Assembly (NCBI GenBank): GCA_047651235.1
Contig: CP178758.1
Location: 2,160,001 to 2,192,000, forward strand
Source of the DNA: Candidatus Electrothrix yaqonensis
Lineage (GTDB): Bacteria > Desulfobacterota > Desulfobulbia > Desulfobulbales > Desulfobulbaceae
Direction: 5' to 3'
Length of the DNA: 32,000 nucleotides
Shown here: positions 1 to 32,000 of the stretch, piece after piece
Position numbering within the stretch: position 1 is the stretch's first letter
Layout: every line of letters begins with the position of its first letter
Made by a program: the position numbers and the translations under genes
The notes under the pieces: model-generated
What the model was told of the DNA's origin: nothing
The model's database searches: none
What the model saw: the letters and a program-made list of their open reading frames with translations, nothing else

Positions 1-165
1 ACACCAGGTGTTCTTCCGGTTCGTTCTTCTCTTTCCGCTGCAGTGTCCGGCAGCGGATTTCCGGGTCTGTCCGGGGCTGAATATATGACAGAAGGTTATA
101 CTGGATTATACCGGCTGCATACCGTCTTTTCTGTTGACGGTGGATTATCTTTTGAAATACAGTAA
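1..165 (+). CDS. 3' end of an unidentified gene (partial, enters from window start)
   Basis: Frame 1 is open from base 1 to TAA at 163-165 (...YRLHTVFSVDGGLSFEIQ*). A hairpin plus T-run follows 6 nt later. 54 aa is too short to assign a family. Confidence 0.4.
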   Translation, partial: TPGVLPVRSSLSAAVSGSGFPGLSGAEYMTEGYTGLYRLHTVFSVDGGLSFEIQ

Positions 166-170
166 GCTGA

Positions 171-215
171 AGTATGCTGTCTTTTCCGGGCAGCAGGAAA
201 AGCATACTGTTTTTT
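171..215 (+). terminator. Rho-independent terminator candidate
   Basis: AGTATGC(tgtc)TTTTCC at 171-187 pairs with GGAAAAGCATACT at 196-208, giving a 13 bp stem with one 4-nt bulge and an 8-nt loop. It is followed by G and T6 (210-215). Confidence 0.55.
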
Positions 216-282
216 CTCTGTCCGGTCCTGCCTGTTGAAGAGAATCCTGTTTCCGGGTAAGAAGTATCAGAAGGTATAAATT

Positions 283-291
283 TGGTATAAT
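283..291 (+). promoter_or_regulatory. Extended -10 promoter candidate (TGgTATAAT) for the DUF218 gene
   Basis: TGGTATAAT at 283-291 matches the extended -10 consensus TGnTATAAT. The -35 is poor. It lies ~50 nt upstream of ATG 344, which is preceded by GGAAGGG. Confidence 0.35.
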
Positions 292-343
292 CTGCCGCCT
301 CATCTCCAACCTCTAACCGAACGCTCTGAAGGAAGGGAACATC

Positions 344-1123
344 ATGGTTGAATTTGCCCGCTTTATCGCACCGTTTCTGGCTCCTCTCCCTATGGGAGTA
401 TTCTGTATCTTTTTCGCTCTGTTCTGTCTGCTCCTGAGTCTGAAAAAAACAGCAGTTCTGTCCCTGCTGCTCAGTCTCGCTATTCTGCTGGTTTCCGGTT
501 ACGGTCTGTTCACCCGGCAGCAGCTTTATCAGCTGGAACGGAAATATCCGTCCCTGGATGTGGAAAAAATTGCCGCACAGAAGCAGCGTCAGATTAAATT
601 CGTTGTTGTGCTCGGCAGTTCCAACGTGACTGATCCCGATGTCCCGGAGAGCGGGCAGCTCGGCAGTGCTTCATTATATCGCTTGGTTGAGGGAATCCGC
701 ATTCATCAGGAACTCCCGCAGACGTGGCTGGTGTTCAGCGGCGGAGCGAATCAGGATACCCGGGCCAATGCCGTGGTGGCAGGAAAGGTTGCTGAATCTC
801 TCGGTATGGACAAAGACAGGATGATTATTGAAGACCGTCCCGCTGATACGCAGGAAGAGGCAAAGCTGCTTTCCCCTGTGCTTAGAGATACGCCTTTTGT
901 CCTGGTGACCTCTGCCGCACATATGGACCGGGCCATGAAACTGTTTCAGGAGGAGGGGATGGATCCGATAGCAGCCCCGACAGATTTTATGCTCAAGGAC
1001 AATAAACTGCTGACCTCGGATAAGTTTCTGCCTTCCTGTGAAAATATGGGGATATCACAGCGGATGCTTTATGAGTGGATGGCTGCCGGGTGGGCATATC
1101 TTCAGAAGACAGCAGGATTCTGA
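344..1123 (+). CDS. DUF218 / YdcF-ElyC-SanA family membrane-anchored protein
   Basis: The N-terminus has two hydrophobic helices. The DUF218 pattern follows: KFVVVLGSS...FSGGANQD...ADTQEEAKLL...FVLVTSAAHMDRAM. Confidence 0.7.
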   Translation: MVEFARFIAPFLAPLPMGVFCIFFALFCLLLSLKKTAVLSLLLSLAILLVSGYGLFTRQQLYQLERKYPSLDVEKIAAQKQRQIKFVVVLGSSNVTDPDVPESGQLGSASLYRLVEGIRIHQELPQTWLVFSGGANQDTRANAVVAGKVAESLGMDKDRMIIEDRPADTQEEAKLLSPVLRDTPFVLVTSAAHMDRAMKLFQEEGMDPIAAPTDFMLKDNKLLTSDKFLPSCENMGISQRMLYEWMAAGWAYLQKTAGF

Positions 1124-1363
1124 CCGGAAAGGTTGATGTCCCGGTTTGCGGTGTCAGGGCTGCAGTAAGGTCTACAGTAGCACGATAACATCTATACTAA
1201 CATCTATACACAAATTGTACTCTGTGATATTATAGGAGCTATATCCGGTTTGTTGCATAAAAAATGGAGATTCTTGTGTATTGCACTGTAGTTTCGCTAA
1301 AAATATACAGCAGGATGCCGACAGCACTATCCTGCGGGTGAACGGACAGAAAAAAGGTGATCA

Positions 1364-2548
1364 ATGAAAGTAAAAGGGTTTGCCGCTGCCGCTGTACAGG
1401 CCGGTATCCGCTATCAGGACCGACTTGATATCGGGCTGATTTATTCTGAAGTTCCGGCTGTGACAGTCGGGATGTTTACGACCAATACGGTCAAGGCGGC
1501 ACCTGTTGTTCTGGGAATGAAGCGGCTCTGTGAGGGCAGGGCCCAGGCTGTGCTGGTAAACAGCGGCAATGCCAATGCCTGTACCGGGGAGCAGGGCATG
1601 GAGGTCGCGGTCCGCAGTGCGGCTCTGGCAGCAGAGGCTCTGCAGATTGAGAAGGAGCTGGTCCTGGTGGCGTCTACCGGAGTTATCGGAGAACAGCTTG
1701 ATCTTCAGCCCTTTGTCCGGGCGGTTCCTGAACTTGCCGCCGGTCTGCAGGAGGACGGATTTGATGATCTCGCCCGGGCCATTATGACCACAGATACCGT
1801 GCCCAAAACCTCAGAAGCCACGGTCGTCATTAACGGGACAGAGGTCAATCTGCTGGGAGTAGCCAAGGGGGCCGGAATGATTATGCCGGATATGGCCACC
1901 ATGCTCTGTTTTGTGGTCACAGATGCCCGGATCGCTTTTTCTGAACTGCATGAGATTGTCCGGCAGGGAGTGGAGCACTCATTTAATCTGATCACTGTGG
2001 ACGGTGATACCTCGACAAACGATACTGTGCTGGTTATGGCTAACGGTGCTGCAGGGAATGAATGGATCGATGAGGAAACTCCCCGGGACCTGCAGGTTTT
2101 TACCGAGGCGCTGCATAAAATTTTTAAAGATCTGGCTCTGCAGATTGTTTCTGATGGTGAGGGTACGACCAAGGTGGTCACCATTCGGGTAACCGGAGCA
2201 AGAAACAGAGAGGAGGCGATGAATGGAGCCCAGACCATTGCCAACTCTGCTCTGGTCAAAACCGCGTTTTTTGGTGAAGACGCGAACTGGGGACGAATTC
2301 TGGCCGCCCTCGGTCGCTCCGGCTGTCATTTTCAGCCCGACCGGGTCTCTGTTTCCTTTGATAACGTTATGATGGTGGAAAACGGTATGGGGTGCGGCGC
2401 AGCAGCAGAGGAGCAGGCATCCAAAGTGCTGCGGCAGAAGGCGTTTACGGTAACGGTCGATCTGCGTTACGGCGCAGGAAGCGCAGAGGTCTTCACAACT
2501 GATTTGACCTGTGATTATGTAAGGATTAATGCGGACTACCGCAGCTGA
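1364..2548 (+). CDS. argJ: Bifunctional ornithine acetyltransferase / N-acetylglutamate synthase
   Basis: Full-length ArgJ signature: KGFAAAAVQAGIRY, MTTDT, self-cleavage site PDMA|TMLCFVVTDA, GDTSTNDT, GEDANWGRI, and C-terminal INADYRS. Confidence 0.92.
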   Translation: MKVKGFAAAAVQAGIRYQDRLDIGLIYSEVPAVTVGMFTTNTVKAAPVVLGMKRLCEGRAQAVLVNSGNANACTGEQGMEVAVRSAALAAEALQIEKELVLVASTGVIGEQLDLQPFVRAVPELAAGLQEDGFDDLARAIMTTDTVPKTSEATVVINGTEVNLLGVAKGAGMIMPDMATMLCFVVTDARIAFSELHEIVRQGVEHSFNLITVDGDTSTNDTVLVMANGAAGNEWIDEETPRDLQVFTEALHKIFKDLALQIVSDGEGTTKVVTIRVTGARNREEAMNGAQTIANSALVKTAFFGEDANWGRILAALGRSGCHFQPDRVSVSFDNVMMVENGMGCGAAAEEQASKVLRQKAFTVTVDLRYGAGSAEVFTTDLTCDYVRINADYRS

Positions 2549-2631
2549 ACAACCCGGTTCCGGTTTACCTGCTGCAGAAAGAGAAAAAATTCCTGCTTCC
2601 TGACGTATGTGCATGATATAACCGGGGAATT

Positions 2632-4842
2632 ATGATGCAAAGTACAAAGATATTCATTGCCGCCCTAATTCTTCACGTTGCATCGGCCGCTGTCTGCTGC
2701 GGAGGCTGTCTGTCGGGAAACTGCAAAAACGGTTCAGGAAAGCTGACTGATCATACAGGTCGGGTGTATGAGGGTGAATTTAAAAACGGTTTTCTCTGGG
2801 GGCGCGGCAAGCTGGTCACCGGGGACGGTCTGCAGTATGAAGGGGAATTTGTCAGAGGAAGATTTCACGGGTTCGGCAGCCTGAAAAGTCCGGATGGCCG
2901 ATCGTATATCGGTATATTTAAAAACGGGGTGATTGACGGAGAGGGTACCCTGAAAGAGCCGGACGGAACCAAGTATCAGGGAGAATTCGAGCTTGGTCGG
3001 TTTCACGGCAAAGGTATCCTGATTTATCCGGACGGTCGAAGGTATATCGGTGATTTCCGGAATAATTCTCTGCACGGTAAAGGGAAGATGACCATACCGG
3101 GCAACGGCAGCTTTGAAGGGGAGTTCCGTGACGGCCGACCGGATGGTAAGGGGGTGCGTCGTTACCCTGACGGTACGGTCTATATAGGGAGTTATGTCGG
3201 GAAATACCGGCAGGGCTACGGTATTCTCCAGATGCCTGACGGCAGTCGCTATGAAGGATATTTTGACAAGGATCTGTATAACGGACGCGGGACGCTGAAA
3301 GAAAAGAACGGACGGACGTACATCGGCACTTTTCTTGCCGGAGCCATCACCGGGCAGGGTACAGTGACCTGGCCGGATGCTGATCAGCAGTATAAAGGAG
3401 AGCTGCTCAACGGCCTGCCGCACGGAGAAGGCACCATGACGTACAATGACGGTTCCCGATATATAGGACAATGGGAAAAAGGTATCCGGGTCGGGGTCGG
3501 CAAGCTGGAGTATGCGGACGGACGGGTCTATGAAGGCCTTTTTTCTAAGAATGAGCCGGTCGGGCCAGCGCGGGCTGTGAAACCGGCTGCCGATGTTGCT
3601 GCTGCGGCTGAACCGGAACCCGAATCCGAGCTGGTATCTGCACCTGAACAGCCTGCTCCTCCCCCAGTACAGGCGGAGAGTAGGCCGAAAAAGGCTGAAG
3701 CACCAGAACAATCCGATGATTCAGTCCCGGCTTCCGGGCAGCAGAGGAATCAGATCGGGGAACAGGAGCAGGCCCGACGTGAGTCGGTTGTCATCATAGA
3801 GGAAGGGGCATATCCCTCGGAGCCGGAGGAAGAGCCTGCTGGACTGACCGAAGCAGAGACGGAAATACGTGTTCAGTATCCTGTTGTCGATGCAGATACA
3901 GATGCTGCGGCAGAGTCTTCTGCGCAGAGTGATCAGATCGCTGAACAGGATGTTCTGAATGAACCGGTGGATGAATCGGTGGATGAGCCAGTTGTGATCA
4001 TAGAGGAAGGGCCGTATTCCGCAGAAGAGGAGGTGGAACCAGCTGAGCCGTCTGAAGCTGAGAGGGAAACGACGGAAATACGTATTCAGCAGCCAGTTGC
4101 AGCCACTGCTACAAAGTCGGAGGCTGCGTTGGTTCCGGCTGATGCATTACTTGAACAGGAAGAACCTGATGAGGGAGCACCTGCCGGAGAACAGCTTGTC
4201 CTGATCAATGAAATTCCCTATTCCACTGAAACAGGCGAAGAGCTGCACGGCAGCACGTTCAGCGGAGCAACCGGGGCTGACGGGGTTGACCTGCCGGATG
4301 CCTCGCATTATCAGGGGGAATTTAAAAACGGCAAGATGGAAGGCCGGGGTATGCTGCGGCTGGCCGACGGGGAAAGCTATGAAGGCGAGTTTTCCAACGG
4401 GAAATTTCACGGCCAAGGCACGTATATTTTTGCGGACGGTCGGCAGTATACAGGATCGTTCAGGAAAGGGGAGCGGGAGGGAAAAGGCGTTTTCACTTAT
4501 CCGGACGGCTCGTCCTATAAAGGAGAATTTGTCAAAGGCGTCTTTGCAGGAAAGGGGCTCTATACCTTTCCGGACGGTAGTTATTATACAGGCGAATTTT
4601 CCGACGGCTTTTTCTCCGGTCAGGGGACATTGATTTACAAAAGCGGAAAAAAATACAGCGGGGAATTTAAAAATGATCTGCCGCATGGGCAGGGCGTGCT
4701 TACCTCTGCTGACGGCACCGTATATAAAGGGATGTTCAAATCCGGCCGCAGGAACGGCAAAGGCATAATTACCTATCCGGACGGACGAGTCGTCAAGGGT
4801 ACCTTTAAAAACGATGAGCTGGTCAGCAAGGATAAAAAATAA
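2632..4842 (+). CDS. Secreted MORN-repeat protein with a central acidic/Pro-rich repeat linker
   Basis: N-terminal signal-like helix (KIFIAALILHVASAAV). About 11-12 tandem 23-aa MORN units (YxGEFxxGxxxGxGxxxxxDGxx) come first, then a ~245-aa E/P/A-rich segment, then another 7-8 MORN units. Confidence 0.8.
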   Translation: MMQSTKIFIAALILHVASAAVCCGGCLSGNCKNGSGKLTDHTGRVYEGEFKNGFLWGRGKLVTGDGLQYEGEFVRGRFHGFGSLKSPDGRSYIGIFKNGVIDGEGTLKEPDGTKYQGEFELGRFHGKGILIYPDGRRYIGDFRNNSLHGKGKMTIPGNGSFEGEFRDGRPDGKGVRRYPDGTVYIGSYVGKYRQGYGILQMPDGSRYEGYFDKDLYNGRGTLKEKNGRTYIGTFLAGAITGQGTVTWPDADQQYKGELLNGLPHGEGTMTYNDGSRYIGQWEKGIRVGVGKLEYADGRVYEGLFSKNEPVGPARAVKPAADVAAAAEPEPESELVSAPEQPAPPPVQAESRPKKAEAPEQSDDSVPASGQQRNQIGEQEQARRESVVIIEEGAYPSEPEEEPAGLTEAETEIRVQYPVVDADTDAAAESSAQSDQIAEQDVLNEPVDESVDEPVVIIEEGPYSAEEEVEPAEPSEAERETTEIRIQQPVAATATKSEAALVPADALLEQEEPDEGAPAGEQLVLINEIPYSTETGEELHGSTFSGATGADGVDLPDASHYQGEFKNGKMEGRGMLRLADGESYEGEFSNGKFHGQGTYIFADGRQYTGSFRKGEREGKGVFTYPDGSSYKGEFVKGVFAGKGLYTFPDGSYYTGEFSDGFFSGQGTLIYKSGKKYSGEFKNDLPHGQGVLTSADGTVYKGMFKSGRRNGKGIITYPDGRVVKGTFKNDELVSKDKK
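3787..4260 (+). repeat. 204-nt (68-aa) tandem repeat inside the MORN-protein linker
   Basis: Units begin at 3787 (gttgtcatcatagaggaagg), 3991 (gttgtgatcatagaggaagg) and 4195 (cttgtcctgatcaatgaaat, degenerate). The matching peptides are VVIIEEGAYPSEPEEEPAGLTEAETEIRVQYPV, VVIIEEGPYSAEEEVEPAEPSEAERETTEIRIQQPV and VLINEIPYSTETGEE. Confidence 0.7.
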
Positions 4843-4844
4843 TT

Positions 4845-6026
4845 GTGTTCACTGTTGATGCCGCTCTGGAACAACGACTGCGGGAAATCCGCCGTGCTCT
4901 GCACCGTCGGCCTGAACTTTCTTATCAGGAGGAACAGACTGCCGCCCTGATTTGCAGGGAGCTGGACAGACTGGGGATCAGCTATACCTCCGGCTTGGCA
5001 GGCACGGGCATCCGGGCGGAAATCGGCGTAGGCCCCGGCCCCTGTGTGGCGCTGCGGGCGGATATGGATGCTCTGCCTGTAGCGGAGGAGACCGGACTGG
5101 AGTTTGCTTCGGTCAATCCCGGCGTGATGCATGCCTGCGGCCATGACGGCCATACCACCATGCTGCTCGGAGCAGCTGAACTGCTGGCGGAAAACGGACT
5201 GCCTGAAAAAACAGGCGGTCGGGTGGTTCTGCTTTTTCAGCCTGCTGAGGAGGCCGGGAGCGGGGCAGCCGCTATGATTGCCGACAACTGCCTTGCAGGC
5301 GTTGACATGATCTTCGGCGGTCATATTGACACCCATTATCCGCCGGGATATCTGGTGATTGATCAGGGCCTGATCTGTTCGTATGCGGATCCGTTTACTG
5401 TGGATATCTGCGGCCAGGGCGGTCATGCAGCCAGACCGCATGAGGCGGTCGATGCAGTCGTGGTTGGGGCGAGCTTTGTCATCAACCTCCAGACCATGGT
5501 TGCCCGGATGATGAATCCCGTACATCCGGGTATCGTCACGGTCGGTCGATTTGCCGCCGGTTCTGTCCATAATGTGATCGCCGGTTCAGCCGCGCTGGAG
5601 GGCACAGTCCGCAGCACGCATCCGGATACCAGAGAAATGATTCTCAGCAGAATGCAGGGATTGGTCCGGGGGCTTGAAGAAATGTATCATGCCGATATTA
5701 CCATGACCCCGCGTGACGCATTACCGGCTGTGGTGAATGATGCGGTTTCCTGCTCTCTTGCCGGAGAGGCCGCTCATGCGGTGGTCGGGCCGGAGCGGGT
5801 GACCTCCCAGGGCTTTCCCAGCCTTGGGGGCGAGGACTTTGCTTTTTATCAGCAGCATATTCCCGGAACTATGATCCGTTTCGGGGCCGCCTCGGATCGG
5901 GAAACCGGGCCTTCCCATTCCGGCAGTTTTGACTTTGACGAGCAGGTGTTATCCTGTGGCAGCCGGTGGCTGGCCACGGTTGCTGTTCATGCGCTTCAAC
6001 ATCTGCAGACGTCTGCAGAATCGTGA
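4845..6026 (+). CDS. M20D-family amidohydrolase (N-acyl-amino-acid / hippurate-hydrolase type)
   Basis: LREIRRALHRRPELSYQE and the metal motif MHACGHDGHTTMLLGAA. Length and C-terminal layout are typical of M20D. The GTG start lies 2 nt after the MORN gene stop. Confidence 0.8.
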   Translation: MFTVDAALEQRLREIRRALHRRPELSYQEEQTAALICRELDRLGISYTSGLAGTGIRAEIGVGPGPCVALRADMDALPVAEETGLEFASVNPGVMHACGHDGHTTMLLGAAELLAENGLPEKTGGRVVLLFQPAEEAGSGAAAMIADNCLAGVDMIFGGHIDTHYPPGYLVIDQGLICSYADPFTVDICGQGGHAARPHEAVDAVVVGASFVINLQTMVARMMNPVHPGIVTVGRFAAGSVHNVIAGSAALEGTVRSTHPDTREMILSRMQGLVRGLEEMYHADITMTPRDALPAVVNDAVSCSLAGEAAHAVVGPERVTSQGFPSLGGEDFAFYQQHIPGTMIRFGAASDRETGPSHSGSFDFDEQVLSCGSRWLATVAVHALQHLQTSAES

Positions 6027-6037
6027 TCCGGTGACTG

Positions 6038-7198
6038 ATGGAAAAAGAACCCTTTGCCCCTATATTCACAAGCAGCCGGGCATATACGCTCGGTGTGGAG
6101 CTGGAATTTCAGCTCCTTGACCGCGACACCCTGAATCTGGTTCCCCGGGTGAATGCCATTATAGAGGATCTCGTCCCTGAAGGCAGCAACAGGATCGTGC
6201 CGGAATTTCTGCAGTCTATTATTGAGCTGCAGACCGGGGTGTGCAGCAGTGTTGCTGAGGTTGCCGATGACCTCAGCAGGGTTATTCATCTGGTGGAGGA
6301 TGTTGCAGAACAGGAGAATAGTATACTCTACTCGACCAGCCTGCACCCCTTTGCTGACCCATCAGCCCAGCTGCTTACCAAGGGAGAACGCTATCAGCGG
6401 ATTATGGATGAGCTGCAGCATGTCGGTCGGCAGTTCATCACCCAGGGGATGCATGTGCATGTCGGGATGCGGGACGGCGAGACTGCTGTCCGGGTCTGTG
6501 ATATTCTGCAGGCCTACCTGCCGGTTCTGCTGGCCCTCAGCACCTCCTCCCCGTTTTTCTGCGGTCGGGATACCGGCTTTCAGTCGTACCGGACGAAATT
6601 ATTCGAGCAGCTGCCCCTGGCCGGTATTGCCGGGTATCTGGGGAGCTGGCAGAAATATGTGGATGAGGTTTGCTTGCTCCGGGAACATCAGGCTATTGAA
6701 GGGCTCAAAGACCTCTGGTGGGATGTACGCCTGAGTCCGGGCTTCGGCACTGTAGAAATACGCATCTGCGATCTGCCGGCTAAATTCTGGCACATTCTCG
6801 GCCTGACAGCGGTGATCCAAGCATTTGCTGCTTATCTTGCCGAGAGCGAGCTGGCCTCACGGCCGATCAGTCTGCAGCTGCTGAGATACAATAAATGGCA
6901 GGCTGCCCGGCACGGGCTTGACGGCAGATTTGTTGATATCTACGGATTTCTGGGCGGGACAGGTTTTTCTCTGCGTCAGGCTGCGGACCGGCTTTTTCAG
7001 CTGATTCATCCTCTGACGGACCGGTTCCGCACCACCGAATATGTTCGTGGGCTTCACCCGATACTGGAAGAAGGGACCTGTGCTGACCGACAGCGGCAGT
7101 TGGCGGGCAAGGAAAGAAAATTTAAACATATGATTACGACCCTGCGGAATGATTATTGGCAGAGACAGGCGGAACAGCAGCAGGCGGCAGGAATATGA
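6038..7198 (+). CDS. ybdK: YbdK-type carboxylate-amine ligase (glutamate-cysteine ligase family 2)
   Basis: YTLGVELEFQLLD near the N-terminus, GMHVHVG, YRTKLFEQLP and WWDVRLSPGFGTVEIRICD are the GCS2/YbdK hallmarks. Confidence 0.8.
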   Translation: MEKEPFAPIFTSSRAYTLGVELEFQLLDRDTLNLVPRVNAIIEDLVPEGSNRIVPEFLQSIIELQTGVCSSVAEVADDLSRVIHLVEDVAEQENSILYSTSLHPFADPSAQLLTKGERYQRIMDELQHVGRQFITQGMHVHVGMRDGETAVRVCDILQAYLPVLLALSTSSPFFCGRDTGFQSYRTKLFEQLPLAGIAGYLGSWQKYVDEVCLLREHQAIEGLKDLWWDVRLSPGFGTVEIRICDLPAKFWHILGLTAVIQAFAAYLAESELASRPISLQLLRYNKWQAARHGLDGRFVDIYGFLGGTGFSLRQAADRLFQLIHPLTDRFRTTEYVRGLHPILEEGTCADRQRQLAGKERKFKHMITTLRNDYWQRQAEQQQAAGI

Positions 7199-8718
7199 GC
7201 AGATATAAACGGGCTGTGGTTGCCTCCGGTCATGAAGCTGTCTCACAGGCAGCAGCAGTTCTGCTCGAATCCGGCGGCAATGCCTTTGATGCAGTGGTTG
7301 CTGCCGGTTTTGCCAGCGCTGTTGCCGAGCCGATGCTGACCAGTCTGGGCGGAGGTGGTTTTTTATTGGCCCGCACAGACTCCGGACAGGAAACATTTTT
7401 TGATTTTTTTGTCAATACGCCGGGAGCCGGTTTGGGAGAGAACCTGCCGGAGCCGCATTTTTATCCGATTGACGTGGACTTCGGCGGGTCAGCCCAAGAG
7501 TTTAATATCGGCTTGGGGTCGGTTGCTGTGCCGGGCACCCTGAAAGGGTTGCTCCATGTCCATGAGCGGTTGGGGGCACTGCCCCTGACCGAAGTGCTTG
7601 CGCCTGCTGTTGCGCTGGCAAAAGGCCATGCACTCAATGCCTCGCAGGCCGAGTTTATCCGACTGCTGCTGCCTATCCTGACCACCAGTGAAACCGGGCG
7701 CAGGCTGTATACTCCGGATGGTCAGAACCTGCGGGCCGGTGATACTCTGGCAGTGCCGGAACTTGCGGATTTTCTCCTGCATCTGGCAGAGGACAGGGGC
7801 AGAGATTTTTATACAGGGGAAATTGCCCGCCGGATTGACCGGGACATGCGCGAAAACGACGGGCTGCTGACCTGTGAGGATCTTGCCGCCTATAAGGTGA
7901 TTGAACGGAAGCCGCTGCGTGTCCCGTATCACGGCCATACTCTGCTTACCTCTCCCGGTCTCGGTGGTTCGCTGATCGGCCTGTCCCTGTCTCTGGCCGG
8001 GAAAATGGATTCGGTGCAGCAGTGGGGAAGCCAGGAGCATCTGCTCCGCACCCTTGGTCTGATGCAGGAGGTTGAGCACCTGCGCAAACAGGGAATGACC
8101 ACGCCGGATGCTCTGGCTGGTTTTCTTTCCGGCACGGAAATACAAGACTGTACGGACAGGGTGCGTTGTTTCAGCCGGGGCACCACCCATGTCTCGGTGG
8201 CGGACACCAGGGGCAATATCGCCTCTATGACCTGCTCTAACGGCGAGGGGGCTGGATATTTTGCTCCGGGAACCGGCATTATGCTCAACAACATGATGGG
8301 GGAAGATGATCTTCATCCGGACGGTTTTCATGCCGAACCTCCGGGACAGCGGGTCGGGTCCATGATGTCGCCTTCAGCCCTGCTCCGGGATGATGAGGTC
8401 AGACTGGTTTTCGGCAGCGGCGGTTCCAAGCGCATCAGGACGGCTTTGACCCAAGTTCTGGCCCAGGTGGTTGACTTCAATCGTGGTCTGACCGAGGCTG
8501 TTCAGGCTCCGAGGCTGCACTGGGACGGGGATGAAGAAATTCTGCACGTGGAACCGGGATTCCCGGAGGATGCCGTGGCTGCTCTGCAGAAGCGGGTTTC
8601 GGTCAATGCCTGGAAGGAGCTGAATGTCTACTTCGGCGGAGTGCATGCGGTTGTGCCGGGAGCCGAAGGGGCCGGTGACCCGAGAAGAGGCGGAAATGTA
8701 GCTGTGGTGGAACTGTGA
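7195..8718 (+). CDS. ggt: Gamma-glutamyltransferase homologue, apparently cytoplasmic (no signal peptide)
   Basis: VVASGHEAVSQAAAVLLESGGNAFDAVVAAG...LGGGGFLL, and the nucleophile region RGTTHVSVADTRGN. I prefer ATG 7195 (MSRYK...) because it forms an ATGA overlap with the ybdK stop. The track start at 7156 is a likely over-extension. Confidence 0.8.
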   Translation: MSRYKRAVVASGHEAVSQAAAVLLESGGNAFDAVVAAGFASAVAEPMLTSLGGGGFLLARTDSGQETFFDFFVNTPGAGLGENLPEPHFYPIDVDFGGSAQEFNIGLGSVAVPGTLKGLLHVHERLGALPLTEVLAPAVALAKGHALNASQAEFIRLLLPILTTSETGRRLYTPDGQNLRAGDTLAVPELADFLLHLAEDRGRDFYTGEIARRIDRDMRENDGLLTCEDLAAYKVIERKPLRVPYHGHTLLTSPGLGGSLIGLSLSLAGKMDSVQQWGSQEHLLRTLGLMQEVEHLRKQGMTTPDALAGFLSGTEIQDCTDRVRCFSRGTTHVSVADTRGNIASMTCSNGEGAGYFAPGTGIMLNNMMGEDDLHPDGFHAEPPGQRVGSMMSPSALLRDDEVRLVFGSGGSKRIRTALTQVLAQVVDFNRGLTEAVQAPRLHWDGDEEILHVEPGFPEDAVAALQKRVSVNAWKELNVYFGGVHAVVPGAEGAGDPRRGGNVAVVEL

Positions 8719-9764
8719 GTCTGTATATCTGTAAACGTCTTCTGCTCATGATTCCGACCCTGTTCGGGGTCATGTTCATTACCTTTGTCATCACCCAGTT
8801 TGTCCCTGGCGGGCCGGTGGAAAAGATGATGGCCCAGCTTGAAGGGCGCGGAAAAGGCGGCGAGGCGGTCAGCGGCGGGAGCAATCGGTATCAGGGCAAA
8901 CAGGGACTTGATCAGGAGCGGGTTGAACAGCTGAAAAAACTGTACGGTTTTGACAAGCCGCCCCTGCAGCGCTTTTTCTCCATGATGGCCTCCTACCTGG
9001 TCTTTGATTTCGGCGACTCCTATTACCACCAGAAAGGCGTGGCTGAACTGGTTATTTCCAAACTGCCGGTGTCCATGTCCCTGGGCCTCTGGTCGTTTCT
9101 GATCGTTTATTCCGTCTGTATCCCCCTCGGCATCCGCAAGGCCGTGCAGGATGGCTCCCGTTTCGATATGCTCACCAGCACCGTGATTCTGATCGGCTAC
9201 GCCATTCCCGGCTTTGTCCTCGGTATTGTGCTGATCGTCCTGTTCGGCGGCGGCAGTTTCTGGAATATCTTTCCTCTGCGCGGACTGGTTTCGGATAATT
9301 GGAACGAATTGAGCATAATGGGGAAGGTGCTGGATTATCTCTGGCATATGGTTTTGCCCATCACCGCCTCCACTGTGGGCAGCCTTGCCGTCATGACTAT
9401 GCTGACCAAAAATTCCTTTCTGGAGGAAATCCGCAAGCAGTACGTGACGACTGCGCGGGCCAAGGGGCTTGCCGAGAATCAGGTGCTGTACAAGCATGTG
9501 TTCCGCAATGCCATCATTCCGATCATCACCGGCTTTCCCGGCTCCTTTATCACGGCTTTTTTTACCGGCAGCCTGCTGATCGAGACCATTTTTTCCCTGG
9601 ACGGCATGGGCCTGCTGGCCTATGATTCCGTGCTCAACCGGGATTACCCGGTGGTGCTCGGCACCCTGTACTTTTTTACCCTGCTTGGTCTGATCTCCAG
9701 ACTGCTTTCCGACCTGAGTTATATCTGGGTTGATCCCAGAATCAGTTTTGAAAAACTACAATGA
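8715..9764 (+). CDS. yejB: ABC peptide-type importer permease, YejB-like
   Basis: It is collinear by eye with E. coli YejB as I remember that sequence: FVPGGPVEKMM, YGFDKP, FDFGDS, IPLGIRKAV.DGSRFD, LTKNSFLEEIRKQYVTTARAKGL...KHVFRNA. The GTG start forms a GTGA overlap with the ggt stop. Confidence 0.8.
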   Translation: MSLYICKRLLLMIPTLFGVMFITFVITQFVPGGPVEKMMAQLEGRGKGGEAVSGGSNRYQGKQGLDQERVEQLKKLYGFDKPPLQRFFSMMASYLVFDFGDSYYHQKGVAELVISKLPVSMSLGLWSFLIVYSVCIPLGIRKAVQDGSRFDMLTSTVILIGYAIPGFVLGIVLIVLFGGGSFWNIFPLRGLVSDNWNELSIMGKVLDYLWHMVLPITASTVGSLAVMTMLTKNSFLEEIRKQYVTTARAKGLAENQVLYKHVFRNAIIPIITGFPGSFITAFFTGSLLIETIFSLDGMGLLAYDSVLNRDYPVVLGTLYFFTLLGLISRLLSDLSYIWVDPRISFEKLQ

Positions 9765-9795
9765 AACGACGGAGAAAAGACGGAAGGGAGACGTA

Positions 9796-10833
9796 ATGGG
9801 GAAAAGTTCTGCAGACAGACACTCGCTTGCAGGCCGCAGATGGCGGAATTTCAGAAAGAACCGGCGTGGATTCTATAGCCTTCTGCTCTTCGGTACCCTG
9901 TTCCTGCTGTCTCTTTTTGCCGAGGTGCTGAGCAACGACAAACCGCTGCTTGTGGTCTACGAAGGCAGCTCTTATTTTCCCCTGCTCAAAGCATATCCGG
10001 AGACCGTGTTCGGCGGTGATTTTGATACAGAGACGGATTACCGGGATCCGTATATGCTGGACAAGCTCACCACTGGCGGCAATAGGGTCTATTTCCCCCC
10101 GAATCCGTACAGCTACGGTTCCATCAATCTCAGGCTTGACCGGCCGGTTCCGGCGCCGCCGTCAAAGGACAACCTTCTCGGTACAGATGACCGGGGCAGG
10201 GATGTGCTGGCCCGGCTGATTTACGGGTTCCGTCTGTCCGTGCTGTTCGGCTTTGCCCTTACCCTGATCGGCACCCTGACCGGTATTGTTGCCGGAGCAG
10301 TCCAGGGTTATTTCGGCGGCAGAACCGATCTGATCTTCCAGCGTTTCATCGAGATCTGGAGTGCTATGCCGGAACTGTATCTGCTGATTATTTTTGCCTC
10401 GATCTTCAAGCCCAACGTACTTCTGTTGCTGATCTTGCTTTCCCTGTTCGGCTGGATGGGATTGTCCGATTATGTCCGGGCCGAATTTCTCAAAGGGCGG
10501 AATATGGAGTATGTCAAGGCGGCCAAGGCCCTGGGAGTGGGCAATCTGACCATTATGTACCGGCACCTGCTGCCTAATGGCATGACCCCGGTGATCACCT
10601 TTCTGCCGTTCCGGATGTCCGGGGCCATTCTGGCCCTGACCAGTCTGGATTTTCTCGGTCTGGGTGTGCCACCGTCAACCCCGAGCCTCGGCGAGCTGCT
10701 GAATCAGGGCAAGGCGAACATTGAAGCCTGGTGGCTTTCCCTGTCCACCTTTGCCGTGCTGGTCGGTATGCTGGTCCTGCTGATTTTTATTGGAGAGGCC
10801 CTACGAGAGGCGTTTGATCCGCGGAAGCAGTAA
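9796..10833 (+). CDS. yejE: ABC peptide-type importer permease, YejE-like
   Basis: LLGTDDRGRDVLARLIYGFR and the EAA-loop region EYVKAAKALGVGNLTIMYRHLLPN. Start chosen at ATG 9796, which is preceded by GGAAGGGAGA. The track start at 9730 overlaps yejB and lacks an SD. Confidence 0.75.
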   Translation: MGKSSADRHSLAGRRWRNFRKNRRGFYSLLLFGTLFLLSLFAEVLSNDKPLLVVYEGSSYFPLLKAYPETVFGGDFDTETDYRDPYMLDKLTTGGNRVYFPPNPYSYGSINLRLDRPVPAPPSKDNLLGTDDRGRDVLARLIYGFRLSVLFGFALTLIGTLTGIVAGAVQGYFGGRTDLIFQRFIEIWSAMPELYLLIIFASIFKPNVLLLLILLSLFGWMGLSDYVRAEFLKGRNMEYVKAAKALGVGNLTIMYRHLLPNGMTPVITFLPFRMSGAILALTSLDFLGLGVPPSTPSLGELLNQGKANIEAWWLSLSTFAVLVGMLVLLIFIGEALREAFDPRKQ

Positions 10834-10947
10834 GGAACGACGATTTTAATAACTACGGAAAATTGGGTAATTGACAGTCTGTTCTGGCAGAAACTGAACC
10901 AACGTAACAGGCAGTACGCAGGCTGCGCAAGAGAAAATCGGCAACGG

Positions 10948-10977
10948 TTGACAACGGGTGTGCGTACCGGATAAGTT
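10948..10977 (+). promoter_or_regulatory. Sigma70-like promoter candidate (TTGACA-N18-TAAGTT)
   Basis: TTGACA at 10948-10953, an 18-nt spacer, then TAAGTT at 10972-10977. This is ~45 nt upstream of the strong SD at 11011-11018. Confidence 0.3.
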
Positions 10978-11023
10978 GGAGTTAAACCCGTCTGAAATTG
11001 ATTAAATAAAGGGAGAGGAATTC

Positions 11024-11197
11024 ATCACTACCAAACACAAACCGCCGCTGGCCGACCCCCAGCCGCCTGACTCTAAAACAAGCCGTGAAAAGCTGACAAA
11101 GAAAGTCATAGCAGAACTGCGCGAATTTCGGCGCAGACACAAATGCAACGGCCTTTCCATCCGGGATATGCTTGACGTTGACGCATGCAGACGGTGA
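11024..11197 (+). CDS. Candidate 57-aa ORF with a non-canonical ATC start
   Basis: The strong SD AAGGGAGAGG (11009-11018) sits 5 nt before ATC 11024. The frame is open to TGA 11195-11197 (ITTKHKPPLADPQPPDSKTSREKLTKKVIAELREFRRRHKCNGLSIRDMLDVDACRR*). The frame opens only at 11006, after a TAA at 11003-11005, and has no ATG, GTG or TTG start before an internal ATG eight codons from the stop. Confidence 0.25.
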   Translation: MTTKHKPPLADPQPPDSKTSREKLTKKVIAELREFRRRHKCNGLSIRDMLDVDACRR

Positions 11198-11207
11198 GGG
11201 CTGCCCG

Positions 11208-11265
11208 CTATTTATAACTCCGCCCCAACGGCGTCACTGCCTCAAACTGGAGTGGTTCCTGATGC
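11208..11265 (-). pseudogene. Relic of an sdhA/frdA 3' end (last ~18 codons plus stop)
   Basis: The reverse complement reads [18 protein letters not shown]. The intact gene ends [18 protein letters not shown] at 12808-12865. Hand alignment gives ~46/58 identical nt. Confidence 0.75.
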
Positions 11266-11278
11266 TCCCGGAGCGCAA

Positions 11279-11545
11279 TCACTTATCTTTCCGCATAAAA
11301 AACGTCCATATTTCCGTAAGGACACCGGCAAGCAGCAGAATCGGTACGGTAACCGCGAAATTTACATAGAGGAGAATATATATTGCCCCGTAATATTGGT
11401 GGTATTGATCAAGGGAGGCGGTTCCTGAAAGGATACCGGTATATTCTCGGAATCCGAGCAGATGCGCCCCGGCAAACAGCAGAGCAAGCAGGATCGCATA
11501 GGCTGTGAACCGTTGACCGATAAAACGTACAAGCAGCGATTTCAT
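11279..11545 (-). CDS. Small integral membrane protein (88 aa, 2-3 TM)
   Basis: Hydrophobic helices (AYAILLALLFAGAHLL, AIYILLYVNFAVTVPILLLAGVL). Its start overlaps the upstream gene's stop by 1 nt (TAATG), which suggests translational coupling. Confidence 0.6.
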   Translation of the reverse strand: MKSLLVRFIGQRFTAYAILLALLFAGAHLLGFREYTGILSGTASLDQYHQYYGAIYILLYVNFAVTVPILLLAGVLTEIWTFFMRKDK

Positions 11546-12729
11546 TATTTCGTCCTCCTCCGAACTTCATCCCACAGCGGCCCCTCCACCATGGAATACA
11601 GGATTACCGCATCTCCCACCGGATTACTGGCCTGGTACCGCAGGTACCCTTCTTTTTCTTTGGGAAACGCTGCAAAATTGAGCGAGGTCAGTAGCGATGT
11701 GAAAAACTCGGTGTCATCAAAGCCTGCTGCGGCAATAAACGCCAACCCACTGGCACCGGCACTGGCATCAAGCCAGGGAACCACAGGACCTGAGTCCACA
11801 TCCGTCGTGCCCGGAGAACTTTCCGCCCATTCACGGGAATAGCCGAAACCGAGAAAAGAAGCGGCAAGTTCCTTCTTTGCCCGACGATACTGATCCTCCG
11901 CAAAGGCCTTATCCACGATCTGCAGCATATGGCAGGCCATCCAGATGCTGCTTCCCTCAGGGCTGAAGCCGCTCGGAGAGGGTGTTCCGTCTACGCCAAA
12001 GGCGGAGATAAGCAGACCGGTTTTCAGATCGGTCAGTTTCTGTTTTGCTGTTTCAAGCCAAGAAGCGAAGAAGGCCGAGTGATCCGTGCCGTCCAGCACG
12101 TCAGCCATCCGGATGGCGGCAAGACTGACAGTATTACAGAAAATCCAGCATTCATCAGGATAGCTTTCAGCGCATAATACCGGACTCTGCTGCATACGGG
12201 CAATCATGATTTCCACCCGTTCGGCGAGCAGCGGCACGTAAGCAGTTTTTTCTTCCACCAACCTGCGGGCCGCCAGCATCAGGGCGATCTCGCCGTCAAT
12301 AAACTGGCTGCGGGGCGGCCGCATGACCCATGCATCATTATGGCCGTAGCCGAGCAGAAAAGAAGACATCCCCTGCTCACGCTCGATACGTATCGTATTC
12401 TCAAGGATAGTATCCATAATATCCAGCGCCTGCTCTTTATAGCCCGTATCCCTGATTGCCATATTGGCAAGTGCCAGCACAAAATAGGTGCGGCTCATGA
12501 AATCCCATTCCGGATTCCGCTCCTGCATTTTGGCGAGTTCAGCGGCCCGGAGCTGCGGATTCGTCCAGATATCCAAATGACGGGCGGCGATCATGGCGGC
12601 CTTCGGCGGAACTCCTTGGTCGCTGCGATACTGGCTGATGTCCGGCCTGTACAGAAAATGCAAGCACGGCAGCCAGATACCGGCCGCGACACACAACATG
12701 GTACATTTCAATAAAAAGTCTCTCAACAT
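11545..12729 (-). CDS. Membrane-anchored (alpha/alpha)6-barrel-like protein resembling linalool dehydratase/isomerase (Ldi family)
   Basis: N-terminal hydrophobic anchor (CTMLCVAAGIWLPCLHFL). The segment CAESYPDECWIFCNTVSLAAIRMADVLDGTDHSAFFASWLETAKQKLTD aligns by eye with my recollection of the Castellaniella Ldi active-site stretch [46 protein letters not shown]. The assignment is from memory only. Confidence 0.45.
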   Translation of the reverse strand: MLRDFLLKCTMLCVAAGIWLPCLHFLYRPDISQYRSDQGVPPKAAMIAARHLDIWTNPQLRAAELAKMQERNPEWDFMSRTYFVLALANMAIRDTGYKEQALDIMDTILENTIRIEREQGMSSFLLGYGHNDAWVMRPPRSQFIDGEIALMLAARRLVEEKTAYVPLLAERVEIMIARMQQSPVLCAESYPDECWIFCNTVSLAAIRMADVLDGTDHSAFFASWLETAKQKLTDLKTGLLISAFGVDGTPSPSGFSPEGSSIWMACHMLQIVDKAFAEDQYRRAKKELAASFLGFGYSREWAESSPGTTDVDSGPVVPWLDASAGASGLAFIAAAGFDDTEFFTSLLTSLNFAAFPKEKEGYLRYQASNPVGDAVILYSMVEGPLWDEVRRRTK

Positions 12730-12807
12730 ATCAACCTAAAACGTTTTGTAATCCAATGAATTCTACCCCGGATTCTGGTTTCTGAAATTTCGGCAGGCAG
12801 TGCCGGG

Positions 12808-14736
12808 TTATTTGTAACTCCGTTGCGAAGGCGTAACCGCCTCGAACTGGAGCGGCTCCTGATGCAGGAAAGGCCGCTGCCCCACCCCTCTATGCTCCCA
12901 GACAGTCACATGGGAGTAATTTGCATCATCCCGTTTAGCCTCATTCTCCTCGGTCTGGCTTTCCTCGCGCAGATGGCAGCCACAGGACTCTCTGCGCTCC
13001 AGGGCATCAAGCACCATGACCTCAGCGAATTCCAGAAAATCCGCCACCCGTCCGGCTCTCTCCAGAGACTGGTTCAGATCCTGGCCGCTGCCGGGCACGT
13101 ACACGTTGGCGTAAAATTCCTCCCGGATCGCCGGAATCTCGGCCAGGGCTTTAGTCAGTCCGGCCTGATTGCGGGCCATACCGCAGTTGTCCCAGAGCAG
13201 GGCACCGAGTTTACGGTGATAATAATCCACCGGCTGCGTGCCCGCTTTTTTCCAGTCCCGATTACGTAAGAGCCGGGCAATTCGGCCTGCAACCTCCTCT
13301 TCCGCCTCGGCAAAAGCCGGGGCCTCCACAGCAGGACGGTCAAATCCGGCCTGGGCCAGATAATTGCCCATTGTCGCGGGCAGGATGAAATACCCGTCCG
13401 CCAGTCCCTGCATGAGTGCGCTGGCACCGAGCCGGTTGGCCCCGTGATCGGAGAAATTGGCCTCCCCGATGACAAACAGGCCGTCCAGAGTGGACTGGAG
13501 CTGATAGTCTACCCACAAGCCGCCCATGGTGTAATGCACTGCCGGGTAGATCATCATGGGTTCCCTGGCCGGATCAGCAGCAGTGATCTTTTCATACATC
13601 TGGAAGAGGTTGCCGTATTTCTGGAGAATGACTGCCAGCCCGTCCCGCGCAATGGCCTCGGAAAAATCCAGATATACAGCCTGCCCGGTCTTGCCCACAC
13701 CCAAGCCCTGATCGCAGACCTCTTTGGCATTGCGGGAGGCCACGTCACGGGGCACCAGATTGCCGAAACCGGGGTATTTGCGCTCCAGATAGTAATCCCG
13801 GTCCGCTTCCGGGATGTCCGCCGGGCCGCGATGGTCATCTTTGTTTTTCGGCACCCAGACCCGCCCGTCATTACGCAGGCTTTCGCTCATCAGGGTCAGT
13901 TTGGATTGGTAGTCGCCATGCACCGGAATGCAGGTCGGATGAATCTGGACAAAACAGGGATTGGCAAACCCGGCACCCCGCTTATGCGCCCGCCAGGCCG
14001 CCGTGACATTGCAGGCCATTGCGTTGGTGGACAGATAGAAGACATTGCCGTAGCCGCCCGTGGCCAGCACCACTGCGTTGGCTGCGTACCGCTCCAGCTG
14101 GCCGGTGATGAGGTTACGGACAATGATCCCCTGTGCCTTGCCGTTGATGACCACCAGATCCATCATCTCCCGGCGCGGGTAGATGGTGACTTTTCCGGCC
14201 GCGACCTGACGCATCAGGGAGGAATAGGCGCCCAGGAGCAGCTGCTGGCCGGTCTGACCACGAGCATAAAAGGTGCGCGAAACCTGCGCTCCGCCAAAGG
14301 AGCGGTTGGCCAAAGTGCCGCCGTATTCGCGGGCAAAGGGTACGCCCTGAGCAACGCAGTGGTCAATGATCGCGTTGGAAACCTGGGCCAGACGAAAGAC
14401 ATTGGCCTCGCGGGAACGGAAATCCCCGCCCTTGATGGTGTCGTAGAAGAGGCGGAAGATGGAATCGCCGTCGTTCTGGTAATTCTTGGCCGCGTTGATG
14501 CCGCCCTGAGCAGCAATGGAATGGGCCCGACGCGGGCTGTCCTGAATACAGAAGGACTTGACGTTGTAGCCCAGTTCAGCCAGTGAAGCCGCTGCCGAGG
14601 CCCCGGCCAAGCCGGTACCCACCACAATGATTTCGTACTTGCGCCGGTTGGCAGGGCTGACCAGCTTATTGCTGAAGCGGCAGTTATCCCATTTTTCGTG
14701 CAGCGGGCCGGGGGGGATTTTTGGGTCGAGGAACAT
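12808..14736 (-). CDS. sdhA: Succinate dehydrogenase / fumarate reductase flavoprotein subunit (type-B, Bacillus/Wolinella-like)
   Basis: FAD fold [22 protein letters not shown], the covalent-FAD His region [73 protein letters not shown] and [11 protein letters not shown]. It is collinear with B. subtilis SdhA as remembered. Confidence 0.92.
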
Positions 14737-14876
14737 GGTTTTCAGTCAGGAATTTGTTCAGGGAGGTCGGAAAAATGTCGGGTGAGCTTGCCCTGCCAGC
14801 TGCGGGAGGACACTAAACCGTTGTAGGCTAATACCGCACTTGCTGCAAGCATATTTTTTCCTCGATTGGTTGTTTT

Positions 14877-16187
14877 TCACCAGCTACCTGATGCGCCTCC
14901 GCCACCACTGGACCCACCACTGGACCCACCGCTGGAACCGCCGCTGGAACCGCCGGAGCCGGTTCTTGAACTGCGATTGACACTCGCTATTGTTTGATAG
15001 TACTGATGCTGACAAGTACTGTAAGTACATTTCATGCGGGCCAGTCCGTTGCGGTTGATTGTTGGAGGTCTAACAACTTTTTCTTCCACAGTTACGTATC
15101 TGCATTTCGTACATTTATAATATTTCTTTAACGTCGTCCTCAGCATAGCACGTTTTTTATAATAGCCGCATGACTTGCACTGCCATACGTCATACTCCAC
15201 AGAACCAAGTTCTTCCTCTTTTTTTTCGCCGTCATTCAGCAGACTGCTTTTTTCATCTTTTTTTAGCAGTAGAGTTAATCTGTTATTACATTTCTTGCAC
15301 CGACGGGCACGGAATCTTATATACTGAAAAATATTTCCAGCTACTGGAAAAAGTGCCAACCAACTACAAATAAATAACGTTACAGCTGCATCGCCATGAG
15401 CGATAAATACCATAAAACTTGTGTAAACTTTTGAGTTTGAAAATTGTGCCTGCAAGTTCACAAAACATAAAAAGACCAAGAAGAAAAACGTTGAACCTGT
15501 TGTGATGGCTAAAATATTAGGATATTGTTTTATGCAACGAGTAGCTACCAGAACCGTCAGCAGGAACAGCCCTAAATATAACGGAATCAGATGAACAAAC
15601 TTAGAAATCTGCACTTTTCTCTCCAATGTCCGCAGAAACTTCGGAGCAGAATCTTTCACTCCTTTTGTCTGCTCCGGGTTCTTTTGCAGAATTTCGGCAA
15701 TTCGTTCCGCCCCGCTGATGATCCCCTCGTCAAAATTTCCGGCCTTAAAGGCGGGGATTATATTCTTCGCGATAATATTGCCGCAAAGCCCGTCTGTCAG
15801 CAGCGGTTCCAGCCCGTAGCCGACTTCAATCCGTACCCTACGCTCATTAGGCGCAATCAGAAACAGCACCCCGTTGTTGGTGTCGGCCCGCCCTATGCCC
15901 CATTCGTTGAACAGATTATTGGCGTATTCCTCTATGGTTTCTCCGTGCAGAGAAGAAACGGTCACGATATCCAGTTCCGCCGTGGTCGCCTCAGCGACTC
16001 CGGCAGTTAGCTGCTCCAGTTGCGCTTCCTGCTCCGGTGAAAGCAGAGAGGCAAAATCATAGACACGTTTCCCGGATACGGGCTGGGGATATGCGGAACA
16101 GGCGGGAGCAACCCAGCAAATCAGAGCTGCAAGAAAAACAAGACATGCCAGCCAAGTTGATTGTATCAATAGATGGTACTTTCTCAT
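14877..16187 (-). CDS. TPM-domain (YgcG-like) protein with signal peptide, multi-TM region, cytoplasmic 4xCxxC zinc-ribbon region and Gly/Ser tail
   Basis: TPM pattern: VYDFASLLSPEQEAQLEQL...ELDIVTVSSLHGETIEEYANNLFNEWGIGRADTNNGVLFLIAPNERRVRIEVGYGLEPLLTD. The C-terminal part has ~4 TM helices, then CKKC...CKSC...CTKC...C..C, and ends (GGSS)4GGGGASGSW. Start set at ATG 16187 (MRKYHLL..., preceded by GGAGGG). The upstream 186 nt of the track ORF cover the sdhA relic. Confidence 0.75.
   Translation of the reverse strand: MRKYHLLIQSTWLACLVFLAALICWVAPACSAYPQPVSGKRVYDFASLLSPEQEAQLEQLTAGVAEATTAELDIVTVSSLHGETIEEYANNLFNEWGIGRADTNNGVLFLIAPNERRVRIEVGYGLEPLLTDGLCGNIIAKNIIPAFKAGNFDEGIISGAERIAEILQKNPEQTKGVKDSAPKFLRTLERKVQISKFVHLIPLYLGLFLLTVLVATRCIKQYPNILAITTGSTFFFLVFLCFVNLQAQFSNSKVYTSFMVFIAHGDAAVTLFICSWLALFPVAGNIFQYIRFRARRCKKCNNRLTLLLKKDEKSSLLNDGEKKEEELGSVEYDVWQCKSCGYYKKRAMLRTTLKKYYKCTKCRYVTVEEKVVRPPTINRNGLARMKCTYSTCQHQYYQTIASVNRSSRTGSGGSSGGSSGGSSGGSSGGGGASGSW
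14903..14961 (-). repeat. 12-nt tandem repeat encoding (GGSS)n
   Basis: ccaccactggac x2, then ccaccgctggaa, ccgccgctggaa and ccgccggagcc. This is in-frame coding microsatellite-like repetition at the 3' end of the TPM gene. Confidence 0.8.
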
Positions 16188-16372
16188 TCTGCCCTCCATA
16201 AAAATATTCAGAAAGAATTTAAGTTGCGGGATATTGATCGTACTTAATATCTTGTTGTGAAATATTTTTCTTCGGTCAGCAAGTGGGAATTCTGTTTCGC
16301 AAAAATGAAAGTTAGTACATAGGGAGGAGGGAAAGCCTTTTGGGACGGCCCTGAAATAGGGAGGATCCATCA

Positions 16373-16442
16373 CCTATTCCTGAGGCGGCAGCTGTCCCAT
16401 TTTTCTGCAGCGGTCCGGGGGGATTTTGGGATTCACATAACA
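16373..16442 (-). pseudogene. Relic of an sdhA/frdA 5' end (start codon plus ~23 codons, frameshifted)
   Basis: 16373-16442 aligns with 14665-14736, the first 72 nt of the intact sdhA. The shared core is ctgaRgcggcagYtRtcccattttt(c)gtgcagcggKccggggg(g)gatttttggg...acat. There are two 1-nt indels and roughly 80% identity by hand. Confidence 0.7.
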
Positions 16443-16446
16443 TCTG

Positions 16447-16512
16447 CTCTGTGAATTTTTAGTTACTTGAAAAGCACTTACTCTGTGAATTTAGTTACTT
16501 GAAAAGCACTTA
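16447..16512. repeat. Tandem duplication (34 + 32 nt) spanning the 3' end of the 73-aa gene
   Basis: ctctgtgaatttttagttacttgaaaagcactta (16447-16480) is followed directly by ctctgtgaatttagttacttgaaaagcactta (16481-16512). The second copy contains the last codons and stop of the 16491..16712 gene. Confidence 0.85.
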
Positions 16513-16712
16513 ATATGATATTCGTAAATTTTCTCCTTCTCCTGAAGAGTTAAGTCGTTAACCCACTTTAACTTTTCACTGAAATTCATTTTTCTTGCCT
16601 CTCTCAAAGGACAATTTGGATTTTTTGGATTTTTCCGCCCAACAGGGCATGCTTCTGCCAAAGAGATAAGCATAGCATTATATTCATCTGCAGAATAGCT
16701 ATTTCTTGTCAT
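16491..16712 (-). CDS. Small Cys-containing hypothetical protein (73 aa)
   Basis: AT-rich ORF with CPVGRKNPKNPNCPLR and a C-terminal HIKC. I recognise no family. It is transcribed divergently from the kinase operon. Confidence 0.45.
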   Translation of the reverse strand: MTRNSYSADEYNAMLISLAEACPVGRKNPKNPNCPLREARKMNFSEKLKWVNDLTLQEKEKIYEYHIKCFSSN

Positions 16713-17111
16713 TTTACCGCAATATCAGTTGATTAGCTGCGTAAATCCTTGCAGGCGACGCCAGTCACAGAGCGTTTAAATTCTCATTCCTAAGCAGGCA
16801 AACATGGAAAACCGAATAGTTACTCTGTCAATATCAACCTTTAACTTTTTCTAATTAAAAAGTAAACAGGAAACACCAGTTGACAGGATGGAATGTACCC
16901 ATCCCGGTATCACATTCCAGAATCAAACCGTGCAGCGATACGGGTTACAGAGCGGGGTTGAAGGTACGAATCCCAATTGCCTGTTTTCTCATCTGTCCTC
17001 TGCCCTCTTCAAACCGAACACTTGATTCAGACAGGGTATTTTTTCCGACACAGACTCTGTTACGCGCTGATACTGATTTGAAAATCACGCACCGCCATCA
17101 ACCTCTTGCAT

Positions 17112-17140
17112 CTTGCATTTGCAGGCACGGAACTGTATTC
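17112..17140 (+). promoter_or_regulatory. Sigma70-like promoter candidate for the kinase/ATPase operon (TTGCAT-N17-TATTCT)
   Basis: TTGCAT at 17112-17117, a 17-nt spacer, then TATTCT at 17135-17140. This is ~100 nt upstream of ATG 17247. Confidence 0.3.
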
Positions 17141-17246
17141 TAAAAAATACGCAGCAGGAAAGGAACAGTATGCGTTCTGTATTTTTTATGCTACCCTGCT
17201 TCCGGCGGCAGGAGGAAGGAGACCCAACAGGAGGAGGCGATACAGC

Positions 17247-18749
17247 ATGGCTCAGGTACGCAAGGCCAAAAACAGGAACGGAACCTCTGTCGAATATGTT
17301 GATGAGATCATCGGTTCCGGCGGGATGAAGGATGTTTATTTCACCCCGGACCGCAAGAATGTTGTTGCTTTCTTCCGGGACAAGCAGGATCGTCAGGCTC
17401 TGGAACGCCTTGAAATGATCACCGGCACCTATCGTGAAAAAATTTTCAATCAGGACGGCGGTGCGTACTGGGAGAACCTGTTCCGCTGGCCCACCGAGCT
17501 GGTTGAAGATGAGGATGGCAAAGTGGGTGTGATTGTGCCAACCTATCAGGATCATTTCTTTTTTACCACCGGTTCCATTAATAACGATTTTCTGCAGATT
17601 AAAGGCAGAGAAAAAGAGGGCAAATGGTTTGCTTCGCCAACCAACCGAAACCAGTATCTTGACCCTGCGGAACGCGGCACCTGGCTGGACTACCTGCGTA
17701 TCTCCATTCTGCTCAGCCGGGCGGTGCGGCGGATGCACGCGGCAGGGCTGGCCCATTCCGACCTCTCGTATAAAAATGTCCTGATCGATCCGGTCGGCGG
17801 CAATGCCTGTATTATTGACATTGACGGCCTAGTGGTGCCGGGGAAATTTCCGCCTGATGTGGTGGGCACGCCTGATTTTATTGCTCCGGAAGTCATTGCC
17901 ACGGCCCATCTGGACAGGCAGGATCCGCAGCGGAAACTGCCGTCCATCTATACCGACCGCCATGCCCTGGCCGTGCTGATCTACATGTACCTCCTTCTGC
18001 GCCATCCCTTACGCGGGGATAAGGTGCATGATCTTGACGAGCCGCAGCGCGATGAAGACCTGTCCATGGGCGAGCGCGCCTTATTTGTTGAGCATCCCAC
18101 GGATCAGTCCAACCGGATCAAAACAGAGTATCTCAGGCCCCTGGAAAAACCGTGGAAAGATACAGCCGCCCTGCCCTGTCAGATCGTCGGCCCGTATCTG
18201 GAAAAATTGTTTCACCAGGCCTTTATTGACGGGCTGCACTGTCCGGAAAAACGGCCCACAGCCGATGAATGGGAACAGGCTCTGGTCAGGAGCGTGGATC
18301 TGCTTCAGCCCTGCGTCAATCCCGAATGCGCCCAGAAATGGTATGTGTTCGATAATACAAAATCCCCGAAATGTCCCTTCTGCGGCACCAGATACACGGG
18401 CAAGCTGCCGGTGCTGAATCTGTACTCCAGCCGGCATGGCGGCAAGTTTCTGCCGGATAATCACCGCCTGATGGTCTATACCGGTCAGTCGCTTTTTCGG
18501 TGGCATGTGAACCGGACAGTGGTGCCCAACGAACGCCTGACTCCAAAAGACCGGCAGCGGGTCGGGTATTTCATCTTTCACAACAACAACTGGCTCTTGG
18601 TCAATGAACGGATGCCCGGCTTAATTGACCTGAGTACAAAGCAGCCGGTTCCGGCGGGCGGTAAGATTGTGCTTAAAGAGGGCCGCCAGATTTTGTTTTC
18701 CAAAGAAAACGGCGGTCGACTGGCTCTGGTCCAGCTTGTGGATGCGTAA
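17247..18749 (+). CDS. Atypical Ser/Thr protein kinase with C-terminal zinc ribbon and FHA-like beta-sandwich
   Basis: Kinase motifs: IGSGGMKDVY (Gly loop), HSDLSYKNVLID (catalytic loop), IIDIDG (DFG-equivalent) and GTPDFIAPEV (APE). The Zn ribbon CVNPEC...CPFC follows, then a tail (GQSLFRWHV...FHNNNWLLVNERMPGLIDLSTKQPVPAGGKIVLKEGRQILF) with an FHA-like pattern. Start set at ATG 17247, after GGAGGAGG. Confidence 0.8.
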   Translation: MAQVRKAKNRNGTSVEYVDEIIGSGGMKDVYFTPDRKNVVAFFRDKQDRQALERLEMITGTYREKIFNQDGGAYWENLFRWPTELVEDEDGKVGVIVPTYQDHFFFTTGSINNDFLQIKGREKEGKWFASPTNRNQYLDPAERGTWLDYLRISILLSRAVRRMHAAGLAHSDLSYKNVLIDPVGGNACIIDIDGLVVPGKFPPDVVGTPDFIAPEVIATAHLDRQDPQRKLPSIYTDRHALAVLIYMYLLLRHPLRGDKVHDLDEPQRDEDLSMGERALFVEHPTDQSNRIKTEYLRPLEKPWKDTAALPCQIVGPYLEKLFHQAFIDGLHCPEKRPTADEWEQALVRSVDLLQPCVNPECAQKWYVFDNTKSPKCPFCGTRYTGKLPVLNLYSSRHGGKFLPDNHRLMVYTGQSLFRWHVNRTVVPNERLTPKDRQRVGYFIFHNNNWLLVNERMPGLIDLSTKQPVPAGGKIVLKEGRQILFSKENGGRLALVQLVDA

Positions 18750-18787
18750 TTCTGAACCATATTCAACCTCAAGGAGAATAAACTGAT

Positions 18788-21466
18788 ATGTATCATTTTA
18801 AAGGGCTTACCCGGCAGGAAATCGAGGCCTCGCGTATAAAACACGGTTCAAACCAGCTCAGCGCGGTTGAAACAGAGACCTTCTGGGACAAACTGCTGGA
18901 CAATTTTAAAGATCCCATGATCATCATCCTGACCATTGCCCTGGTTATCGTCACGATACTGGCCGCATTCGGGCAGACAGAATGGTATGAAGGAGTGGGT
19001 ATTGCCTTTGCTGTTGTCTTGGCCACCTTGGTAGCCACGGCATCAGAATTTAAAAACGAGCAGACCTTTCAAAAGCTCCAGGAGGAAGCCTCCAAAATAC
19101 AGATCAATGTCTTCCGGGAGGACAGCGTTACGGTTGTCGGCATTGATGACGTCGTTGTCGGTGATGTTATCCTGCTCCAGCCGGGCGATAAAATTCCGGC
19201 GGACGGCAGGATTCTTGAGGGAAAAGTGGCTGTGAGCCAGGCTGCGCTGACCGGTGAACCTGAACCCCGGGGCAAAACTCCGGGAGAGGCGGATGTCTCA
19301 GATCTGGAAGATGCCCATGCCGTGTTCAGAGGAACCGTGATCGAGGACGGCGAGGCCGTTATGGAAGTGCTGCAGGTTGGTGATAACACCCATCTGGGCA
19401 GACTGGCTGAAGAACTGGAAACCGATGAACGTATGGGACCGCTCCGGGTCAAGCTGGCGCGGCTGGCGCACGGGATTGCCGTGTTCGGTTACATTACCGC
19501 CCCGCTGATCGCTCTGGCCTTCCTGTTCAAGGCGGTCTATCTGGACAACAGCGGCGACATGTCAGCGATAGCAGCGTATGCAGCCGACTGGACGCATCTA
19601 CTCTCTGATATTGTCAAAGCCCTGATTCTTGCTGTCATCATTATTGTGGTGGCGGTTCCTGAAGGACTGCCCATGATGATCGCCATTGTCTTGGCTCAGA
19701 ACATGCGCAAGCTGCTCAGGTCCAATGTCCTGGTCCGGCAACTGCTGGGGGTGGAGACCTCAGGCAGCCTGAACCTACTTTTTACTGATAAAACCGGAAC
19801 GGTTACCAAAGGCCTGTTGGAAACCGTGGGCTTTCTGACTGTAGCAGATACGGACATGAAGGATGCGGTAAGACAGTATGACAGTTTTGAAAAATTGCCG
19901 GAACAGAATGCTAGGCTGCTGGATCTGTCGCTGCGGGAAAATACCTCCAGTGTGGTGAACTGCAAGGCAACTACAGAGTCCGAACGGATTGTGGGCGGCA
20001 ACAGTACGGACCGGGCTTTGCTGAAATTTGTCCATGCAGAGAGCACAGAATGTCAGTATGAGGAGAAAACCACGGAAAAAGTGGATGAACTGCTCTTTAA
20101 TTCGACCAGAAAATTTTCCGCAGTCCGCATCAGAAAAGAAGACGGCCAGGAAATGACCCTGATCAAGGGAGCGCCGGAAAAAATCTTTGCGCAATGCGGC
20201 TCTTTTTATGATAGTCAGGGCAATGTTGCTCCCCTTCCGGCAGAGCGAAAAACAGCCATTGTCCAGACCATTGACAGCAGAACCGATGAGGGATTCCGCC
20301 TGATCGCGGTTGCGGTGACCGAGGAACCAATCCCGGCAAATCTGGATGCGATGACAGGTCAGCTGACCCTGCTGGGATTTGCCATGATCCGCGATGATCT
20401 ACGGCCGGAAGCAGCTGACACAGTGAAAGAACTCCACAGTGCCGGGATCCAGGTGGTCATGATCACCGGTGACCGTAAAGGCACGGCTCAGGCCATTGCC
20501 AAAGAGGCAGGCCTAATCACCTCTCCGGACGATGTTGTCCTGACCTCGGATGAAATGGCCGACCTCTCTGATGATGCCTTAAAGAAGATTATCCCGAATC
20601 TGAAAGTTGTCTCCAGATGCCTTCCTTCGGATAAATCCCGCCTCGTCAAAGTAACCCAGGAAATGGGCCTGGTGGTCGGCATGACCGGAGACGGGGTCAA
20701 TGACAGTCCGGCCCTGAGCAGTGCGGATATCGGCTTCGGCCTGGGAAGCGGCACTGAAGTGGCCAAAGAGGCCTCGGATATCGTGGTGCTTGACGACAAT
20801 ATCCAGTCCATTGCTAATGCGGTTCATTACGGCCGGACGATCTACCATTCCATCCAGAAATTTATCACCTTTCAGCTTACCGTCAATGTGGCGGCAATTT
20901 CCATCGCCTTCCTCGGCCCCTTCTTAGGTTTTGAGCTGCCCCTGACCATGATCCAGCTGCTCTGGGTCAACCTGATTATGGATACCTTGGCTGCTCTGGC
21001 CTTTTCCGGTGAGCCGCCTCTGCCGGAATACATGGAGGAAAAACCGAAAGAGCGGGAAGAACATATCATCACCTCAAGGATGTGGCAGTCCATTTTGGGC
21101 AACGGCTTTTTCATGACCGCAGTCTGTGTCCTGTTTTTGAAAGCATCTTTTGTTCACAACCTGTTTGCCAGCGAGGAGGTCTTTATGACCGCCTTTTTCG
21201 GAATATTTGTCTTCCTGAACAACTTCAACAAGTTTAATGTCCGGGTGGAGGACTGGAAGCTGTTTGATCATCTTTCCGCCAACAAAGGATTTTTACAGGT
21301 GGTCGGAATGATTTTTCTGATCCAGATAGTTATCACCTATATCGGCGGCGAGGTGTTCCGGACTGTTGCTTTGGGAGTACAGGACTGGTTCTGGGTTATT
21401 GTGTTTTCCATTGTTATTGTTCCCTTTGATCTTGCAAGAAAAAGTCTTTTCAACAAGAATAAGTAA
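18788..21466 (+). CDS. Ca2+-translocating P-type ATPase (P2B/PMCA-LMCA1-like, single-site type)
   Basis: N-terminal GLTRQEIEASRIKHGSNQL, TGEPEP, TM4 VPEGLPMM, the phosphorylation site DKTGTVT, MITGD, TGDGVNDSPAL, TM5 FQLTVNVAAISIAF (Ala where SERCA has Glu771) and TM6 LWVNLIMDTLAAL. Confidence 0.88.
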   Translation: MYHFKGLTRQEIEASRIKHGSNQLSAVETETFWDKLLDNFKDPMIIILTIALVIVTILAAFGQTEWYEGVGIAFAVVLATLVATASEFKNEQTFQKLQEEASKIQINVFREDSVTVVGIDDVVVGDVILLQPGDKIPADGRILEGKVAVSQAALTGEPEPRGKTPGEADVSDLEDAHAVFRGTVIEDGEAVMEVLQVGDNTHLGRLAEELETDERMGPLRVKLARLAHGIAVFGYITAPLIALAFLFKAVYLDNSGDMSAIAAYAADWTHLLSDIVKALILAVIIIVVAVPEGLPMMIAIVLAQNMRKLLRSNVLVRQLLGVETSGSLNLLFTDKTGTVTKGLLETVGFLTVADTDMKDAVRQYDSFEKLPEQNARLLDLSLRENTSSVVNCKATTESERIVGGNSTDRALLKFVHAESTECQYEEKTTEKVDELLFNSTRKFSAVRIRKEDGQEMTLIKGAPEKIFAQCGSFYDSQGNVAPLPAERKTAIVQTIDSRTDEGFRLIAVAVTEEPIPANLDAMTGQLTLLGFAMIRDDLRPEAADTVKELHSAGIQVVMITGDRKGTAQAIAKEAGLITSPDDVVLTSDEMADLSDDALKKIIPNLKVVSRCLPSDKSRLVKVTQEMGLVVGMTGDGVNDSPALSSADIGFGLGSGTEVAKEASDIVVLDDNIQSIANAVHYGRTIYHSIQKFITFQLTVNVAAISIAFLGPFLGFELPLTMIQLLWVNLIMDTLAALAFSGEPPLPEYMEEKPKEREEHIITSRMWQSILGNGFFMTAVCVLFLKASFVHNLFASEEVFMTAFFGIFVFLNNFNKFNVRVEDWKLFDHLSANKGFLQVVGMIFLIQIVITYIGGEVFRTVALGVQDWFWVIVFSIVIVPFDLARKSLFNKNK

Positions 21467-21511
21467 TTCCTGCCGAACAGACGCGAAGGCGTCCGCAGGA
21501 GCAATCTTCAT

Positions 21512-21558
21512 CCCGGACTGATCTCTCATCCGTCATCAGTCCGGGGCAGTACTTTTTT
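21512..21558 (+). terminator. Rho-independent terminator after the ATPase gene
   Basis: A perfect 11-bp stem pairs CCCGGACTGAT (21512-21522) with ATCAGTCCGGG (21535-21545) around a 12-nt loop. T6 lies at 21553-21558. Confidence 0.65.
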
Positions 21559-21578
21559 CCGTTGATCCTTGATAAACG

Positions 21579-22592
21579 ATGATAAACCATGCGCGATTTT
21601 TTTTTATACAGCGAGATAACAATCCTTTACGAAAAGAGGCATTTACCGCTTCTTTCCTCGGCAAACTGCATCCGGCCCGGCTCCCGCATCTGCAGCGCGG
21701 GAGCTGCTGTCTGGCCCGGTTACTCCGGGCATCCCTTGCCGAACTCCCGGTTTCCGGTAATGTCCTGCTCATCGGTCTGACAGAATCCGGCATTGTTCCT
21801 TCTTTTCTGATGTATCTGGAAGCCTGTCAATTAAACATTCCATGCCGATGGATCTGTTCAACCCGCCGGCTAGGTGAATCCGGGGTCGTTTTTGAGGAAA
21901 CACACTCGCACAGCCCGAATCATACCCTACCGATACCGGAGGCCAGTTTCTCGGAAGTCTGGATTGTCGAAGATGAAATCACCACAGGCCGGACAATACA
22001 GAATCTCCTGCACCAGCTCCAGGATCATGTTGCCGCCCAGATCTTCCGCATATTTTCTCTGGTGGATTTCCGGTCTGCACAGCAGCAGCAAGGTTTTTTA
22101 TCGTTGTTGGATGATCAGACAACAACATATCTTTTTCATACGGCCGTCCATTTGTCCGATATGCAGGGCGACAGCGCTGACTATCCGGATGACTTGGCAG
22201 AAAAAAGCACATATTCATCCGGATATCCTGAATATCTGCTCCCGAAGTTAGCCCCGTCATGCGGTCTGCGATGGAATCAGATACCGCCGGAATCTGCCGA
22301 TGCAACTCTGTTTGTTCTTGGGGAAGCAGTGCATACAGCAGTGCTGCTGGTGGCTGCCGGGAAATTCCGGGATTTTCAGCACATCACCCTCAGTCCGTGG
22401 CTGGTGGATGCATGCAGTATCAGGAGCAGAATAGACCTGCCCGGAAAGCATTATCTCTATAATACAACGAAGCAGGAACTCCGGTCGCCTGTCTTTCTCC
22501 TGCACGATCCGGCAGATCAGGCGATGAGCAGCAAAGTACACAGGGAGCTGGAAGGACAGGGCATACCTGTTCAGCAACTGCACCTTTTATAA
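21579..22592 (+). CDS. Ter-associated phosphoribosyltransferase (PRTase_2 + TRSP-type architecture)
   Basis: PRPP-binding loop VWIVEDEITTGRTIQNLL. Upstream are FLGKLHPARLP and LLIGLTESGIVPS. The C-terminal ~150 aa extension is consistent with the TRSP domain seen C-terminal to this PRTase class in Ter loci. The first in-frame start is 21579, and no SD is evident. Confidence 0.65.
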   Translation: MINHARFFFIQRDNNPLRKEAFTASFLGKLHPARLPHLQRGSCCLARLLRASLAELPVSGNVLLIGLTESGIVPSFLMYLEACQLNIPCRWICSTRRLGESGVVFEETHSHSPNHTLPIPEASFSEVWIVEDEITTGRTIQNLLHQLQDHVAAQIFRIFSLVDFRSAQQQQGFLSLLDDQTTTYLFHTAVHLSDMQGDSADYPDDLAEKSTYSSGYPEYLLPKLAPSCGLRWNQIPPESADATLFVLGEAVHTAVLLVAAGKFRDFQHITLSPWLVDACSIRSRIDLPGKHYLYNTTKQELRSPVFLLHDPADQAMSSKVHRELEGQGIPVQQLHLL

Positions 22593-22620
22593 TTTCTACA
22601 ACCCTCAGCAATCAGATACC

Positions 22621-23622
22621 ATGCAGCAGGCAATCCTTCCGGATGCGGAAAACAATTTCTGGCAACAGTATATTTATGTCGATCTGCGGGAAGAGGTGCA
22701 TCCTTTTAACGAAATGCACCGCTTCCGCAGATTGGAACAGGCCTACACCGGCGAAAACACCTTCTGGTCCATTCCTTCTCCGGAACCGGATCTGGATGAT
22801 ACCTTCTGGCAGCATGTGCATGACCAGCTGGACAATAAACAGATCCGGAGGGCAGCACAGCAGCTGGCTGCCGTCATTCTACAGTGGGAAGCGGATCCGG
22901 AGCAGCTTATTTTTGTCGCCATTCTCAGGGCCGGGGTGCCTATTGCAAAGTGGCTCTGTCAGATGCTGCCCGGAGCAGTGAGTGCCGCCATATCGCTTTT
23001 TGTCGGCATCGGCATTGACCGGCAGGCCCTGGCCCGGCTGCAGGCAGATTTCCCGGACCGGAAGATTGTTTTTGTTGACGGTTGGACAGGGCGCGGCGGG
23101 GTTGCCAGAGAACTTGCCCGGCTTGATAAAGGGCCTTTGGCGGTGCTCAATGATCCCTGGGGCTGGGCAGATTTTTCCGGCATTCAGGAGGATATATTCT
23201 GCCCTTCCGCCTGTTTCACCGGCCTGACAACGCTTGGTTTTTCCAGAACCTTTTTTGTGGATGAGCAGCATTTCTTTGCTGCGTACAGATTTCCGGAATC
23301 CCACACCCGCAAAGATCTGGTTGATGCTTGGTGCACAGCCGGACCTGCACAGCCGACCCGCCCTGCTGCGGAAAAATGCAGACATTTTCATCAGGAAACC
23401 GAGCTGCGTATCCACAGCAATGAAGTCTGCCGGGCCTTGATTAATGCTGCGCCCAAGACCCTCTTTTTTACGGATGACGCCCGATATGCTGAGGAGCACT
23501 TCCCTCTGCTGCTGCTTCTGGCGGAACAGCGGGGCGTACCGGTGGAGTATAATCAGACATTTTTAAATAAATATCGTACCCGCGCTGCCTGTTCTCTGCG
23601 TATTGAACAGCTGAAAGCCTAA
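22621..23622 (+). CDS. Ter-associated phosphoribosyltransferase, PRTase_1 type (family often mis-annotated as cysteine protease StiP)
   Basis: LIFVAILRAGVPIAKWL and the PRPP-loop-like IVFVDGWTGRGGVAREL. Size (~330 aa) and its position next to the other PRTase match the Ter biosynthetic module as I remember it. Confidence 0.6.
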   Translation: MQQAILPDAENNFWQQYIYVDLREEVHPFNEMHRFRRLEQAYTGENTFWSIPSPEPDLDDTFWQHVHDQLDNKQIRRAAQQLAAVILQWEADPEQLIFVAILRAGVPIAKWLCQMLPGAVSAAISLFVGIGIDRQALARLQADFPDRKIVFVDGWTGRGGVARELARLDKGPLAVLNDPWGWADFSGIQEDIFCPSACFTGLTTLGFSRTFFVDEQHFFAAYRFPESHTRKDLVDAWCTAGPAQPTRPAAEKCRHFHQETELRIHSNEVCRALINAAPKTLFFTDDARYAEEHFPLLLLLAEQRGVPVEYNQTFLNKYRTRAACSLRIEQLKA

Positions 23623-23672
23623 GATTATACTTGTATAAAATGGATAAATAAAACAAGAACAAGGAGGCTGAT

Positions 23673-24428
23673 ATGGCAGTATGTGTTTTTTGTAAACAGG
23701 AAGAAGGAAATCCGTCCTGTGCGTTCTGTAAAGGTAAAGGAACTCCCGCGACAAAGAAGAGAGCTTCTTCTGCTGAAAAAACGAATACACCCATCCCTAA
23801 ACAGACTGGCCAGATATCTCTCAAGAAAGGCGGTCGCCCTGTTCTTATTCAAAAAACACCTAAAATTACAGCAACTGTCTCCTGGAAAAGCGGCACAGAT
23901 TATGACATATATGCTCTGGTTATGCTTAAAAACGGGGAAGAAATTGCAGTTGCAACATTTGGTGCCATTTTAAAAGAGAAAGGATTGTTTGGGAAAAAAC
24001 ATAGGATTCCTCCCCTTATGAACTTTGGAAACGGTGCGGTAAGTCATCGTGGTGACGTCGTAGGCCGTGGCTCAGAAAAAGGCTTTGAGATTATTGATAT
24101 TCGACTAAATGACGATATTGTTGCAGTTGTTCCAGTGGCGTATTCTGCACAGTCAAACGGGACAGGGTCCTTCTACCGTTACCGTGTTACATTGGAAATT
24201 AACAACAATCAAGGAACGACCGTCACTCTTCCGGCTGAAACTGCGAACAATAATGATCTTATTTATACTTGTGTACCGGGGATTATCTATAATTATCCGA
24301 ACGGCATTCAAATTGAAGCACTTGAACTCTACAGTAAACCAGGTTCTGAGAATCGACCAAAACTCCAGCTTGACAACAACAAAGTTACTGTGCTGATGGA
24401 TATGGGAGCAAAAAATGAATATAAATGA
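23673..24428 (+). CDS. Divergent TerD-domain protein with N-terminal CxxC-x8-CxxCxGxG zinc knuckle
   Basis: N-terminus MAVCVFCKQEEGNPSCAFCKGKG, then a basic linker, then a TerD-like core (ISLKKGGRPVLI...ATVSWKSGTDYDIYALVMLKNG...HRGDVVGRGSEKGFEIIDIRL...YRYRVTL). A strong SD (AAGGAGG) is present. The gene looks AT-richer than its neighbours by eye. Confidence 0.65.
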   Translation: MAVCVFCKQEEGNPSCAFCKGKGTPATKKRASSAEKTNTPIPKQTGQISLKKGGRPVLIQKTPKITATVSWKSGTDYDIYALVMLKNGEEIAVATFGAILKEKGLFGKKHRIPPLMNFGNGAVSHRGDVVGRGSEKGFEIIDIRLNDDIVAVVPVAYSAQSNGTGSFYRYRVTLEINNNQGTTVTLPAETANNNDLIYTCVPGIIYNYPNGIQIEALELYSKPGSENRPKLQLDNNKVTVLMDMGAKNEYK

Positions 24429-24458
24429 ATATCCAACCCCAACTCGCTGGATCTGCTG

Positions 24459-25205
24459 ATGAGAAAAAACACACTGCATTCGCAGAATAAAGCCGTTGCC
24501 GTTGATCTTGACGGTACCTTGGTGCATACGGTGCCGGGGGAATATACCATACCGGGGCGCTCCGGAAACTGTTATCTGTCGCATCGGGCAGTTGAGTTGT
24601 TAGCCGAAATCAGCCGCACCCTGCCGACCTTTATTACAACCGGCAGGAATGCGGCGAGCGTTCAGAAGATAATCCGGCATCTTGAAAAGGTACGTTTTGT
24701 GGGCTTTATCCTGGAAAATGGTTTTGTGGTCAAAAAGGACCTCCGCAGCCCTGATCCTCGAAAAGAGAAGTGGAAATTTGCAGACAAGGTACCGCCGGAC
24801 TGGGAACCCATTCCGGGGTATGAGCGTTCTGCCGGGTTTATCCTGCCCAGAGGACAGAAAAATCCGGCAGAGCTTGTCCGGAATCTATTAAAAGAGACTC
24901 GGGAGCAGGGGTATATCCATTTAAACCAACCGAAAATTTTTGTCTATCCTCAGGAGCCGGATAAAATGCAGGGGCTTGCCGAATTCAATGTCCGGCCGCA
25001 CATAGCACTGGGGAACGATATCAACGATACCCAGCTGATGCAGGCAAGTACCTATCCGGTTACTTTACAGGCTGCACATTCTTCCATCAAAAAAATAGCA
25101 GAAAAAAAGGACGGATACTGTTCACCCTTTGCCGACCATGCCGCAGCAGAGGATATGCTGCGCTGGGCCTGCACCAAGTTATCTGCCCTGTCTTCCTCGT
25201 CCTGA
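24459..25205 (+). CDS. HAD-superfamily phosphatase (Cof/IIB-like)
   Basis: Motif I VAVDLDGTLV, motif II ITTGRN, motif IV LGNDINDTQLM. Confidence 0.75.
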   Translation: MRKNTLHSQNKAVAVDLDGTLVHTVPGEYTIPGRSGNCYLSHRAVELLAEISRTLPTFITTGRNAASVQKIIRHLEKVRFVGFILENGFVVKKDLRSPDPRKEKWKFADKVPPDWEPIPGYERSAGFILPRGQKNPAELVRNLLKETREQGYIHLNQPKIFVYPQEPDKMQGLAEFNVRPHIALGNDINDTQLMQASTYPVTLQAAHSSIKKIAEKKDGYCSPFADHAAAEDMLRWACTKLSALSSSS

Positions 25206-25220
25206 CCTTCCCCTGATCTC

Positions 25221-26525
25221 ATGCGGGATAATGAACATATCACGAGTAATATAAAAGAGTTTCCCGATTCATTCTATCTGCCGAAATATGCAGATGATAT
25301 GTTGTCCCGATACGGAAAACATATTGACATTCTCCTGTCCGAAGGCATCCGCCCCCTTCCGGAACGGCTAACCGCTTTCTTTGCCGTCTCGCCTCAGGGA
25401 AGGTATACAAAAAAAGGAATGGATCAGGCCTTTGTTGCTGCGGAAGGGTTCTCGGGCGTCAACCCCGGTGAACAGGCGGATTATGACCAGGGGGTTCCTC
25501 GGCTGACCGAAGTGGATGTCAGCAGGGCCTTGCAGAAAAATCCGGCCAACAGGCAATGGCTTGTCCTGAGCCTGGAGCGCACAGCGCAGAGATACGGCCT
25601 TGCTCTGTCCGGTGATCTCATACAGAGTAGCTCGCAGTTACTTGATTTTTTGTATCATGAAATTTCGTTCTGGGAGGCAGACAGCTTTCCGTTGGATGCC
25701 ATGATGGACCTGACCAATCAATACCACTGGACCTTCCGATCAGATGCCTGGTCGTTGCGGGAACAGCTGCGGCGGGAGGCCCTGATTATCCATGCTGCCT
25801 GGAAAGAACTGCTCAGACTGTCCCGTCAGCATCCCCTCTTCCTCATCCTTAACCAGGCGACCCCCACGGATTATTTCTGCAGTGCATTACCGCAGGGTGC
25901 ATCCCTGTTTGCACAAGGGACTGATCAGAGTGAGCAGCAGATCCTTGTCTCTGCGGACATCAAGATATCCTCTTCCGAGCACCGGGATACTCTCCAGAAA
26001 ACCTCTGAAGGCGATGCGCTTGAGCAGGCAGTGGAGATCGCCTGTACCGTACAGCGGGTTCCTGTTGTATGTGATCTGTCACGCCGTCGTTTTCCGCGTT
26101 CTTTCCTGCGAATAGCCCGATTTGCCCAGTGCAGAGGCTGGGGGATCCAGCCGCTGGGCAAGCTGGCAGACCCTGCAGCAACACAGCTGCCGCAGGCAAA
26201 ATCCTGTTCCGGCTTTCCGGTCCTGTCCGGTCATCCTGAGCTGCTCCTGTTTGACCCGTGGCCTATCTCGGATACGCAGATCGTGCCGGAACTGCCTCCG
26301 GATATTTCGGATAGGTTTGTGACTGCTCCGCAGACAAAACCCTGGCAGGATGATCGGATCGGGGCAAGAAATGAGCTGGAAATGGATGAACACGGACAGT
26401 ACCGTGCCGGAGCGCAAAGCTGGGTACTGCCTGTTCCGGGCGGCTGGATGCGGGTGCATGATCTGTTCAAAAGTCGCATGGCCCGGTTCCTGCGCGGGAT
26501 GGATTCGTCGCTGTATATTATCTAG
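25221..26525 (+). CDS. Hypothetical protein, 434 aa, no recognisable domain
   Basis: A long ORF tightly packed between the two HAD genes (15-nt and 14-nt gaps). Its codon usage resembles that of its neighbours. I see no motif I can assign. Confidence 0.6.
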   Translation: MRDNEHITSNIKEFPDSFYLPKYADDMLSRYGKHIDILLSEGIRPLPERLTAFFAVSPQGRYTKKGMDQAFVAAEGFSGVNPGEQADYDQGVPRLTEVDVSRALQKNPANRQWLVLSLERTAQRYGLALSGDLIQSSSQLLDFLYHEISFWEADSFPLDAMMDLTNQYHWTFRSDAWSLREQLRREALIIHAAWKELLRLSRQHPLFLILNQATPTDYFCSALPQGASLFAQGTDQSEQQILVSADIKISSSEHRDTLQKTSEGDALEQAVEIACTVQRVPVVCDLSRRRFPRSFLRIARFAQCRGWGIQPLGKLADPAATQLPQAKSCSGFPVLSGHPELLLFDPWPISDTQIVPELPPDISDRFVTAPQTKPWQDDRIGARNELEMDEHGQYRAGAQSWVLPVPGGWMRVHDLFKSRMARFLRGMDSSLYII

Positions 26526-26539
26526 AAATCTGAACACTT

Positions 26540-28525
26540 ATGCAACAAAAAACAGTCTTTGTTTTTGATCTTGATGGGACCATGAATCATGCCGCGCCTG
26601 TGCCCGGCGGCTTACCCATTCGGGGCCGAACAACCGATTCGTTTCTGGATGGGCGGGTTATTGAGCTGCTACTCGAACTTGCAGAGGTGACCGATCTGTA
26701 TGTTGCGACCGGCAGGTCACGGACAACCGTCGAGGATTTCAGGAGTCATTTTTCTGCTGCCGGTATCCGGATTTCCGGCTGGATACTGGAGCACGGCACC
26801 CAGATTAAGGGCCACCCAGCCTGGACGGAAAAAGTCCTGACCGGGATCGATCTTGTTGCGGTTCATGCCCGGGCCGGAGAAATTATTCAGAAGAACGGTT
26901 ATACCATTGATACGGAATGCTACCGGGAGGCGCATCAGTCCATTCTGCTGTACTCCGGCAGGGACCGGTGCGAGGCCGAAGCACTGCTGTCCCGGCTTGC
27001 CGGTGTACTGAACAACCGCTTCAGAACCATTGTCGGCTCCCGGAAGATTGTCCTTATTCCCAAAGGTGGCGATAAATATGCTGCTTTCCAAGCCGTGTTC
27101 GGAAAAACGCATACTCTCTGCTGTGCAGCCGGTGATATGCCAGATGACCTGACCCTGTTGCGCCACGCAGCTTTTCCTCTGACCCTGCGGAGCGCTTCCC
27201 CCCTTGTGCAGAGATATGTGGAGGAGCGCGGCGGTTTTGTCGCTGCCGAGGGCGGGCATGAGGGGACGGCAGAAGTTCTCCGGGCGGCCCTGGCATATTT
27301 CCGGGGTAAACATTCCGGGCTGCCTGTGCCTGGTCCGCGCCTGCCTGTGGAAGAGATGGAATCCTTCCGGCCTTCCCGATGCAGTTTTCTGGACCGGCTG
27401 TTCCGCGATGTTCGGTTTCCTGAACAAGAACCGGATATTGATCGGATCAGGCAGGCAGCCTCTCAGCTTGATGGAGGCAGAAATACTGTTGTTGAAGTAC
27501 GGATGCGGGACTGGGGCGGAGAAGCGAAATCTTTGCGCAGCCTGCTCAACGCAATGGTTCCGCTTATTCCGTATGCGCACTGGCGGCTTGTCTTTCGGCA
27601 GGAACGTCTTGGTGCAGACAATCTGCAGGATTTTCAGGTCATCACGGCTCGACTGGCCGATTTCTCTTTGCTGCCCGACGGGACGCACCGTTTTTCTGCG
27701 CCCGGTGTGCCGAACTCGCCACAAGAAGAAAGGGAATCCGCAATAACCTTATTGCTCTATGATCATCCGGAGGATATGGGGCCTTGGTATGATCATGCTG
27801 TACCCCGGCTGATAACCCGCCATCCGCAGGATACTACAGCTTGGTTTATCAATCCGATGTTTCTGAAGATTTCCGGCATCAGCACTGGACTGACCAGTAA
27901 GAATCGTGCTGCCCGGCAGATACACTATGCAGGCCCCAAGGTCATGATGGCGGCAAATATCGTCGATGACACGGATATCCGGATTGCCGTGCAGGGATTC
28001 GAGCAGTTATCCCCTGCTCTGGACGCGCTTATTCTTGCACCCCGTGTGGTAACCAATCCGCAGCGCAATAAAAAAATCAGAGAAGCTGCAGCCTCTGTCA
28101 GCAAAGAGATATCCTTTCTTTCCCGGCTCTCCCCGACAGACCGCCCCCGTATCCTCCTGGTCGATACCTACGGTGACTTAGAAAATTTGTATACCCATTG
28201 CTGCATAACCTATCTGGGTGGCGGCTTTGACCCGAGAAAACGAGGTTTTGATCCTATGGAATCTCTGGCTGCCAAGGTACCGGTTATTTTGGGGCCGCTC
28301 TATGATTTCAACCGGATAGCAGTAGACTCGTTCAGGCAGACCGGGTGGGTAAATATCCTTACGCAGGAAGAAACCGGTGTAGAGGATTTTGTCGGCATCG
28401 CTAAAAATTTACTGAAGCGTAAACCGGATGGCCGGACATTACACAATGTTTTGCAAATCCGAAGATTGGATACCCTGCGTATTGCAGAGGAACTGCTGCA
28501 GGATTTTGCAAAAACAGGGGGATGA
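26540..28525 (+). CDS. Fusion protein: N-terminal HAD phosphatase + C-terminal GT-B glycosyltransferase resembling Kdo transferase (WaaA/KdtA, GT30)
   Basis: HAD motifs VFVFDLDGTMNH, VATGRS and AAGDMPDDLTLL. The C-terminal RILLVDTYGDLENLYTHCCITYLGGGFDPRKRGFDPMESLAAKVPVILGPLYDFNRIA aligns by eye with the WaaA pattern GDSMGEL..LY..AD.AFVGGSLV..GGHNPLE.AA...PV..GP....F..I. Confidence 0.65.
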   Translation: MQQKTVFVFDLDGTMNHAAPVPGGLPIRGRTTDSFLDGRVIELLLELAEVTDLYVATGRSRTTVEDFRSHFSAAGIRISGWILEHGTQIKGHPAWTEKVLTGIDLVAVHARAGEIIQKNGYTIDTECYREAHQSILLYSGRDRCEAEALLSRLAGVLNNRFRTIVGSRKIVLIPKGGDKYAAFQAVFGKTHTLCCAAGDMPDDLTLLRHAAFPLTLRSASPLVQRYVEERGGFVAAEGGHEGTAEVLRAALAYFRGKHSGLPVPGPRLPVEEMESFRPSRCSFLDRLFRDVRFPEQEPDIDRIRQAASQLDGGRNTVVEVRMRDWGGEAKSLRSLLNAMVPLIPYAHWRLVFRQERLGADNLQDFQVITARLADFSLLPDGTHRFSAPGVPNSPQEERESAITLLLYDHPEDMGPWYDHAVPRLITRHPQDTTAWFINPMFLKISGISTGLTSKNRAARQIHYAGPKVMMAANIVDDTDIRIAVQGFEQLSPALDALILAPRVVTNPQRNKKIREAAASVSKEISFLSRLSPTDRPRILLVDTYGDLENLYTHCCITYLGGGFDPRKRGFDPMESLAAKVPVILGPLYDFNRIAVDSFRQTGWVNILTQEETGVEDFVGIAKNLLKRKPDGRTLHNVLQIRRLDTLRIAEELLQDFAKTGG

Positions 28526-28541
28526 AAAGATGTCCCCCTGT
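28508..28541 (-). terminator. Terminator for terD (possibly bidirectional), overlapping the stop codon of the convergent HAD-GT gene
   Basis: A 9-bp GC-rich stem pairs ACAGGGGGA (28514-28522) with TCCCCCTGT (28533-28541) around a 10-nt loop. On the minus strand the hairpin is followed by TTTTTGC. Confidence 0.6.
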
Positions 28542-28560
28542 TTCCACAACAAAAAAACGA

Positions 28561-29142
28561 TCAGGCCGCACTTACGCCGTATTTTGCGCAGACCTGCCCA
28601 AGCCCTTCCTCTGATCCCTGCCCTACAGCCTTAAACTTCCATTCGCCGTTTTTAAGATACACTTCGCCAAATATCACTGCGGTCTCCTTAAAAAAATCTT
28701 CAGTCAGGTCGTAACGCGTAATTTCCACATCATCGACTGCGTTGACAATCCGAATAAAGGCATTCTCCACCATCCCGAAGTTCTGACCGCGTTTGTCTGC
28801 TTCGTGAATTGTCACCACAAATACGGCTTTAACCAGTTCCGGGGGCATATCTTTCAGCGACATCATGATGACCTCGTCATCCCCTTCACCTTCGCCGGTC
28901 AGGTTATCCCCGGTATGGACAACAGCACCATTGGCGCCCTGCAGGTTGCCGTAGAAAATAAAATCCTGGTCACCCGTCACTTTGCCGTCCGCACCGCAAA
29001 GAAATATCGAGGCATCAAGATCAAACTCAGCCCCGCCCAGAGCTTGGGCATCCCAGCCGCAGCCGACCTTGATGGCTTCCAGTCCCGGAGCTTCTTTGCT
29101 CAAAGAAATATTGGCGCCTTTTTTTAATGATAATACAGCCAT
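28561..29142 (-). CDS. terD: TerD-family tellurite/stress resistance protein (canonical, Ca2+-binding motifs intact)
   Basis: MAVLSLKKGANISLSKE, FDLDASIFLCGADGKV, GDNLTGEGEGDDEVI, ENAFIRIVN and EWKFKAVGQG. It is collinear with TerD/TerE/TerZ. Confidence 0.92.
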   Translation of the reverse strand: MAVLSLKKGANISLSKEAPGLEAIKVGCGWDAQALGGAEFDLDASIFLCGADGKVTGDQDFIFYGNLQGANGAVVHTGDNLTGEGEGDDEVIMMSLKDMPPELVKAVFVVTIHEADKRGQNFGMVENAFIRIVNAVDDVEITRYDLTEDFFKETAVIFGEVYLKNGEWKFKAVGQGSEEGLGQVCAKYGVSAA

Positions 29143-29198
29143 GTCTTTTCTCCTTGTCAGTTATGTTTCCAGTTGTCAGGTTGTTGGTCAACGCCTGC

Positions 29199-29891
29199 TT
29201 ATTTTCTTCCTGTTCCTTTGCAGAACACACAGTTTCCGCCTGCACCTTTGCACATAGGGCATGGAACACCTGTCGGCGACGGTCCCGGCTGTGACGGTGG
29301 TGATGAAGGCGTCTGTCGGGGAGGAGGCGGTGCTGAAGACGGCAGGGCCTTCGGTGCCGACTTCGGGGCTGACCCGGTATTGAGGGACAGATTGAATTCT
29401 CCGGCCAGCGAGTGGACATCCACCCGTATGACTTGGGCATGACGTTCAATACAGGCCTGCTCTTGGGGGTCACAATCCCCGTCAGCAGCGGCAACTGCCA
29501 GAGCACAGAGAATGACCAGTCTGGCCAGTTCCGGATCCTCAATATTTCGGACAGCCAAGAGAATAGCCTCCTCATCGCAGAGAAAAGCCGATACCGCATA
29601 GTGCTCCATCTTCTTGACGAGTTCATCTATGCTGAACATTTCCAAGATAGGAGTATCCCGACAATTCTGCAACAGAAATTTACGGAATTCTTCCAATTCT
29701 TCCCGGTACAGCCGCCCGTTCTGCGAGGCAACATCGCCGACTACGGCACAGAGTGCCTCGACAAACGGCTCAAATTTTTTCCGTTTAAACCTATTCCCGA
29801 TTCCTTTGAATGCATTGCCCACGCCGCCGATAAAATCAGCAGATGAGTTGACCATCTGCTCTCCGGTCCGCCCCCAATTTCTTTGCGCCAT
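29199..29891 (-). CDS. terB: TerB-domain protein with Pro-rich linker and C-terminal CxxCxGxG-x2-CxxCxGxG zinc knuckle
   Basis: RFKRKKFEPFVEALCAVVGDVASQNGRLYREELEEFRKFL and LVILCALAVAAADGDCDPQEQACIERHAQ align with E. coli TerB as remembered. The C-terminus is SAPPPPRQTPSSPPSQPGPSPTGVPCPMCKGAGGNCVFCKGTGRK. Confidence 0.8.
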   Translation of the reverse strand: MAQRNWGRTGEQMVNSSADFIGGVGNAFKGIGNRFKRKKFEPFVEALCAVVGDVASQNGRLYREELEEFRKFLLQNCRDTPILEMFSIDELVKKMEHYAVSAFLCDEEAILLAVRNIEDPELARLVILCALAVAAADGDCDPQEQACIERHAQVIRVDVHSLAGEFNLSLNTGSAPKSAPKALPSSAPPPPRQTPSSPPSQPGPSPTGVPCPMCKGAGGNCVFCKGTGRK

Positions 29892-30170
29892 TGTATGGCC
29901 CTCCCTCTTTTTGTCTCAAAAATACACCGGAACATACTGATCTTTCCTTTGTTCTAACTGCTCTGCGCGCAATCCCGAACAACTCCACCCGGACAACAGT
30001 CTGCGGAAGATATCTCAGGGAGTCAGCATTTACAGTCTATCAGAAATAAAGTATAAATCAAATGGTTGTATGCGTTCCCCGTTCTCTATAGCTCTTCGGC
30101 AGAATTCCTGCAATAAGATTATGTATCTCCGACCGCATTTCTCCGATAATGAATCACTACTGCACGACTG

Positions 30171-32000
30171 ATGAAGATTTCATTTTCGCTCCGCCTTAAG
30201 CTCGCCCTTCTTTCCCTGCTGCTCCTGCTTTTCCCTTTCCTGGGTATGCGCTTGAACGATTCCCTGAAAAACAGCCTGATCACCAGTCAGCAGGATACGC
30301 TCTCTCTGACTGCCCAGGCTGTCTCAGCTGCCCTGACCGACCGGCACGACCTTTTTGTCCGGGAACAGTTCCATGAGCTGAATCAGGACCGTGACCTGTA
30401 TCTGTTTCAGCTTTCCAATACGATCAGACTGAACGGCAATCTGGATGACTGGCGTCCGGAACTGAGCGAAGCCGAAGAGTTTGCCAGCGAGCATCTGATC
30501 AGTTCGGACGGCAGCTATACCCTGCGGACCCTCAACTTCCGCCATCTTGCCGGAAAGCAGGACAAATATCTGTATGCCCTGTTTGATGTGCAGGACGATC
30601 ATGTGGTGTACAGAAGCAGAAATTCGCTGCGTCTTGATCGGTCAGATCATCTGCAGGTTGTGATCGGCGATGAAACAGAACAACGAAAATACTTCATCAC
30701 AGCCCATGCCCAGGGCTGGGTCAACGGGTTCCTGATGCCGAACAATCCGATCAAATTTCCTGTCAGTGAACAGAGGATTCAGGGGGTATGGAAGCAGAAC
30801 GATAAAGGCTATATTATTGAAATACGGATTCCGCTGGAACTGCTTGATGATAAGCTAGCCTTTACCGTTGCGGATGTGGATGATGAAAAAAGCCGGAAGA
30901 TCAAAACTTTGATCGGGACATCCAACCTGAATGAAAACAAGGCACCCGGCTGGCTGCTTTCCACCTCCACTTCCATCGAAGAGCTGCTCAAATCGCTTGA
31001 CCGTCCTTATGCGCGAATCAGGATTGTTGACCGTAATCAGCGGGTCAGAGCTCAGGTCGGCAGCCTGCGGACCTCCAAAGAAATTCGCACAGAACCGGAC
31101 AGCTTCTCTTCCCGCATCAATGAGTTCCTTCACCCTTTGTATCGTTTCTTCATTGATCCTTTTCTTATCGAATTCCAGGATCAGGCTTCCCAGCCCACGG
31201 AACTTGATCTGCAGGGCATTAAAGAAGGGCTTGAAGGCCGCCATTCCATTACCAGCTACCTGATGGAGGACGGGCAGGTGGAGGTCATGGCAGCAATTAC
31301 CCCCCTGTATGAACAGGAAAAGATCATCGGCGCAGTGGTGGTGGAGCAGACCACCAACTCTATCCTCTCCCTGAGCAACCGCTTGATCGAAGAAACGATC
31401 TCCCTGTCCGTGATCGCCTTTCTGTTCGGCGGCGGGATACTGCTTCTGTTCGCCTTCCGTATTTCAGCCAGAATCCGCCGGCTGCGCAATCAGGCCGCCT
31501 CCGCAATCACCCCGGACGGCCGTATCCGTAACACCGTCAACAGAGACGGATCCGGTGATGAAATCGGTGATCTGGGCAGGACCCTGGATTCCATGCTCAA
31601 CCAGCTGCAGCAGCAGATTGAACATCGGGAGCAGATGGCGGATAACTTGGAACACGAGATGCGCACCCCGCTGGCCGGAATTGCCGCATCCCTGAAAAAT
31701 TTACACCAGGAACAGCTTACGGAAAATCCTGCGGACAATATTATAGAGTATATCCAATGGGCAGAGCGCGATGTCATGCGGATGGAGGAGCTGCTGACCT
31801 CAATCCGGGAAGCAACCAGCCTGAAAAACGCTCTGGTGCAGGAAAGTATGGAAGAGCTGGATCTCGGCAGGGCAATTTCCATGTGGCTTGAACATGGATG
31901 GCGGCTCAGCTTCAGCGGAGTTAACTTGGTGTATCAGGGCCCTGAGCAAGAGATTCCGGTCAAAGGCGACCCGGTCAGGCTGCGTCAGGCTCTGGACAAA
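30171..32000 (+). CDS. Sensor histidine kinase (periplasmic sensor domain + TM + HAMP + HisKA), partial, runs off window end
   Basis: The frame is open from ATG 30171 to base 32000 (610 codons). It is absent from the ORF track, presumably because no stop is reached. N-terminal TM LKLALLSLLLLLFPFL, then a ~370-aa extracytoplasmic region, then a second TM ISLSVIAFLFGGGILLLFAF. The HAMP region contains GDEIGDLGRTLDSMLNQL, the H-box is LEHEMRTPLAGI, and the sequence ends VKGDPVRLRQALDK. Confidence 0.8.
   Translation, partial: MKISFSLRLKLALLSLLLLLFPFLGMRLNDSLKNSLITSQQDTLSLTAQAVSAALTDRHDLFVREQFHELNQDRDLYLFQLSNTIRLNGNLDDWRPELSEAEEFASEHLISSDGSYTLRTLNFRHLAGKQDKYLYALFDVQDDHVVYRSRNSLRLDRSDHLQVVIGDETEQRKYFITAHAQGWVNGFLMPNNPIKFPVSEQRIQGVWKQNDKGYIIEIRIPLELLDDKLAFTVADVDDEKSRKIKTLIGTSNLNENKAPGWLLSTSTSIEELLKSLDRPYARIRIVDRNQRVRAQVGSLRTSKEIRTEPDSFSSRINEFLHPLYRFFIDPFLIEFQDQASQPTELDLQGIKEGLEGRHSITSYLMEDGQVEVMAAITPLYEQEKIIGAVVVEQTTNSILSLSNRLIEETISLSVIAFLFGGGILLLFAFRISARIRRLRNQAASAITPDGRIRNTVNRDGSGDEIGDLGRTLDSMLNQLQQQIEHREQMADNLEHEMRTPLAGIAASLKNLHQEQLTENPADNIIEYIQWAERDVMRMEELLTSIREATSLKNALVQESMEELDLGRAISMWLEHGWRLSFSGVNLVYQGPEQEIPVKGDPVRLRQALDK

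What the first reader, a model, noticed from the sequence alone, without database searches (positions are those of the whole stretch)
11208..16442. Intact sdhA is bracketed, beyond two gene cassettes, by degenerate copies of its own 3' and 5' termini
Reading the minus strand, the order is as follows. First comes a 70-nt frameshifted copy of the sdhA start region (16373-16442, matching 14665-14736). Next is a 1.6-kb segment carrying the AT-rich TPM gene, then the intact sdhA (14736-12808). Then comes a 1.5-kb segment carrying the Ldi-like and 88-aa genes. Last is a 58-nt copy of the sdhA stop region (11208-11265, matching 12808-12865). That copy still translates to [18 protein letters not shown]. 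Both copies are ~80% identical to the intact gene by hand alignment, so they are not fresh duplications. Two readings are possible. In the first, the outer pieces are the displaced native ends of sdhA, and each cassette arrived with a surrogate gene end, as islands inserting into tRNA or protein-gene termini do. In the second, they are the remains of an older sdhA allele whose interior was replaced by a 5.1-kb block. No integrase or transposase is present in the window, so the mechanism is not obvious.
Basis: seen in the sequence. Interest (0 to 1): 0.65.

Follow-up and report, generated by a model that had tools for sequence, protein, structure and literature searches.

The report
Displaced sdhA gene ends flank cassettes
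In a cable bacterium (Candidatus Electrothrix), foreign gene cassettes have been spliced in at both ends of the respiratory gene sdhA, each arriving with a fresh copy of the gene's end and pushing the old end outward as a short relic; related genomes show the same thing, so it is a recurrent way of adding genes without an integrase.

Summary
Window 11208-11265 copies the last 57 nt plus stop of sdhA (81%, ungapped). Window 16373-16443 copies its first ~70 nt (~85%, two 1-nt deletions). Alignment scores are 59 and 70, against a shuffle maximum of 27. About 150 unrelated sdhA loci reach at most 32/29.

The organism is a Candidatus Electrothrix. Its relatives carry sdhC-sdhA-sdhB with different small cassettes wedged at the two sdhA junctions: Uma2, a GajA-like ATPase with RelB, MazEF, a VOC gene, and unknown ORFs.

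Relics recur in those relatives:
- L002 and L166 keep an old sdhA 3' end still joined to the older downstream gene.
- L002 and L003 keep 5' relics with other cassettes.
- L173 has the same Ldi-orf88-relic joint as the window.
- L170 has sdhA-Ldi-orf90 with no relic and no TPM gene.

Junction positions vary and no integrase is present.

Best reading: repeated "terminal displacement". Incoming DNA anchors by homology in sdhA, brings a cassette plus a replacement gene end, and strands the resident end. The single 5.1-kb block reading is disfavoured.

It is a new variant of a known kind (Rhs/T6SS C-terminal displacement). Interest is moderate.

The parts
11208..11265 (-). Displaced 3' terminus of sdhA: the last 18 codons plus stop, encoding [18 protein letters not shown].
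   Evidence: It is 81% identical to 12808-12865, with score 59 against a shuffle maximum of 27. Nine of its 12 differences from the intact end are at third codon positions. L173 has an orthologous relic.
11266..11282 (-). Linker of about 18 nt (GTGATTGCGCTCCGGGAG) between the orf88 stop and the relic. Its GTG overlaps the orf88 stop (GTGA) and opens a 24-codon frame that runs through the relic.
   Evidence: Sequence. The same linker length and frame are present in L173.
11279..11545 (-). 88-aa hydrophobic ORF, the partner gene of the Ldi-like gene within the downstream cassette.
   Evidence: no Pfam match. It is co-linear with Ldi in L170 (78% aa) and in L173 (at least 90% aa).
11545..12729 (-). 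Ldi-like gene (PF18566), the main gene of the downstream cassette.
   Evidence: Pfam E=3.5e-10. The family is 57-88% identical across several phyla. The gene sits directly 3' of sdhA in L170 and L173 as well.
12730..12807 (-). 78-nt spacer between the sdhA stop and the Ldi start. It travels with the cassette.
   Evidence: It is present in L170 (69% identity) and in L173 (94% identity).
12808..14736 (-). Intact sdhA/frdA flavoprotein gene (642 aa), the recombination anchor.
   Evidence: Pfam FAD_binding_2 plus Succ_DH_flav_C. It is 88-91% aa identical to the sdhA genes of the sdhCAB operons in Electrothrix L166 and L169. Identity to L170 by codon position 1/2/3 is 0.92/0.96/0.57, which indicates purifying selection.
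14737..14876 (-). 140-nt spacer between the TPM stop and the sdhA ATG. It is unique to this genome.
   Evidence: Homology to L170, L169 and L002 starts at -2 of the ATG.
14877..16199 (-). TPM-domain (YgcG-like) gene, the upstream cassette. Its central part is AT-rich.
   Evidence: Pfam E=1.2e-42. GC is 0.47 overall and 0.37-0.39 in the middle, against 0.53 for the window. The closest homologues are only 55-67% identical and lie in other contexts in Electrothrix, for example with LemA inside a split ABC operon in L171.
16373..16443 (-). Displaced 5' terminus of sdhA (ATG to about +72), frameshifted by two 1-nt deletions.
   Evidence: About 85% identical to 14667-14736, with score 70 against a shuffle maximum of 27. 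It is 87% identical to the 5' end of L002 sdhA.
16458..16517 (-). 32-nt tandem duplication of the 3' end plus stop of the 73-aa ORF, ending 3 nt before the relic's ATG. It may be a footprint of the same kind of event; its status is unclear.
   Evidence: Repeat D6 (28 nt, 93%); sequence.

Best explanation
Two separate 'terminal displacement' events at the ends of a resident sdhA.

How each event works (inferred). DNA from another cable-bacterium lineage carried a cassette next to sdhA. It paired with the resident sdhA through homology and was joined on its non-homologous side a few dozen bases inside the resident gene. The join could come from single-crossover integration of a circular intermediate that carries a short sdhA end plus the cassette. 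It could also come from homology-facilitated illegitimate recombination of a linear fragment. Either way the product is an intact sdhA with a replacement terminus, then the new cassette, then the stranded old terminus still attached to whatever lay beyond it.

In the window, the 3' event brought the spacer-Ldi-orf88 unit and left relic 11208-11265. The 5' event brought the TPM unit and left relic 16373-16443.

Once formed, each cassette sits between direct repeats of an sdhA end. In principle it can loop out as a circle, or recombine into any other sdhA allele. That would explain its patchy spread.

Shown: the relics, their significance, their recurrence in relatives, the nested order of stubs, the absence of a recombinase, and the variable junction positions.

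Inferred: the recombination pathway, the circular intermediate, the direction of transfer, and which of the two ends in each pair is donor and which is resident.
For: (1) The relics are highly significant and unique in the window.

(2) The organism is a Candidatus Electrothrix. More distant Desulfobulbales relatives have a tight sdhC-sdhA-sdhB operon. Cable-bacteria genomes carry different cassettes at the two sdhA junctions:
- L166: sdhC-sdhA-Uma2-sdhB.
- L169: sdhC-sdhA-AAA_21(GajA-like)-RelB-sdhB.
- L002: sdhC-orf114-relic5-3 ORFs-sdhA-Uma2-...-relic3-AAA_21-sdhB.
- L003: relic5-mazEF-sdhA.
- L004/L117/L126: sdhC-VOC-sdhA.

(3) The displaced 3' ends in L002 (11267-11418, score 111 against null maximum 31) and L166 (12388-12446, score 72 against 33) remain contiguous with the spacer and the start of AAA_21, exactly as that gene follows the intact sdhA in L169. 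This shows that the relic is the old end and that it kept its old neighbour.

(4) The stubs are nested in order: AAA_21, then Uma2 (L002, L166), then Ldi. L170 has a Uma2 5' stub right after orf90.

(5) L173 (92% DNA identity) has the same orf88-linker-relic joint. Its homology to the window stops exactly at the relic's stop codon.

(6) L170 has sdhA-Ldi-orf90 without TPM, and one-sided cases exist (L166, L003). The 5' and 3' events are therefore independent.

(7) Nine of the 12 differences between the relic and the intact 3' end are at third codon positions (8 synonymous codons, 2 changed). P is 0.004 against random placement, and about 0.04 by my own hand calculation after allowing for synonymous drift of the intact copy (for the counts). 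This suggests the relic diverged largely as part of a functional allele.

(8) No integrase or transposase is present in about 38 kb of the contig, and junction positions vary.

(9) There is published precedent. [quoted passage not shown] HFIR was proposed for T6SS effector-immunity arrays (PMC5361080). Single-crossover integration of circles that duplicates 109-950 bp of a gene end was observed experimentally in E. coli (PMC3240628).
Against: - No mosaic signal was found. The window sdhA is about 82% identical to every available relative along its whole length, and its terminal 60-70 nt show no distinct affinity. Donor and recipient parts cannot be told apart.
- The third-codon argument that the Ldi cassette is younger than the sdhA split (0.73 against 0.57) is confounded by a GC3 shift of sdhA in this lineage, from 0.54 to 0.71.
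- Microhomology at the junction (ATCAGG) is only suggestive.
- The model does not explain why sdhC and sdhB are absent from at least about 20 kb on the relic3 side and at least about 15 kb on the relic5 side. It also does not explain why the flank changes exactly after the relic's stop codon between the window and L173.
- The 5' relics in L002 and L003 are weak (scores 27-30 and 39).
- No TPM-sdhA donor arrangement was found.
Confidence: 0.55

Rival explanations
1. Single-block replacement. One 5.1-kb fragment, TPM-sdhA-Ldi-orf88, from another lineage replaced the interior of a resident sdhA. Only the resident gene's first ~70 nt and last ~58 nt were left.
For: - The window and L002 both have relics on both sides of an intact sdhA.
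- The intact gene is equally distant (~82%) from all sampled relatives, so a wholesale foreign origin cannot be excluded.
- The mostly synonymous differences between relic and intact end fit two different alleles.
Against: - It needs two illegitimate joins in one event, both landing just inside the gene ends.
- L170 carries sdhA-Ldi-orf90 with an unrelated upstream region, so TPM is not linked to that block.
- L166 and L003 show one-sided displacement.
- In L002 the 3' arrangement is shared with L166, which lacks the 5' one. The events are therefore separable.
Confidence: 0.15
2. Decayed integrase-mediated islands. Two small integrative elements used the 3' and 5' ends of sdhA as attB, carried surrogate ends in attP, and later lost their integrases, or were mobilised in trans.
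For: - The direct repeats of a gene terminus flanking foreign cargo are the classic attL/attR picture.
- The cargo in relatives is typical island content: TA modules, a GajA-like ATPase and Uma2.
- Integrative elements that leave partial target-gene repeats are known. Tycheposons are one example, recalled from my own knowledge; the search only located papers on them, and I did not read them.
Against: - No tyrosine or serine recombinase or transposase was found in any of the loci examined: window contig 1016-39421, L002, L003, L166, L169, L170.
- The repeat boundaries differ in every case: -17, -58 and about -80; +65, +72 and +85.
- The cassettes are only 1.5 kb.
- L170 has the same cassette with no repeat at all.
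Confidence: 0.12
3. In-situ duplication and decay. Local duplications of the sdhA ends arose in place by replication slippage or break repair. Unrelated DNA was captured between the copies, and the outer copies then drifted.
For: - A 32-nt tandem duplication with nothing inserted lies right next to the 5' relic (16458-16517). This shows that small local duplications do arise here.
- The 5' relic has frameshifts and looks neutral.
Against: - The differences in the 3' relic are biased to synonymous sites.
- In L173 the relic is nearly pristine.
- The same Ldi unit sits 3' of sdhA in three lineages whose downstream flanks differ, which indicates import together with sdhA sequence.
- The displaced ends keep older neighbours in a nested order.
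Confidence: 0.1
4. The 3' relic is kept for a function. A 24-codon ORF (11282-11208), translationally coupled to orf88, would encode the SdhA C-terminal 18 residues as a micro-peptide. Alternatively the relics serve as regulatory decoys.
For: - A GTG overlaps the orf88 stop (GTGA).
- The frame and length are conserved in L173.
- Eight of the 12 differences between the two relic copies are at third codon positions.
Against: - Only two sequences are available.
- Five of the 24 residues differ between them.
- L170 lacks the relic altogether.
- The pattern is equally well explained by an origin from functional alleles or by gene conversion from the intact end.
Confidence: 0.05

Closest known systems
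Rhs / CDI / T6SS effector 'C-terminal displacement' arrays (Jackson et al. 2009, PMC2935791; Kirchberger et al. 2017, PMC5361080)
   Same: - A conserved gene body acts as the homologous anchor.
- An incoming segment supplies a new 3' end plus downstream gene(s).
- The old 3' end, with its old downstream gene, is pushed outward in the same orientation and forms nested arrays of stubs.
- No integrase is involved.
- The proposed mechanisms are homologous recombination with circular intermediates, or HFIR.
   Different: - The anchor here is a housekeeping respiratory gene inside the sdhCAB operon, not a polymorphic toxin.
- The old and new termini encode the same peptide, so the payload is the neighbouring cassette and not a new protein tip.
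- Displacement occurs at the 5' end as well as the 3' end.
- The relics are very short (17-100 nt).
Genomic islands and integrative elements that target gene termini (tRNA, tmRNA and protein-gene ends; for example tycheposons, located but not read)
   Same: Foreign cargo lies between direct repeats of the target gene's end. The gene stays intact because the element supplies a surrogate end. Successive events can leave arrays of partial target copies.
   Different: No recombinase gene is present. The repeat boundaries vary between events. The units are very small, and they lie at both ends of the same gene.
Homology-facilitated illegitimate recombination and single-crossover integration of circles (PMC3240628 and the references cited in it)
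   Same: One homologous anchor plus one non-homologous join. Single crossovers of circles that carry part of a gene end duplicated 109-950 bp of that end around the insert in E. coli experiments.
   Different: Those are laboratory events in other species. Here the pathway is inferred from end products only. Classical HFIR mostly deletes recipient DNA and does not leave a terminal relic.
Defence-island / core-gene hotspots exchanged by flanking homologous recombination
   Same: Variable defence-like and toxin-antitoxin cargo (GajA-like ATPase, Uma2, MazEF, RelB) sits at a fixed position between conserved core genes and differs between close relatives.
   Different: The hotspot lies inside an operon, immediately at the start and stop codons of one gene, and it leaves duplicated gene termini.

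Membership tests
Integrase-mediated integrative element at a gene terminus | A site-specific recombinase (tyrosine or serine) is encoded in or next to the element. | tested here: not met
   Neither my Pfam scans nor the precomputed Pfam calls show a recombinase or transposase in window contig 1016-39421, in the ORFs I scanned next to sdhA in L002 and L003, or among the called genes near sdhA in L166, L169 and L170. The only one seen is an IS66 transposase about 9.6 kb downstream of sdhA, at the edge of L166.
Integrase-mediated integrative element at a gene terminus | Direct repeats (attL/attR) made of the target gene's end flank the insert. | tested here: met
   57 nt at 81% and about 70 nt at about 85%.
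Integrase-mediated integrative element at a gene terminus | The crossover position and core are the same in independent insertions at the same target. | tested here: not met
   The 3' relics start at about -17 (L166), -58 (window, L173) and about -80 (L002). The 5' relics end at about +65 (L002), +72 (window) and +85 (L003). L170 has no repeat.
C-terminal displacement arrays (Rhs/CDI/T6SS type) | An intact gene is followed, in the same orientation, by a fragment of its own 3' region that is still attached to older downstream gene(s). | tested here: met
   In L002 and L166 the order is relic3, spacer, AAA_21 start, as in the L169 sdhA-AAA_21 junction. In the window and L173 the order is Ldi-orf88-relic3.
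C-terminal displacement arrays (Rhs/CDI/T6SS type) | The anchor gene is a polymorphic toxin whose displaced tips encode different toxin domains with cognate immunity genes. | tested here: not met
   The anchor is SdhA (Pfam FAD_binding_2 and Succ_DH_flav_C). The relic and the intact end encode the same 18 residues apart from 2 changes.
Homology-facilitated illegitimate recombination product | A microhomology of 3-10 bp at the non-homologous joint. | tested here: inconclusive
   ATCAGG occurs both at sdhA -58 and just after orf90 in L170. An 18-nt linker of unknown origin lies between orf88 and the relic in the window and in L173.
Homology-facilitated illegitimate recombination product | A donor-derived stretch of the anchor gene adjoins the insert (a mosaic anchor). 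| tested here: inconclusive
   Sliding-window identity shows no segment closer to any sampled relative. The donors may be unsampled.
Integron gene cassettes | attC-type imperfect inverted repeats at cassette ends and an IntI integrase with attI. | tested here: not met
   There are no inverted repeats at the cassette borders, no IntI, and no Rfam match at E<=1.
Transposon or IS insertion with target-site duplication | Terminal inverted repeats, a transposase, and a short fixed-length target-site duplication. | tested here: not met
   No transposase and no terminal inverted repeats. The duplications are 17-100 nt and vary in length.

The most novel reading that the evidence does not exclude
Cable bacteria may have a general, integrase-independent route of gene gain. 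Conserved housekeeping genes would serve as two-ended landing pads. Cassettes flanked by short copies of a gene's start or stop region would loop out as circles and re-insert by homologous recombination into the same gene in other chromosome copies or in other lineages. Over time this would split operons such as sdhCAB and leave nested terminal relics. A bolder variant is that the 3' relic persists as a translated 24-residue SdhA-tail micro-peptide coupled to orf88.
Probability: 0.15. Interest if true: 0.75.

Novelty: new variant of a known kind. Interest (0 to 1): 0.48.

Why it matters
If correct, displacement by recombination is not limited to polymorphic toxin loci. It also operates on an ordinary metabolic gene, at both of its ends, in a lineage that cannot yet be grown in pure culture (PMC13064052, abstract listed).

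That would explain two things:
- how defence-like and toxin-antitoxin genes and other small genes enter cable-bacteria genomes without mobile-element machinery;
- why the sdhCAB operon is broken up in these organisms.

It also gives a simple sequence signature, a short degenerate copy of a gene's own start or stop region one cassette away. That signature can be searched for genome-wide to date and order acquisition events.

The practical caveat for annotators is that such relics are neither pseudogenes of a second sdhA nor assembly errors.

Tried and rejected
- Chance or low complexity: rejected by shuffles, self-BLAST and the control on about 150 other loci.
- Assembly artefact: rejected. The window's sdhA, oppC and orf88 proteins are also on record from an NCBI 3.74-Mb contig. 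The 3' joint recurs in another sample (L173).
- Known RNA families: no Rfam match at E<=1 in 10700-17300.
- Promoter and terminator scan: no enrichment over shuffles.
- Exact-protein look-ups for sdhA, oppC, the kinase and Ldi returned only the source contig.
- The metagenome scan gave only distant sdhA loci, plus two short relatives of L004.
- Flanks beyond the relics were compared with the sdhC-sdhA and sdhA-sdhB regions of relatives. Nothing was significant. A weak match of 17023-16931 to the L170 upstream region did not hold up in alignment. A tblastx hint that relic3 runs on into a Uma2 start was not significant.
- Mosaic or recombination breakpoints within sdhA: none detected.
- Using third-codon identity to date the Ldi cassette: confounded by a GC3 shift.
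- Whether the TPM cassette is next to sdhA elsewhere: the one context retrieved (L171) is different.
- A test for similar relics at the split ABC operon in L171: not convincing.
- PADLOC on the window cassettes (Ldi, TPM, orf88, orf73): no hits.
- Literature search for sdh or fumarate reductase in cable bacteria: nothing relevant found.

Full report
**1. The observation**

All positions are read on the minus strand. Window 11209-11265 is an ungapped 57-nt copy (81%) of the last 57 nt of sdhA (12809-12865). Window 16375-16433 is a copy (about 85-86%, two 1-nt deletions) of 14667-14726. With the stop codon and the start codon, the relics span 11208-11265 and 16373-16443. The 3' relic still reads [18 protein letters not shown].

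Local alignment scores are 59 and 70. Shuffles gave mean 19, sd 2, maximum 27. These are two of only three dispersed repeats in the whole window at E<0.01. The same test on about 150 sdhA loci from other bacteria never exceeded 29 (5') or 32 (3').

**2. Organism and normal context**

The sdhA protein belongs to a 90% cluster whose named members are Candidatus Electrothrix. The identical protein is also on record from an NCBI contig of 3.74 Mb.

More distant Desulfobulbales relatives have a tight sdhC-sdhA-sdhB operon. The window, and the contig from about 9.6 kb before the window start to its end, contain no sdhC or sdhB. No integrase or transposase is called in contig positions 1016-39421.

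**3. What relatives show**

In cable-bacteria genomes the two sdhA junctions are insertion hotspots.
- L166 (CP147990) has sdhC-sdhA-Uma2-sdhB.
- L169 (CP147989) has sdhC-sdhA-AAA_21-RelB-sdhB. The ATPase matches GajA/AriA-type defence models.
- L002 has sdhC-orf114-relic5-three ORFs-sdhA-Uma2-...-relic3-AAA_21-...-sdhB.
- L003 (Ca. Electronema aureum) has relic5 (75% over 52 nt, score 39 against null maximum 27), then mazEF, then sdhA.
- L004, L117 and L126 have a VOC gene between sdhC and sdhA.

The most informative cases are L002 and L166. In L002, positions 11267-11418 hold a degenerate copy of the last ~80 nt of sdhA, its stop, the spacer and the start of AAA_21. This is co-linear with the intact sdhA-AAA_21 junction of L169 (score 111 against null maximum 31). 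In L166, positions 12388-12446 hold the last 17 nt, stop, spacer and first 27 nt of AAA_21, right after Uma2 (score 72 against 33). The relic is therefore the old gene end, still attached to its old neighbour, and Uma2 arrived later together with a new gene end.

**4. The window's own cassettes in relatives**

L170 (sdhA DNA 90% identical to L169) has sdhA, a 78-nt spacer, Ldi and orf90. Its homology to the window runs from 2 nt before the ATG to the end of orf88 (83% over 3458 nt). It has no TPM and no relic3. Instead a 5' stub of Uma2 follows orf90 directly. In that lineage Ldi came after Uma2.

L173 (92% DNA identity to the window) has the sdhA end, spacer, Ldi, orf88, the same 18-nt linker and relic3. 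Its homology to the window ends exactly at the relic's stop codon, and the sequence beyond differs.

The TPM gene has only 55-67% identical homologues in Electrothrix. The one context retrieved (E. aestuarii, L171) has TPM-LemA inside a split ABC-transporter operon. TPM is compositionally foreign: GC 0.47, and 0.37-0.39 centrally, against 0.53 for the window. The Ldi gene is not.

**5. Nature of the relics**

Between relic3 and the intact end, 9 of 12 nucleotide differences are at third codon positions (8 synonymous codons, 2 changed codons). P is 0.004 against random placement. By my own hand calculation it is about 0.04 after allowing for synonymous drift of the functional copy (for the counts). 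L173's relic differs from the window's intact end by six synonymous changes and one changed codon (H to D). This suggests the relics are ends of once-functional alleles, or have been converted from them. It argues against copies that simply decayed in place.

Relic5 carries frameshifts and looks neutral. It shares states with both the window and the L002 alleles.

**6. Mechanism**

These are the shown facts:
- direct repeats of a gene terminus around each cassette;
- old termini that keep their old neighbours;
- a nested order of stubs;
- one-sided cases;
- variable junction positions (-17, -58, about -80; +65, +72, +85);
- no recombinase.

They fit 'terminal displacement' anchored by homology in sdhA. 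The route could be single-crossover integration of a circle that carries a short sdhA end plus the cassette, or homology-facilitated illegitimate recombination of a linear fragment.

Both routes have precedent. Rhs C-terminal displacement was proposed to work through circular intermediates (PMC2935791). HFIR was proposed for T6SS effector-immunity arrays (PMC5361080). Single crossovers that duplicated 109-950 bp of a gene end were seen experimentally in E. coli (PMC3240628).

The pathway itself is inferred. I found no mosaic breakpoint in sdhA. The microhomology ATCAGG is only suggestive.

**7. Rivals**

- A single 5.1-kb block replacement is not excluded for this genome. It is less parsimonious given L170, L166 and L003.
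- Decayed integrase islands fail on the missing recombinase and the variable boundaries.
- In-situ duplication plus drift fits the neighbouring 32-nt tandem duplication. It does not fit the synonymous bias or the shared cassette with different flanks.
- A functional micro-ORF through relic3 (11282-11208; frame conserved in L173) is a low-probability possibility.

**8. What remains unexplained**

- Where sdhC and sdhB are in this organism.
- Why the window and L173 diverge from the first base after the relic's stop codon.
- Why the junctions cluster within about 100 nt of the gene ends.
- My attempt to show that the Ldi unit is younger than the sdhA split (third-codon identity 0.73 against 0.57) is confounded by a GC3 shift of sdhA in this lineage.

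**9. Verdict**

It is a new variant of a known kind: displacement arrays, here at both ends of a housekeeping gene inside an operon, without an integrase, and recurrent in cable bacteria. Interest is moderate (0.48). It would rise if a genome-wide scan shows this is a general route of gene gain in these organisms.

Noticed in passing
window 16458-16485 and 16490-16517: A 32-nt tandem duplication (93%) of the 3' end plus stop of the 73-aa ORF. It ends 3 nt before the ATG of the sdhA 5' relic. It is a gene-end duplication with nothing inserted between the copies.
   Followed up: partly
window 17160-17210 (+): A 17-residue remnant of a PP2C-like phosphatase gene. In L174 that gene lies intact (454+ aa) directly upstream of the homologous kinase gene. 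In the window almost all of it has been lost.
   Followed up: partly
window 11208-11282 (-); L173 1554-1628: A GTG overlapping the orf88 stop (GTGA) opens a 24-codon frame ([24 protein letters not shown]) through the linker and the 3' relic. The same frame and length are intact in L173, and the differences are mostly at third codon positions.
   Followed up: partly
window 1-32000, plus L082 and L084 (contig 1016-39421): sdhA stands alone. No sdhC or sdhB lies within about 20 kb on one side and about 15 kb on the other, although close relatives keep sdhC...sdhA...sdhB. Ca. Electronema aureum (L003) and L170 also lack them nearby.
   Followed up: partly
L171 8895-17737 (Ca. Electrothrix aestuarii): An ABC sugar-transporter operon (binding protein, permease ... 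permease, ATPase) is split by about 7 kb of unrelated genes: TPM-LemA, HigB toxin, and a 799-aa repeat protein. This is another operon invaded by cassettes. No clear terminal relic was found there.
   Followed up: partly
window 11279-12729; L170 2303-3759; L173: The Ldi-like protein belongs to a strongly conserved family (57-88% identity across Desulfobacterales, Moduliflexus, Lentisphaerae, Planctomycetota and others). In all three cable-bacteria loci retrieved it is paired with a small ~88-90-aa hydrophobic ORF that overlaps its stop. Its function is unknown.
   Followed up: no
L166 3364-9183; L169 1-9255; L002 about 1700-3400: Very large, internally repetitive ORFs (up to 1,968 aa; repeats 83-98% identical) lie immediately upstream of sdhC in three cable-bacteria genomes.
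   Followed up: no
window 14877-16199: The central third of the TPM gene is AT-rich (GC 0.37-0.39). It encodes paired CxxC motifs, and the gene ends in a GGS-repeat tail. In E. aestuarii the homologue is next to LemA, but here it stands alone.
   Followed up: no
window 3780-3886 and 3984-4099: An internal direct repeat (about 110 nt, 71%) inside the 736-aa ORF that has no Pfam match.
   Followed up: no
window 21579-29142: A cluster of PRTase_2, StiP, HAD-like hydrolase and TerD genes (a Ter-stress-like module) lies downstream of a P-type ATPase and a Ser/Thr kinase.
   Followed up: no

Follow-up and report, generated by a model that had tools for sequence, protein, structure and literature searches.

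The ten consecutive genes at positions 17247–29891 of a 32,000-nucleotide stretch of the genome of Candidatus Electrothrix sp. YB6 (hereafter the window) probably constitute a variant of the Ter stress-response system that is specific to the Desulfobacterota and in which the biosynthetic enzymes, a Ca2+ exporter and a kinase would serve one pathway (Table 1). The locus belongs to the Ter systems by virtue of its TerD, TerB, PRTase_2, StiP protein, HAD phosphatase and Ter-type kinase. The architecture had been thought to be undescribed, and neither the searchable literature nor Pfam, NCBIfam and PADLOC contain anything like it; the searchable papers on cable bacteria, that on the YB6 genome included, make no mention of Ter genes or of this locus.

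Table 1. Predicted genes and the probable terminator of the Ter-type locus, in window coordinates.
Feature	Position	Strand	Evidence and remarks
Ser/Thr kinase, Ter-locus (TerY-PP2C-kinase triad) type	17247..18749	+	Pkinase 33.9 bits
PMCA-type P-type Ca2+-exporting ATPase	18788..21466	+	TIGR01517 610 bits, cutoff 507
Hairpin and T-run	21511..21558	+	Probable intrinsic terminator, ATPase/biosynthetic operon boundary
Ter-type phosphoribosyltransferase (PRTase_2)	21579..22592	+	PF15609 66.9 bits
StiP/PRTase_1-family protein	22621..23622	+	PF11202 82.8 bits
Zn knuckle and TerA C-terminal-type domain, 251 aa	23673..24428	+	No Pfam match
HAD-IIB (Cof-type) phosphatase	24459..25205	+	Hydrolase_3 42 bits; TIGR00099 and TIGR01484 matches
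434-aa orphan protein	25221..26525	+	Uncharacterised family; many invariant Arg, Asp and Lys
N-terminal HAD-IIB phosphatase with C-terminal GT-B glycosyltransferase	26540..28525	+	GT closest to WaaA/KdtA (GT30)
TerD, 193 aa	28561..29142	-	PF02342 252 bits
TerB, Pro-rich linker, C-terminal double CxxCxGxG Zn knuckle	29199..29891	-	PF05099 37.4 bits, cutoff 24.4

Organization of the locus

The ten open reading frames of the original prediction are all present at the same coordinates, and the identities given to them (PRTases, HADs, a GT30-like fusion, a PMCA, TerD, TerB, a Zn-ribbon kinase and Zn knuckles) are borne out, with Pfam and NCBIfam profile searches supporting PRTase_2, StiP, HAD, TerD, TerB and the kinase. 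The six genes from the PRTase_2 to the HAD/GT fusion are as tightly spaced as proposed, with gaps of 28, 50, 30, 15 and 14 nt. No Rfam family and no tRNA was matched in the window, the operon has no upstream riboswitch among the Rfam families, and the genes flanking the locus on the window are housekeeping genes. A clean terminator at 21512–21558 had been suggested to close the kinase-ATPase unit. The hairpin at 21511–21546 is stable (-21.1 kcal/mol, z = -5.3, with equally good folds in 0 of 200 shuffles) and has a T-run downstream of it, separated by a 6-nt spacer; a consensus/pattern terminator scan did not call the hairpin because its loop is longer than 8 nt. A promoter-like site at 29919–29890 overlaps the conserved start codon of terB and is probably due to chance.

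Several parts of the canonical system were expected to be missing, and within the window they are. None of the ten proteins has a Pfam or NCBIfam match to an ATP-grasp or a C-C lyase (HpcH/HpaI), and a scan of 24 ORFs spread over the window detected neither TerC nor TelA.

The biosynthetic operon

The PRTase_2 contains a PRPP-loop-like motif, VWIVEDEITTGRT, and its gene is conserved in at least eight related loci; that of Electrothrix Rat3 has an early in-frame stop. The next protein belongs to PF11202, StiP, the former PRTase_1, and it is 59–66% identical to its counterparts in related loci and 26.5% identical to the StiP of a Klebsiella ter plasmid. StiP has been reported to be a protease and not a PRTase (Reichert 2013, as cited in PMC11994780). 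The stand-alone HAD phosphatase has DLDGT as motif I and GNDIND as motif IV, and motif I (DxDGT) is intact in the fused HAD domain as well. The gene of the stand-alone HAD adjoins that of StiP also in the related loci. PRTase_2, StiP and the Hydrolase_3 protein together provide the combination of at least one Ter-type PRTase with a HAD phosphatase, and minimal Ter modules consisting of PRTase and HAD alone are known (PMC11994780).

The 434-aa protein, predicted to be an orphan, is without match in Pfam, the PDB and BFVD. It has 55 homologues, every named one of which comes from Desulfobulbales or Desulfobacterales, and among 1.84 billion representatives only 13 proteins were retrieved with its profile. 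With 41 members there is no Pfam match even at E<5, and the family profile finds only noise (E>0.4) among the PDB sequences. The AF2 model is of high confidence (pLDDT 91.3, pTM 0.91) and has no Foldseek match in the PDB (best E 0.18) or among the viral structures of BFVD. A divergent ATP-grasp or TIM barrel was considered for this protein and discarded, since neither the Foldseek nor the Pfam search gave a match of that kind. Three remote homologues all have a C-terminal HAD domain, and this fusion, together with the gene adjacency, ties the orphan to HAD-IIB.

The last gene of the operon was predicted to encode a HAD-GT fusion with similarity to GT30. The HAD and KdtA sequence matches are weak, and the structure model (AF2, pLDDT 93.1) bears out the prediction, with a HAD-IIB domain and a GT-B domain that is closest to WaaA. 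The NCBIfam KdtA models score 21–36 bits (best 35.6 against a cutoff of 438, the cutoffs being 363–590 bits), and the Pfam GT30 model (Glycos_transf_N) gives no match. In Foldseek the model matches WaaA 2xci (E 9e-11, TM (target) 0.53) and 4bfc (E 2.6e-8, TM (target) 0.68), the latter being the CMP-Kdo-binding domain. The HAD part matches sucrose-phosphatase 1s2o (E 3e-9), and trehalose-6-phosphate phosphatase is also a structural neighbour. The GT motif GGG..G-F-D-P-x-E is invariant, and in most loci the gene adjoins the orphan gene.

In structure the C-terminal 400 residues are thus matched best by WaaA/KdtA, and a glycine-rich nucleotide-sugar-binding motif with a conserved Glu is common to both. 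The window protein differs in that it lies below the GT30 sequence cutoffs, is fused to a HAD domain, and is encoded in a Ter operon instead of an LPS locus. The combination of GT-B and HAD-IIB is shared with the trehalose-6-phosphate and sucrose-phosphate synthase/phosphatase systems, whose phosphatases are the neighbours of the HAD part, but the glycosyltransferases of those systems are of GT20 or GT4, whereas the one in the window is closest to GT30 with its CMP-Kdo donor. The fusion also differs from them by having the HAD before the GT, and by its obligatory partner, the 434-aa protein.

Ter proteins and Zn knuckles

The 251-aa protein was described in the original prediction as a TerD-like zinc-knuckle protein. 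The knuckle is there (CxxC-x8-CxxCxGxG), but the body is 57% identical to residues 183–411 of Bacillus TerA-type proteins and is clearly their C-terminal domain. It resembles TerD only weakly, since hhalign with a small alignment of TerD proteins gives a probability of 35% (E 4e-4) for a stretch of about 100 residues, and it does not match PF02342. The gene is found only in YB6 and in Electrothrix AX5 (85% identity). Rat3 is without it, with no counterpart to positions 23602–24492 of the window, and the gene is a lineage-specific insertion. In another locus (L030) a stand-alone TerA-C-like gene lies beside vWA-TerF-like, GmrSD_C and phage-tail-like genes.

TerD has orthologues with 84% identity at the equivalent position in Rat3 and E. 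aarhusensis. Published structures of TerD have Ca2+-binding sites, and the motif GDNLTGEGEGDDE in the window protein is one that we take to be its Ca2+-binding site. Three Electrothrix genomes share the conserved TerB knuckle, CPMCKGAGGxCVFCKGTG, which the 151-aa TerB of Desulforhopalus does not have. Zn knuckles had been assigned to both Ter proteins, which is correct for the 251-aa protein and for TerB but not for the 193-aa TerD, which has none. TerB is present in nine related loci. Its gene adjoins that of the HAD/GT fusion in seven loci (the window, L001, L011, L013, L024, L026 and L027), and in L032 it is the second gene downstream of the fusion; in L003 it is found close to an orphan gene that stands by itself.

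The kinase and the TerY-P triad

The kinase has the catalytic motifs HSDLSYKN, DIDG and APE, followed in the C-terminus by a conserved Cx4C..CxxC Zn ribbon and then a beta-rich tail. The C-terminus, called FHA-like in the original prediction, does not match Pfam FHA at E<0.01, and the kinase of Klebsiella shows conservation of the C-terminal region as well. Over its full length (498 aa) the protein is 64% identical to the kinase encoded 3' of vWA/TerY-C/PP2C on the Klebsiella ter plasmid, and it shows 73% identity to the kinase located 3' of PP2C in L004; the start at ATG 17247 agrees with the N-termini of the orthologues. Judged by these similarities, it is the canonical Ter-locus kinase and an orthologue of the triad kinase.

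The TerY-P triad consists of a vWA protein (TerY), a PP2C phosphatase and a Zn-ribbon Ser/Thr kinase, and of these the window has the orthologous kinase with its conserved ribbon only. Tblastn with the vWA proteins of L004, and with the PP2C proteins of L004 and L026, found nothing in the window, and no vWA or PP2C remnants are present 5' of the kinase. The predicted lack of TerY/vWA and PP2C is therefore true of the window, but it is specific to this genome, since L004 has the full triad (vWA, vWA/TerY_C, PP2C and kinase) directly upstream of the shared biosynthetic module, and Rat3 has retained the PP2C. The triads with experimentally validated defence activity differ from the window in having an OB-fold kinase (PMC11090510) in place of the Zn-ribbon type.

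The Ca2+ exporter

The ATPase contains five P-type ATPase Pfam domains and the DKTGT phosphorylation motif, and by this motif and its TIGR01517 score it is predicted to be a PMCA-type Ca2+ ATPase. In Rat3 the position of the PMCA gene is occupied exactly, with a precise breakpoint, by PgpA and Na_Ca_ex, and the PMCA of YB6 is a recent non-orthologous displacement of these two. A Ca2+ exporter is found in nine of the ten loci with enough flanking sequence, being Na_Ca_ex in seven and a PMCA ATPase in two. The exchanger is located directly upstream of PRTase_2 in seven loci, the PMCA lies upstream in the window, and a PMCA homologue with 60% identity is found downstream of the module in L032; the 3.4 kb upstream in L023 hold no Ca2+ exporter. 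The exporter swap at one position strengthens the Ca2+ link of the locus. The Ca2+ pump that had been predicted is confirmed here, but the usual partner is the exchanger. The repeated recruitment of a Ca2+ exporter agrees with the Ca2+-binding sites of TerD.

Conservation of the locus

The five genes PRTase_2–StiP–HAD–orphan–HAD/GT are intact in eight loci (the window, L001, L004, L011, L013, L026, L029 and L032). These span the Desulfobulbales and the Desulfobacterales, and nearly always they include a Ca2+ exporter in addition to TerB or TerD. The genes are thus conserved together in different genomes, a point on which the original prediction depended. Partial copies of the module at contig ends are seen in L012, L023 and L031, and partial evidence comes also from L033 and from L027, in which a type I restriction-modification system interrupts the operon. 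A type I restriction-modification insertion has cost E. aarhusensis the HAD and the orphan while the rest is kept, indicating that the operon is dispensable or decaying in some lineages. Transposases flank L029. Compared with these loci YB6 is a derived form, with PMCA in place of PgpA and Na_Ca_ex, the Zn-knuckle gene inserted, and TerY and PP2C absent.

At least seven further loci (L002, L005, L008, L016, L018, L019 and L036) have the orphan and the HAD/GT fusion as a pair but neither PRTase nor Ter genes, indicating that the pair can act on a substrate that is not derived from a PRTase. This makes the single linear pathway of the original prediction, from ribosylation through dephosphorylation to glycosylation, no more than plausible.

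Comparison with the ter plasmids

The Ter stress-response system with its five-enzyme biosynthetic module was reportedly described by Anantharaman, Iyer and Aravind in 2012. On the Klebsiella and E. coli ter plasmids the genes are terZABCDE(F), ATP-grasp–PRTase–HAD–StiP–HpcH/HpaI and TerY–TerX–TerY–TerY_C–PP2C–kinase. On the Klebsiella plasmid the module reads ATP-grasp, PRTase, a hypothetical 257-aa protein, StiP and HpcH/HpaI, where the 257-aa protein matches the HAD of the window only marginally. The window shares with these plasmids TerD, TerB, PRTase_2, StiP/PRTase_1, a HAD phosphatase and the Zn-ribbon kinase of about 500 aa, but is without ATP-grasp, HpcH/HpaI lyase, TerC, the TerA/Z/E array, vWA and PP2C, and has instead the orphan, the HAD/GT30-like fusion, the Ca2+ exporter, the Zn knuckle–TerA C-terminal domain and the Zn knuckle on TerB. 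The canonical five-enzyme module is summarised in PMC11994780, where TerB accompanies it.

Proposed function and alternatives

In the variant Ter pathway that we favour, the orphan and the HAD-IIB/GT30-like fusion would stand in for the ATP-grasp and the citrate-lyase-like enzyme, with the two PRPP-dependent enzymes and the HAD kept, and the dedicated Ca2+ exporter would take the place of TerC. PRTase_2 and StiP would convert PRPP to a ribonucleotide-like compound, which the orphan and the GT-B domain may modify and glycosylate while it is still phosphorylated. The HAD-IIB domains might then strip the phosphate or phosphates, by analogy with the order of synthase and phosphatase in the trehalose-6-phosphate and sucrose-6-phosphate systems. 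The product and Ca2+ could be bound or sensed by TerB and the Ca2+-binding TerD, the exporter would reset cytoplasmic Ca2+, and the Ter-type kinase would regulate the system, in relatives jointly with vWA/TerY and PP2C. Points that speak against this pathway are the loci with the orphan and HAD/GT pair by itself, the gene losses in E. aarhusensis, the early stop in the PRTase_2 gene of Rat3, the report of StiP as a protease and the exporter-free upstream stretch of L023.

The operon could instead hold two independent cassettes, a minimal Ter module of PRTase_2, StiP and HAD and a self-sufficient orphan and HAD/GT pair that makes, for example, a glycoside or a compatible solute from common phosphorylated metabolites and not from the PRTase product. 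The pair occurs by itself in unrelated contexts, sugar-phosphate synthase/phosphatase systems, which classically combine HAD-IIB with GT-B, include the phosphatases nearest in structure to the HAD domain, and PRTase and HAD can form a Ter module without it (PMC11994780). We nevertheless consider this rather unlikely, since the five-gene order with gaps of 14–50 nt is kept in eight loci over two orders, TerB lies 3' of HAD/GT even when the upstream genes differ, and in L003 an orphan gene without HAD/GT adjoins TerB. That the genes are adjacent by accident and form no functional unit can hardly be credited; the recent rearrangements in YB6 are all that speaks for it, whereas at least eight loci, from both Desulfobulbales and Desulfobacterales, retain the order, and non-orthologous displacement of the Ca2+ exporter has taken place at the same locus. 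The adjacency is thus not accidental.

A primarily anti-phage or conflict function, in which the kinase (with TerY and PP2C in relatives) senses infection, a signal or toxin of nucleoside-like nature is produced by the operon and Ca2+ flux forms part of the response, seems improbable as the main role, though it is compatible with the variant Ter pathway and not exclusive of it. TerY-P-like triads provide defence on their own (Gao 2020, cited in PMC11090510), and the ter operon has been implicated in phage inhibition (PMC7824862; PMC8123226). The restriction-modification system inside the E. aarhusensis operon, the transposases around L029 and the phage-tail-like surroundings of the TerA-C-like gene in L030 would also fit. 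PADLOC-DB 2.0, however, returned no system-specific match, giving weak generic kinase matches of at most 24.5 bits; the nine other proteins, like the vWA and PP2C proteins of L004, had no match at all. The housekeeping genes around the locus and the Zn-ribbon type of its kinase, as opposed to the OB-fold type of the validated triads, likewise speak against defence.

A bolder reading extends the variant Ter pathway, and we regard it as unlikely to hold in full. The orphan would be an enzyme of unseen fold that, with the HAD-IIB/GT30-like fusion, turns a PRPP-derived nucleotide into a glycosylated nucleoside-like ligand of TerB and TerD, and Ter systems would be Ca2+-signalling devices. If so, TerD and TerB with their ligand bound would be coupled to the efflux of Ca2+, for which this locus and its relatives would use Na_Ca_ex or PMCA and other Ter systems TerC.

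Ter loci are widespread, occur on virulence plasmids and in jumbo phages, and are linked to resistance to tellurite, phages and colicins. To our knowledge, the biochemical function of Ter and the predicted "nucleoside-like metabolite" have been hypothetical since 2012. A different set of enzymes around the shared PRTase core narrows down which steps are essential, and the displacement between Na_Ca_ex and PMCA is genomic evidence for Ca2+ export as a part of the system. The two small lineage-restricted families, one of them confidently modelled with no detectable structural relative, are candidates for new chemistry, and the variant locus gives a testable handle on the function of the Ter system.

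Gene content of the locus

The window belongs to Candidatus Electrothrix sp. YB6, a cable bacterium, with whose database entries the 434-aa and 251-aa proteins agree at 100% identity. All ten of the genes originally predicted are present at the coordinates given for them, six of them in a tight operon with intergenic gaps of 14–50 nt, and profile searches (Pfam, NCBIfam) upheld the kinase, PRTase, HAD, Ca2+ ATPase, TerD and TerB labels. The Ter-family membership of TerD, TerB, PRTase_2, StiP, HAD and the kinase is secure. PF11202 now carries the name StiP and was earlier called PRTase_1. The terminator proposed between the ATPase gene and the operon is a real hairpin followed by a T-run, and was missed by a simple consensus terminator scan.

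Coordinates and supporting values of features in the window and in comparison loci
Feature	Sequence	Position	Remarks
MORN-repeat protein, 736 aa	window	2632-4842 (+)	12 stretches, 331 bits; between argJ and a peptidase M20/GCS2/gamma-glutamyltranspeptidase cluster
TPM-domain protein, 498 aa	window	14877-16373 (-)	PF04536, 145 bits
Low-GC stretch	window	15001-17000	GC 42-44%, about 53% elsewhere
82-nt element	window	16893-16974
82-nt element	L026	3109-3190
Kinase (Pkinase)	window	17247-18749	profile match
Kinase	L028	20961-22460
PMCA-type Ca2+ ATPase	window	18788-21466	TIGR01517, 610 bits (cutoff 507)
Hairpin and T-run	window	21511-21558	-21.1 kcal/mol, z = -5.3
PRTase_2	window	21579-22592	profile match
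StiP	window	22621-23622	PF11202 profile match
Zn-knuckle protein, 251 aa	window	23673-24428	no Pfam match
HAD-IIB	window	24459-25205	profile match
Orphan, 434 aa	window	25221-26525
HAD/GT fusion, 661 aa	window	26540-28525
TerD	window	28561-29142	profile match, 252 bits
TerB	window	29199-29891	profile match
Sensor histidine kinase	window	30171-32000 (+)	runs off window end; CBM9-like periplasmic, HAMP, HisKA; downstream of terB, position not conserved in Rat3
PgpA	L013	3793-4263
PgpA	L026	5435-5914
PgpA	L029	5425-5910
PgpA	L032	8748-9239
HsdM, HsdS, HsdR	L027	3150-9929
PRTase_2 in-frame stop	L026	about 7199-7230
TerA-C-domain protein and neighbouring genes	L030	3512-7270

Over its full length of 498 residues the kinase shares 64% identity with that of a Klebsiella pneumoniae ter plasmid (L028), the last gene of a vWA–TerD–vWA–TerY_C–PP2C–kinase array. 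Its identity to the L004 kinase, which directly follows vWA, vWA/TerY_C and PP2C, is 73%. Its conserved Zn ribbon agrees with the published description of the kinase of the TerY-P triad, to which such a ribbon belongs (PMC11090510). No vWA or PP2C remnants were found in the window; where these genes stand in related loci, upstream of the kinase, there is a low-GC stretch with a divergent TPM-domain gene, whose product carries a signal/TM segment at the N-terminus, more TM segments, a C-terminal part that is rich in Cys and resembles a Zn ribbon, and a tail of GGS repeats. Ahead of the kinase, YB6 and Electrothrix Rat3 (L026) share an 82-nt element at 73% identity within otherwise unrelated DNA; it may be regulatory. 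StiP is 26.5% identical between the window and the Klebsiella plasmid, and this figure beside that of the kinase points either to very uneven conservation or to horizontal transfer of the kinase.

The 251-aa protein, predicted as a TerD-like zinc-knuckle protein, does have the knuckle (CxxC-x8-CxxCxGxG), but its TerD likeness is weak (hhalign probability 35%); the domain that follows is 57% identical to residues 183–411 of Bacillus "TerA/TerD family" proteins, i.e. their C-terminal domain, the recognisable TerD domain of these proteins being the N-terminal half. A stand-alone protein with this domain, 61% identical, is encoded in L030 with vWA-TerF-like, GmrSD_C, DUF1833 and NlpC/P60 neighbours, which may be a phage or prophage setting.

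The orphan and the HAD/GT fusion

A search of 5.8 billion clusters gave 55 homologues of the orphan; all those with an organism name belong to the Desulfobulbales or Desulfobacterales, and the orphan's profile found only 13 proteins among 1.84 billion representatives. None of 41 members of the family has a Pfam match even at E<5. For the confident structure model (pLDDT 91, pTM 0.91), helical in the N-terminal half and alpha/beta in the C-terminal half, Foldseek searches of PDB and BFVD gave nothing significant. About 70 positions are invariant, including SRRR, KxSSEHR and QDDR motifs that would suit a phosphorylated substrate. Three of three remote homologues (P0226, P0227 and P0228) have a C-terminal HAD (Hydrolase_3/S6PP) domain, so that both fusion and adjacency link the orphan to HAD-IIB phosphatases. 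These proteins are 721–1137 aa long, with the orphan domain before the HAD domain, and in P0226 (assembly GCA_018812785.1) repeats of ~33 residues (…LSPEQIIALFDKIIDQ…) form an array at the N-terminus.

By sequence the HAD/GT protein matches HAD-IIB and KdtA, both weakly. In its confident model (pLDDT 93, built with a 40-sequence alignment) the N-terminal part is a HAD-IIB fold, nearest to sucrose-phosphatase, trehalose-6-phosphate phosphatase and phosphomannomutase, and the C-terminal part is GT-B, nearest to WaaA/KdtA (2xci, E 9e-11) and also similar to the CMP-Kdo-binding domain 4bfc. The predicted HAD–GT30-like fusion is therefore backed at fold level, but the GT30 (WaaA/KdtA) family sequence cutoffs are not reached.

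Conservation of the gene order and the Ca2+ exporters

Neighbourhoods of orphan homologues were collected by exact-protein look-ups and scans of genome and metagenome collections, and all ten window proteins were mapped onto them by tblastn. The order PRTase_2–StiP–HAD–orphan–HAD/GT is intact in the window and in seven loci: L001 (Desulforhopalus vacuolatus), L004, L011 (Desulfocapsa), L013 (Desulfobacteraceae), L026, L029 and L032. Partial copies lie at contig ends in L012, L023 and L031, and L033 has orphan–HAD/GT–TerD at the contig start. TerB adjoins HAD/GT in the window, L001, L011, L013, L024, L026 and L027, and is two genes downstream, behind PgpA and the ATPase, in L032; TerD genes are close by in most of these loci.

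A Na_Ca_ex gene is located immediately upstream of PRTase_2 in L001, L004, L011, L013, L026, L027 and L029, and a PMCA-type ATPase is found within the locus in the window (upstream) and in L032 (downstream of HAD/GT, 60% identical); no exporter was found in the L023 sequence at hand. In the DNA alignment to Rat3, window positions 18749–21581 (PMCA and hairpin) stand in place of PgpA and Na_Ca_ex, 23602–24492 (the Zn-knuckle gene) is an insertion, and the remainder is collinear with 71–79% identity. PgpA (phosphatidylglycerophosphatase A) adjoins the exporter in four loci, and is missing in the window, lost along with Na_Ca_ex. The strongest new evidence is that two unrelated Ca2+ exporters were recruited repeatedly, as would be expected if the link to Ca2+ is functional. 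Jumbo gut phages have several highly transcribed TerD proteins and a Ca2+-translocating P-type ATPase (PMC12880540), an independent co-occurrence from which its authors draw no connection.

Status and possible function of the locus

ATP-grasp, C-C lyase (HpcH/HpaI), TerC and TelA, predicted to be absent, were not found in the window by profiles, nor the first two by Foldseek with the orphan model. The first two define the canonical five-enzyme Ter module and the others are found in canonical Ter loci, and thus the locus is a variant, not a canonical member. From family knowledge, the most likely working model is a five-step scheme: a nucleotide-like compound would be made from PRPP, the orphan and the GT-B domain would modify and glycosylate it while still phosphorylated, the HAD-IIB domains would dephosphorylate it, as in sucrose-phosphate and trehalose-phosphate synthase/phosphatase systems, TerB and Ca2+-binding TerD would read out the product, and the Ca2+ exporter would fill the place held by TerC in canonical loci.

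A single-pathway reading is complicated by at least seven loci (L002, where the pair is split, L005, L008, L016, L018, L019 and L036) in which the orphan and HAD/GT stand as a pair and the several kb around them hold neither PRTase nor Ter genes. In four further loci, one of them with TerB alongside, the orphan is found without HAD/GT. In Ca. E. aarhusensis (L027) a type I restriction-modification system, complete with HsdM, HsdS and HsdR, interrupts the operon between StiP and HAD/GT, in place of HAD and the orphan. The PRTase_2 frame of Rat3 is broken early by a stop at the codon that aligns with window Arg6, and no gene was called there; the gene either begins further downstream or is in decay. 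The orphan and HAD/GT are therefore an autonomous cassette, the recruitment of which into a Ter locus is stable but not irreversible. A role in defence is possible, given the phage-related phenotypes of Ter systems and TerY-P-like triads and the restriction-modification system and transposases that the locus attracts, but is not supported, as PADLOC found no defence system among the window proteins.

The architecture is not described in Pfam, NCBIfam, PADLOC, the YB6 genome paper or the cable-bacteria literature, and a brief mention in the 2012 Ter paper is possible. The locus holds two uncharacterised protein families, and gives a testable Ca2+ hypothesis for the long-unsolved Ter system.

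Follow-up and report, generated by a model that had tools for sequence, protein, structure and literature searches.

Results

The kinase gene and its product

Positions 17247-18749 of the window, by which we mean the whole 32 000-nucleotide stretch of Candidatus Electrothrix yaqonensis DNA that was analysed, encode a predicted Ser/Thr kinase of 500 aa, with an ATG start and GGAGGAGG 5' of it. A pump gene follows on the same strand. The features of the two genes are as follows.

16870-17246, plus strand: leader or promoter region 5' of the kinase, with conserved counterparts in related Electrothrix genomes
17247-18281, plus strand: Hanks-type Ser/Thr kinase domain (Pfam Pkinase, invariant motifs, AF2/Foldseek, 64% identity to the Klebsiella orthologue)
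18312-18383, plus strand: four-Cys zinc ribbon, C356, C361, C376 and C379; Cx4C...CxxC (CVNPEC...CPFC)
18399-18746, plus strand: C-terminal FHA-like beta-sandwich (predicted fold)
18750-18787, plus strand: intergenic spacer of 38 nt between the kinase stop (18749) and the pump ATG (18788), with AGGAG 9 nt before the ATG
18788-21466, plus strand: PMCA-type (P2B) Ca2+-exporting P-type ATPase, 892 aa (TIGR01517, PDB relatives, motifs)
19250-19261, 19655-19672 and 19787-19801, plus strand: pump motifs TGEP, VPEGLP and DKTGT
20687-20704 and 20969-20986, plus strand: pump motifs GDGVND and, in TM6, NLIMDT
20870-20896, plus strand: pump TM5, FQLTVNVAA, residues 695-703

The initial annotation had described the kinase motifs as intact. 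The catalytic loop HSDLSYKN (residues 170-177, 17754-17777), the DFG-like motif DIDG (residues 191-194, 17817-17828) and the APE motif (residues 213-215, 17883-17891) were all located, and none of them varies across 23 aligned kinases from several phyla. The protein scores 34.1 bits against Pfam Pkinase (cut-off 31.7), and the Foldseek matches of its AlphaFold (AF2) model are Hanks kinases. The ribbon does have four Cys, invariant (4/4) among the 23 orthologues, with the spacing C356-x4-C361 ... C376-x2-C379 rather than the CxxC...CxxC first proposed. Fusion to a zinc ribbon has been described as a characteristic of TerY-P kinases (PMC11090510).

The C-terminal 161 aa, zinc ribbon included, were modelled with a pLDDT of 80.5, and every one of the top 50 PDB matches of this model is an FHA domain (E from 1.7e-3 to 4e-2, with probability 0.94-1.0 and target TM up to 0.70). 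Pfam gave no FHA signal in the kinase, even at E ≤10, and a profile comparison of the tail with a GarA FHA sequence was negative. The FHA-like tail that had been suggested is supported by the predicted structure, at the level of the fold only, with no counterpart at the sequence level in these two comparisons.

The Ca2+ pump

A PMCA-like pump was indeed found 38 nt 3' of the kinase. Because the gap is this short, contains an AGGAG site and has no terminator-like site, the kinase and the pump are likely co-transcribed. A spacing of 37-38 nt is also seen in Ca. Electronema aureum (L082 and L083). The pump scores 610 bits against the PMCA-type model TIGR01517 (cut-off 507), and its best solved relatives in the PDB are ACA8, PMCA1 and PMCA2. 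With plant ACA8, human PMCA1/2 and the bacterial TIGR01517 pumps it shares the full set of catalytic motifs, 10 predicted membrane helices and the site-II-only pattern of TM4 PEGL, TM5 NVAA and TM6 NLIMD.

TM5 reads FQLTVNVAA, as first noted. We take Ala702 to stand at the SERCA Glu771 position, from the register of SERCA NVGE against PMCA NVVA. The pattern of a single Ca2+ site is therefore present, but it is common to all compared homologues, kinase-linked or unlinked; it is the family norm of PMCA-type pumps and nothing specific to this system. The closest homologues outside the cable clade (59-69% identity) have neither a kinase nor ter genes around them and lie in housekeeping contexts, adjoining PgpA and M24 peptidase. 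We found no residue that sets the kinase-linked pumps apart; Thr586 occurs in all linked pumps, but also in about one-third of the 120 closest homologues. The window pump is the ordinary pump of its lineage. It has no regulatory extension and no calmodulin-binding autoinhibitory tail; any regulation must come from elsewhere. Having a kinase as operon partner would be novel among bacterial pumps.

The Ter neighbours

Downstream of the pump, the window contains a Ter-associated module and two convergent ter genes.

21579-22592, plus strand: PRTase_2 phosphoribosyltransferase, which opens the Ter-associated biosynthetic module (PF15609, E 2e-18)
22621-23622, plus strand: StiP-family PRTase-like protein (PF11202, E 3e-23), matching the Klebsiella ter-island hypothetical protein K_hyp2
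23673-24428, plus strand: 251-aa protein combining a zinc finger (CxxC...CxxCxGxG) at its N-terminus with a TerD-like domain that is divergent and has no Ca2+ motif
24459-25205, plus strand: HAD-IIB phosphatase (PF08282, TIGR00099)
25221-26525, plus strand: 434-aa protein, family unassigned, at the same position in L084 (429-aa counterpart)
26540-28525, plus strand: HAD-IIB with a C-terminal fusion to a Kdo-transferase-like (glycosyltransferase) domain (NCBIfam: TIGR01484, residues 7-207; PRK05749, residues 495-612)
28561-29142, minus strand: canonical Ca2+-binding TerD (PF02342, 252 bits), motif GDNLTGEGEGDDE at 28873-28911
29199-29891, minus strand: TerB-domain protein (PF05099) carrying a CxxCxGxG zinc finger at its C-terminus

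The PRTase_2 gene is syntenic in L001, L004, L084 and L085. The 251-aa protein has no Pfam match and aligns with the window TerD over the N-terminal strands (BLASTP E 8e-4), and the 434-aa protein has no Pfam, NCBIfam or PADLOC match. The Ca2+ motif of TerD is intact, as had been claimed, and the protein aligns end to end with the Ca2+-binding Klebsiella TerD 2KXT/2KXV (E 6e-72). Compared with the classical terZABCDEF operon (Pan et al. 2011; 2KXT/2KXV), the Ca2+ motif of TerD is identical and TerB is present, whereas TerA, TerZ, ATP-grasp and HpcH genes are missing, the Pfam scan of large ORFs in the window found no TerC, and the biosynthetic module is a variant with the 434-aa protein and the HAD-glycosyltransferase fusion.

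A TerY-P triad kinase separated from its partners

The TerY-P triad of ter islands comprises a TerY vWA protein, a PP2C and a Ser/Thr kinase that bears a zinc ribbon at its C-terminus (Anantharaman, Iyer & Aravind 2012, summarised in PMC11090510). Over its full length (499 aa), the window kinase shares 64% identity with its counterpart in the Klebsiella ter island, where the order is vWA-TerX-vWA-vWA-PP2C-kinase, with the kinase last. We surveyed the neighbourhoods of the best 80 of at least 594 genome loci of kinase orthologues, a phylogenetically clustered sample, and PP2C lies directly 5' of the kinase in nearly all of them. On this identity and gene order, we assign the window kinase as an orthologue of the triad kinase, which bears out the Ter link first proposed. 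It has the family and architecture of the triad kinase and the same neighbours (TerD, TerB and a PRTase/HAD module), and the FHA-like predicted fold is shown here for the domain after its zinc ribbon. It differs in having a Ca2+ pump directly 3' and no adjacent vWA or PP2C, both being at another locus.

Where are the missing partners? Neither vWA nor PP2C was found in the window by Pfam scans of large ORFs or by tblastn with Klebsiella and cable-bacterial queries, nor within 10 kb beyond TerB, past the 3' end of the window. A pair of TerY_C-type vWA and PP2C (P0244) is present elsewhere, most likely in the same genome: the sequencing sample that contains the window at 100% identity also has a vWA/TerY_C-PP2C contig, with no kinase start after the PP2C. 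The absence of partners proposed by the initial annotation is thus true of the locus and probably not of the genome. The triad here appears to be split, not lost, with the partners most likely in the same genome, and the kinase could still work with them in trans.

The kinase has apparently been cut from TerY and PP2C exactly at the PP2C-kinase junction, the partners persisting at another locus, and has kept or gained its own leader of roughly 370 nt. The leader shows 78% mean column identity with those of L085 and L001, with which it also gives a blastn alignment; Rfam has no match in it. Just upstream, a low-GC TPM gene lies between 58-nt repeats, and the region is clearly rearranged.

Recurrence of the kinase-exporter pairing

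Exporters were counted in the 64 surveyed loci with at least 3 kb downstream (from the best 80 of at least 594). A PMCA-type pump is present in 12 and a CaCA antiporter in 2 of these, and all 14 exporters share the orientation of the kinase and lie no more than 2.6 kb 3' of it; about 78% of the loci have no Ca2+ exporter nearby. Every pump scanned against NCBIfam (7/7) exceeds the TIGR01517 cut-off, and every pump whose sequence extends to TM5/TM6 has PMCA-type motifs. Exporter-linked kinases are distributed over four separate kinase clades, and linked pumps over at least three unrelated lineages, with the cable clade nested among unlinked housekeeping pumps.

Kinase-pump adjacency is kept in five flanking contexts. 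Besides the window, these are L085 (no PP2C 5' of the kinase; PgpA and then PRTase genes 3' of the pump), L091 (Gabija-like genes and PP2C before the pair; no TerD, TerB or PRTase genes nearby), L082 (full triad before the pair) and L002 (no ter genes within 10 kb). In Ca. Electronema aureum, the order is TerD-TerD-vWA-AIM24-vWA-vWA-PP2C-kinase-pump with the same spacer as in the window, an arrangement that we take as the ancestral state and count in favour of our preferred explanation. In Bacteroidota, TerB-like, HAD and PRTase genes stand between the kinase and the downstream pump, which are 0.4-2.3 kb apart, so that the linkage there may be to the whole ter cluster rather than to the kinase.

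The survey shows the linkage of the kinase to Ca2+ exporters to be recurrent and convergent, and the conservation in relatives that had been anticipated is found among these loci. Because 12 pumps and 2 CaCA antiporters recur in it, we judge from gene order that the pairing is not chance.

Discussion

Our reading, to which we give an even chance of being right, is that the window is a rearranged Ter/TerY-P cluster serving stress response and defence in a cable bacterium, with the following proposed Ca2+ mechanism. The kinase would head a probable operon and be followed, in order, by the PMCA-type Ca2+ exporter, PRTase_2, StiP, TerD-like, HAD, 434-aa protein and HAD-glycosyltransferase, with TerD and TerB encoded convergently beside it. 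An envelope or membrane insult would let Ca2+ enter and bind to TerD, and probably also to the TerY metal site. The kinase/PP2C switch would report the Ca2+-bound state, and the FHA-like domain of the kinase would dock on a phospho-threonine partner. The co-expressed pump would export one Ca2+ per ATP, limiting or resetting the signal. We infer the kinase activity, the Ca2+ specificity, the direction of transport and the order of events; that the kinase might phosphorylate or directly control the pump is purely inferred.

The proposal that Ca2+ is the signal or co-factor of the system is backed by the repeated exporter 3' of the kinase. It is not new: the structure of TerD and genetic work in Streptomyces had already led to proposals of Ca2+ signalling in Ter systems (Pan 2011 and Daigle 2015, cited in PMC8123226), and the TerD-Ca2+ link is already published. 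The searchable literature, outside which the full text of the 2012 Anantharaman paper lies, gave no description of a link between a TerY-P kinase and a Ca2+ exporter. This recurring pairing points to Ca2+ as a working ion of the long-enigmatic Ter system. Because most surveyed kinase loci have no exporter nearby, Ca2+ export is best read as a recurrent accessory, not a core part, of TerY-P/Ter clusters.

The exporter might instead be the membrane cation-transport part of the Ter cluster, a stand-in for TerC that is untied to the kinase and merely follows the last TerY-P gene. The window has TerD and TerB without TerC, and its pump may fill the membrane-transport role of the classical ter operon. 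This explanation also fits the Bacteroidota order and L084, L004 and L001, in which the CaCA gene lies between the kinase and the PRTase module. The 8 TerC loci and 14 pump/CaCA loci of the survey (best 80 of at least 594) have zero overlap, although about 1.6 would be expected by chance, so that this is not significant. We consider it unlikely, as the pair is kept in L002 and, with PP2C, in L091, where the ter genes are absent from the surroundings. We find it quite improbable that a housekeeping Ca2+ pump simply landed beside the kinase in a cable-bacterial ancestor, as a by-product of rearrangement with no functional link. The unlinked closest non-cable homologues beside PgpA and M24 peptidase, the rearranged region with its TPM gene and 58-nt repeats, and the close relatives L001 and L087, which have no pump after the kinase, would agree with such an accident. 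Against it, linkage to pumps of unrelated lineages arose independently in Bacteroidota, Acidobacteriota and Desulfuromonadaceae; the pair persists while both flanks differ; and in sister cable-bacterial lineages a non-homologous CaCA antiporter (L001) substitutes for the pump (L085) at the same site. A rough chance estimate for even one adjacency is <1e-3.

The 'kinase' could also have a small-molecule substrate instead of proteins, namely a sugar- or nucleoside-like compound formed along the PRTase/HAD pathway. Its N-lobe is very divergent, with Arg aligned at the usual beta-3 Lys position; there is a weak Pfam match to Kdo/WaaP (19.6 bits); some orthologues carry the NCBI label 'lipopolysaccharide kinase InaA family'; and biosynthetic genes come directly after the gene in the window, L084 and L085. 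We think this very unlikely, given a Pkinase score above the cut-off, an intact APE motif, coupling to the protein phosphatase PP2C almost everywhere in the surveyed loci (best 80 of at least 594) and a predicted FHA-like domain, typical of phospho-protein signalling.

For the preferred reading, a stress and defence cluster, the stand-alone TerY-P-like antiphage system is a further comparison; it is a vWA/PP2C/kinase defence module (Gao et al. 2020, cited in PMC11090510). PADLOC gave only weak matches for the window kinase, and these are all to models of other kinases, PD-T4-6 among them. The kinase of the antiphage system has an OB fold, whereas the window kinase has a zinc ribbon. The two share the vWA/PP2C/kinase module, and the window relative L091 adjoins Gabija-like defence genes.

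Results and discussion

Gene layout

Between 17247 and 29891, the ORF inventory of the window shows eight genes on one strand and, after them, two convergent genes; the 5′ half of the window contains housekeeping genes. The features on which the analysis centers are as follows.

16491–16712, minus strand: 73-aa Cys-containing ORF, no family match
17247–18749, plus strand: kinase, 500 aa
18788–21466, plus strand: P-type ATPase (the pump), 892 aa
Downstream, co-oriented with the pump, in order: PRTase_2; StiP-family protein; 251-aa zinc-finger/TerD-like protein (23673–24428); HAD-IIB phosphatase; 434-aa protein; HAD-glycosyltransferase-like fusion
Then, on the strand opposite to the kinase and pump: canonical TerD; TerB with a C-terminal zinc finger (29199–29891)

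Kinase and pump are separated by 38 nt, as the initial annotation had stated, with an AGGAG 9 nt before the pump ATG and no terminator-like site found in the spacer, so the layout is operon-like. Pfam identified TerD (PF02342, 252 bits), TerB (PF05099, 37 bits), the PRTase pair and the HAD phosphatase (PF15609, PF11202, PF08282). The Ca2+-binding motif attributed to TerD is indeed kept (GDNxTGEGxGDDE), and the protein aligns end to end with the Ca2+-binding TerD of Klebsiella. The window gave no tblastn match to an ATP-grasp ligase or an HpcH-like lyase (both queries from Klebsiella) or to a TerC query. The biosynthetic module at 25221–28525 is a variant, in which the 434-aa protein, without a detectable family, stands next to an HAD domain fused to a Kdo-transferase-like domain. 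Another locus of the survey, L084, keeps both proteins (counterparts of 429 and 674 aa) in a syntenic module without the 251-aa protein. A DnaJ-like CxxC...CxxCxGxG zinc finger is shared by the N-terminus of the 251-aa protein and the C-terminus of TerB. Next to TerB begins the gene for a sensor histidine kinase of 717 aa (CBM9-like, HAMP, and HisKA; 30171–32000, plus strand), which continues beyond the window end.

Identity of the kinase

As described in PMC11090510, the TerY-P triad comprises a vWA protein resembling TerY, a PP2C phosphatase, and a Ser/Thr kinase that bears a fused zinc ribbon. The kinase of the window has an orthologue in Klebsiella pKpvST383L with 64% identity over 100% of its length. 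That orthologue ends a block TerW-vWA-TerX-vWA-vWA-PP2C-kinase, adjoining terZA and ATP-grasp/PRTase/HpcH genes, and this block is the TerY-P triad of the literature. A protein search found more than 4000 kinase relatives of about 500 aa, and 2345 plasmid records carry one. We surveyed 80 species-level genome loci, the best of at least 594, and vWA genes and PP2C lie directly 5′ of the kinase in almost every locus having upstream sequence. Because of the Klebsiella orthology and this near-universal arrangement, the earlier assignment to the Ter-linked kinases is right, and a neighbor-joining tree likewise places the kinase within the triad-linked kinases.

The catalytic motifs reported for the kinase (HSDLSYKN, DIDG, and APE) are present and invariant in 23 orthologues from Desulfobacterota, Gamma- and Betaproteobacteria, and Bacteroidota with 66–85% identity. 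The Pfam Pkinase score, 34.1 bits, exceeds the cut-off of 31.7, and the predicted fold resembles kinases. TerY and other partners are putative substrates of this kinase. In residues 23–44 (window 17313–17378), the β3 lysine position is occupied by Arg44, with Lys there in only 2 of the 23 orthologues, and the glycine-rich loop has Lys28, which all of them share. This arrangement is reminiscent of the WNK kinases. C-terminal to the kinase domain is a fused zinc ribbon. The four-Cys ribbon that had been read as CxxC...CxxC exists, with all Cys invariant, but its first pair is spaced Cx4C, giving Cx4C...CxxC.

An FHA-like tail had also been proposed, and here the fold is borne out by the predicted structure but the sequence signature is not. 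In the model (pLDDT 80.5), the C-terminal 115 residues fold into a beta-sandwich, and the top 50 PDB matches of the model are all FHA domains, with E from 1.7e-3, probability 0.94–1.0, and target TM up to 0.70. The signature GR...SxxH...NG was not recovered: C-terminal fragments of 16 orthologues gave no Pfam FHA match at E ≤ 10, only zinc-ribbon-like noise, and hhalign against a GarA FHA sequence gave a probability of 5% in a different register. Since no sequence method detects FHA, “FHA-like” is a statement about the predicted fold. The invariant C-terminal residues R407, S415, H420, and N453 are candidates for the signature. Binding of phospho-threonine peptides is a predicted function of the modeled domain. 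PADLOC gave only weak matches for the kinase, all to other kinase models (PD-T4-6, MkoA, and mad6), and none for the pump and ter genes, and therefore makes no defense-system call.

Location of the triad partners

The initial annotation held that the kinase lacks its TerY/vWA and PP2C partners. Locally this is so. Neither Pfam scans nor tblastn with Klebsiella queries found vWA or PP2C in the window. Upstream of the kinase, not even remnants were found at E ≤ 1e-3 by tblastn with queries from close cable-bacterial relatives, which recover one another at 44–88% identity. On a Logan contig 100% identical to the window, the 10 kb past TerB contain the histidine kinase and unrelated genes, with no vWA or PP2C. 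Genome-wide, however, the claim most likely does not hold. A search seeded with PP2C from the closest relative retrieved a 666-aa PP2C labeled Candidatus Electrothrix sp. YB6, and a short contig from the same sequencing sample as the window carries vWA/TerY_C-PP2C followed by 86 nt without a kinase start. A vWA/TerY_C-PP2C pair is most likely present elsewhere in the genome that encodes the window kinase. In Ca. Electronema halotolerans, PP2C is likewise elsewhere on the chromosome that bears an isolated kinase–pump pair. The triad is split at the PP2C–kinase junction.

The pump

The assignment of the pump as PMCA-like is well founded: it scores 610 bits with TIGR01517 (curated cut-off, 507), and the closest solved structures are ACA8, PMCA1, and PMCA2. 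The pump has all the catalytic motifs, TGE, DKTGT, TGD, and GDGxND, and, in TM4 and TM6, the residues of the ion site (NLIMDT in TM6). ATP-driven Ca2+ export is its predicted function. A single Ca2+ site had been deduced from TM5, which reads FQLTVNVAA. In the established register of this segment to NVGE of SERCA, Ala falls at the Glu771 position, and we take this to abolish site I. The substitution stands, but it is the norm of the PMCA family and not special to this system. The pump has no calmodulin-binding autoinhibitory extension, the core model covering residues 5–880 of 892, which is usual for bacterial PMCA-type members.

The pump is not a dedicated Ter component. Its nearest homologues beyond the cable clade (59–69% identical; Desulfonema, Desulfococcaceae, and a Flavobacteriales MAG) are found among housekeeping genes, frequently in the order PgpA-pump-M24 peptidase, and have neither a kinase nor a ter gene beside them. 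In Desulfobacterales housekeeping loci the pump is accompanied by a gene for PgpA (phosphatidylglycerophosphatase A), which is also seen between the kinase and the exporter or PRTase genes in cable-bacterial ter clusters; this observation covers L088, L089, L085, L001, L087, and L004.

When the linked pumps were compared with four unlinked ones, only Thr/Ser586 and Ile760 differed consistently. Thr586 is in the P-domain (window 20543–20545); this position is Thr or Ser in 16 of 16 kinase-linked pumps examined, and the nearest unlinked homologues have E, K, R, Q, or N there. We rejected it as a signature of kinase-linked pumps because roughly one third (~40 of 120) of wider homologues have Thr/Ser as their consensus too. 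Thr586 is a weak candidate phospho-site and a weak lead.

Kinase–exporter linkage

A neighborhood survey agreed with the expectation that the kinase–pump pairing is conserved: in cable bacteria and close relatives the pair persists while its flanks vary.

Gene order at loci of cable bacteria and close relatives
Ca. Electronema aureum (L082): complete triad followed by the pump, the kinase-pump spacer being as in the window
L091: Gabija-like OLD/UvrD genes, PP2C, kinase, pump
Ca. Electronema halotolerans (L002): kinase-pump by itself, surrounded by genes for histidine biosynthesis, glycosyltransferase, and ArgRS
L085: kinase-pump-PgpA-PRTase_2, no PP2C
Ca. Electrothrix aarhusensis (L001), Desulfamplus (L004), and L084: CaCA-family Na+/Ca2+-type antiporter between kinase and PRTase_2

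An exporter was found in 14 of the 64 loci having at least 3 kb downstream, always on the strand of the kinase and no more than 2.6 kb downstream of it. Outside the cable group, PMCA-type pumps downstream of the kinase occur at ten loci of Bacteroidota and at one each of Acidobacteriota and Desulfuromonadaceae. All seven linked pumps scanned exceed the curated TIGR01517 cut-off (537–699 bits), and every linked pump whose sequence extends to TM5/TM6 has PMCA-type motifs. In the kinase tree, the kinases of L085, with a pump, and L001, with an antiporter, are sisters. In a distance tree of the pumps, those linked to cable kinases are nested inside unlinked pumps, those of Bacteroidota form a distant clade, and that of locus L010 stands apart. 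Local pumps have therefore been recruited at least three times, and the unrelated antiporter family at least once. This convergent recruitment is the strongest argument for a functional link between kinase and exporter, and it also shows that the single Ca2+ site is a family norm.

In L091, the OLD-family ATPase/TOPRIM and UvrD helicase genes (2680–6594), a Gabija-like pair preceded by a DNA methylase, are directly 5′ of PP2C-kinase-pump, so the module is in a defense-island context there. An AIM24-family gene occurs between the TerY vWA genes of cable-bacterial triads (L082, 5680–6480; L001, 4269–5036).

Role of Ca2+ export

To our knowledge, the mechanism by which ter genes protect against tellurite, colicins, and phages has been obscure for decades, and Ca2+ binding by TerD is among the few biochemical clues that we know of. 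All parts of the present locus are of known kinds, namely a TerY-P kinase, a PMCA-type pump, and TerD/TerB and PRTase modules. In the literature searched, a scope outside which the text of Anantharaman et al. 2012 falls, we found no description of a recurrent coupling of TerY-P kinase and Ca2+ exporter, nor of a split triad leaving a kinase–pump bicistron. The independent recruitment of three kinds of Ca2+ exporter behind the TerY-P kinase is comparative evidence that Ca2+ flux is part of the working cycle of the system, and the linkage makes the old Ca2+ hypothesis for Ter concrete and open to genetic tests. The split triad means that the kinase can be retained and used apart from PP2C and TerY.

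Ca2+ signaling for Ter proteins has been proposed before (Pan 2011 and Daigle 2015, as cited in PMC8123226). In the mechanism that we suggest, TerD, and probably also the metal site of TerY, would bind Ca2+ that rises upon an envelope breach. The kinase and PP2C would set a phosphorylation state, the FHA-like domain would read it, and the co-expressed exporter would bring Ca2+ back down. A bolder version, which we consider rather improbable, is that TerY-P kinases control Ca2+ efflux directly: TerD and TerY would sense Ca2+, the kinase/PP2C couple would switch the pump or CaCA antiporter by phosphorylation, and the FHA-like domain would dock on the phosphorylated transporter. The cable-bacterial kinase–pump bicistron would then be the minimal form of a bacterial Ca2+ second-messenger circuit in stress and phage defense.

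The exporter may instead serve the Ter cluster, as a substitute for TerC, and not the kinase. TerC loci and exporter loci indeed show no overlap in the survey; however, Ca. Electronema halotolerans and L091 retain the kinase–pump pair without other ter genes. The adjacency of kinase and pump may also be a neutral leftover of rearrangement, but this is hard to reconcile with its occurrence in four independent clades and with the swap of pump for antiporter. It is unlikely that the substrate of the kinase is a small molecule, because the kinase is coupled to PP2C nearly everywhere.

Jumbo phages of Bacteroides encode several terD genes along with a Ca2+ P-type ATPase that is highly expressed and akin to host pumps (PMC12880540). 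As Bacteroidota hosts link a PMCA-type pump to ter/TerY-P clusters, these phage genes might mimic or counter the host system. Phage matches of a Bacteroidota ter-linked pump were generic P-type ATPases, and the phage collection searched contains next to no member of the kinase family (one partial match, 30%). Cable bacteria dissolve carbonates and thereby raise Ca2+ in sediment pore water; that a regulated Ca2+ exporter is ecologically relevant to them is speculation.

The region upstream of the kinase

A leader of about 370 nt (16870–17246) precedes the kinase and is common to two other Electrothrix genomes, L085 and L001, with 78% column identity; in L001 it is located between PP2C and kinase. 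Neither the leader nor the rest of the window matches an Rfam family at the gathering score, and the covariation term of the consensus fold, computed from three sequences only, is unfavorable. The kinase is separated by an AT-rich 870-nt spacer from a divergently oriented TPM-domain gene of low GC (0.42–0.44; 14877–16373). This gene is bracketed by a 58-nt direct repeat, 86% identical (14667–14724 and 16375–16430), the second copy of which duplicates the start of the flavoprotein gene at 12808–14736. Gene and repeats, just upstream of the kinase leader, look like an inserted cassette. The TPM protein contains several CxxC ribbons, and its tail is rich in Gly and Ser. We considered it as a replacement phosphatase partner and rejected it because no relative has it and its gene lies within the low-GC insert. 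A tandem 28-nt repeat (93% identical, 32-nt spacing; 16458–16517) overlaps the end of the 73-aa ORF.

Follow-up and report, generated by a model that had tools for sequence, protein, structure and literature searches.

Ter proteins are known from tellurite-resistance and phage-exclusion systems, and these systems have been linked to thiol-reactive oxyanions and metals. One component is TerD (Pfam PF02342), a beta-sandwich protein with structures from Klebsiella (2kxt/2kxv) and Streptomyces (3ibz). The Ca2+-binding loop of TerD reads GDN(R/L)TG(E/A)GDGDDE in the literature on 2kxt. TerA proteins have two domains in about 385-415 aa, as in Neobacillus niacini, Bacillus altitudinis and the enterobacterial terZABCDE. 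The C-terminal TerA domain (TerA-C) also occurs alone in single-domain proteins of about 200 aa from phages and plasmids (phrog_22042, FlowerPower gp76, and Rhodococcus and Curtobacterium plasmids). TerB of cable bacteria ends in a small Cys4 knuckle. A similar signature is found in the CR zinc finger of DnaJ, in which CxxCxGxG is repeated four times around two Zn centres, each Zn(Cys)4 centre being built by two neighbouring motifs that form a hairpin. TerD and TerB are seen as ligand-binding sensors of a nucleoside-like signal that is made by PRTase/HAD enzymes (PMC7824862, section 3.4.10).

A comparison of these systems with a locus of the cable bacterium Candidatus Electrothrix yaqonensis shows a known system with a domain architecture that is new and with a cassette that has clearly been inserted. 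The window, i.e. the whole stretch of DNA that was analysed (32,000 nucleotides), holds the gene under study, hereafter the target, inside a PRTase/HAD operon. The features of the locus are as follows.

21579 to 23622, plus strand: upstream operon genes, two genes, Pfam-based
21579 to 22592, plus strand: PRTase_2 (Pfam PF15609, 2.2e-18)
22621 to 23622, plus strand: StiP-type PRTase (Pfam PF11202, 3e-23)
23623 to 24458, plus strand: inserted cassette, about 0.83 kb long, that holds the gene and its ribosome-binding site and takes up the whole spacer from the StiP stop to the HAD start
23661 to 23667, plus strand: Shine-Dalgarno sequence AAGGAGG, 5 nt before the ATG, read from the sequence
23673 to 24428, plus strand: target gene, knuckle plus linker plus TerA-C (TerD-fold) domain, 251 aa plus stop
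23673 to 23741, plus strand: N-terminal Cys4 knuckle, residues 1-23, MAVCVFCKQEEGNPSCAFCKGKG
23742 to 23807, plus strand: flexible linker, residues 24-45 (AF2 pLDDT below 50 for residues 21-38)
23808 to 24425, plus strand: predicted TerD-fold beta-sandwich of the TerA C-terminal type, residues 46-251 (61% identity, hhalign, Foldseek)
23898 to 23906, plus strand: D76-Y77-D78, counterpart of the DLD of canonical TerD (BLASTP, hhalign)
23967 to 24005, plus strand: basic loop specific to Electrothrix, which adds about 11 residues (ILKEKGLFGKKHR, residues 99-111; alignment A1)
24051 to 24089, plus strand: GDVVGRGSEKGFE, residues 127-139, counterpart of the TerD Ca2+ motif GDNLTGEGEGDDE (BLASTP, hhalign)
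24141 to 24173, plus strand: YSAQSNGTGSF signature of the TerA-C subfamily, residues 157-167 (invariant columns in A1 and A2)
24459 to 28525, plus strand: downstream operon genes (HAD, 434-aa protein, HAD plus Kdo-transferase-like)
24459 to 25205, plus strand: HAD hydrolase
25221 to 26525, plus strand: 434-aa protein of unknown family
26540 to 28525, plus strand: HAD plus Kdo-transferase-like protein
28561 to 29142, minus strand: canonical TerD with the GDNLTGEGEGDDE motif intact (Pfam PF02342, 3.5e-75; 2kxt, 6.6e-72)
29891 to 29199, minus strand: TerB gene, with CPMCKGAGGNCVFCKGTGRK as the C-terminus of its product
29202 to 29261, minus strand: C-terminal knuckle of TerB, CPMCKGAGGNCVFCKGTGRK

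The target lies between the StiP-type PRTase and the HAD gene on the same strand, with gaps of 50 nt and 30 nt. No terminator-like site was found on the plus strand between StiP, target and HAD, and the gene is embedded in the biosynthetic operon, as an earlier note on this DNA had described. A promoter/terminator scan around the gene gave nothing exceeding chance. Because AAGGAGG sits 5 nt 5' of the ATG, translation of the Cys-rich N-terminus is very likely. The same AAGGAGG is present upstream of the orthologue in Candidatus Electrothrix sp. AX5.

A homologue search with the target protein returned 824 relatives. The best of them is the AX5 protein, with 85% identity and in the same operon slot, while the remaining ones are mostly proteins of about 410 aa labelled 'TerA' or 'TerD family' (Bacillus, Neobacillus, Paenibacillus). 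The target aligns to residues 211-411 of Neobacillus TerA (P0016) with 61% identity over 212 residues and keeps every invariant column. On those TerA proteins of about 410 aa, the Pfam TerD model covers the N-terminal half only (residues 3-168). Since the match is to the C-terminal half and Pfam TerD covers the N-terminal half, the target is a stand-alone copy of the second TerA domain. This identity is well supported. Within the TerD beta-sandwich superfamily, TerA-C forms a distinct branch that is highly conserved. It had been described as a divergent TerD-like protein; the TerD fold stands, but it is not a generic divergent TerD. Only 45 residues (knuckle and linker) precede its TerA-C domain. 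Unlike in TerA, the N-terminal canonical TerD domain is absent, and its place is taken by a Cys4 knuckle of 23 residues, followed by about 22 residues of flexible linker.

The TerA-C subfamily is small and very conserved, with 135 representatives at the 50% clustering level. Its invariant residues (alignments A1 and A2) include YSAQSNGTGSF, which also served as the query pattern for the related-loci search, DYD, H125-x-G-D and C200-V-P-G. Like the two-domain TerA proteins, whose C-terminal domain is 55-63% identical to target residues 41-251, the target keeps all subfamily-invariant residues, including YSAQSNGTGSF, DYD and GD...E. Unlike them, it lies inside the operon and not beside it, and it carries the extra basic loop of about 11 residues; in alignment A1 this loop ILKEKGLFGKKHR is confined to the target, P0003 and P0004. 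TerA-C occurs in two ways, as the second half of two-domain TerA or in stand-alone proteins of about 200 aa. Streptomyces phage and actinobacterial plasmid proteins are among the stand-alone forms. The phage and plasmid proteins are 40-48% identical to the target; they lie outside PRTase/HAD operons, and none of the subfamily representatives inspected carries the knuckle. Streptomyces phage FlowerPower gp76 is annotated as 'tellurium resistance protein D family' and the Rhodococcus/Curtobacterium plasmid proteins as 'TerD family protein'.

The target is predicted to have a TerD-type fold, which is supported on three lines: AF2 with Foldseek, hhalign, and BLASTP. The AF2 model (pLDDT 82) is all-beta from residue 47. 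A Foldseek search with this model found 2kxt (E 4.8e-6, TMt 0.54) and 3ibz (E 5.6e-6, TMt 0.58). Four chains only fell below E 1e-3, namely these two, the TerD relative 2qng and chain B of 9a6r, which we take to be the B. subtilis TerD-family protein SCP2/YceC; the next match had E above 7e-3. The hhalign comparison of 78 TerA-C with 26 canonical TerD sequences gave a probability of 98.1% (E 8.5e-14, 125 columns), and BLASTP of the target against the window's TerD gave E 7e-4. For hhalign a domain-only TerA-C profile was used in place of the full-length alignment A2. The full-length A2 profile, searched against the PDB, matched TerD via the N-terminal domain of the TerA rows only and is uninformative on the target. 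In hhalign, the C-terminal third of the target (residues 190-251) is left unaligned to TerD.

The beta-sandwich proposed in the earlier note is thus borne out by structure prediction and profile-profile comparison, but not by the TerD profile search that it had also suggested. No model of Pfam or NCBIfam matched the target, even at E 10, and no PADLOC model did. The gathering threshold of PF02342 is 25.3 bits; the target is unscored even at E 10, and the TerD of the window reaches 252 bits. In the PDB sequences, a single-sequence search with the target found 3ibz as the sole match, at E 0.35. With TerD the target shares the beta-sandwich fold and profile homology, and it keeps the DxD site, the G-D start and the last E of the Ca2+ loop. 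It differs from TerD in the missing Pfam match, in a TM-score of only 0.54-0.58 and in the loss of the acidic GDGDDE cluster.

The first acidic site is kept as DYD for DLD, aligned by both BLASTP and hhalign, and residues 76-78 are nearly invariant across the TerA-C subfamily. Of the Ca2+ loop, GDVVGRGSEKGFE keeps just G127, D128 and E139, and those three are invariant in the subfamily. The motif had been taken as degraded, and it is indeed degenerate, with the acidic cluster lost; it did not decay in the target itself. As the entire TerA-C subfamily (alignments A1 and A2) lacks the acidic cluster and has G127, D128 and E139 without exception, the degeneracy characterises the family and is no sign of decay.

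The N-terminal knuckle MAVCVFCKQEEGNPSCAFCKGKG reads C4-x2-C7-x8-C16-x2-C19-x-G-x-G, as had been noticed before, and the only other Cys of the target is C200. With two CxxC pairs and a short loop that are conserved in relatives, it fits the pattern of a Cys4 zinc knuckle or zinc ribbon, and Zn binding is predicted. AF2 models it without metal at a pLDDT of about 55. The four Cys are retained in AX5 (P0003, in two tandem copies), P0005, L033 and P0216, and three of them are visible in P0007, whose start is missing. The Cys motif is therefore conserved in the orthologues P0003 and P0005 and, as far as it is visible, in P0007. The knuckle of the target and the N-terminus of the vWA-TerF-like protein P0216 are identical at 22 of 23 residues, with 15 synonymous and 1 non-synonymous differences over the 23 codons. 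The target knuckle is under strong purifying selection. The same N-terminal knuckle is found on two different vWA-TerF-like proteins and one MORN-like membrane protein. The MORN-like protein adjoins Srf-like genes and has no Ter context. When all six frames of the 3.74-Mb genome were scanned for CxxC-x4-12-CxxCxGxG, with open frames of 60 aa or more considered, four matches came up. Two are the target and TerB, which lies 5.5 kb from it; the others are a DnaJ-like frame and a short frame of 69 aa. The DNA pattern of the knuckle had 0 matches in species-representative genomes and 4 in JGI metagenomes.

The CxxCxGxG signature is common to the knuckle and the DnaJ CR zinc finger. Unlike DnaJ, the target has one CxxCxGxG and a plain CxxC, and TerB has two CxxCxGxG, from which one centre each is predicted; the target also has neither a J domain nor a chaperone context. 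Pfam DnaJ_CXXCXGXG (PF00684) did not match the target at E 10, and neither did the TerY-C metal-binding domain (PF15616). The idea of a half-site does not hold, as the four Cys per knuckle are enough for one complete tetrahedral site. Since each knuckle has four Cys, the intermolecular Zn site that had been suggested with it is not needed, and no support for it was found. The linker had been called basic, and residues 20-45 of the target do hold 7 Lys/Arg and 1 Glu, but this character is not conserved in the orthologues, nor is the linker sequence.

The cable-bacterial TerB resembles the target in that a long flexible linker carries a small Cys4 knuckle, and both are soluble Ter proteins of the same cluster. 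The knuckles had been regarded as one shared module. They are similar Cys4 knuckles of related style but not the same module: that of TerB is C-terminal with a spacer of 6 residues, and that of the target is N-terminal with a spacer of 8. Of the 30 other cable-bacterial TerB relatives found, 29 have the TerB knuckle, C[PL]MCKGAGG[SN]C[VM]FCKGTG, without change; in the remaining one all four Cys persist and the spacer is longer. The linker ahead of the knuckle is hypervariable. This TerB knuckle is present also in genera without the target gene, and TerB is resident in the lineage (GC3 0.53), unlike the target. A copy of the resident TerB tail was considered as the source of the target knuckle and rejected on the different spacing and on the knuckle GC3 of 0.32 against 0.53 in TerB. 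Because the knuckle codons are as low in GC3 as the rest of the gene, the knuckle arrived with the cassette and not from TerB.

The gene arrived as a cassette of about 0.83 kb that is foreign in composition, has its own ribosome-binding site and lies exactly in the StiP-HAD spacer of a cable-bacterial Ter operon. The GC content of the target is 0.415 and its GC3 is 0.333, against a GC3 of 0.53-0.62 for its neighbours in the window; long open frames genome-wide have a mean GC3 of 0.594 (sd 0.088, 5th percentile 0.416). The AT-richness lies at synonymous sites. Both Electrothrix copies have a GC3 of about 0.33, and their neighbours 0.45-0.62. The nearest knuckle-bearing relatives are found on metagenome contigs at 38-40% GC. 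In a genome of the same genus (G103), the StiP stop is followed by HAD about 27 nt on with no gene between, and the order is PRTase_2, StiP, HAD, 434-aa protein, HAD-GT, TerD, TerB. In G000 and AX5, a gene with its own ribosome-binding site occupies this spacer, and in G097 a type I restriction-modification system is located in the same slot. The low GC3 together with the empty slot in G103 agrees with the earlier impression, gained by eye, of an AT-rich later acquisition. Four genomes (G103, G087, G088 and G092) have the same operon while the target gene is absent, so it is not a conserved operon component. No homologue of the target was found among the 118 other genomes of the family (119 surveyed), and one other Electrothrix only, AX5, carries the gene. 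On reading the insertion junctions, no flanking direct or inverted repeats, integrase or other mobile-element genes were seen. The gene is a lineage-specific insertion, and two Electrothrix lineages have retained it intact since then.

We infer that, within the Ter system, the protein is a tethered component with a sensing or adaptor function. The target would repeat the 'head - tether - TerA-C' plan of TerA with the knuckle as its head. The actual sensing or binding would fall to TerA-C, with Ca2+ and/or the nucleoside-like product of the surrounding operon as the expected ligands. Ca2+ sensing is uncertain because the acidic Ca2+ cluster is lost, and the beta-sandwich probably keeps one metal site (D76, D78, D128, E139) or a ligand site. 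The knuckle would bind one metal ion, most likely Zn, via its own four Cys. As a small tethered docking head it may bring the domain to a partner shared with TerB and the vWA-TerF-like proteins, and would thereby do what the N-terminal TerD domain on its tether does in full-length TerA. These proposed sensor and docking roles are based on the sensor view of TerD and TerB (PMC7824862) and on the head-tether-TerA-C plan shared with TerA. As a whole, this explanation (a stand-alone, knuckle-headed TerA-C, brought in by an inserted cassette, with the sandwich as sensor and the knuckle as docking head) has in our judgment a slightly better than even chance of being correct. A 'split TerA', in which the stand-alone C-domain pairs in trans with the neighbouring TerD, was also considered and is unsupported. 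AF2 of full-length TerA gives two domains, a 40-residue disordered linker and a pTM of 0.55, and on these grounds no fixed packing of the domains is predicted.

The knuckle could instead be a sensor and not a docking head, either as a redox switch of the Zn(Cys)4 type or as a thiol site that tellurite, oxidants or soft metals attack directly; oxidation or metal exchange would then put the domain joined to it (TerA-C, TerB or vWA) into another state. Four invariant Cys on a flexible tether across several Ter parts speak for such a sensor, and the link of Ter to thiol-reactive oxyanions and metals points in the same direction. So does the CxxCxGxG style, which is like that of the DnaJ Cys-rich domain, and so does the genome-wide scan, in which the clearly genic paired-motif frames are two Ter genes and a DnaJ-like frame only. 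However, the same module heads the MORN-like membrane protein near Srf-like genes, outside a Ter context, and sensing and docking can coexist; we regard the switch as unlikely. The metal itself could also be iron. Two CxxC pairs with a short loop are the arrangement of the rubredoxin knuckle too. The sequence alone fits Zn or Fe, and the one-electron redox function of a rubredoxin-like Fe(Cys)4 centre would suit an electroactive cable bacterium. Such a centre is nevertheless highly improbable, given that the motif lacks the CxxCG and CPxCG rubredoxin signatures, that Pfam rubredoxin does not match even at E 10, and that the closest knuckle-bearing relatives lie on unrelated low-GC marine metagenome contigs and are not specific to cable bacteria.

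The cassette as a whole might be a modulator or passenger derived from a mobile element or phage at a hot spot of a defence-like island, where it would interfere with the host Ter system or play no part in the operon chemistry. Such an origin is suggested by the foreign composition of the gene, by a match of the target to phrog_22042 (E 2e-12), by stand-alone homologues in 20 Streptomyces phage records and on actinobacterial and Paenibacillus plasmids, by the homologue P0009, which lies beside phage-tail-like DUF1833, NlpC/P60 and GmrSD_C genes, and by the restriction-modification system that occupies the same slot in G097. We consider it quite unlikely, since the gene is co-oriented and tightly spaced in the operon (50 nt and 30 nt) with a strong ribosome-binding site and no flanking terminator, since two Electrothrix species keep it at 85% identity with all subfamily-invariant residues, and since no flanking integrase, repeats or other mobile-element genes were seen at the junctions read.

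With the knuckle-headed TerA-C as the preferred reading, a wider role of the knuckle can be proposed. Its carriers are TerA-C, vWA-TerF-like proteins and a MORN-like membrane protein, all with the knuckle at the N-terminus, and a sister form is located at the C-terminus of TerB. The knuckle may serve Ter-type systems of stress response and defence as a portable 'address tag', a metal-thiolate head, complete in itself and flexibly tethered, that would guide parts to one receptor or couple them to thiol or metal stress; we put this forward as a tentative and rather doubtful idea. It is equally doubtful that, as a portable tag of Ter-type systems, it would be an undescribed module. If true, the address tag would be the first concrete handle on assembly or sensing of the Ter complex. 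That several Ter components exchange a tiny Cys4 knuckle, and do so under strong purifying selection, suggests a docking or sensing step which they have in common. The locus also separates the conserved second TerA domain from its TerD partner and so provides a natural construct of one domain with which structure and binding can be studied. Furthermore, a TerA-C inside an operon thought to make a nucleoside-like signal suggests a direct product-binding test. The locus is an incremental and testable addition, a modest twist on a known system, and current views are not overturned.

In the domain tree, the target and AX5 fall in a well-supported clade of ten rows. Proteins with the knuckle, plain stand-alone ones and two-domain ones occur side by side in this clade, so that changes of architecture are frequent. 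All 80 of the 80 closest species-level loci encode two-domain TerA without the knuckle. Biosynthetic genes adjoin only 2 of these 80 loci, and for this reason the operon link of the target may be incidental. One of the two is found in a Desulfuromonadaceae genome, where TerA lies directly ahead of an ATP-grasp/PRTase/HAD/StiP operon.

The arrangement of a Cys4 knuckle followed by a TerD domain exists in relatives at the level of gene order. In the genome G092 (L029 6208-7515), TerB, which carries a related knuckle at its C-terminus, and the next gene TerD share one reading frame. The target protein (knuckle, linker and TerA-C domain) was therefore matched by tblastn, through its residues 3-157, to a stretch that takes in the knuckle of TerB, the intervening spacer and the N-terminal half of TerD. 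In the target's orthologue from Electrothrix sp. AX5, the knuckle and linker are doubled as in-frame tandem copies 129 nt apart (L002 5186-5443), with the four Cys intact in both copies. A near kin of the knuckle and TerA-C relative P0005 (L032 1021-1774) has a TAA stop as its ninth codon, within the knuckle (MAICGMCK*); it is a pseudogene or a variant that has dropped the knuckle, unless the stop is a sequencing error.

The knuckle is also found on other proteins. The same motif, MAVC(A/V)FCKQEEGNP(S/E)CAFCK, heads two distinct vWA-TerF-like proteins (PF10138):

L033 1360-2244, knuckle-headed vWA-TerF-like protein
L012 14-949, knuckle-headed vWA-TerF-like protein

A 312-aa protein (L031 11486-12424, minus strand) begins with the knuckle MMSICGMCKKPEGNPDCAFCK and has MORN-like repeats and membrane helices at its C-terminal end; its gene adjoins FHA, Virul_Fac and SrfB-like genes, with no Ter context. 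The stand-alone homologue P0009 has a vWA-TerF-like gene, a GmrSD_C gene and phage-tail-like DUF1833 and NlpC/P60 genes beside it (L004 3512-7270), which suggests a prophage or defence island.

The operon point after StiP is a recurrent insertion site, since a type I restriction-modification system (HsdM, HsdS, HsdR; L026 8515-15355) lies between the StiP and HAD-GT genes of the same-genus genome G097, in place of the absent HAD and 434-aa protein genes. The slot between kinase and PRTase_2 also differs between genomes, the window against AX5 and G097:

Window 18788-21466, P-type Ca2+-ATPase
L002 1319-3035 (AX5), PgpA and Na+/Ca2+ exchanger
L026 4534-6250 (G097), PgpA and Na+/Ca2+ exchanger

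The 434-aa operon protein (window 25221-26525) has no Pfam or NCBIfam match even at E 10; its counterparts in AX5 and in G103, a same-genus genome without the target gene, are 61-65% identical.

Elsewhere in the window's genome (G000), a second Ter cluster is present, and none of its Ter proteins carries the knuckle:

G000:C1:2884236-2887342, two TerD genes, a TerY-type vWA gene and a 338-aa TerD fusion

The C-terminal region fused in the 338-aa TerD is restriction-endonuclease-like. A vWA-TerF-like gene without knuckle is located at G000:C1:960816-961490.

Follow-up and report, generated by a model that had tools for sequence, protein, structure and literature searches.

A conserved fusion of HAD-IIB and GT30-like glycosyltransferase domains beside Ter genes in Candidatus Electrothrix yaqonensis

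The window, that is, the whole stretch of 32,000 nucleotides of the genome of the cable bacterium Candidatus Electrothrix yaqonensis analysed here, contains an operon-like run of plus-strand genes, the last of which encodes a HAD-IIB domain fused to a GT30-like glycosyltransferase (HAD::GT) and converges on terD and terB (Table 1). Intergenic gaps in the run measure 14–112 nt, narrowing to 14–50 nt from the PRTase_2 gene onward. The first gene encodes a kinase-like protein that shares 73% identity with the kinase from the TerY-PP2C-kinase triad at locus L007. The gene for the zinc-ribbon/TerD-like protein is an insert specific to the window and is missing from related loci, and HAD248, which is paralogous to the fused HAD domain at about 25% identity, is found in Ter-linked loci only. 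A 9-bp hairpin spans the HAD::GT stop codon and, since it is followed by TTTT on the minus strand, is probably the terD terminator; the terminator scan missed it because its 10-nt loop exceeds the 8-nt limit of the scan and only 4 T follow. No gene of the cassette was matched by PADLOC.

Table 1. Genes, domains and other features of the locus (positions in the window)
Feature	Position	Strand	Basis
Ser/Thr protein kinase-like, first gene of the run	17106..18749	+	PF00069 E 2.8e-8
PMCA-type Ca2+ P-type ATPase	18788..21466	+	TIGR01517 E 6.6e-183
PRTase_2 phosphoribosyltransferase	21579..22592	+	PF15609 E 2.2e-18
StiP / PRTase_1-type protein	22621..23622	+	PF11202 E 3e-23
Zn-ribbon + weak TerD-like protein	23673..24428	+	N-terminal CxxC..CxxC; BLASTP E 8e-4 to window TerD
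Stand-alone HAD-IIB phosphatase HAD248 (predicted)	24459..25205	+	PF08282 E 1.2e-10
Partner, 434 aa, uncharacterised family	25221..26525	+	Adjoins HAD::GT upstream; AF2 pLDDT 91.6
HAD-IIB::GT30-like glycosyltransferase (HAD::GT), 661 aa	26540..28525	+	ORF; ATG start, TGA stop
HAD-IIB phosphatase domain (predicted), aa 1-256, motifs I-IV intact	26540..27307	+	TIGR01484, PF08282, Foldseek
Helical linker, aa 257-312, PGPRLP.EE..FRPSR..YLD.LF	27308..27475	+	Conserved in family alignment A1; AF2 pLDDT 87-95
GT-B N-terminal (acceptor) half, aa 313-447	27476..27880	+	Rossmann-like beta-alpha-beta pattern in AF2 model; within Foldseek 2xci alignment
GT-B C-terminal (donor) half, aa 464-661	27929..28522	+	hhalign, NCBIfam PRK05749 models, PDB 2xci + 4bfc
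9-bp hairpin ACAGGGGGA/TCCCCCTGT across HAD::GT stop codon	28514..28541	.	Read from sequence
TerD, convergent	28561..29142	-	PF02342 E 2.8e-75
TerB with C-terminal Zn-ribbon	29199..29891	-	PF05099 E 3.4e-9; tail CPMCKGAGGNCVFCKGTG

The fusion of the two domains in HAD::GT is genuine and conserved. Its product is 100% identical to NCBI ACL93V_10330 (Ca. Electrothrix sp. YB6), and about 40 full-length, fused orthologues are present in many assemblies from many sources. The first-pass annotation had named an assembly or frameshift artefact joining two separate genes as what would overturn its reading. Apart from a stand-alone GT in one metagenome-assembled genome (MAG), that of Desulfamplus, the evidence speaks against such an artefact, comprising the independence of the fused orthologues, the conserved and well-modelled linker and the AF2 model of the whole chain (pLDDT 93.1, pTM 0.90). 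We rejected this explanation, the probability of which is negligible, on the strength of the fused orthologues across many assemblies. Whether orthologues are fused or split thus has a two-sided answer, in that about 40 are fused, but in Desulfamplus the GT stands alone and another HAD is joined to the partner. The strings on which the first reading had relied are confirmed in the open reading frame, with VVEVRMRDWGGEAKSL at aa 317-332 and LVDTYGDLENLY...YLGGGF...GFDPMESLAAKVPVILGP...FNRIA within aa 539-594. Database names that are to be corrected include "HMP-PP phosphatase-like HAD hydrolase," "Lipid IV(A) Kdo transferase" and "hypothetical protein."

Residues 1-256 belong by sequence to the HAD-IIB type, for which a phosphatase role is predicted. 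A Pfam search with full-length HAD::GT returned no GT model, its sole match being a sub-threshold one to Hydrolase_3; the HAD part matches TIGR01484 (HAD-SF-IIB) with an E value of 2.5e-4, below the cut-off of that model, and PF08282 with 4.6e-3. The complete HAD motifs claimed earlier for the first ~250 aa are all present, namely, DLDGT (motif I, 10-14), T57 (II), K169/K179 (III) and GDxxDD (IV, 198-203), and their residues (D10/D12, T57, K169/K179, G198-D199..D202-D203) are invariant in 40-41 of the 41 orthologues. Structurally, the domain matches sucrose-phosphatase 1s2o (Foldseek E 2.3e-9, TMt 0.69) as well as T6PP 6qj6 and PMM2. We note that PMM-type mutases have the same fold.

For the C-terminal half of the GT-B domain, profile comparisons point clearly to homology with the nucleotide-sugar half of WaaA/GT30. 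When aligned by hhalign with a profile of 93-94 WaaA sequences, it matches WaaA 229-423 with a probability of 99.9 and an E value of 3.6e-31, so that the by-eye resemblance of the last ~200 aa to WaaA is borne out, together with the putative CMP contacts. Four NCBIfam WaaA models match HAD::GT (E 3.7e-9 to 1e-4), the family profile retrieves WaaA 2xci from the PDB (E 4e-7), and the same structure is the top PDB match of HAD::GT in Foldseek (E 1.9e-10), where ~400 columns covering both GT-B halves are aligned. Among 1.84 billion representatives, the closest matches outside the family are true WaaA proteins, 9 of the 9 tested carrying PF04413. The GT30 Kdo transferases (WaaA) are the sole sequence relatives of the GT-B domain. 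Single-sequence and global-mode hhalign alignments to E. coli WaaA were reliable for the C-half alone, and the forced alignment of the N-half was discarded as meaningless.

In Aquifex aeolicus WaaA, CMP is contacted by P211/R212, F247/G248/L250, N273 and E276 (PMC6286764). These positions correspond to P501/R502, Y544/G545/L547, D571 and E574 of HAD::GT, all invariant in 41 of 41 sequences, and, save for the change of N273 to D571, each holds the same residue or a conservative replacement. The contact of N273 in WaaA is made through its backbone N; the aligned residue here is D. Since the CMP contacts are kept in this way, an ulosonic-acid-type CMP donor is a reasonable guess. An R566-K567-R568 insert, which precedes the GFD at the N273-equivalent position, is invariant in the HAD::GT family and absent from WaaA; it could instead point to a diphosphate donor or another ligand.

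The acceptor half presents a different picture. No PF04413 (Glycos_transf_N, the GT30 signature) was detected in HAD::GT by Pfam at E <= 1, the profile-profile comparison with the same WaaA alignment revealed no similarity, and none was found to any characterised enzyme, so that in the structural model this half resembles WaaA in fold alone. Searching with GT-B and GT30 models therefore upheld the earlier assignment for the C-half, which the WaaA models match, but not for the N-half. What this half has instead are family-specific motifs (FR.ER.G..NL, APGVP, YDHPED..PWY and NPM.LK) and an invariant RMRDWGGE.K loop after beta1. The segment said to lie where WaaA has its W.H..S.GE element is indeed found there, as the WGGE loop in the place of the WaaA SxGE; this equivalence is a positional inference only. 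On sequence grounds, HAD::GT is best described as WaaA-derived, not as a WaaA orthologue.

The divergence of this half bears on two further explanations. The GT-B domain might be catalytically silent and bind a nucleotide or ligand so as to regulate the HAD domain, or might sequester or sense a Ter metabolite, in line with the recognisably WaaA-like character of the nucleotide-binding half alone and with the ligand sensors proposed in Ter systems (PMC7824862). We consider this unlikely: the loop of the proposed catalytic base of WaaA (G30/E31) corresponds here to the invariant WGGE, the acceptor half keeps many residues unchanged across orthologues that are 46-81% identical overall, as expected of an active site, and the GT stands alone in Desulfamplus. 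Less probable still, and in our view very unlikely, is an envelope role, in which HAD::GT would serve as a second type of Kdo transferase, acting on lipid A or a different glycolipid, and its HAD domain would act like the Kdo-8-P phosphatase KdsC. The WaaA homology, the inclusion of a HAD phosphatase in the Kdo pathway and the title of the NCBI record for E. aarhusensis P0003 ("Lipid IV(A) Kdo transferase") would fit such a role. However, the best NCBIfam WaaA score of 35.6 bits does not reach the equivalog cut-off of 438, the scores being 10-20 times below the cut-offs; besides the missing PF04413, a search for a membrane anchor or TM-like segment by KD19 hydropathy found none in HAD::GT (highest value 1.19, as against 1.63 for the N-terminal anchor of E. 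coli WaaA); and the HAD domain is of type IIB, with no match to the KdsC model TIGR01670 at E <= 0.1. WaaA is widespread among LPS-producing bacteria, whereas the HAD::GT family is confined to 18 of 185,579 species, 17 of them labelled Desulfobacterota, and has genes of cytoplasmic nucleotide metabolism as neighbours. HAD::GT is predicted to be a soluble, cytoplasmic protein.

The constant neighbour of HAD::GT is the partner, not Ter: the partner gene lies directly upstream in nearly all loci for which upstream DNA is available, and many of its 55 homologues are on contigs matched in size to those bearing HAD::GT. The 22-kb locus of E. aarhusensis has HAD::GT without the partner and without HAD248. 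The partner gene was missed in the first-pass annotation. Pfam yielded no match for any of the 43 members of the partner family, the PDB profile search no sequence match and Foldseek no fold match (best PDB E 0.28, best BFVD E 0.16). SIS-fold phosphosugar isomerases (GmhA, MurQ and PGI) recur among the very weak Foldseek matches, at probabilities of at most 0.16; along with a KISSSEHR motif, they offer a lead only and are not counted as evidence. The partner is joined to a HAD in proteins P0247 and P0248, the latter combining a partner-like protein with an S6PP-type HAD, and carries, besides many invariant polar motifs, the invariant Arg-rich motif DFSRRRFPR. This motif, the strict pairing of the two proteins and the presence of OGT-type GT-B structures among the weaker Foldseek matches would suit a protein glycosyltransferase that modifies the partner or a Ter protein in the manner of EarP-type or OGT-type GT-B enzymes. 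Yet the polar motifs and the HAD fusions are more in keeping with a metabolic enzyme than with a substrate, and we judge protein glycosylation to be highly improbable.

The family falls into two clades. In one, the order PRTase_2-StiP-HAD-partner-HAD::GT adjoins TerD/TerB; in the other, the partner and HAD::GT occur alone. At least 10 loci have the two-gene cassette only, amid neighbours as varied as MoaC/MoaE, PilZ/TauE and dynamin-like genes; neither a PRTase nor a Ter gene lies within 10 kb of it. The description of HAD::GT as the last enzyme of a Ter-linked operon consequently stands for the window and one clade but does not extend to the other. In Desulfamplus the domains are re-shuffled into PRTase_2::StiP, HAD::partner and a GT alone, HAD248::partner directly following the fused PRTase_2::StiP. 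The 470-aa gene after HAD::partner was considered and is not a GT homologue.

This distribution raises the possibility of an autonomous pathway, in which the partner and HAD::GT would turn common metabolites into a glycoside (e.g., a storage compound or compatible solute), adjacency to Ter and PRTase genes reflecting co-regulation or hitch-hiking on an island. The two-gene-only loci favour it, and a GT together with a HAD-IIB phosphatase is a hallmark of compatible-solute synthesis, SPP and T6PP being the best structural matches of the HAD domain. Moreover, the host names are those of sulfate-reducing or sulfur-cycling groups (Desulfobacterales and relatives), which are typical sediment bacteria. 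Nevertheless, the Ter linkage is clade-stable, not random, and holds through a whole clade that spans several genera, the Desulfamplus partner is physically joined to a Ter-module HAD, and compatible-solute synthases use NDP-sugars, for which a CMP-type donor site would be unusual. An autonomous pathway is, in our estimate, possible but doubtful.

We propose, with moderate confidence, that HAD::GT is a soluble, bifunctional CMP-sugar glycosyltransferase/phosphatase, the product of which, in the clade of the window, would be a glycosylated, Ter-linked, nucleoside-like compound. Beyond the domain identities, homology, residue and fusion conservation and gene linkage described above, we infer a donor, an acceptor, an order of steps and a product. 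Given its presumed descent from GT30 and the retained WaaA CMP-binding site, the C-terminal GT-B half would most likely use a CMP-activated acidic sugar, and CMP-Kdo is the obvious candidate since its synthesis for LPS is already in place in Gram-negative cells; the cassette has no CMP-sugar synthetase, which leaves the choice of donor a guess from the kept CMP site. The rebuilt acceptor half, with its new invariant charged motifs, and the missing anchor point to a polar small-molecule acceptor, probably phosphorylated, rather than lipid A. The HAD-IIB domain would then take the phosphate off the acceptor or the product, following the two-step synthase/phosphatase logic of OtsA/OtsB, SPS/SPP and GgpPS. 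By this analogy it is plausible that, as had been suggested, one and the same intermediate is both dephosphorylated and glycosylated; the Desulfamplus GT without its HAD implies that the two activities need not be tightly coupled. The partner presumably works with HAD::GT, and its own fusions to HAD-IIB domains make it probable that it produces or handles the phosphorylated intermediate.

In the clade of the window, a three-activity cassette would thus be added to the Ter-associated PRTase_2-StiP-HAD module. The acceptor there is most likely a PRTase-derived ribosyl or nucleoside-like compound, as suggested by gene order and the Desulfamplus fusions, and the product would be derived by glycosylation from the metabolite proposed as the Ter signal or effector. 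For the roughly half of loci that have no PRTase or Ter gene nearby, such an acceptor is not to be assumed. More tentatively, a cytoplasmic metabolite bearing Kdo or another CMP-activated ulosonic acid, for example a nucleoside-like compound glycosylated with Kdo, may be the Ter stress or anti-phage signal or effector; the partner, as an enzyme of a new fold, would then provide the phosphorylated acceptor.

The "nucleoside-like metabolite" chemistry of Ter systems has been a prediction since 2012. The locus adds to this pathway two unusual enzymes, a putative CMP-sugar-type glycosyltransferase/phosphatase and a partner without detectable relatives, and comes with natural controls in the form of a clade with PRTases, a clade without them and the re-shuffled fusion of Desulfamplus, which together make the product directly testable. 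If the proposal is true, the known scope of the GT30 lineage extends beyond membrane lipid A and takes in soluble acceptors; if the Kdo/ulosonic-acid reading is true as well, GT30-lineage enzymes would have their first soluble-metabolite product, and Ter systems their first defined glycosylated metabolite.

A later summary from the group behind the 2012 work describes the Ter module as PRTases and HAD enzymes that produce derivatives of nucleosides or nucleotides and lists no glycosyltransferase, in agreement with the initial remark that a sugar transferase is not part of it; relative to that account, the partner and HAD::GT are extra genes (PMC7824862). Otherwise, the window has PRTase_2, StiP, HAD, TerD, TerB and kinase genes in the arrangement expected of the module. 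Anantharaman, Iyer and Aravind (2012) reportedly also included ATP-grasp and C-C lyase genes, which the window does not have. With WaaA/KdtA (A. aeolicus 2xci/2xcu, E. coli b3633), HAD::GT shares the GT-B fold, a homologous donor domain, conserved residues at the CMP-contact positions and a Gly-Glu loop after beta1. Unlike WaaA, it has an acceptor half without PF04413 similarity, no membrane anchor, the invariant RKR insert, a fused HAD-IIB domain and a context of cytoplasmic nucleotide metabolism, and is confined to few Desulfobacterota. OtsA-OtsB/TPS-TPP fusions, sucrose-phosphate synthase with its SPP-like domain, GgpPS and MgsD are bifunctional glycoside-phosphate synthase/phosphatases, built on GT20, GT4 or GT81-type domains that use NDP-sugar donors. 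Like these enzymes, HAD::GT unites GT-B and HAD-IIB domains in one polypeptide, its HAD domain being structurally closest to SPP and T6PP, and by analogy the likely order is the same, a phosphorylated acceptor being glycosylated and then dephosphorylated. Unlike them, HAD::GT appears to be derived from GT30 and to have a CMP-type site, and its proposed scheme includes a third protein, the partner.

The fusion gene, HAD::GT, is a single 661-aa ORF that contains all the strings quoted in the first-pass annotation, and its product matches, at 100% identity, a 'hypothetical protein' from the cable bacterium Candidatus Electrothrix sp. YB6. As proposed there, it encodes the last enzyme of an operon-like arrangement, being the final gene of a same-strand run with short gaps that faces convergent terD and terB genes (see table). 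A 9-bp GC-rich hairpin overlaps its last codons and stop codon; as TTTT follows on the minus strand, the hairpin is probably the terD terminator, common to the convergent genes. With a loop of 10 nt versus a limit of 8 nt, and only 4 T after it, the hairpin is absent from the terminator-scan list.

Features of the window around the HAD::GT gene
Feature	Position	Strand	Remark
Upstream block	344-10833	+	unrelated to HAD::GT
TPM_phosphatase protein, 498 aa	14877-16373	-	divergent from kinase-Ter operon
Kinase-like protein	17106-18749	+	same-strand run
PMCA-type Ca2+ ATPase	18788-21466	+	same-strand run
PRTase_2	21579-22592	+	same-strand run
StiP	22621-23622	+	same-strand run
Zn-ribbon/TerD-like protein, 251 aa	23673-24428	+	same-strand run
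HAD-IIB phosphatase (HAD248)	24459-25205	+	same-strand run
Partner, 434 aa	25221-26525	+	same-strand run
HAD::GT, 661 aa	26540-28525	+	same-strand run, last gene
Hairpin	28514-28541		overlaps HAD::GT stop codon
terD	28561-29142	-	convergent with run
terB	29199-29891	-	convergent with run

Several neighbouring genes have features of their own. The 251-aa protein joins an N-terminal CxxC..CxxC Zn-ribbon to a TerD-like domain that has diverged strongly (its BLASTP match to the window TerD has E 8e-4) and is missing from every related locus; TerB carries a C-terminal CPMCKGAGGNCVFCKGTG Zn-ribbon of the same style. The TPM_phosphatase gene (domain E 1.2e-42) lies where the GC content of the window is lowest (0.42-0.44 versus about 0.53). 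The upstream block encodes DUF218, ArgJ, a 736-aa MORN-repeat protein, an M20 peptidase, GCS2 glutamate-cysteine ligase, gamma-glutamyltranspeptidase and ABC peptide permeases, with gamma-glutamyl/glutathione-like metabolism as its theme.

The N-terminal part of HAD::GT was said to carry complete HAD motifs, and indeed all four catalytic motifs (D10/D12, T57, K169/K179 and GD199..DD203) are present and invariant across the family. The only Pfam match, to Hydrolase_3, is below threshold, and NCBIfam assigns aa 7-207 to HAD-SF-IIB. A confident AlphaFold2 model of the whole chain was built from 41 orthologues (pLDDT 93.1, pTM 0.90); its best PDB match in Foldseek is the Kdo transferase WaaA (2xci, E 1.9e-10), followed by the HAD-IIB phosphatases/mutases sucrose-phosphatase 1s2o, trehalose-6-phosphatase 6qj6 and PMM2. 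The alignment to 2xci runs over about 400 columns and so takes in both Rossmann halves, versus 209 columns for the isolated WaaA C-domain 4bfc.

The resemblance of the C-terminal ~200 aa to the nucleotide-sugar half of WaaA, originally noted by eye, is borne out by profile comparisons. Residues 464-659 align with WaaA 229-423 in hhalign (probability 99.9, E 3.6e-31; 93 WaaA sequences plus E. coli WaaA), the family profile matches A. aeolicus WaaA in the PDB (E 4e-7), and aa 465-612 match four NCBIfam WaaA (PRK05749) models (E 3.7e-9 to 1e-4), with scores far under the equivalog cut-offs. The N-terminal GT half gives no profile-profile signal against the same WaaA set. When the GT part was searched as a profile against 1.84 billion representative proteins, matches under 1e-30 numbered just 5, all from the HAD::GT family; a gap separated these from 2,661 weaker ones, the best being ~420-aa proteins aligned solely via their C-terminal halves. 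All nine weaker matches tested contain PF04413 and are therefore true WaaA. Thus, HAD::GT combines a donor half of GT30 descent with a re-invented acceptor half, and it is soluble: it is without a hydrophobic segment (highest KD19 1.19, whereas the anchor of E. coli WaaA reaches 1.63). Because PF04413, an equivalog-level score and a membrane anchor, three defining features of WaaA, are all lacking, 'Kdo transferase for lipid IVA' should not be used as its annotation, and an envelope Kdo transferase is a most improbable role despite the shared donor half. Protein glycosylation by the same domain appears just as improbable.

In A. aeolicus WaaA, CMP is contacted by P211/R212, F247/G248/L250, N273 (via its backbone) and E276 (PMC6286764). 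Transferred through HMMER alignments with a chain index offset of 21, these positions correspond to P501/R502, Y544/G545/L547, D571 (for N273) and E574, invariant in 41/41 HAD::GT sequences. A non-catalytic, ligand-binding role for the GT domain seems unlikely. The upstream segment earlier placed at the WaaA GE element does contain an invariant W325-G326-G327-E328 loop, between beta1 (317-322) and alpha1 of the model, but the equivalence is one of position, by which the loop may be the counterpart of WaaA G30/E31.

The fusion is genuine and not an artefact. Approximately 40 full-length fused orthologues, 46-81% identical, were found in NCBI, JGI, ENA and Logan assemblies; the conserved linker is also modelled well. 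The sole exception is a stand-alone GT ORF of 482 aa in a Desulfamplus MAG (L026 186-1634), with upstream stop codons in all frames. Among 185,579 species (one genome each), 18 loci were detected, 17 with Desulfobacterota names (Desulfobacterales-type labels, Electrothrix, Desulfocapsa, Desulforhopalus and Desulfamplus) and one in an 'Enterobacterales' MAG, probably through mis-binning. Multi-domain WaaA relatives recovered comprise LpxL-WaaA, DUF374-WaaA, GT9-WaaA and tandem WaaA; the HAD-IIB::GT30-like architecture is absent among them, and a literature search gave no description of it.

The constant neighbour of HAD::GT is the upstream partner, not Ter, the proposed stress/phage-defence module. 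Partner homologues (44-52% identical) lie directly upstream in nearly every locus having upstream DNA, often overlapping the HAD::GT start codon, the exceptions being Ca. Electrothrix aarhusensis (two independent assemblies) and Desulfobacteraceae MAGs L013 and L025. The 55 homologues, many of which lie on contigs equal in length to HAD::GT contigs, form an uncharacterised enzyme-like family whose invariant polar motifs include KISSSEHR, DFSRRRFPR, DPWP and KPWQDDRIGAR.E. The partner matches nothing in Pfam or PDB sequences, and its confident AF2 model (pLDDT 91.6, pTM 0.92) matches no PDB (best E 0.28) or viral fold; a very weak SIS-fold resemblance serves as a lead only. NCBI starts the protein 26 codons downstream (window 25221-25298; 408 aa, P0046), but residues 1-26 are conserved in homologues (N..FP.A motif), which favours the 434-aa ORF as the probable form.

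The partner-HAD::GT cassette occurs together with PRTase_2, StiP and HAD248 only in the window, in Desulforhopalus and Desulfocapsa, and in L007 and L021; HAD248 alone is visible in L010, at a contig edge. E. aarhusensis (L005 3150-9929 and L009) keeps PRTase_2 and StiP, and a complete type I R-M system (hsdM, hsdS, hsdR) between StiP and HAD::GT occupies the usual place of the missing HAD248 and partner, a defence-island-like behaviour. The kinase-PRTase_2 slot holds the Ca2+ ATPase in the window and a Na+/Ca2+ exchanger (PF01699) in the related Ter-linked loci L005, L006 and L007; two unrelated Ca2+ exporters in one slot suggest that Ca2+ efflux belongs to this Ter variant.

At least 10 other loci have partner and HAD::GT only, in unrelated neighbourhoods, so that the label 'Ter-linked' holds for the window and one clade but not for the family. 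In a neighbour-joining tree, the Ter-linked clade stands apart from the 'alone' clade; Ter linkage is therefore evolutionarily stable, yet a trait of one subfamily. Beside the 'alone' loci, an autonomous glycoside pathway is a possible, if less probable, reading. The tie to the PRTase module is reinforced by Desulfamplus sp. MAG JADGBO01, where a PRTase_2::StiP fusion (792 aa) precedes a HAD248::partner fusion (811 aa; HAD248 36% identical) at L027 3439-8314, and the stand-alone GT is followed by a Ca2+ ATPase (L026 1778-4468) 63% identical to that of the window, a natural Rosetta stone joining all components. A 2.4-kb JGI metagenome contig encodes a second, independent architecture (P0248, L028 8-2173), in which a distant partner-like domain (hhalign probability 97.7) forms the N-terminal part of a fusion with an S6PP-type HAD-IIB domain. 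With the Desulfamplus fusion, it shows that the partner is repeatedly coupled to HAD-IIB phosphatases.

From the retained CMP site, the polar rebuilt acceptor half and the fused SPP/T6PP-type phosphatase, and by analogy with synthase/phosphatase fusions, we infer donor, acceptor, step order and product. The partner would supply or handle a phosphorylated small-molecule acceptor, the GT domain would transfer to it a CMP-activated acidic sugar, and the HAD domain would take the phosphate off. CMP-Kdo is the simplest candidate donor because these Gram-negative hosts already make it, which would explain a cassette without a sugar-activation gene. In the Ter-linked clade, the acceptor would most likely be a PRTase-derived ribosyl or nucleoside-like compound, of the kind described as the Ter signal (PMC7824862). 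The same summary lists no glycosyltransferase, in line with the initial view that a sugar transferase lies outside the Ter module. Although the family is narrow in phyletic range, the finding is solid and can be tested, and it offers a plausible way towards the Ter metabolite predicted long ago. HAD::GT resembles the two-step synthases that pair a GT-B enzyme with a HAD phosphatase; the lineage of its glycosyltransferase is GT30.
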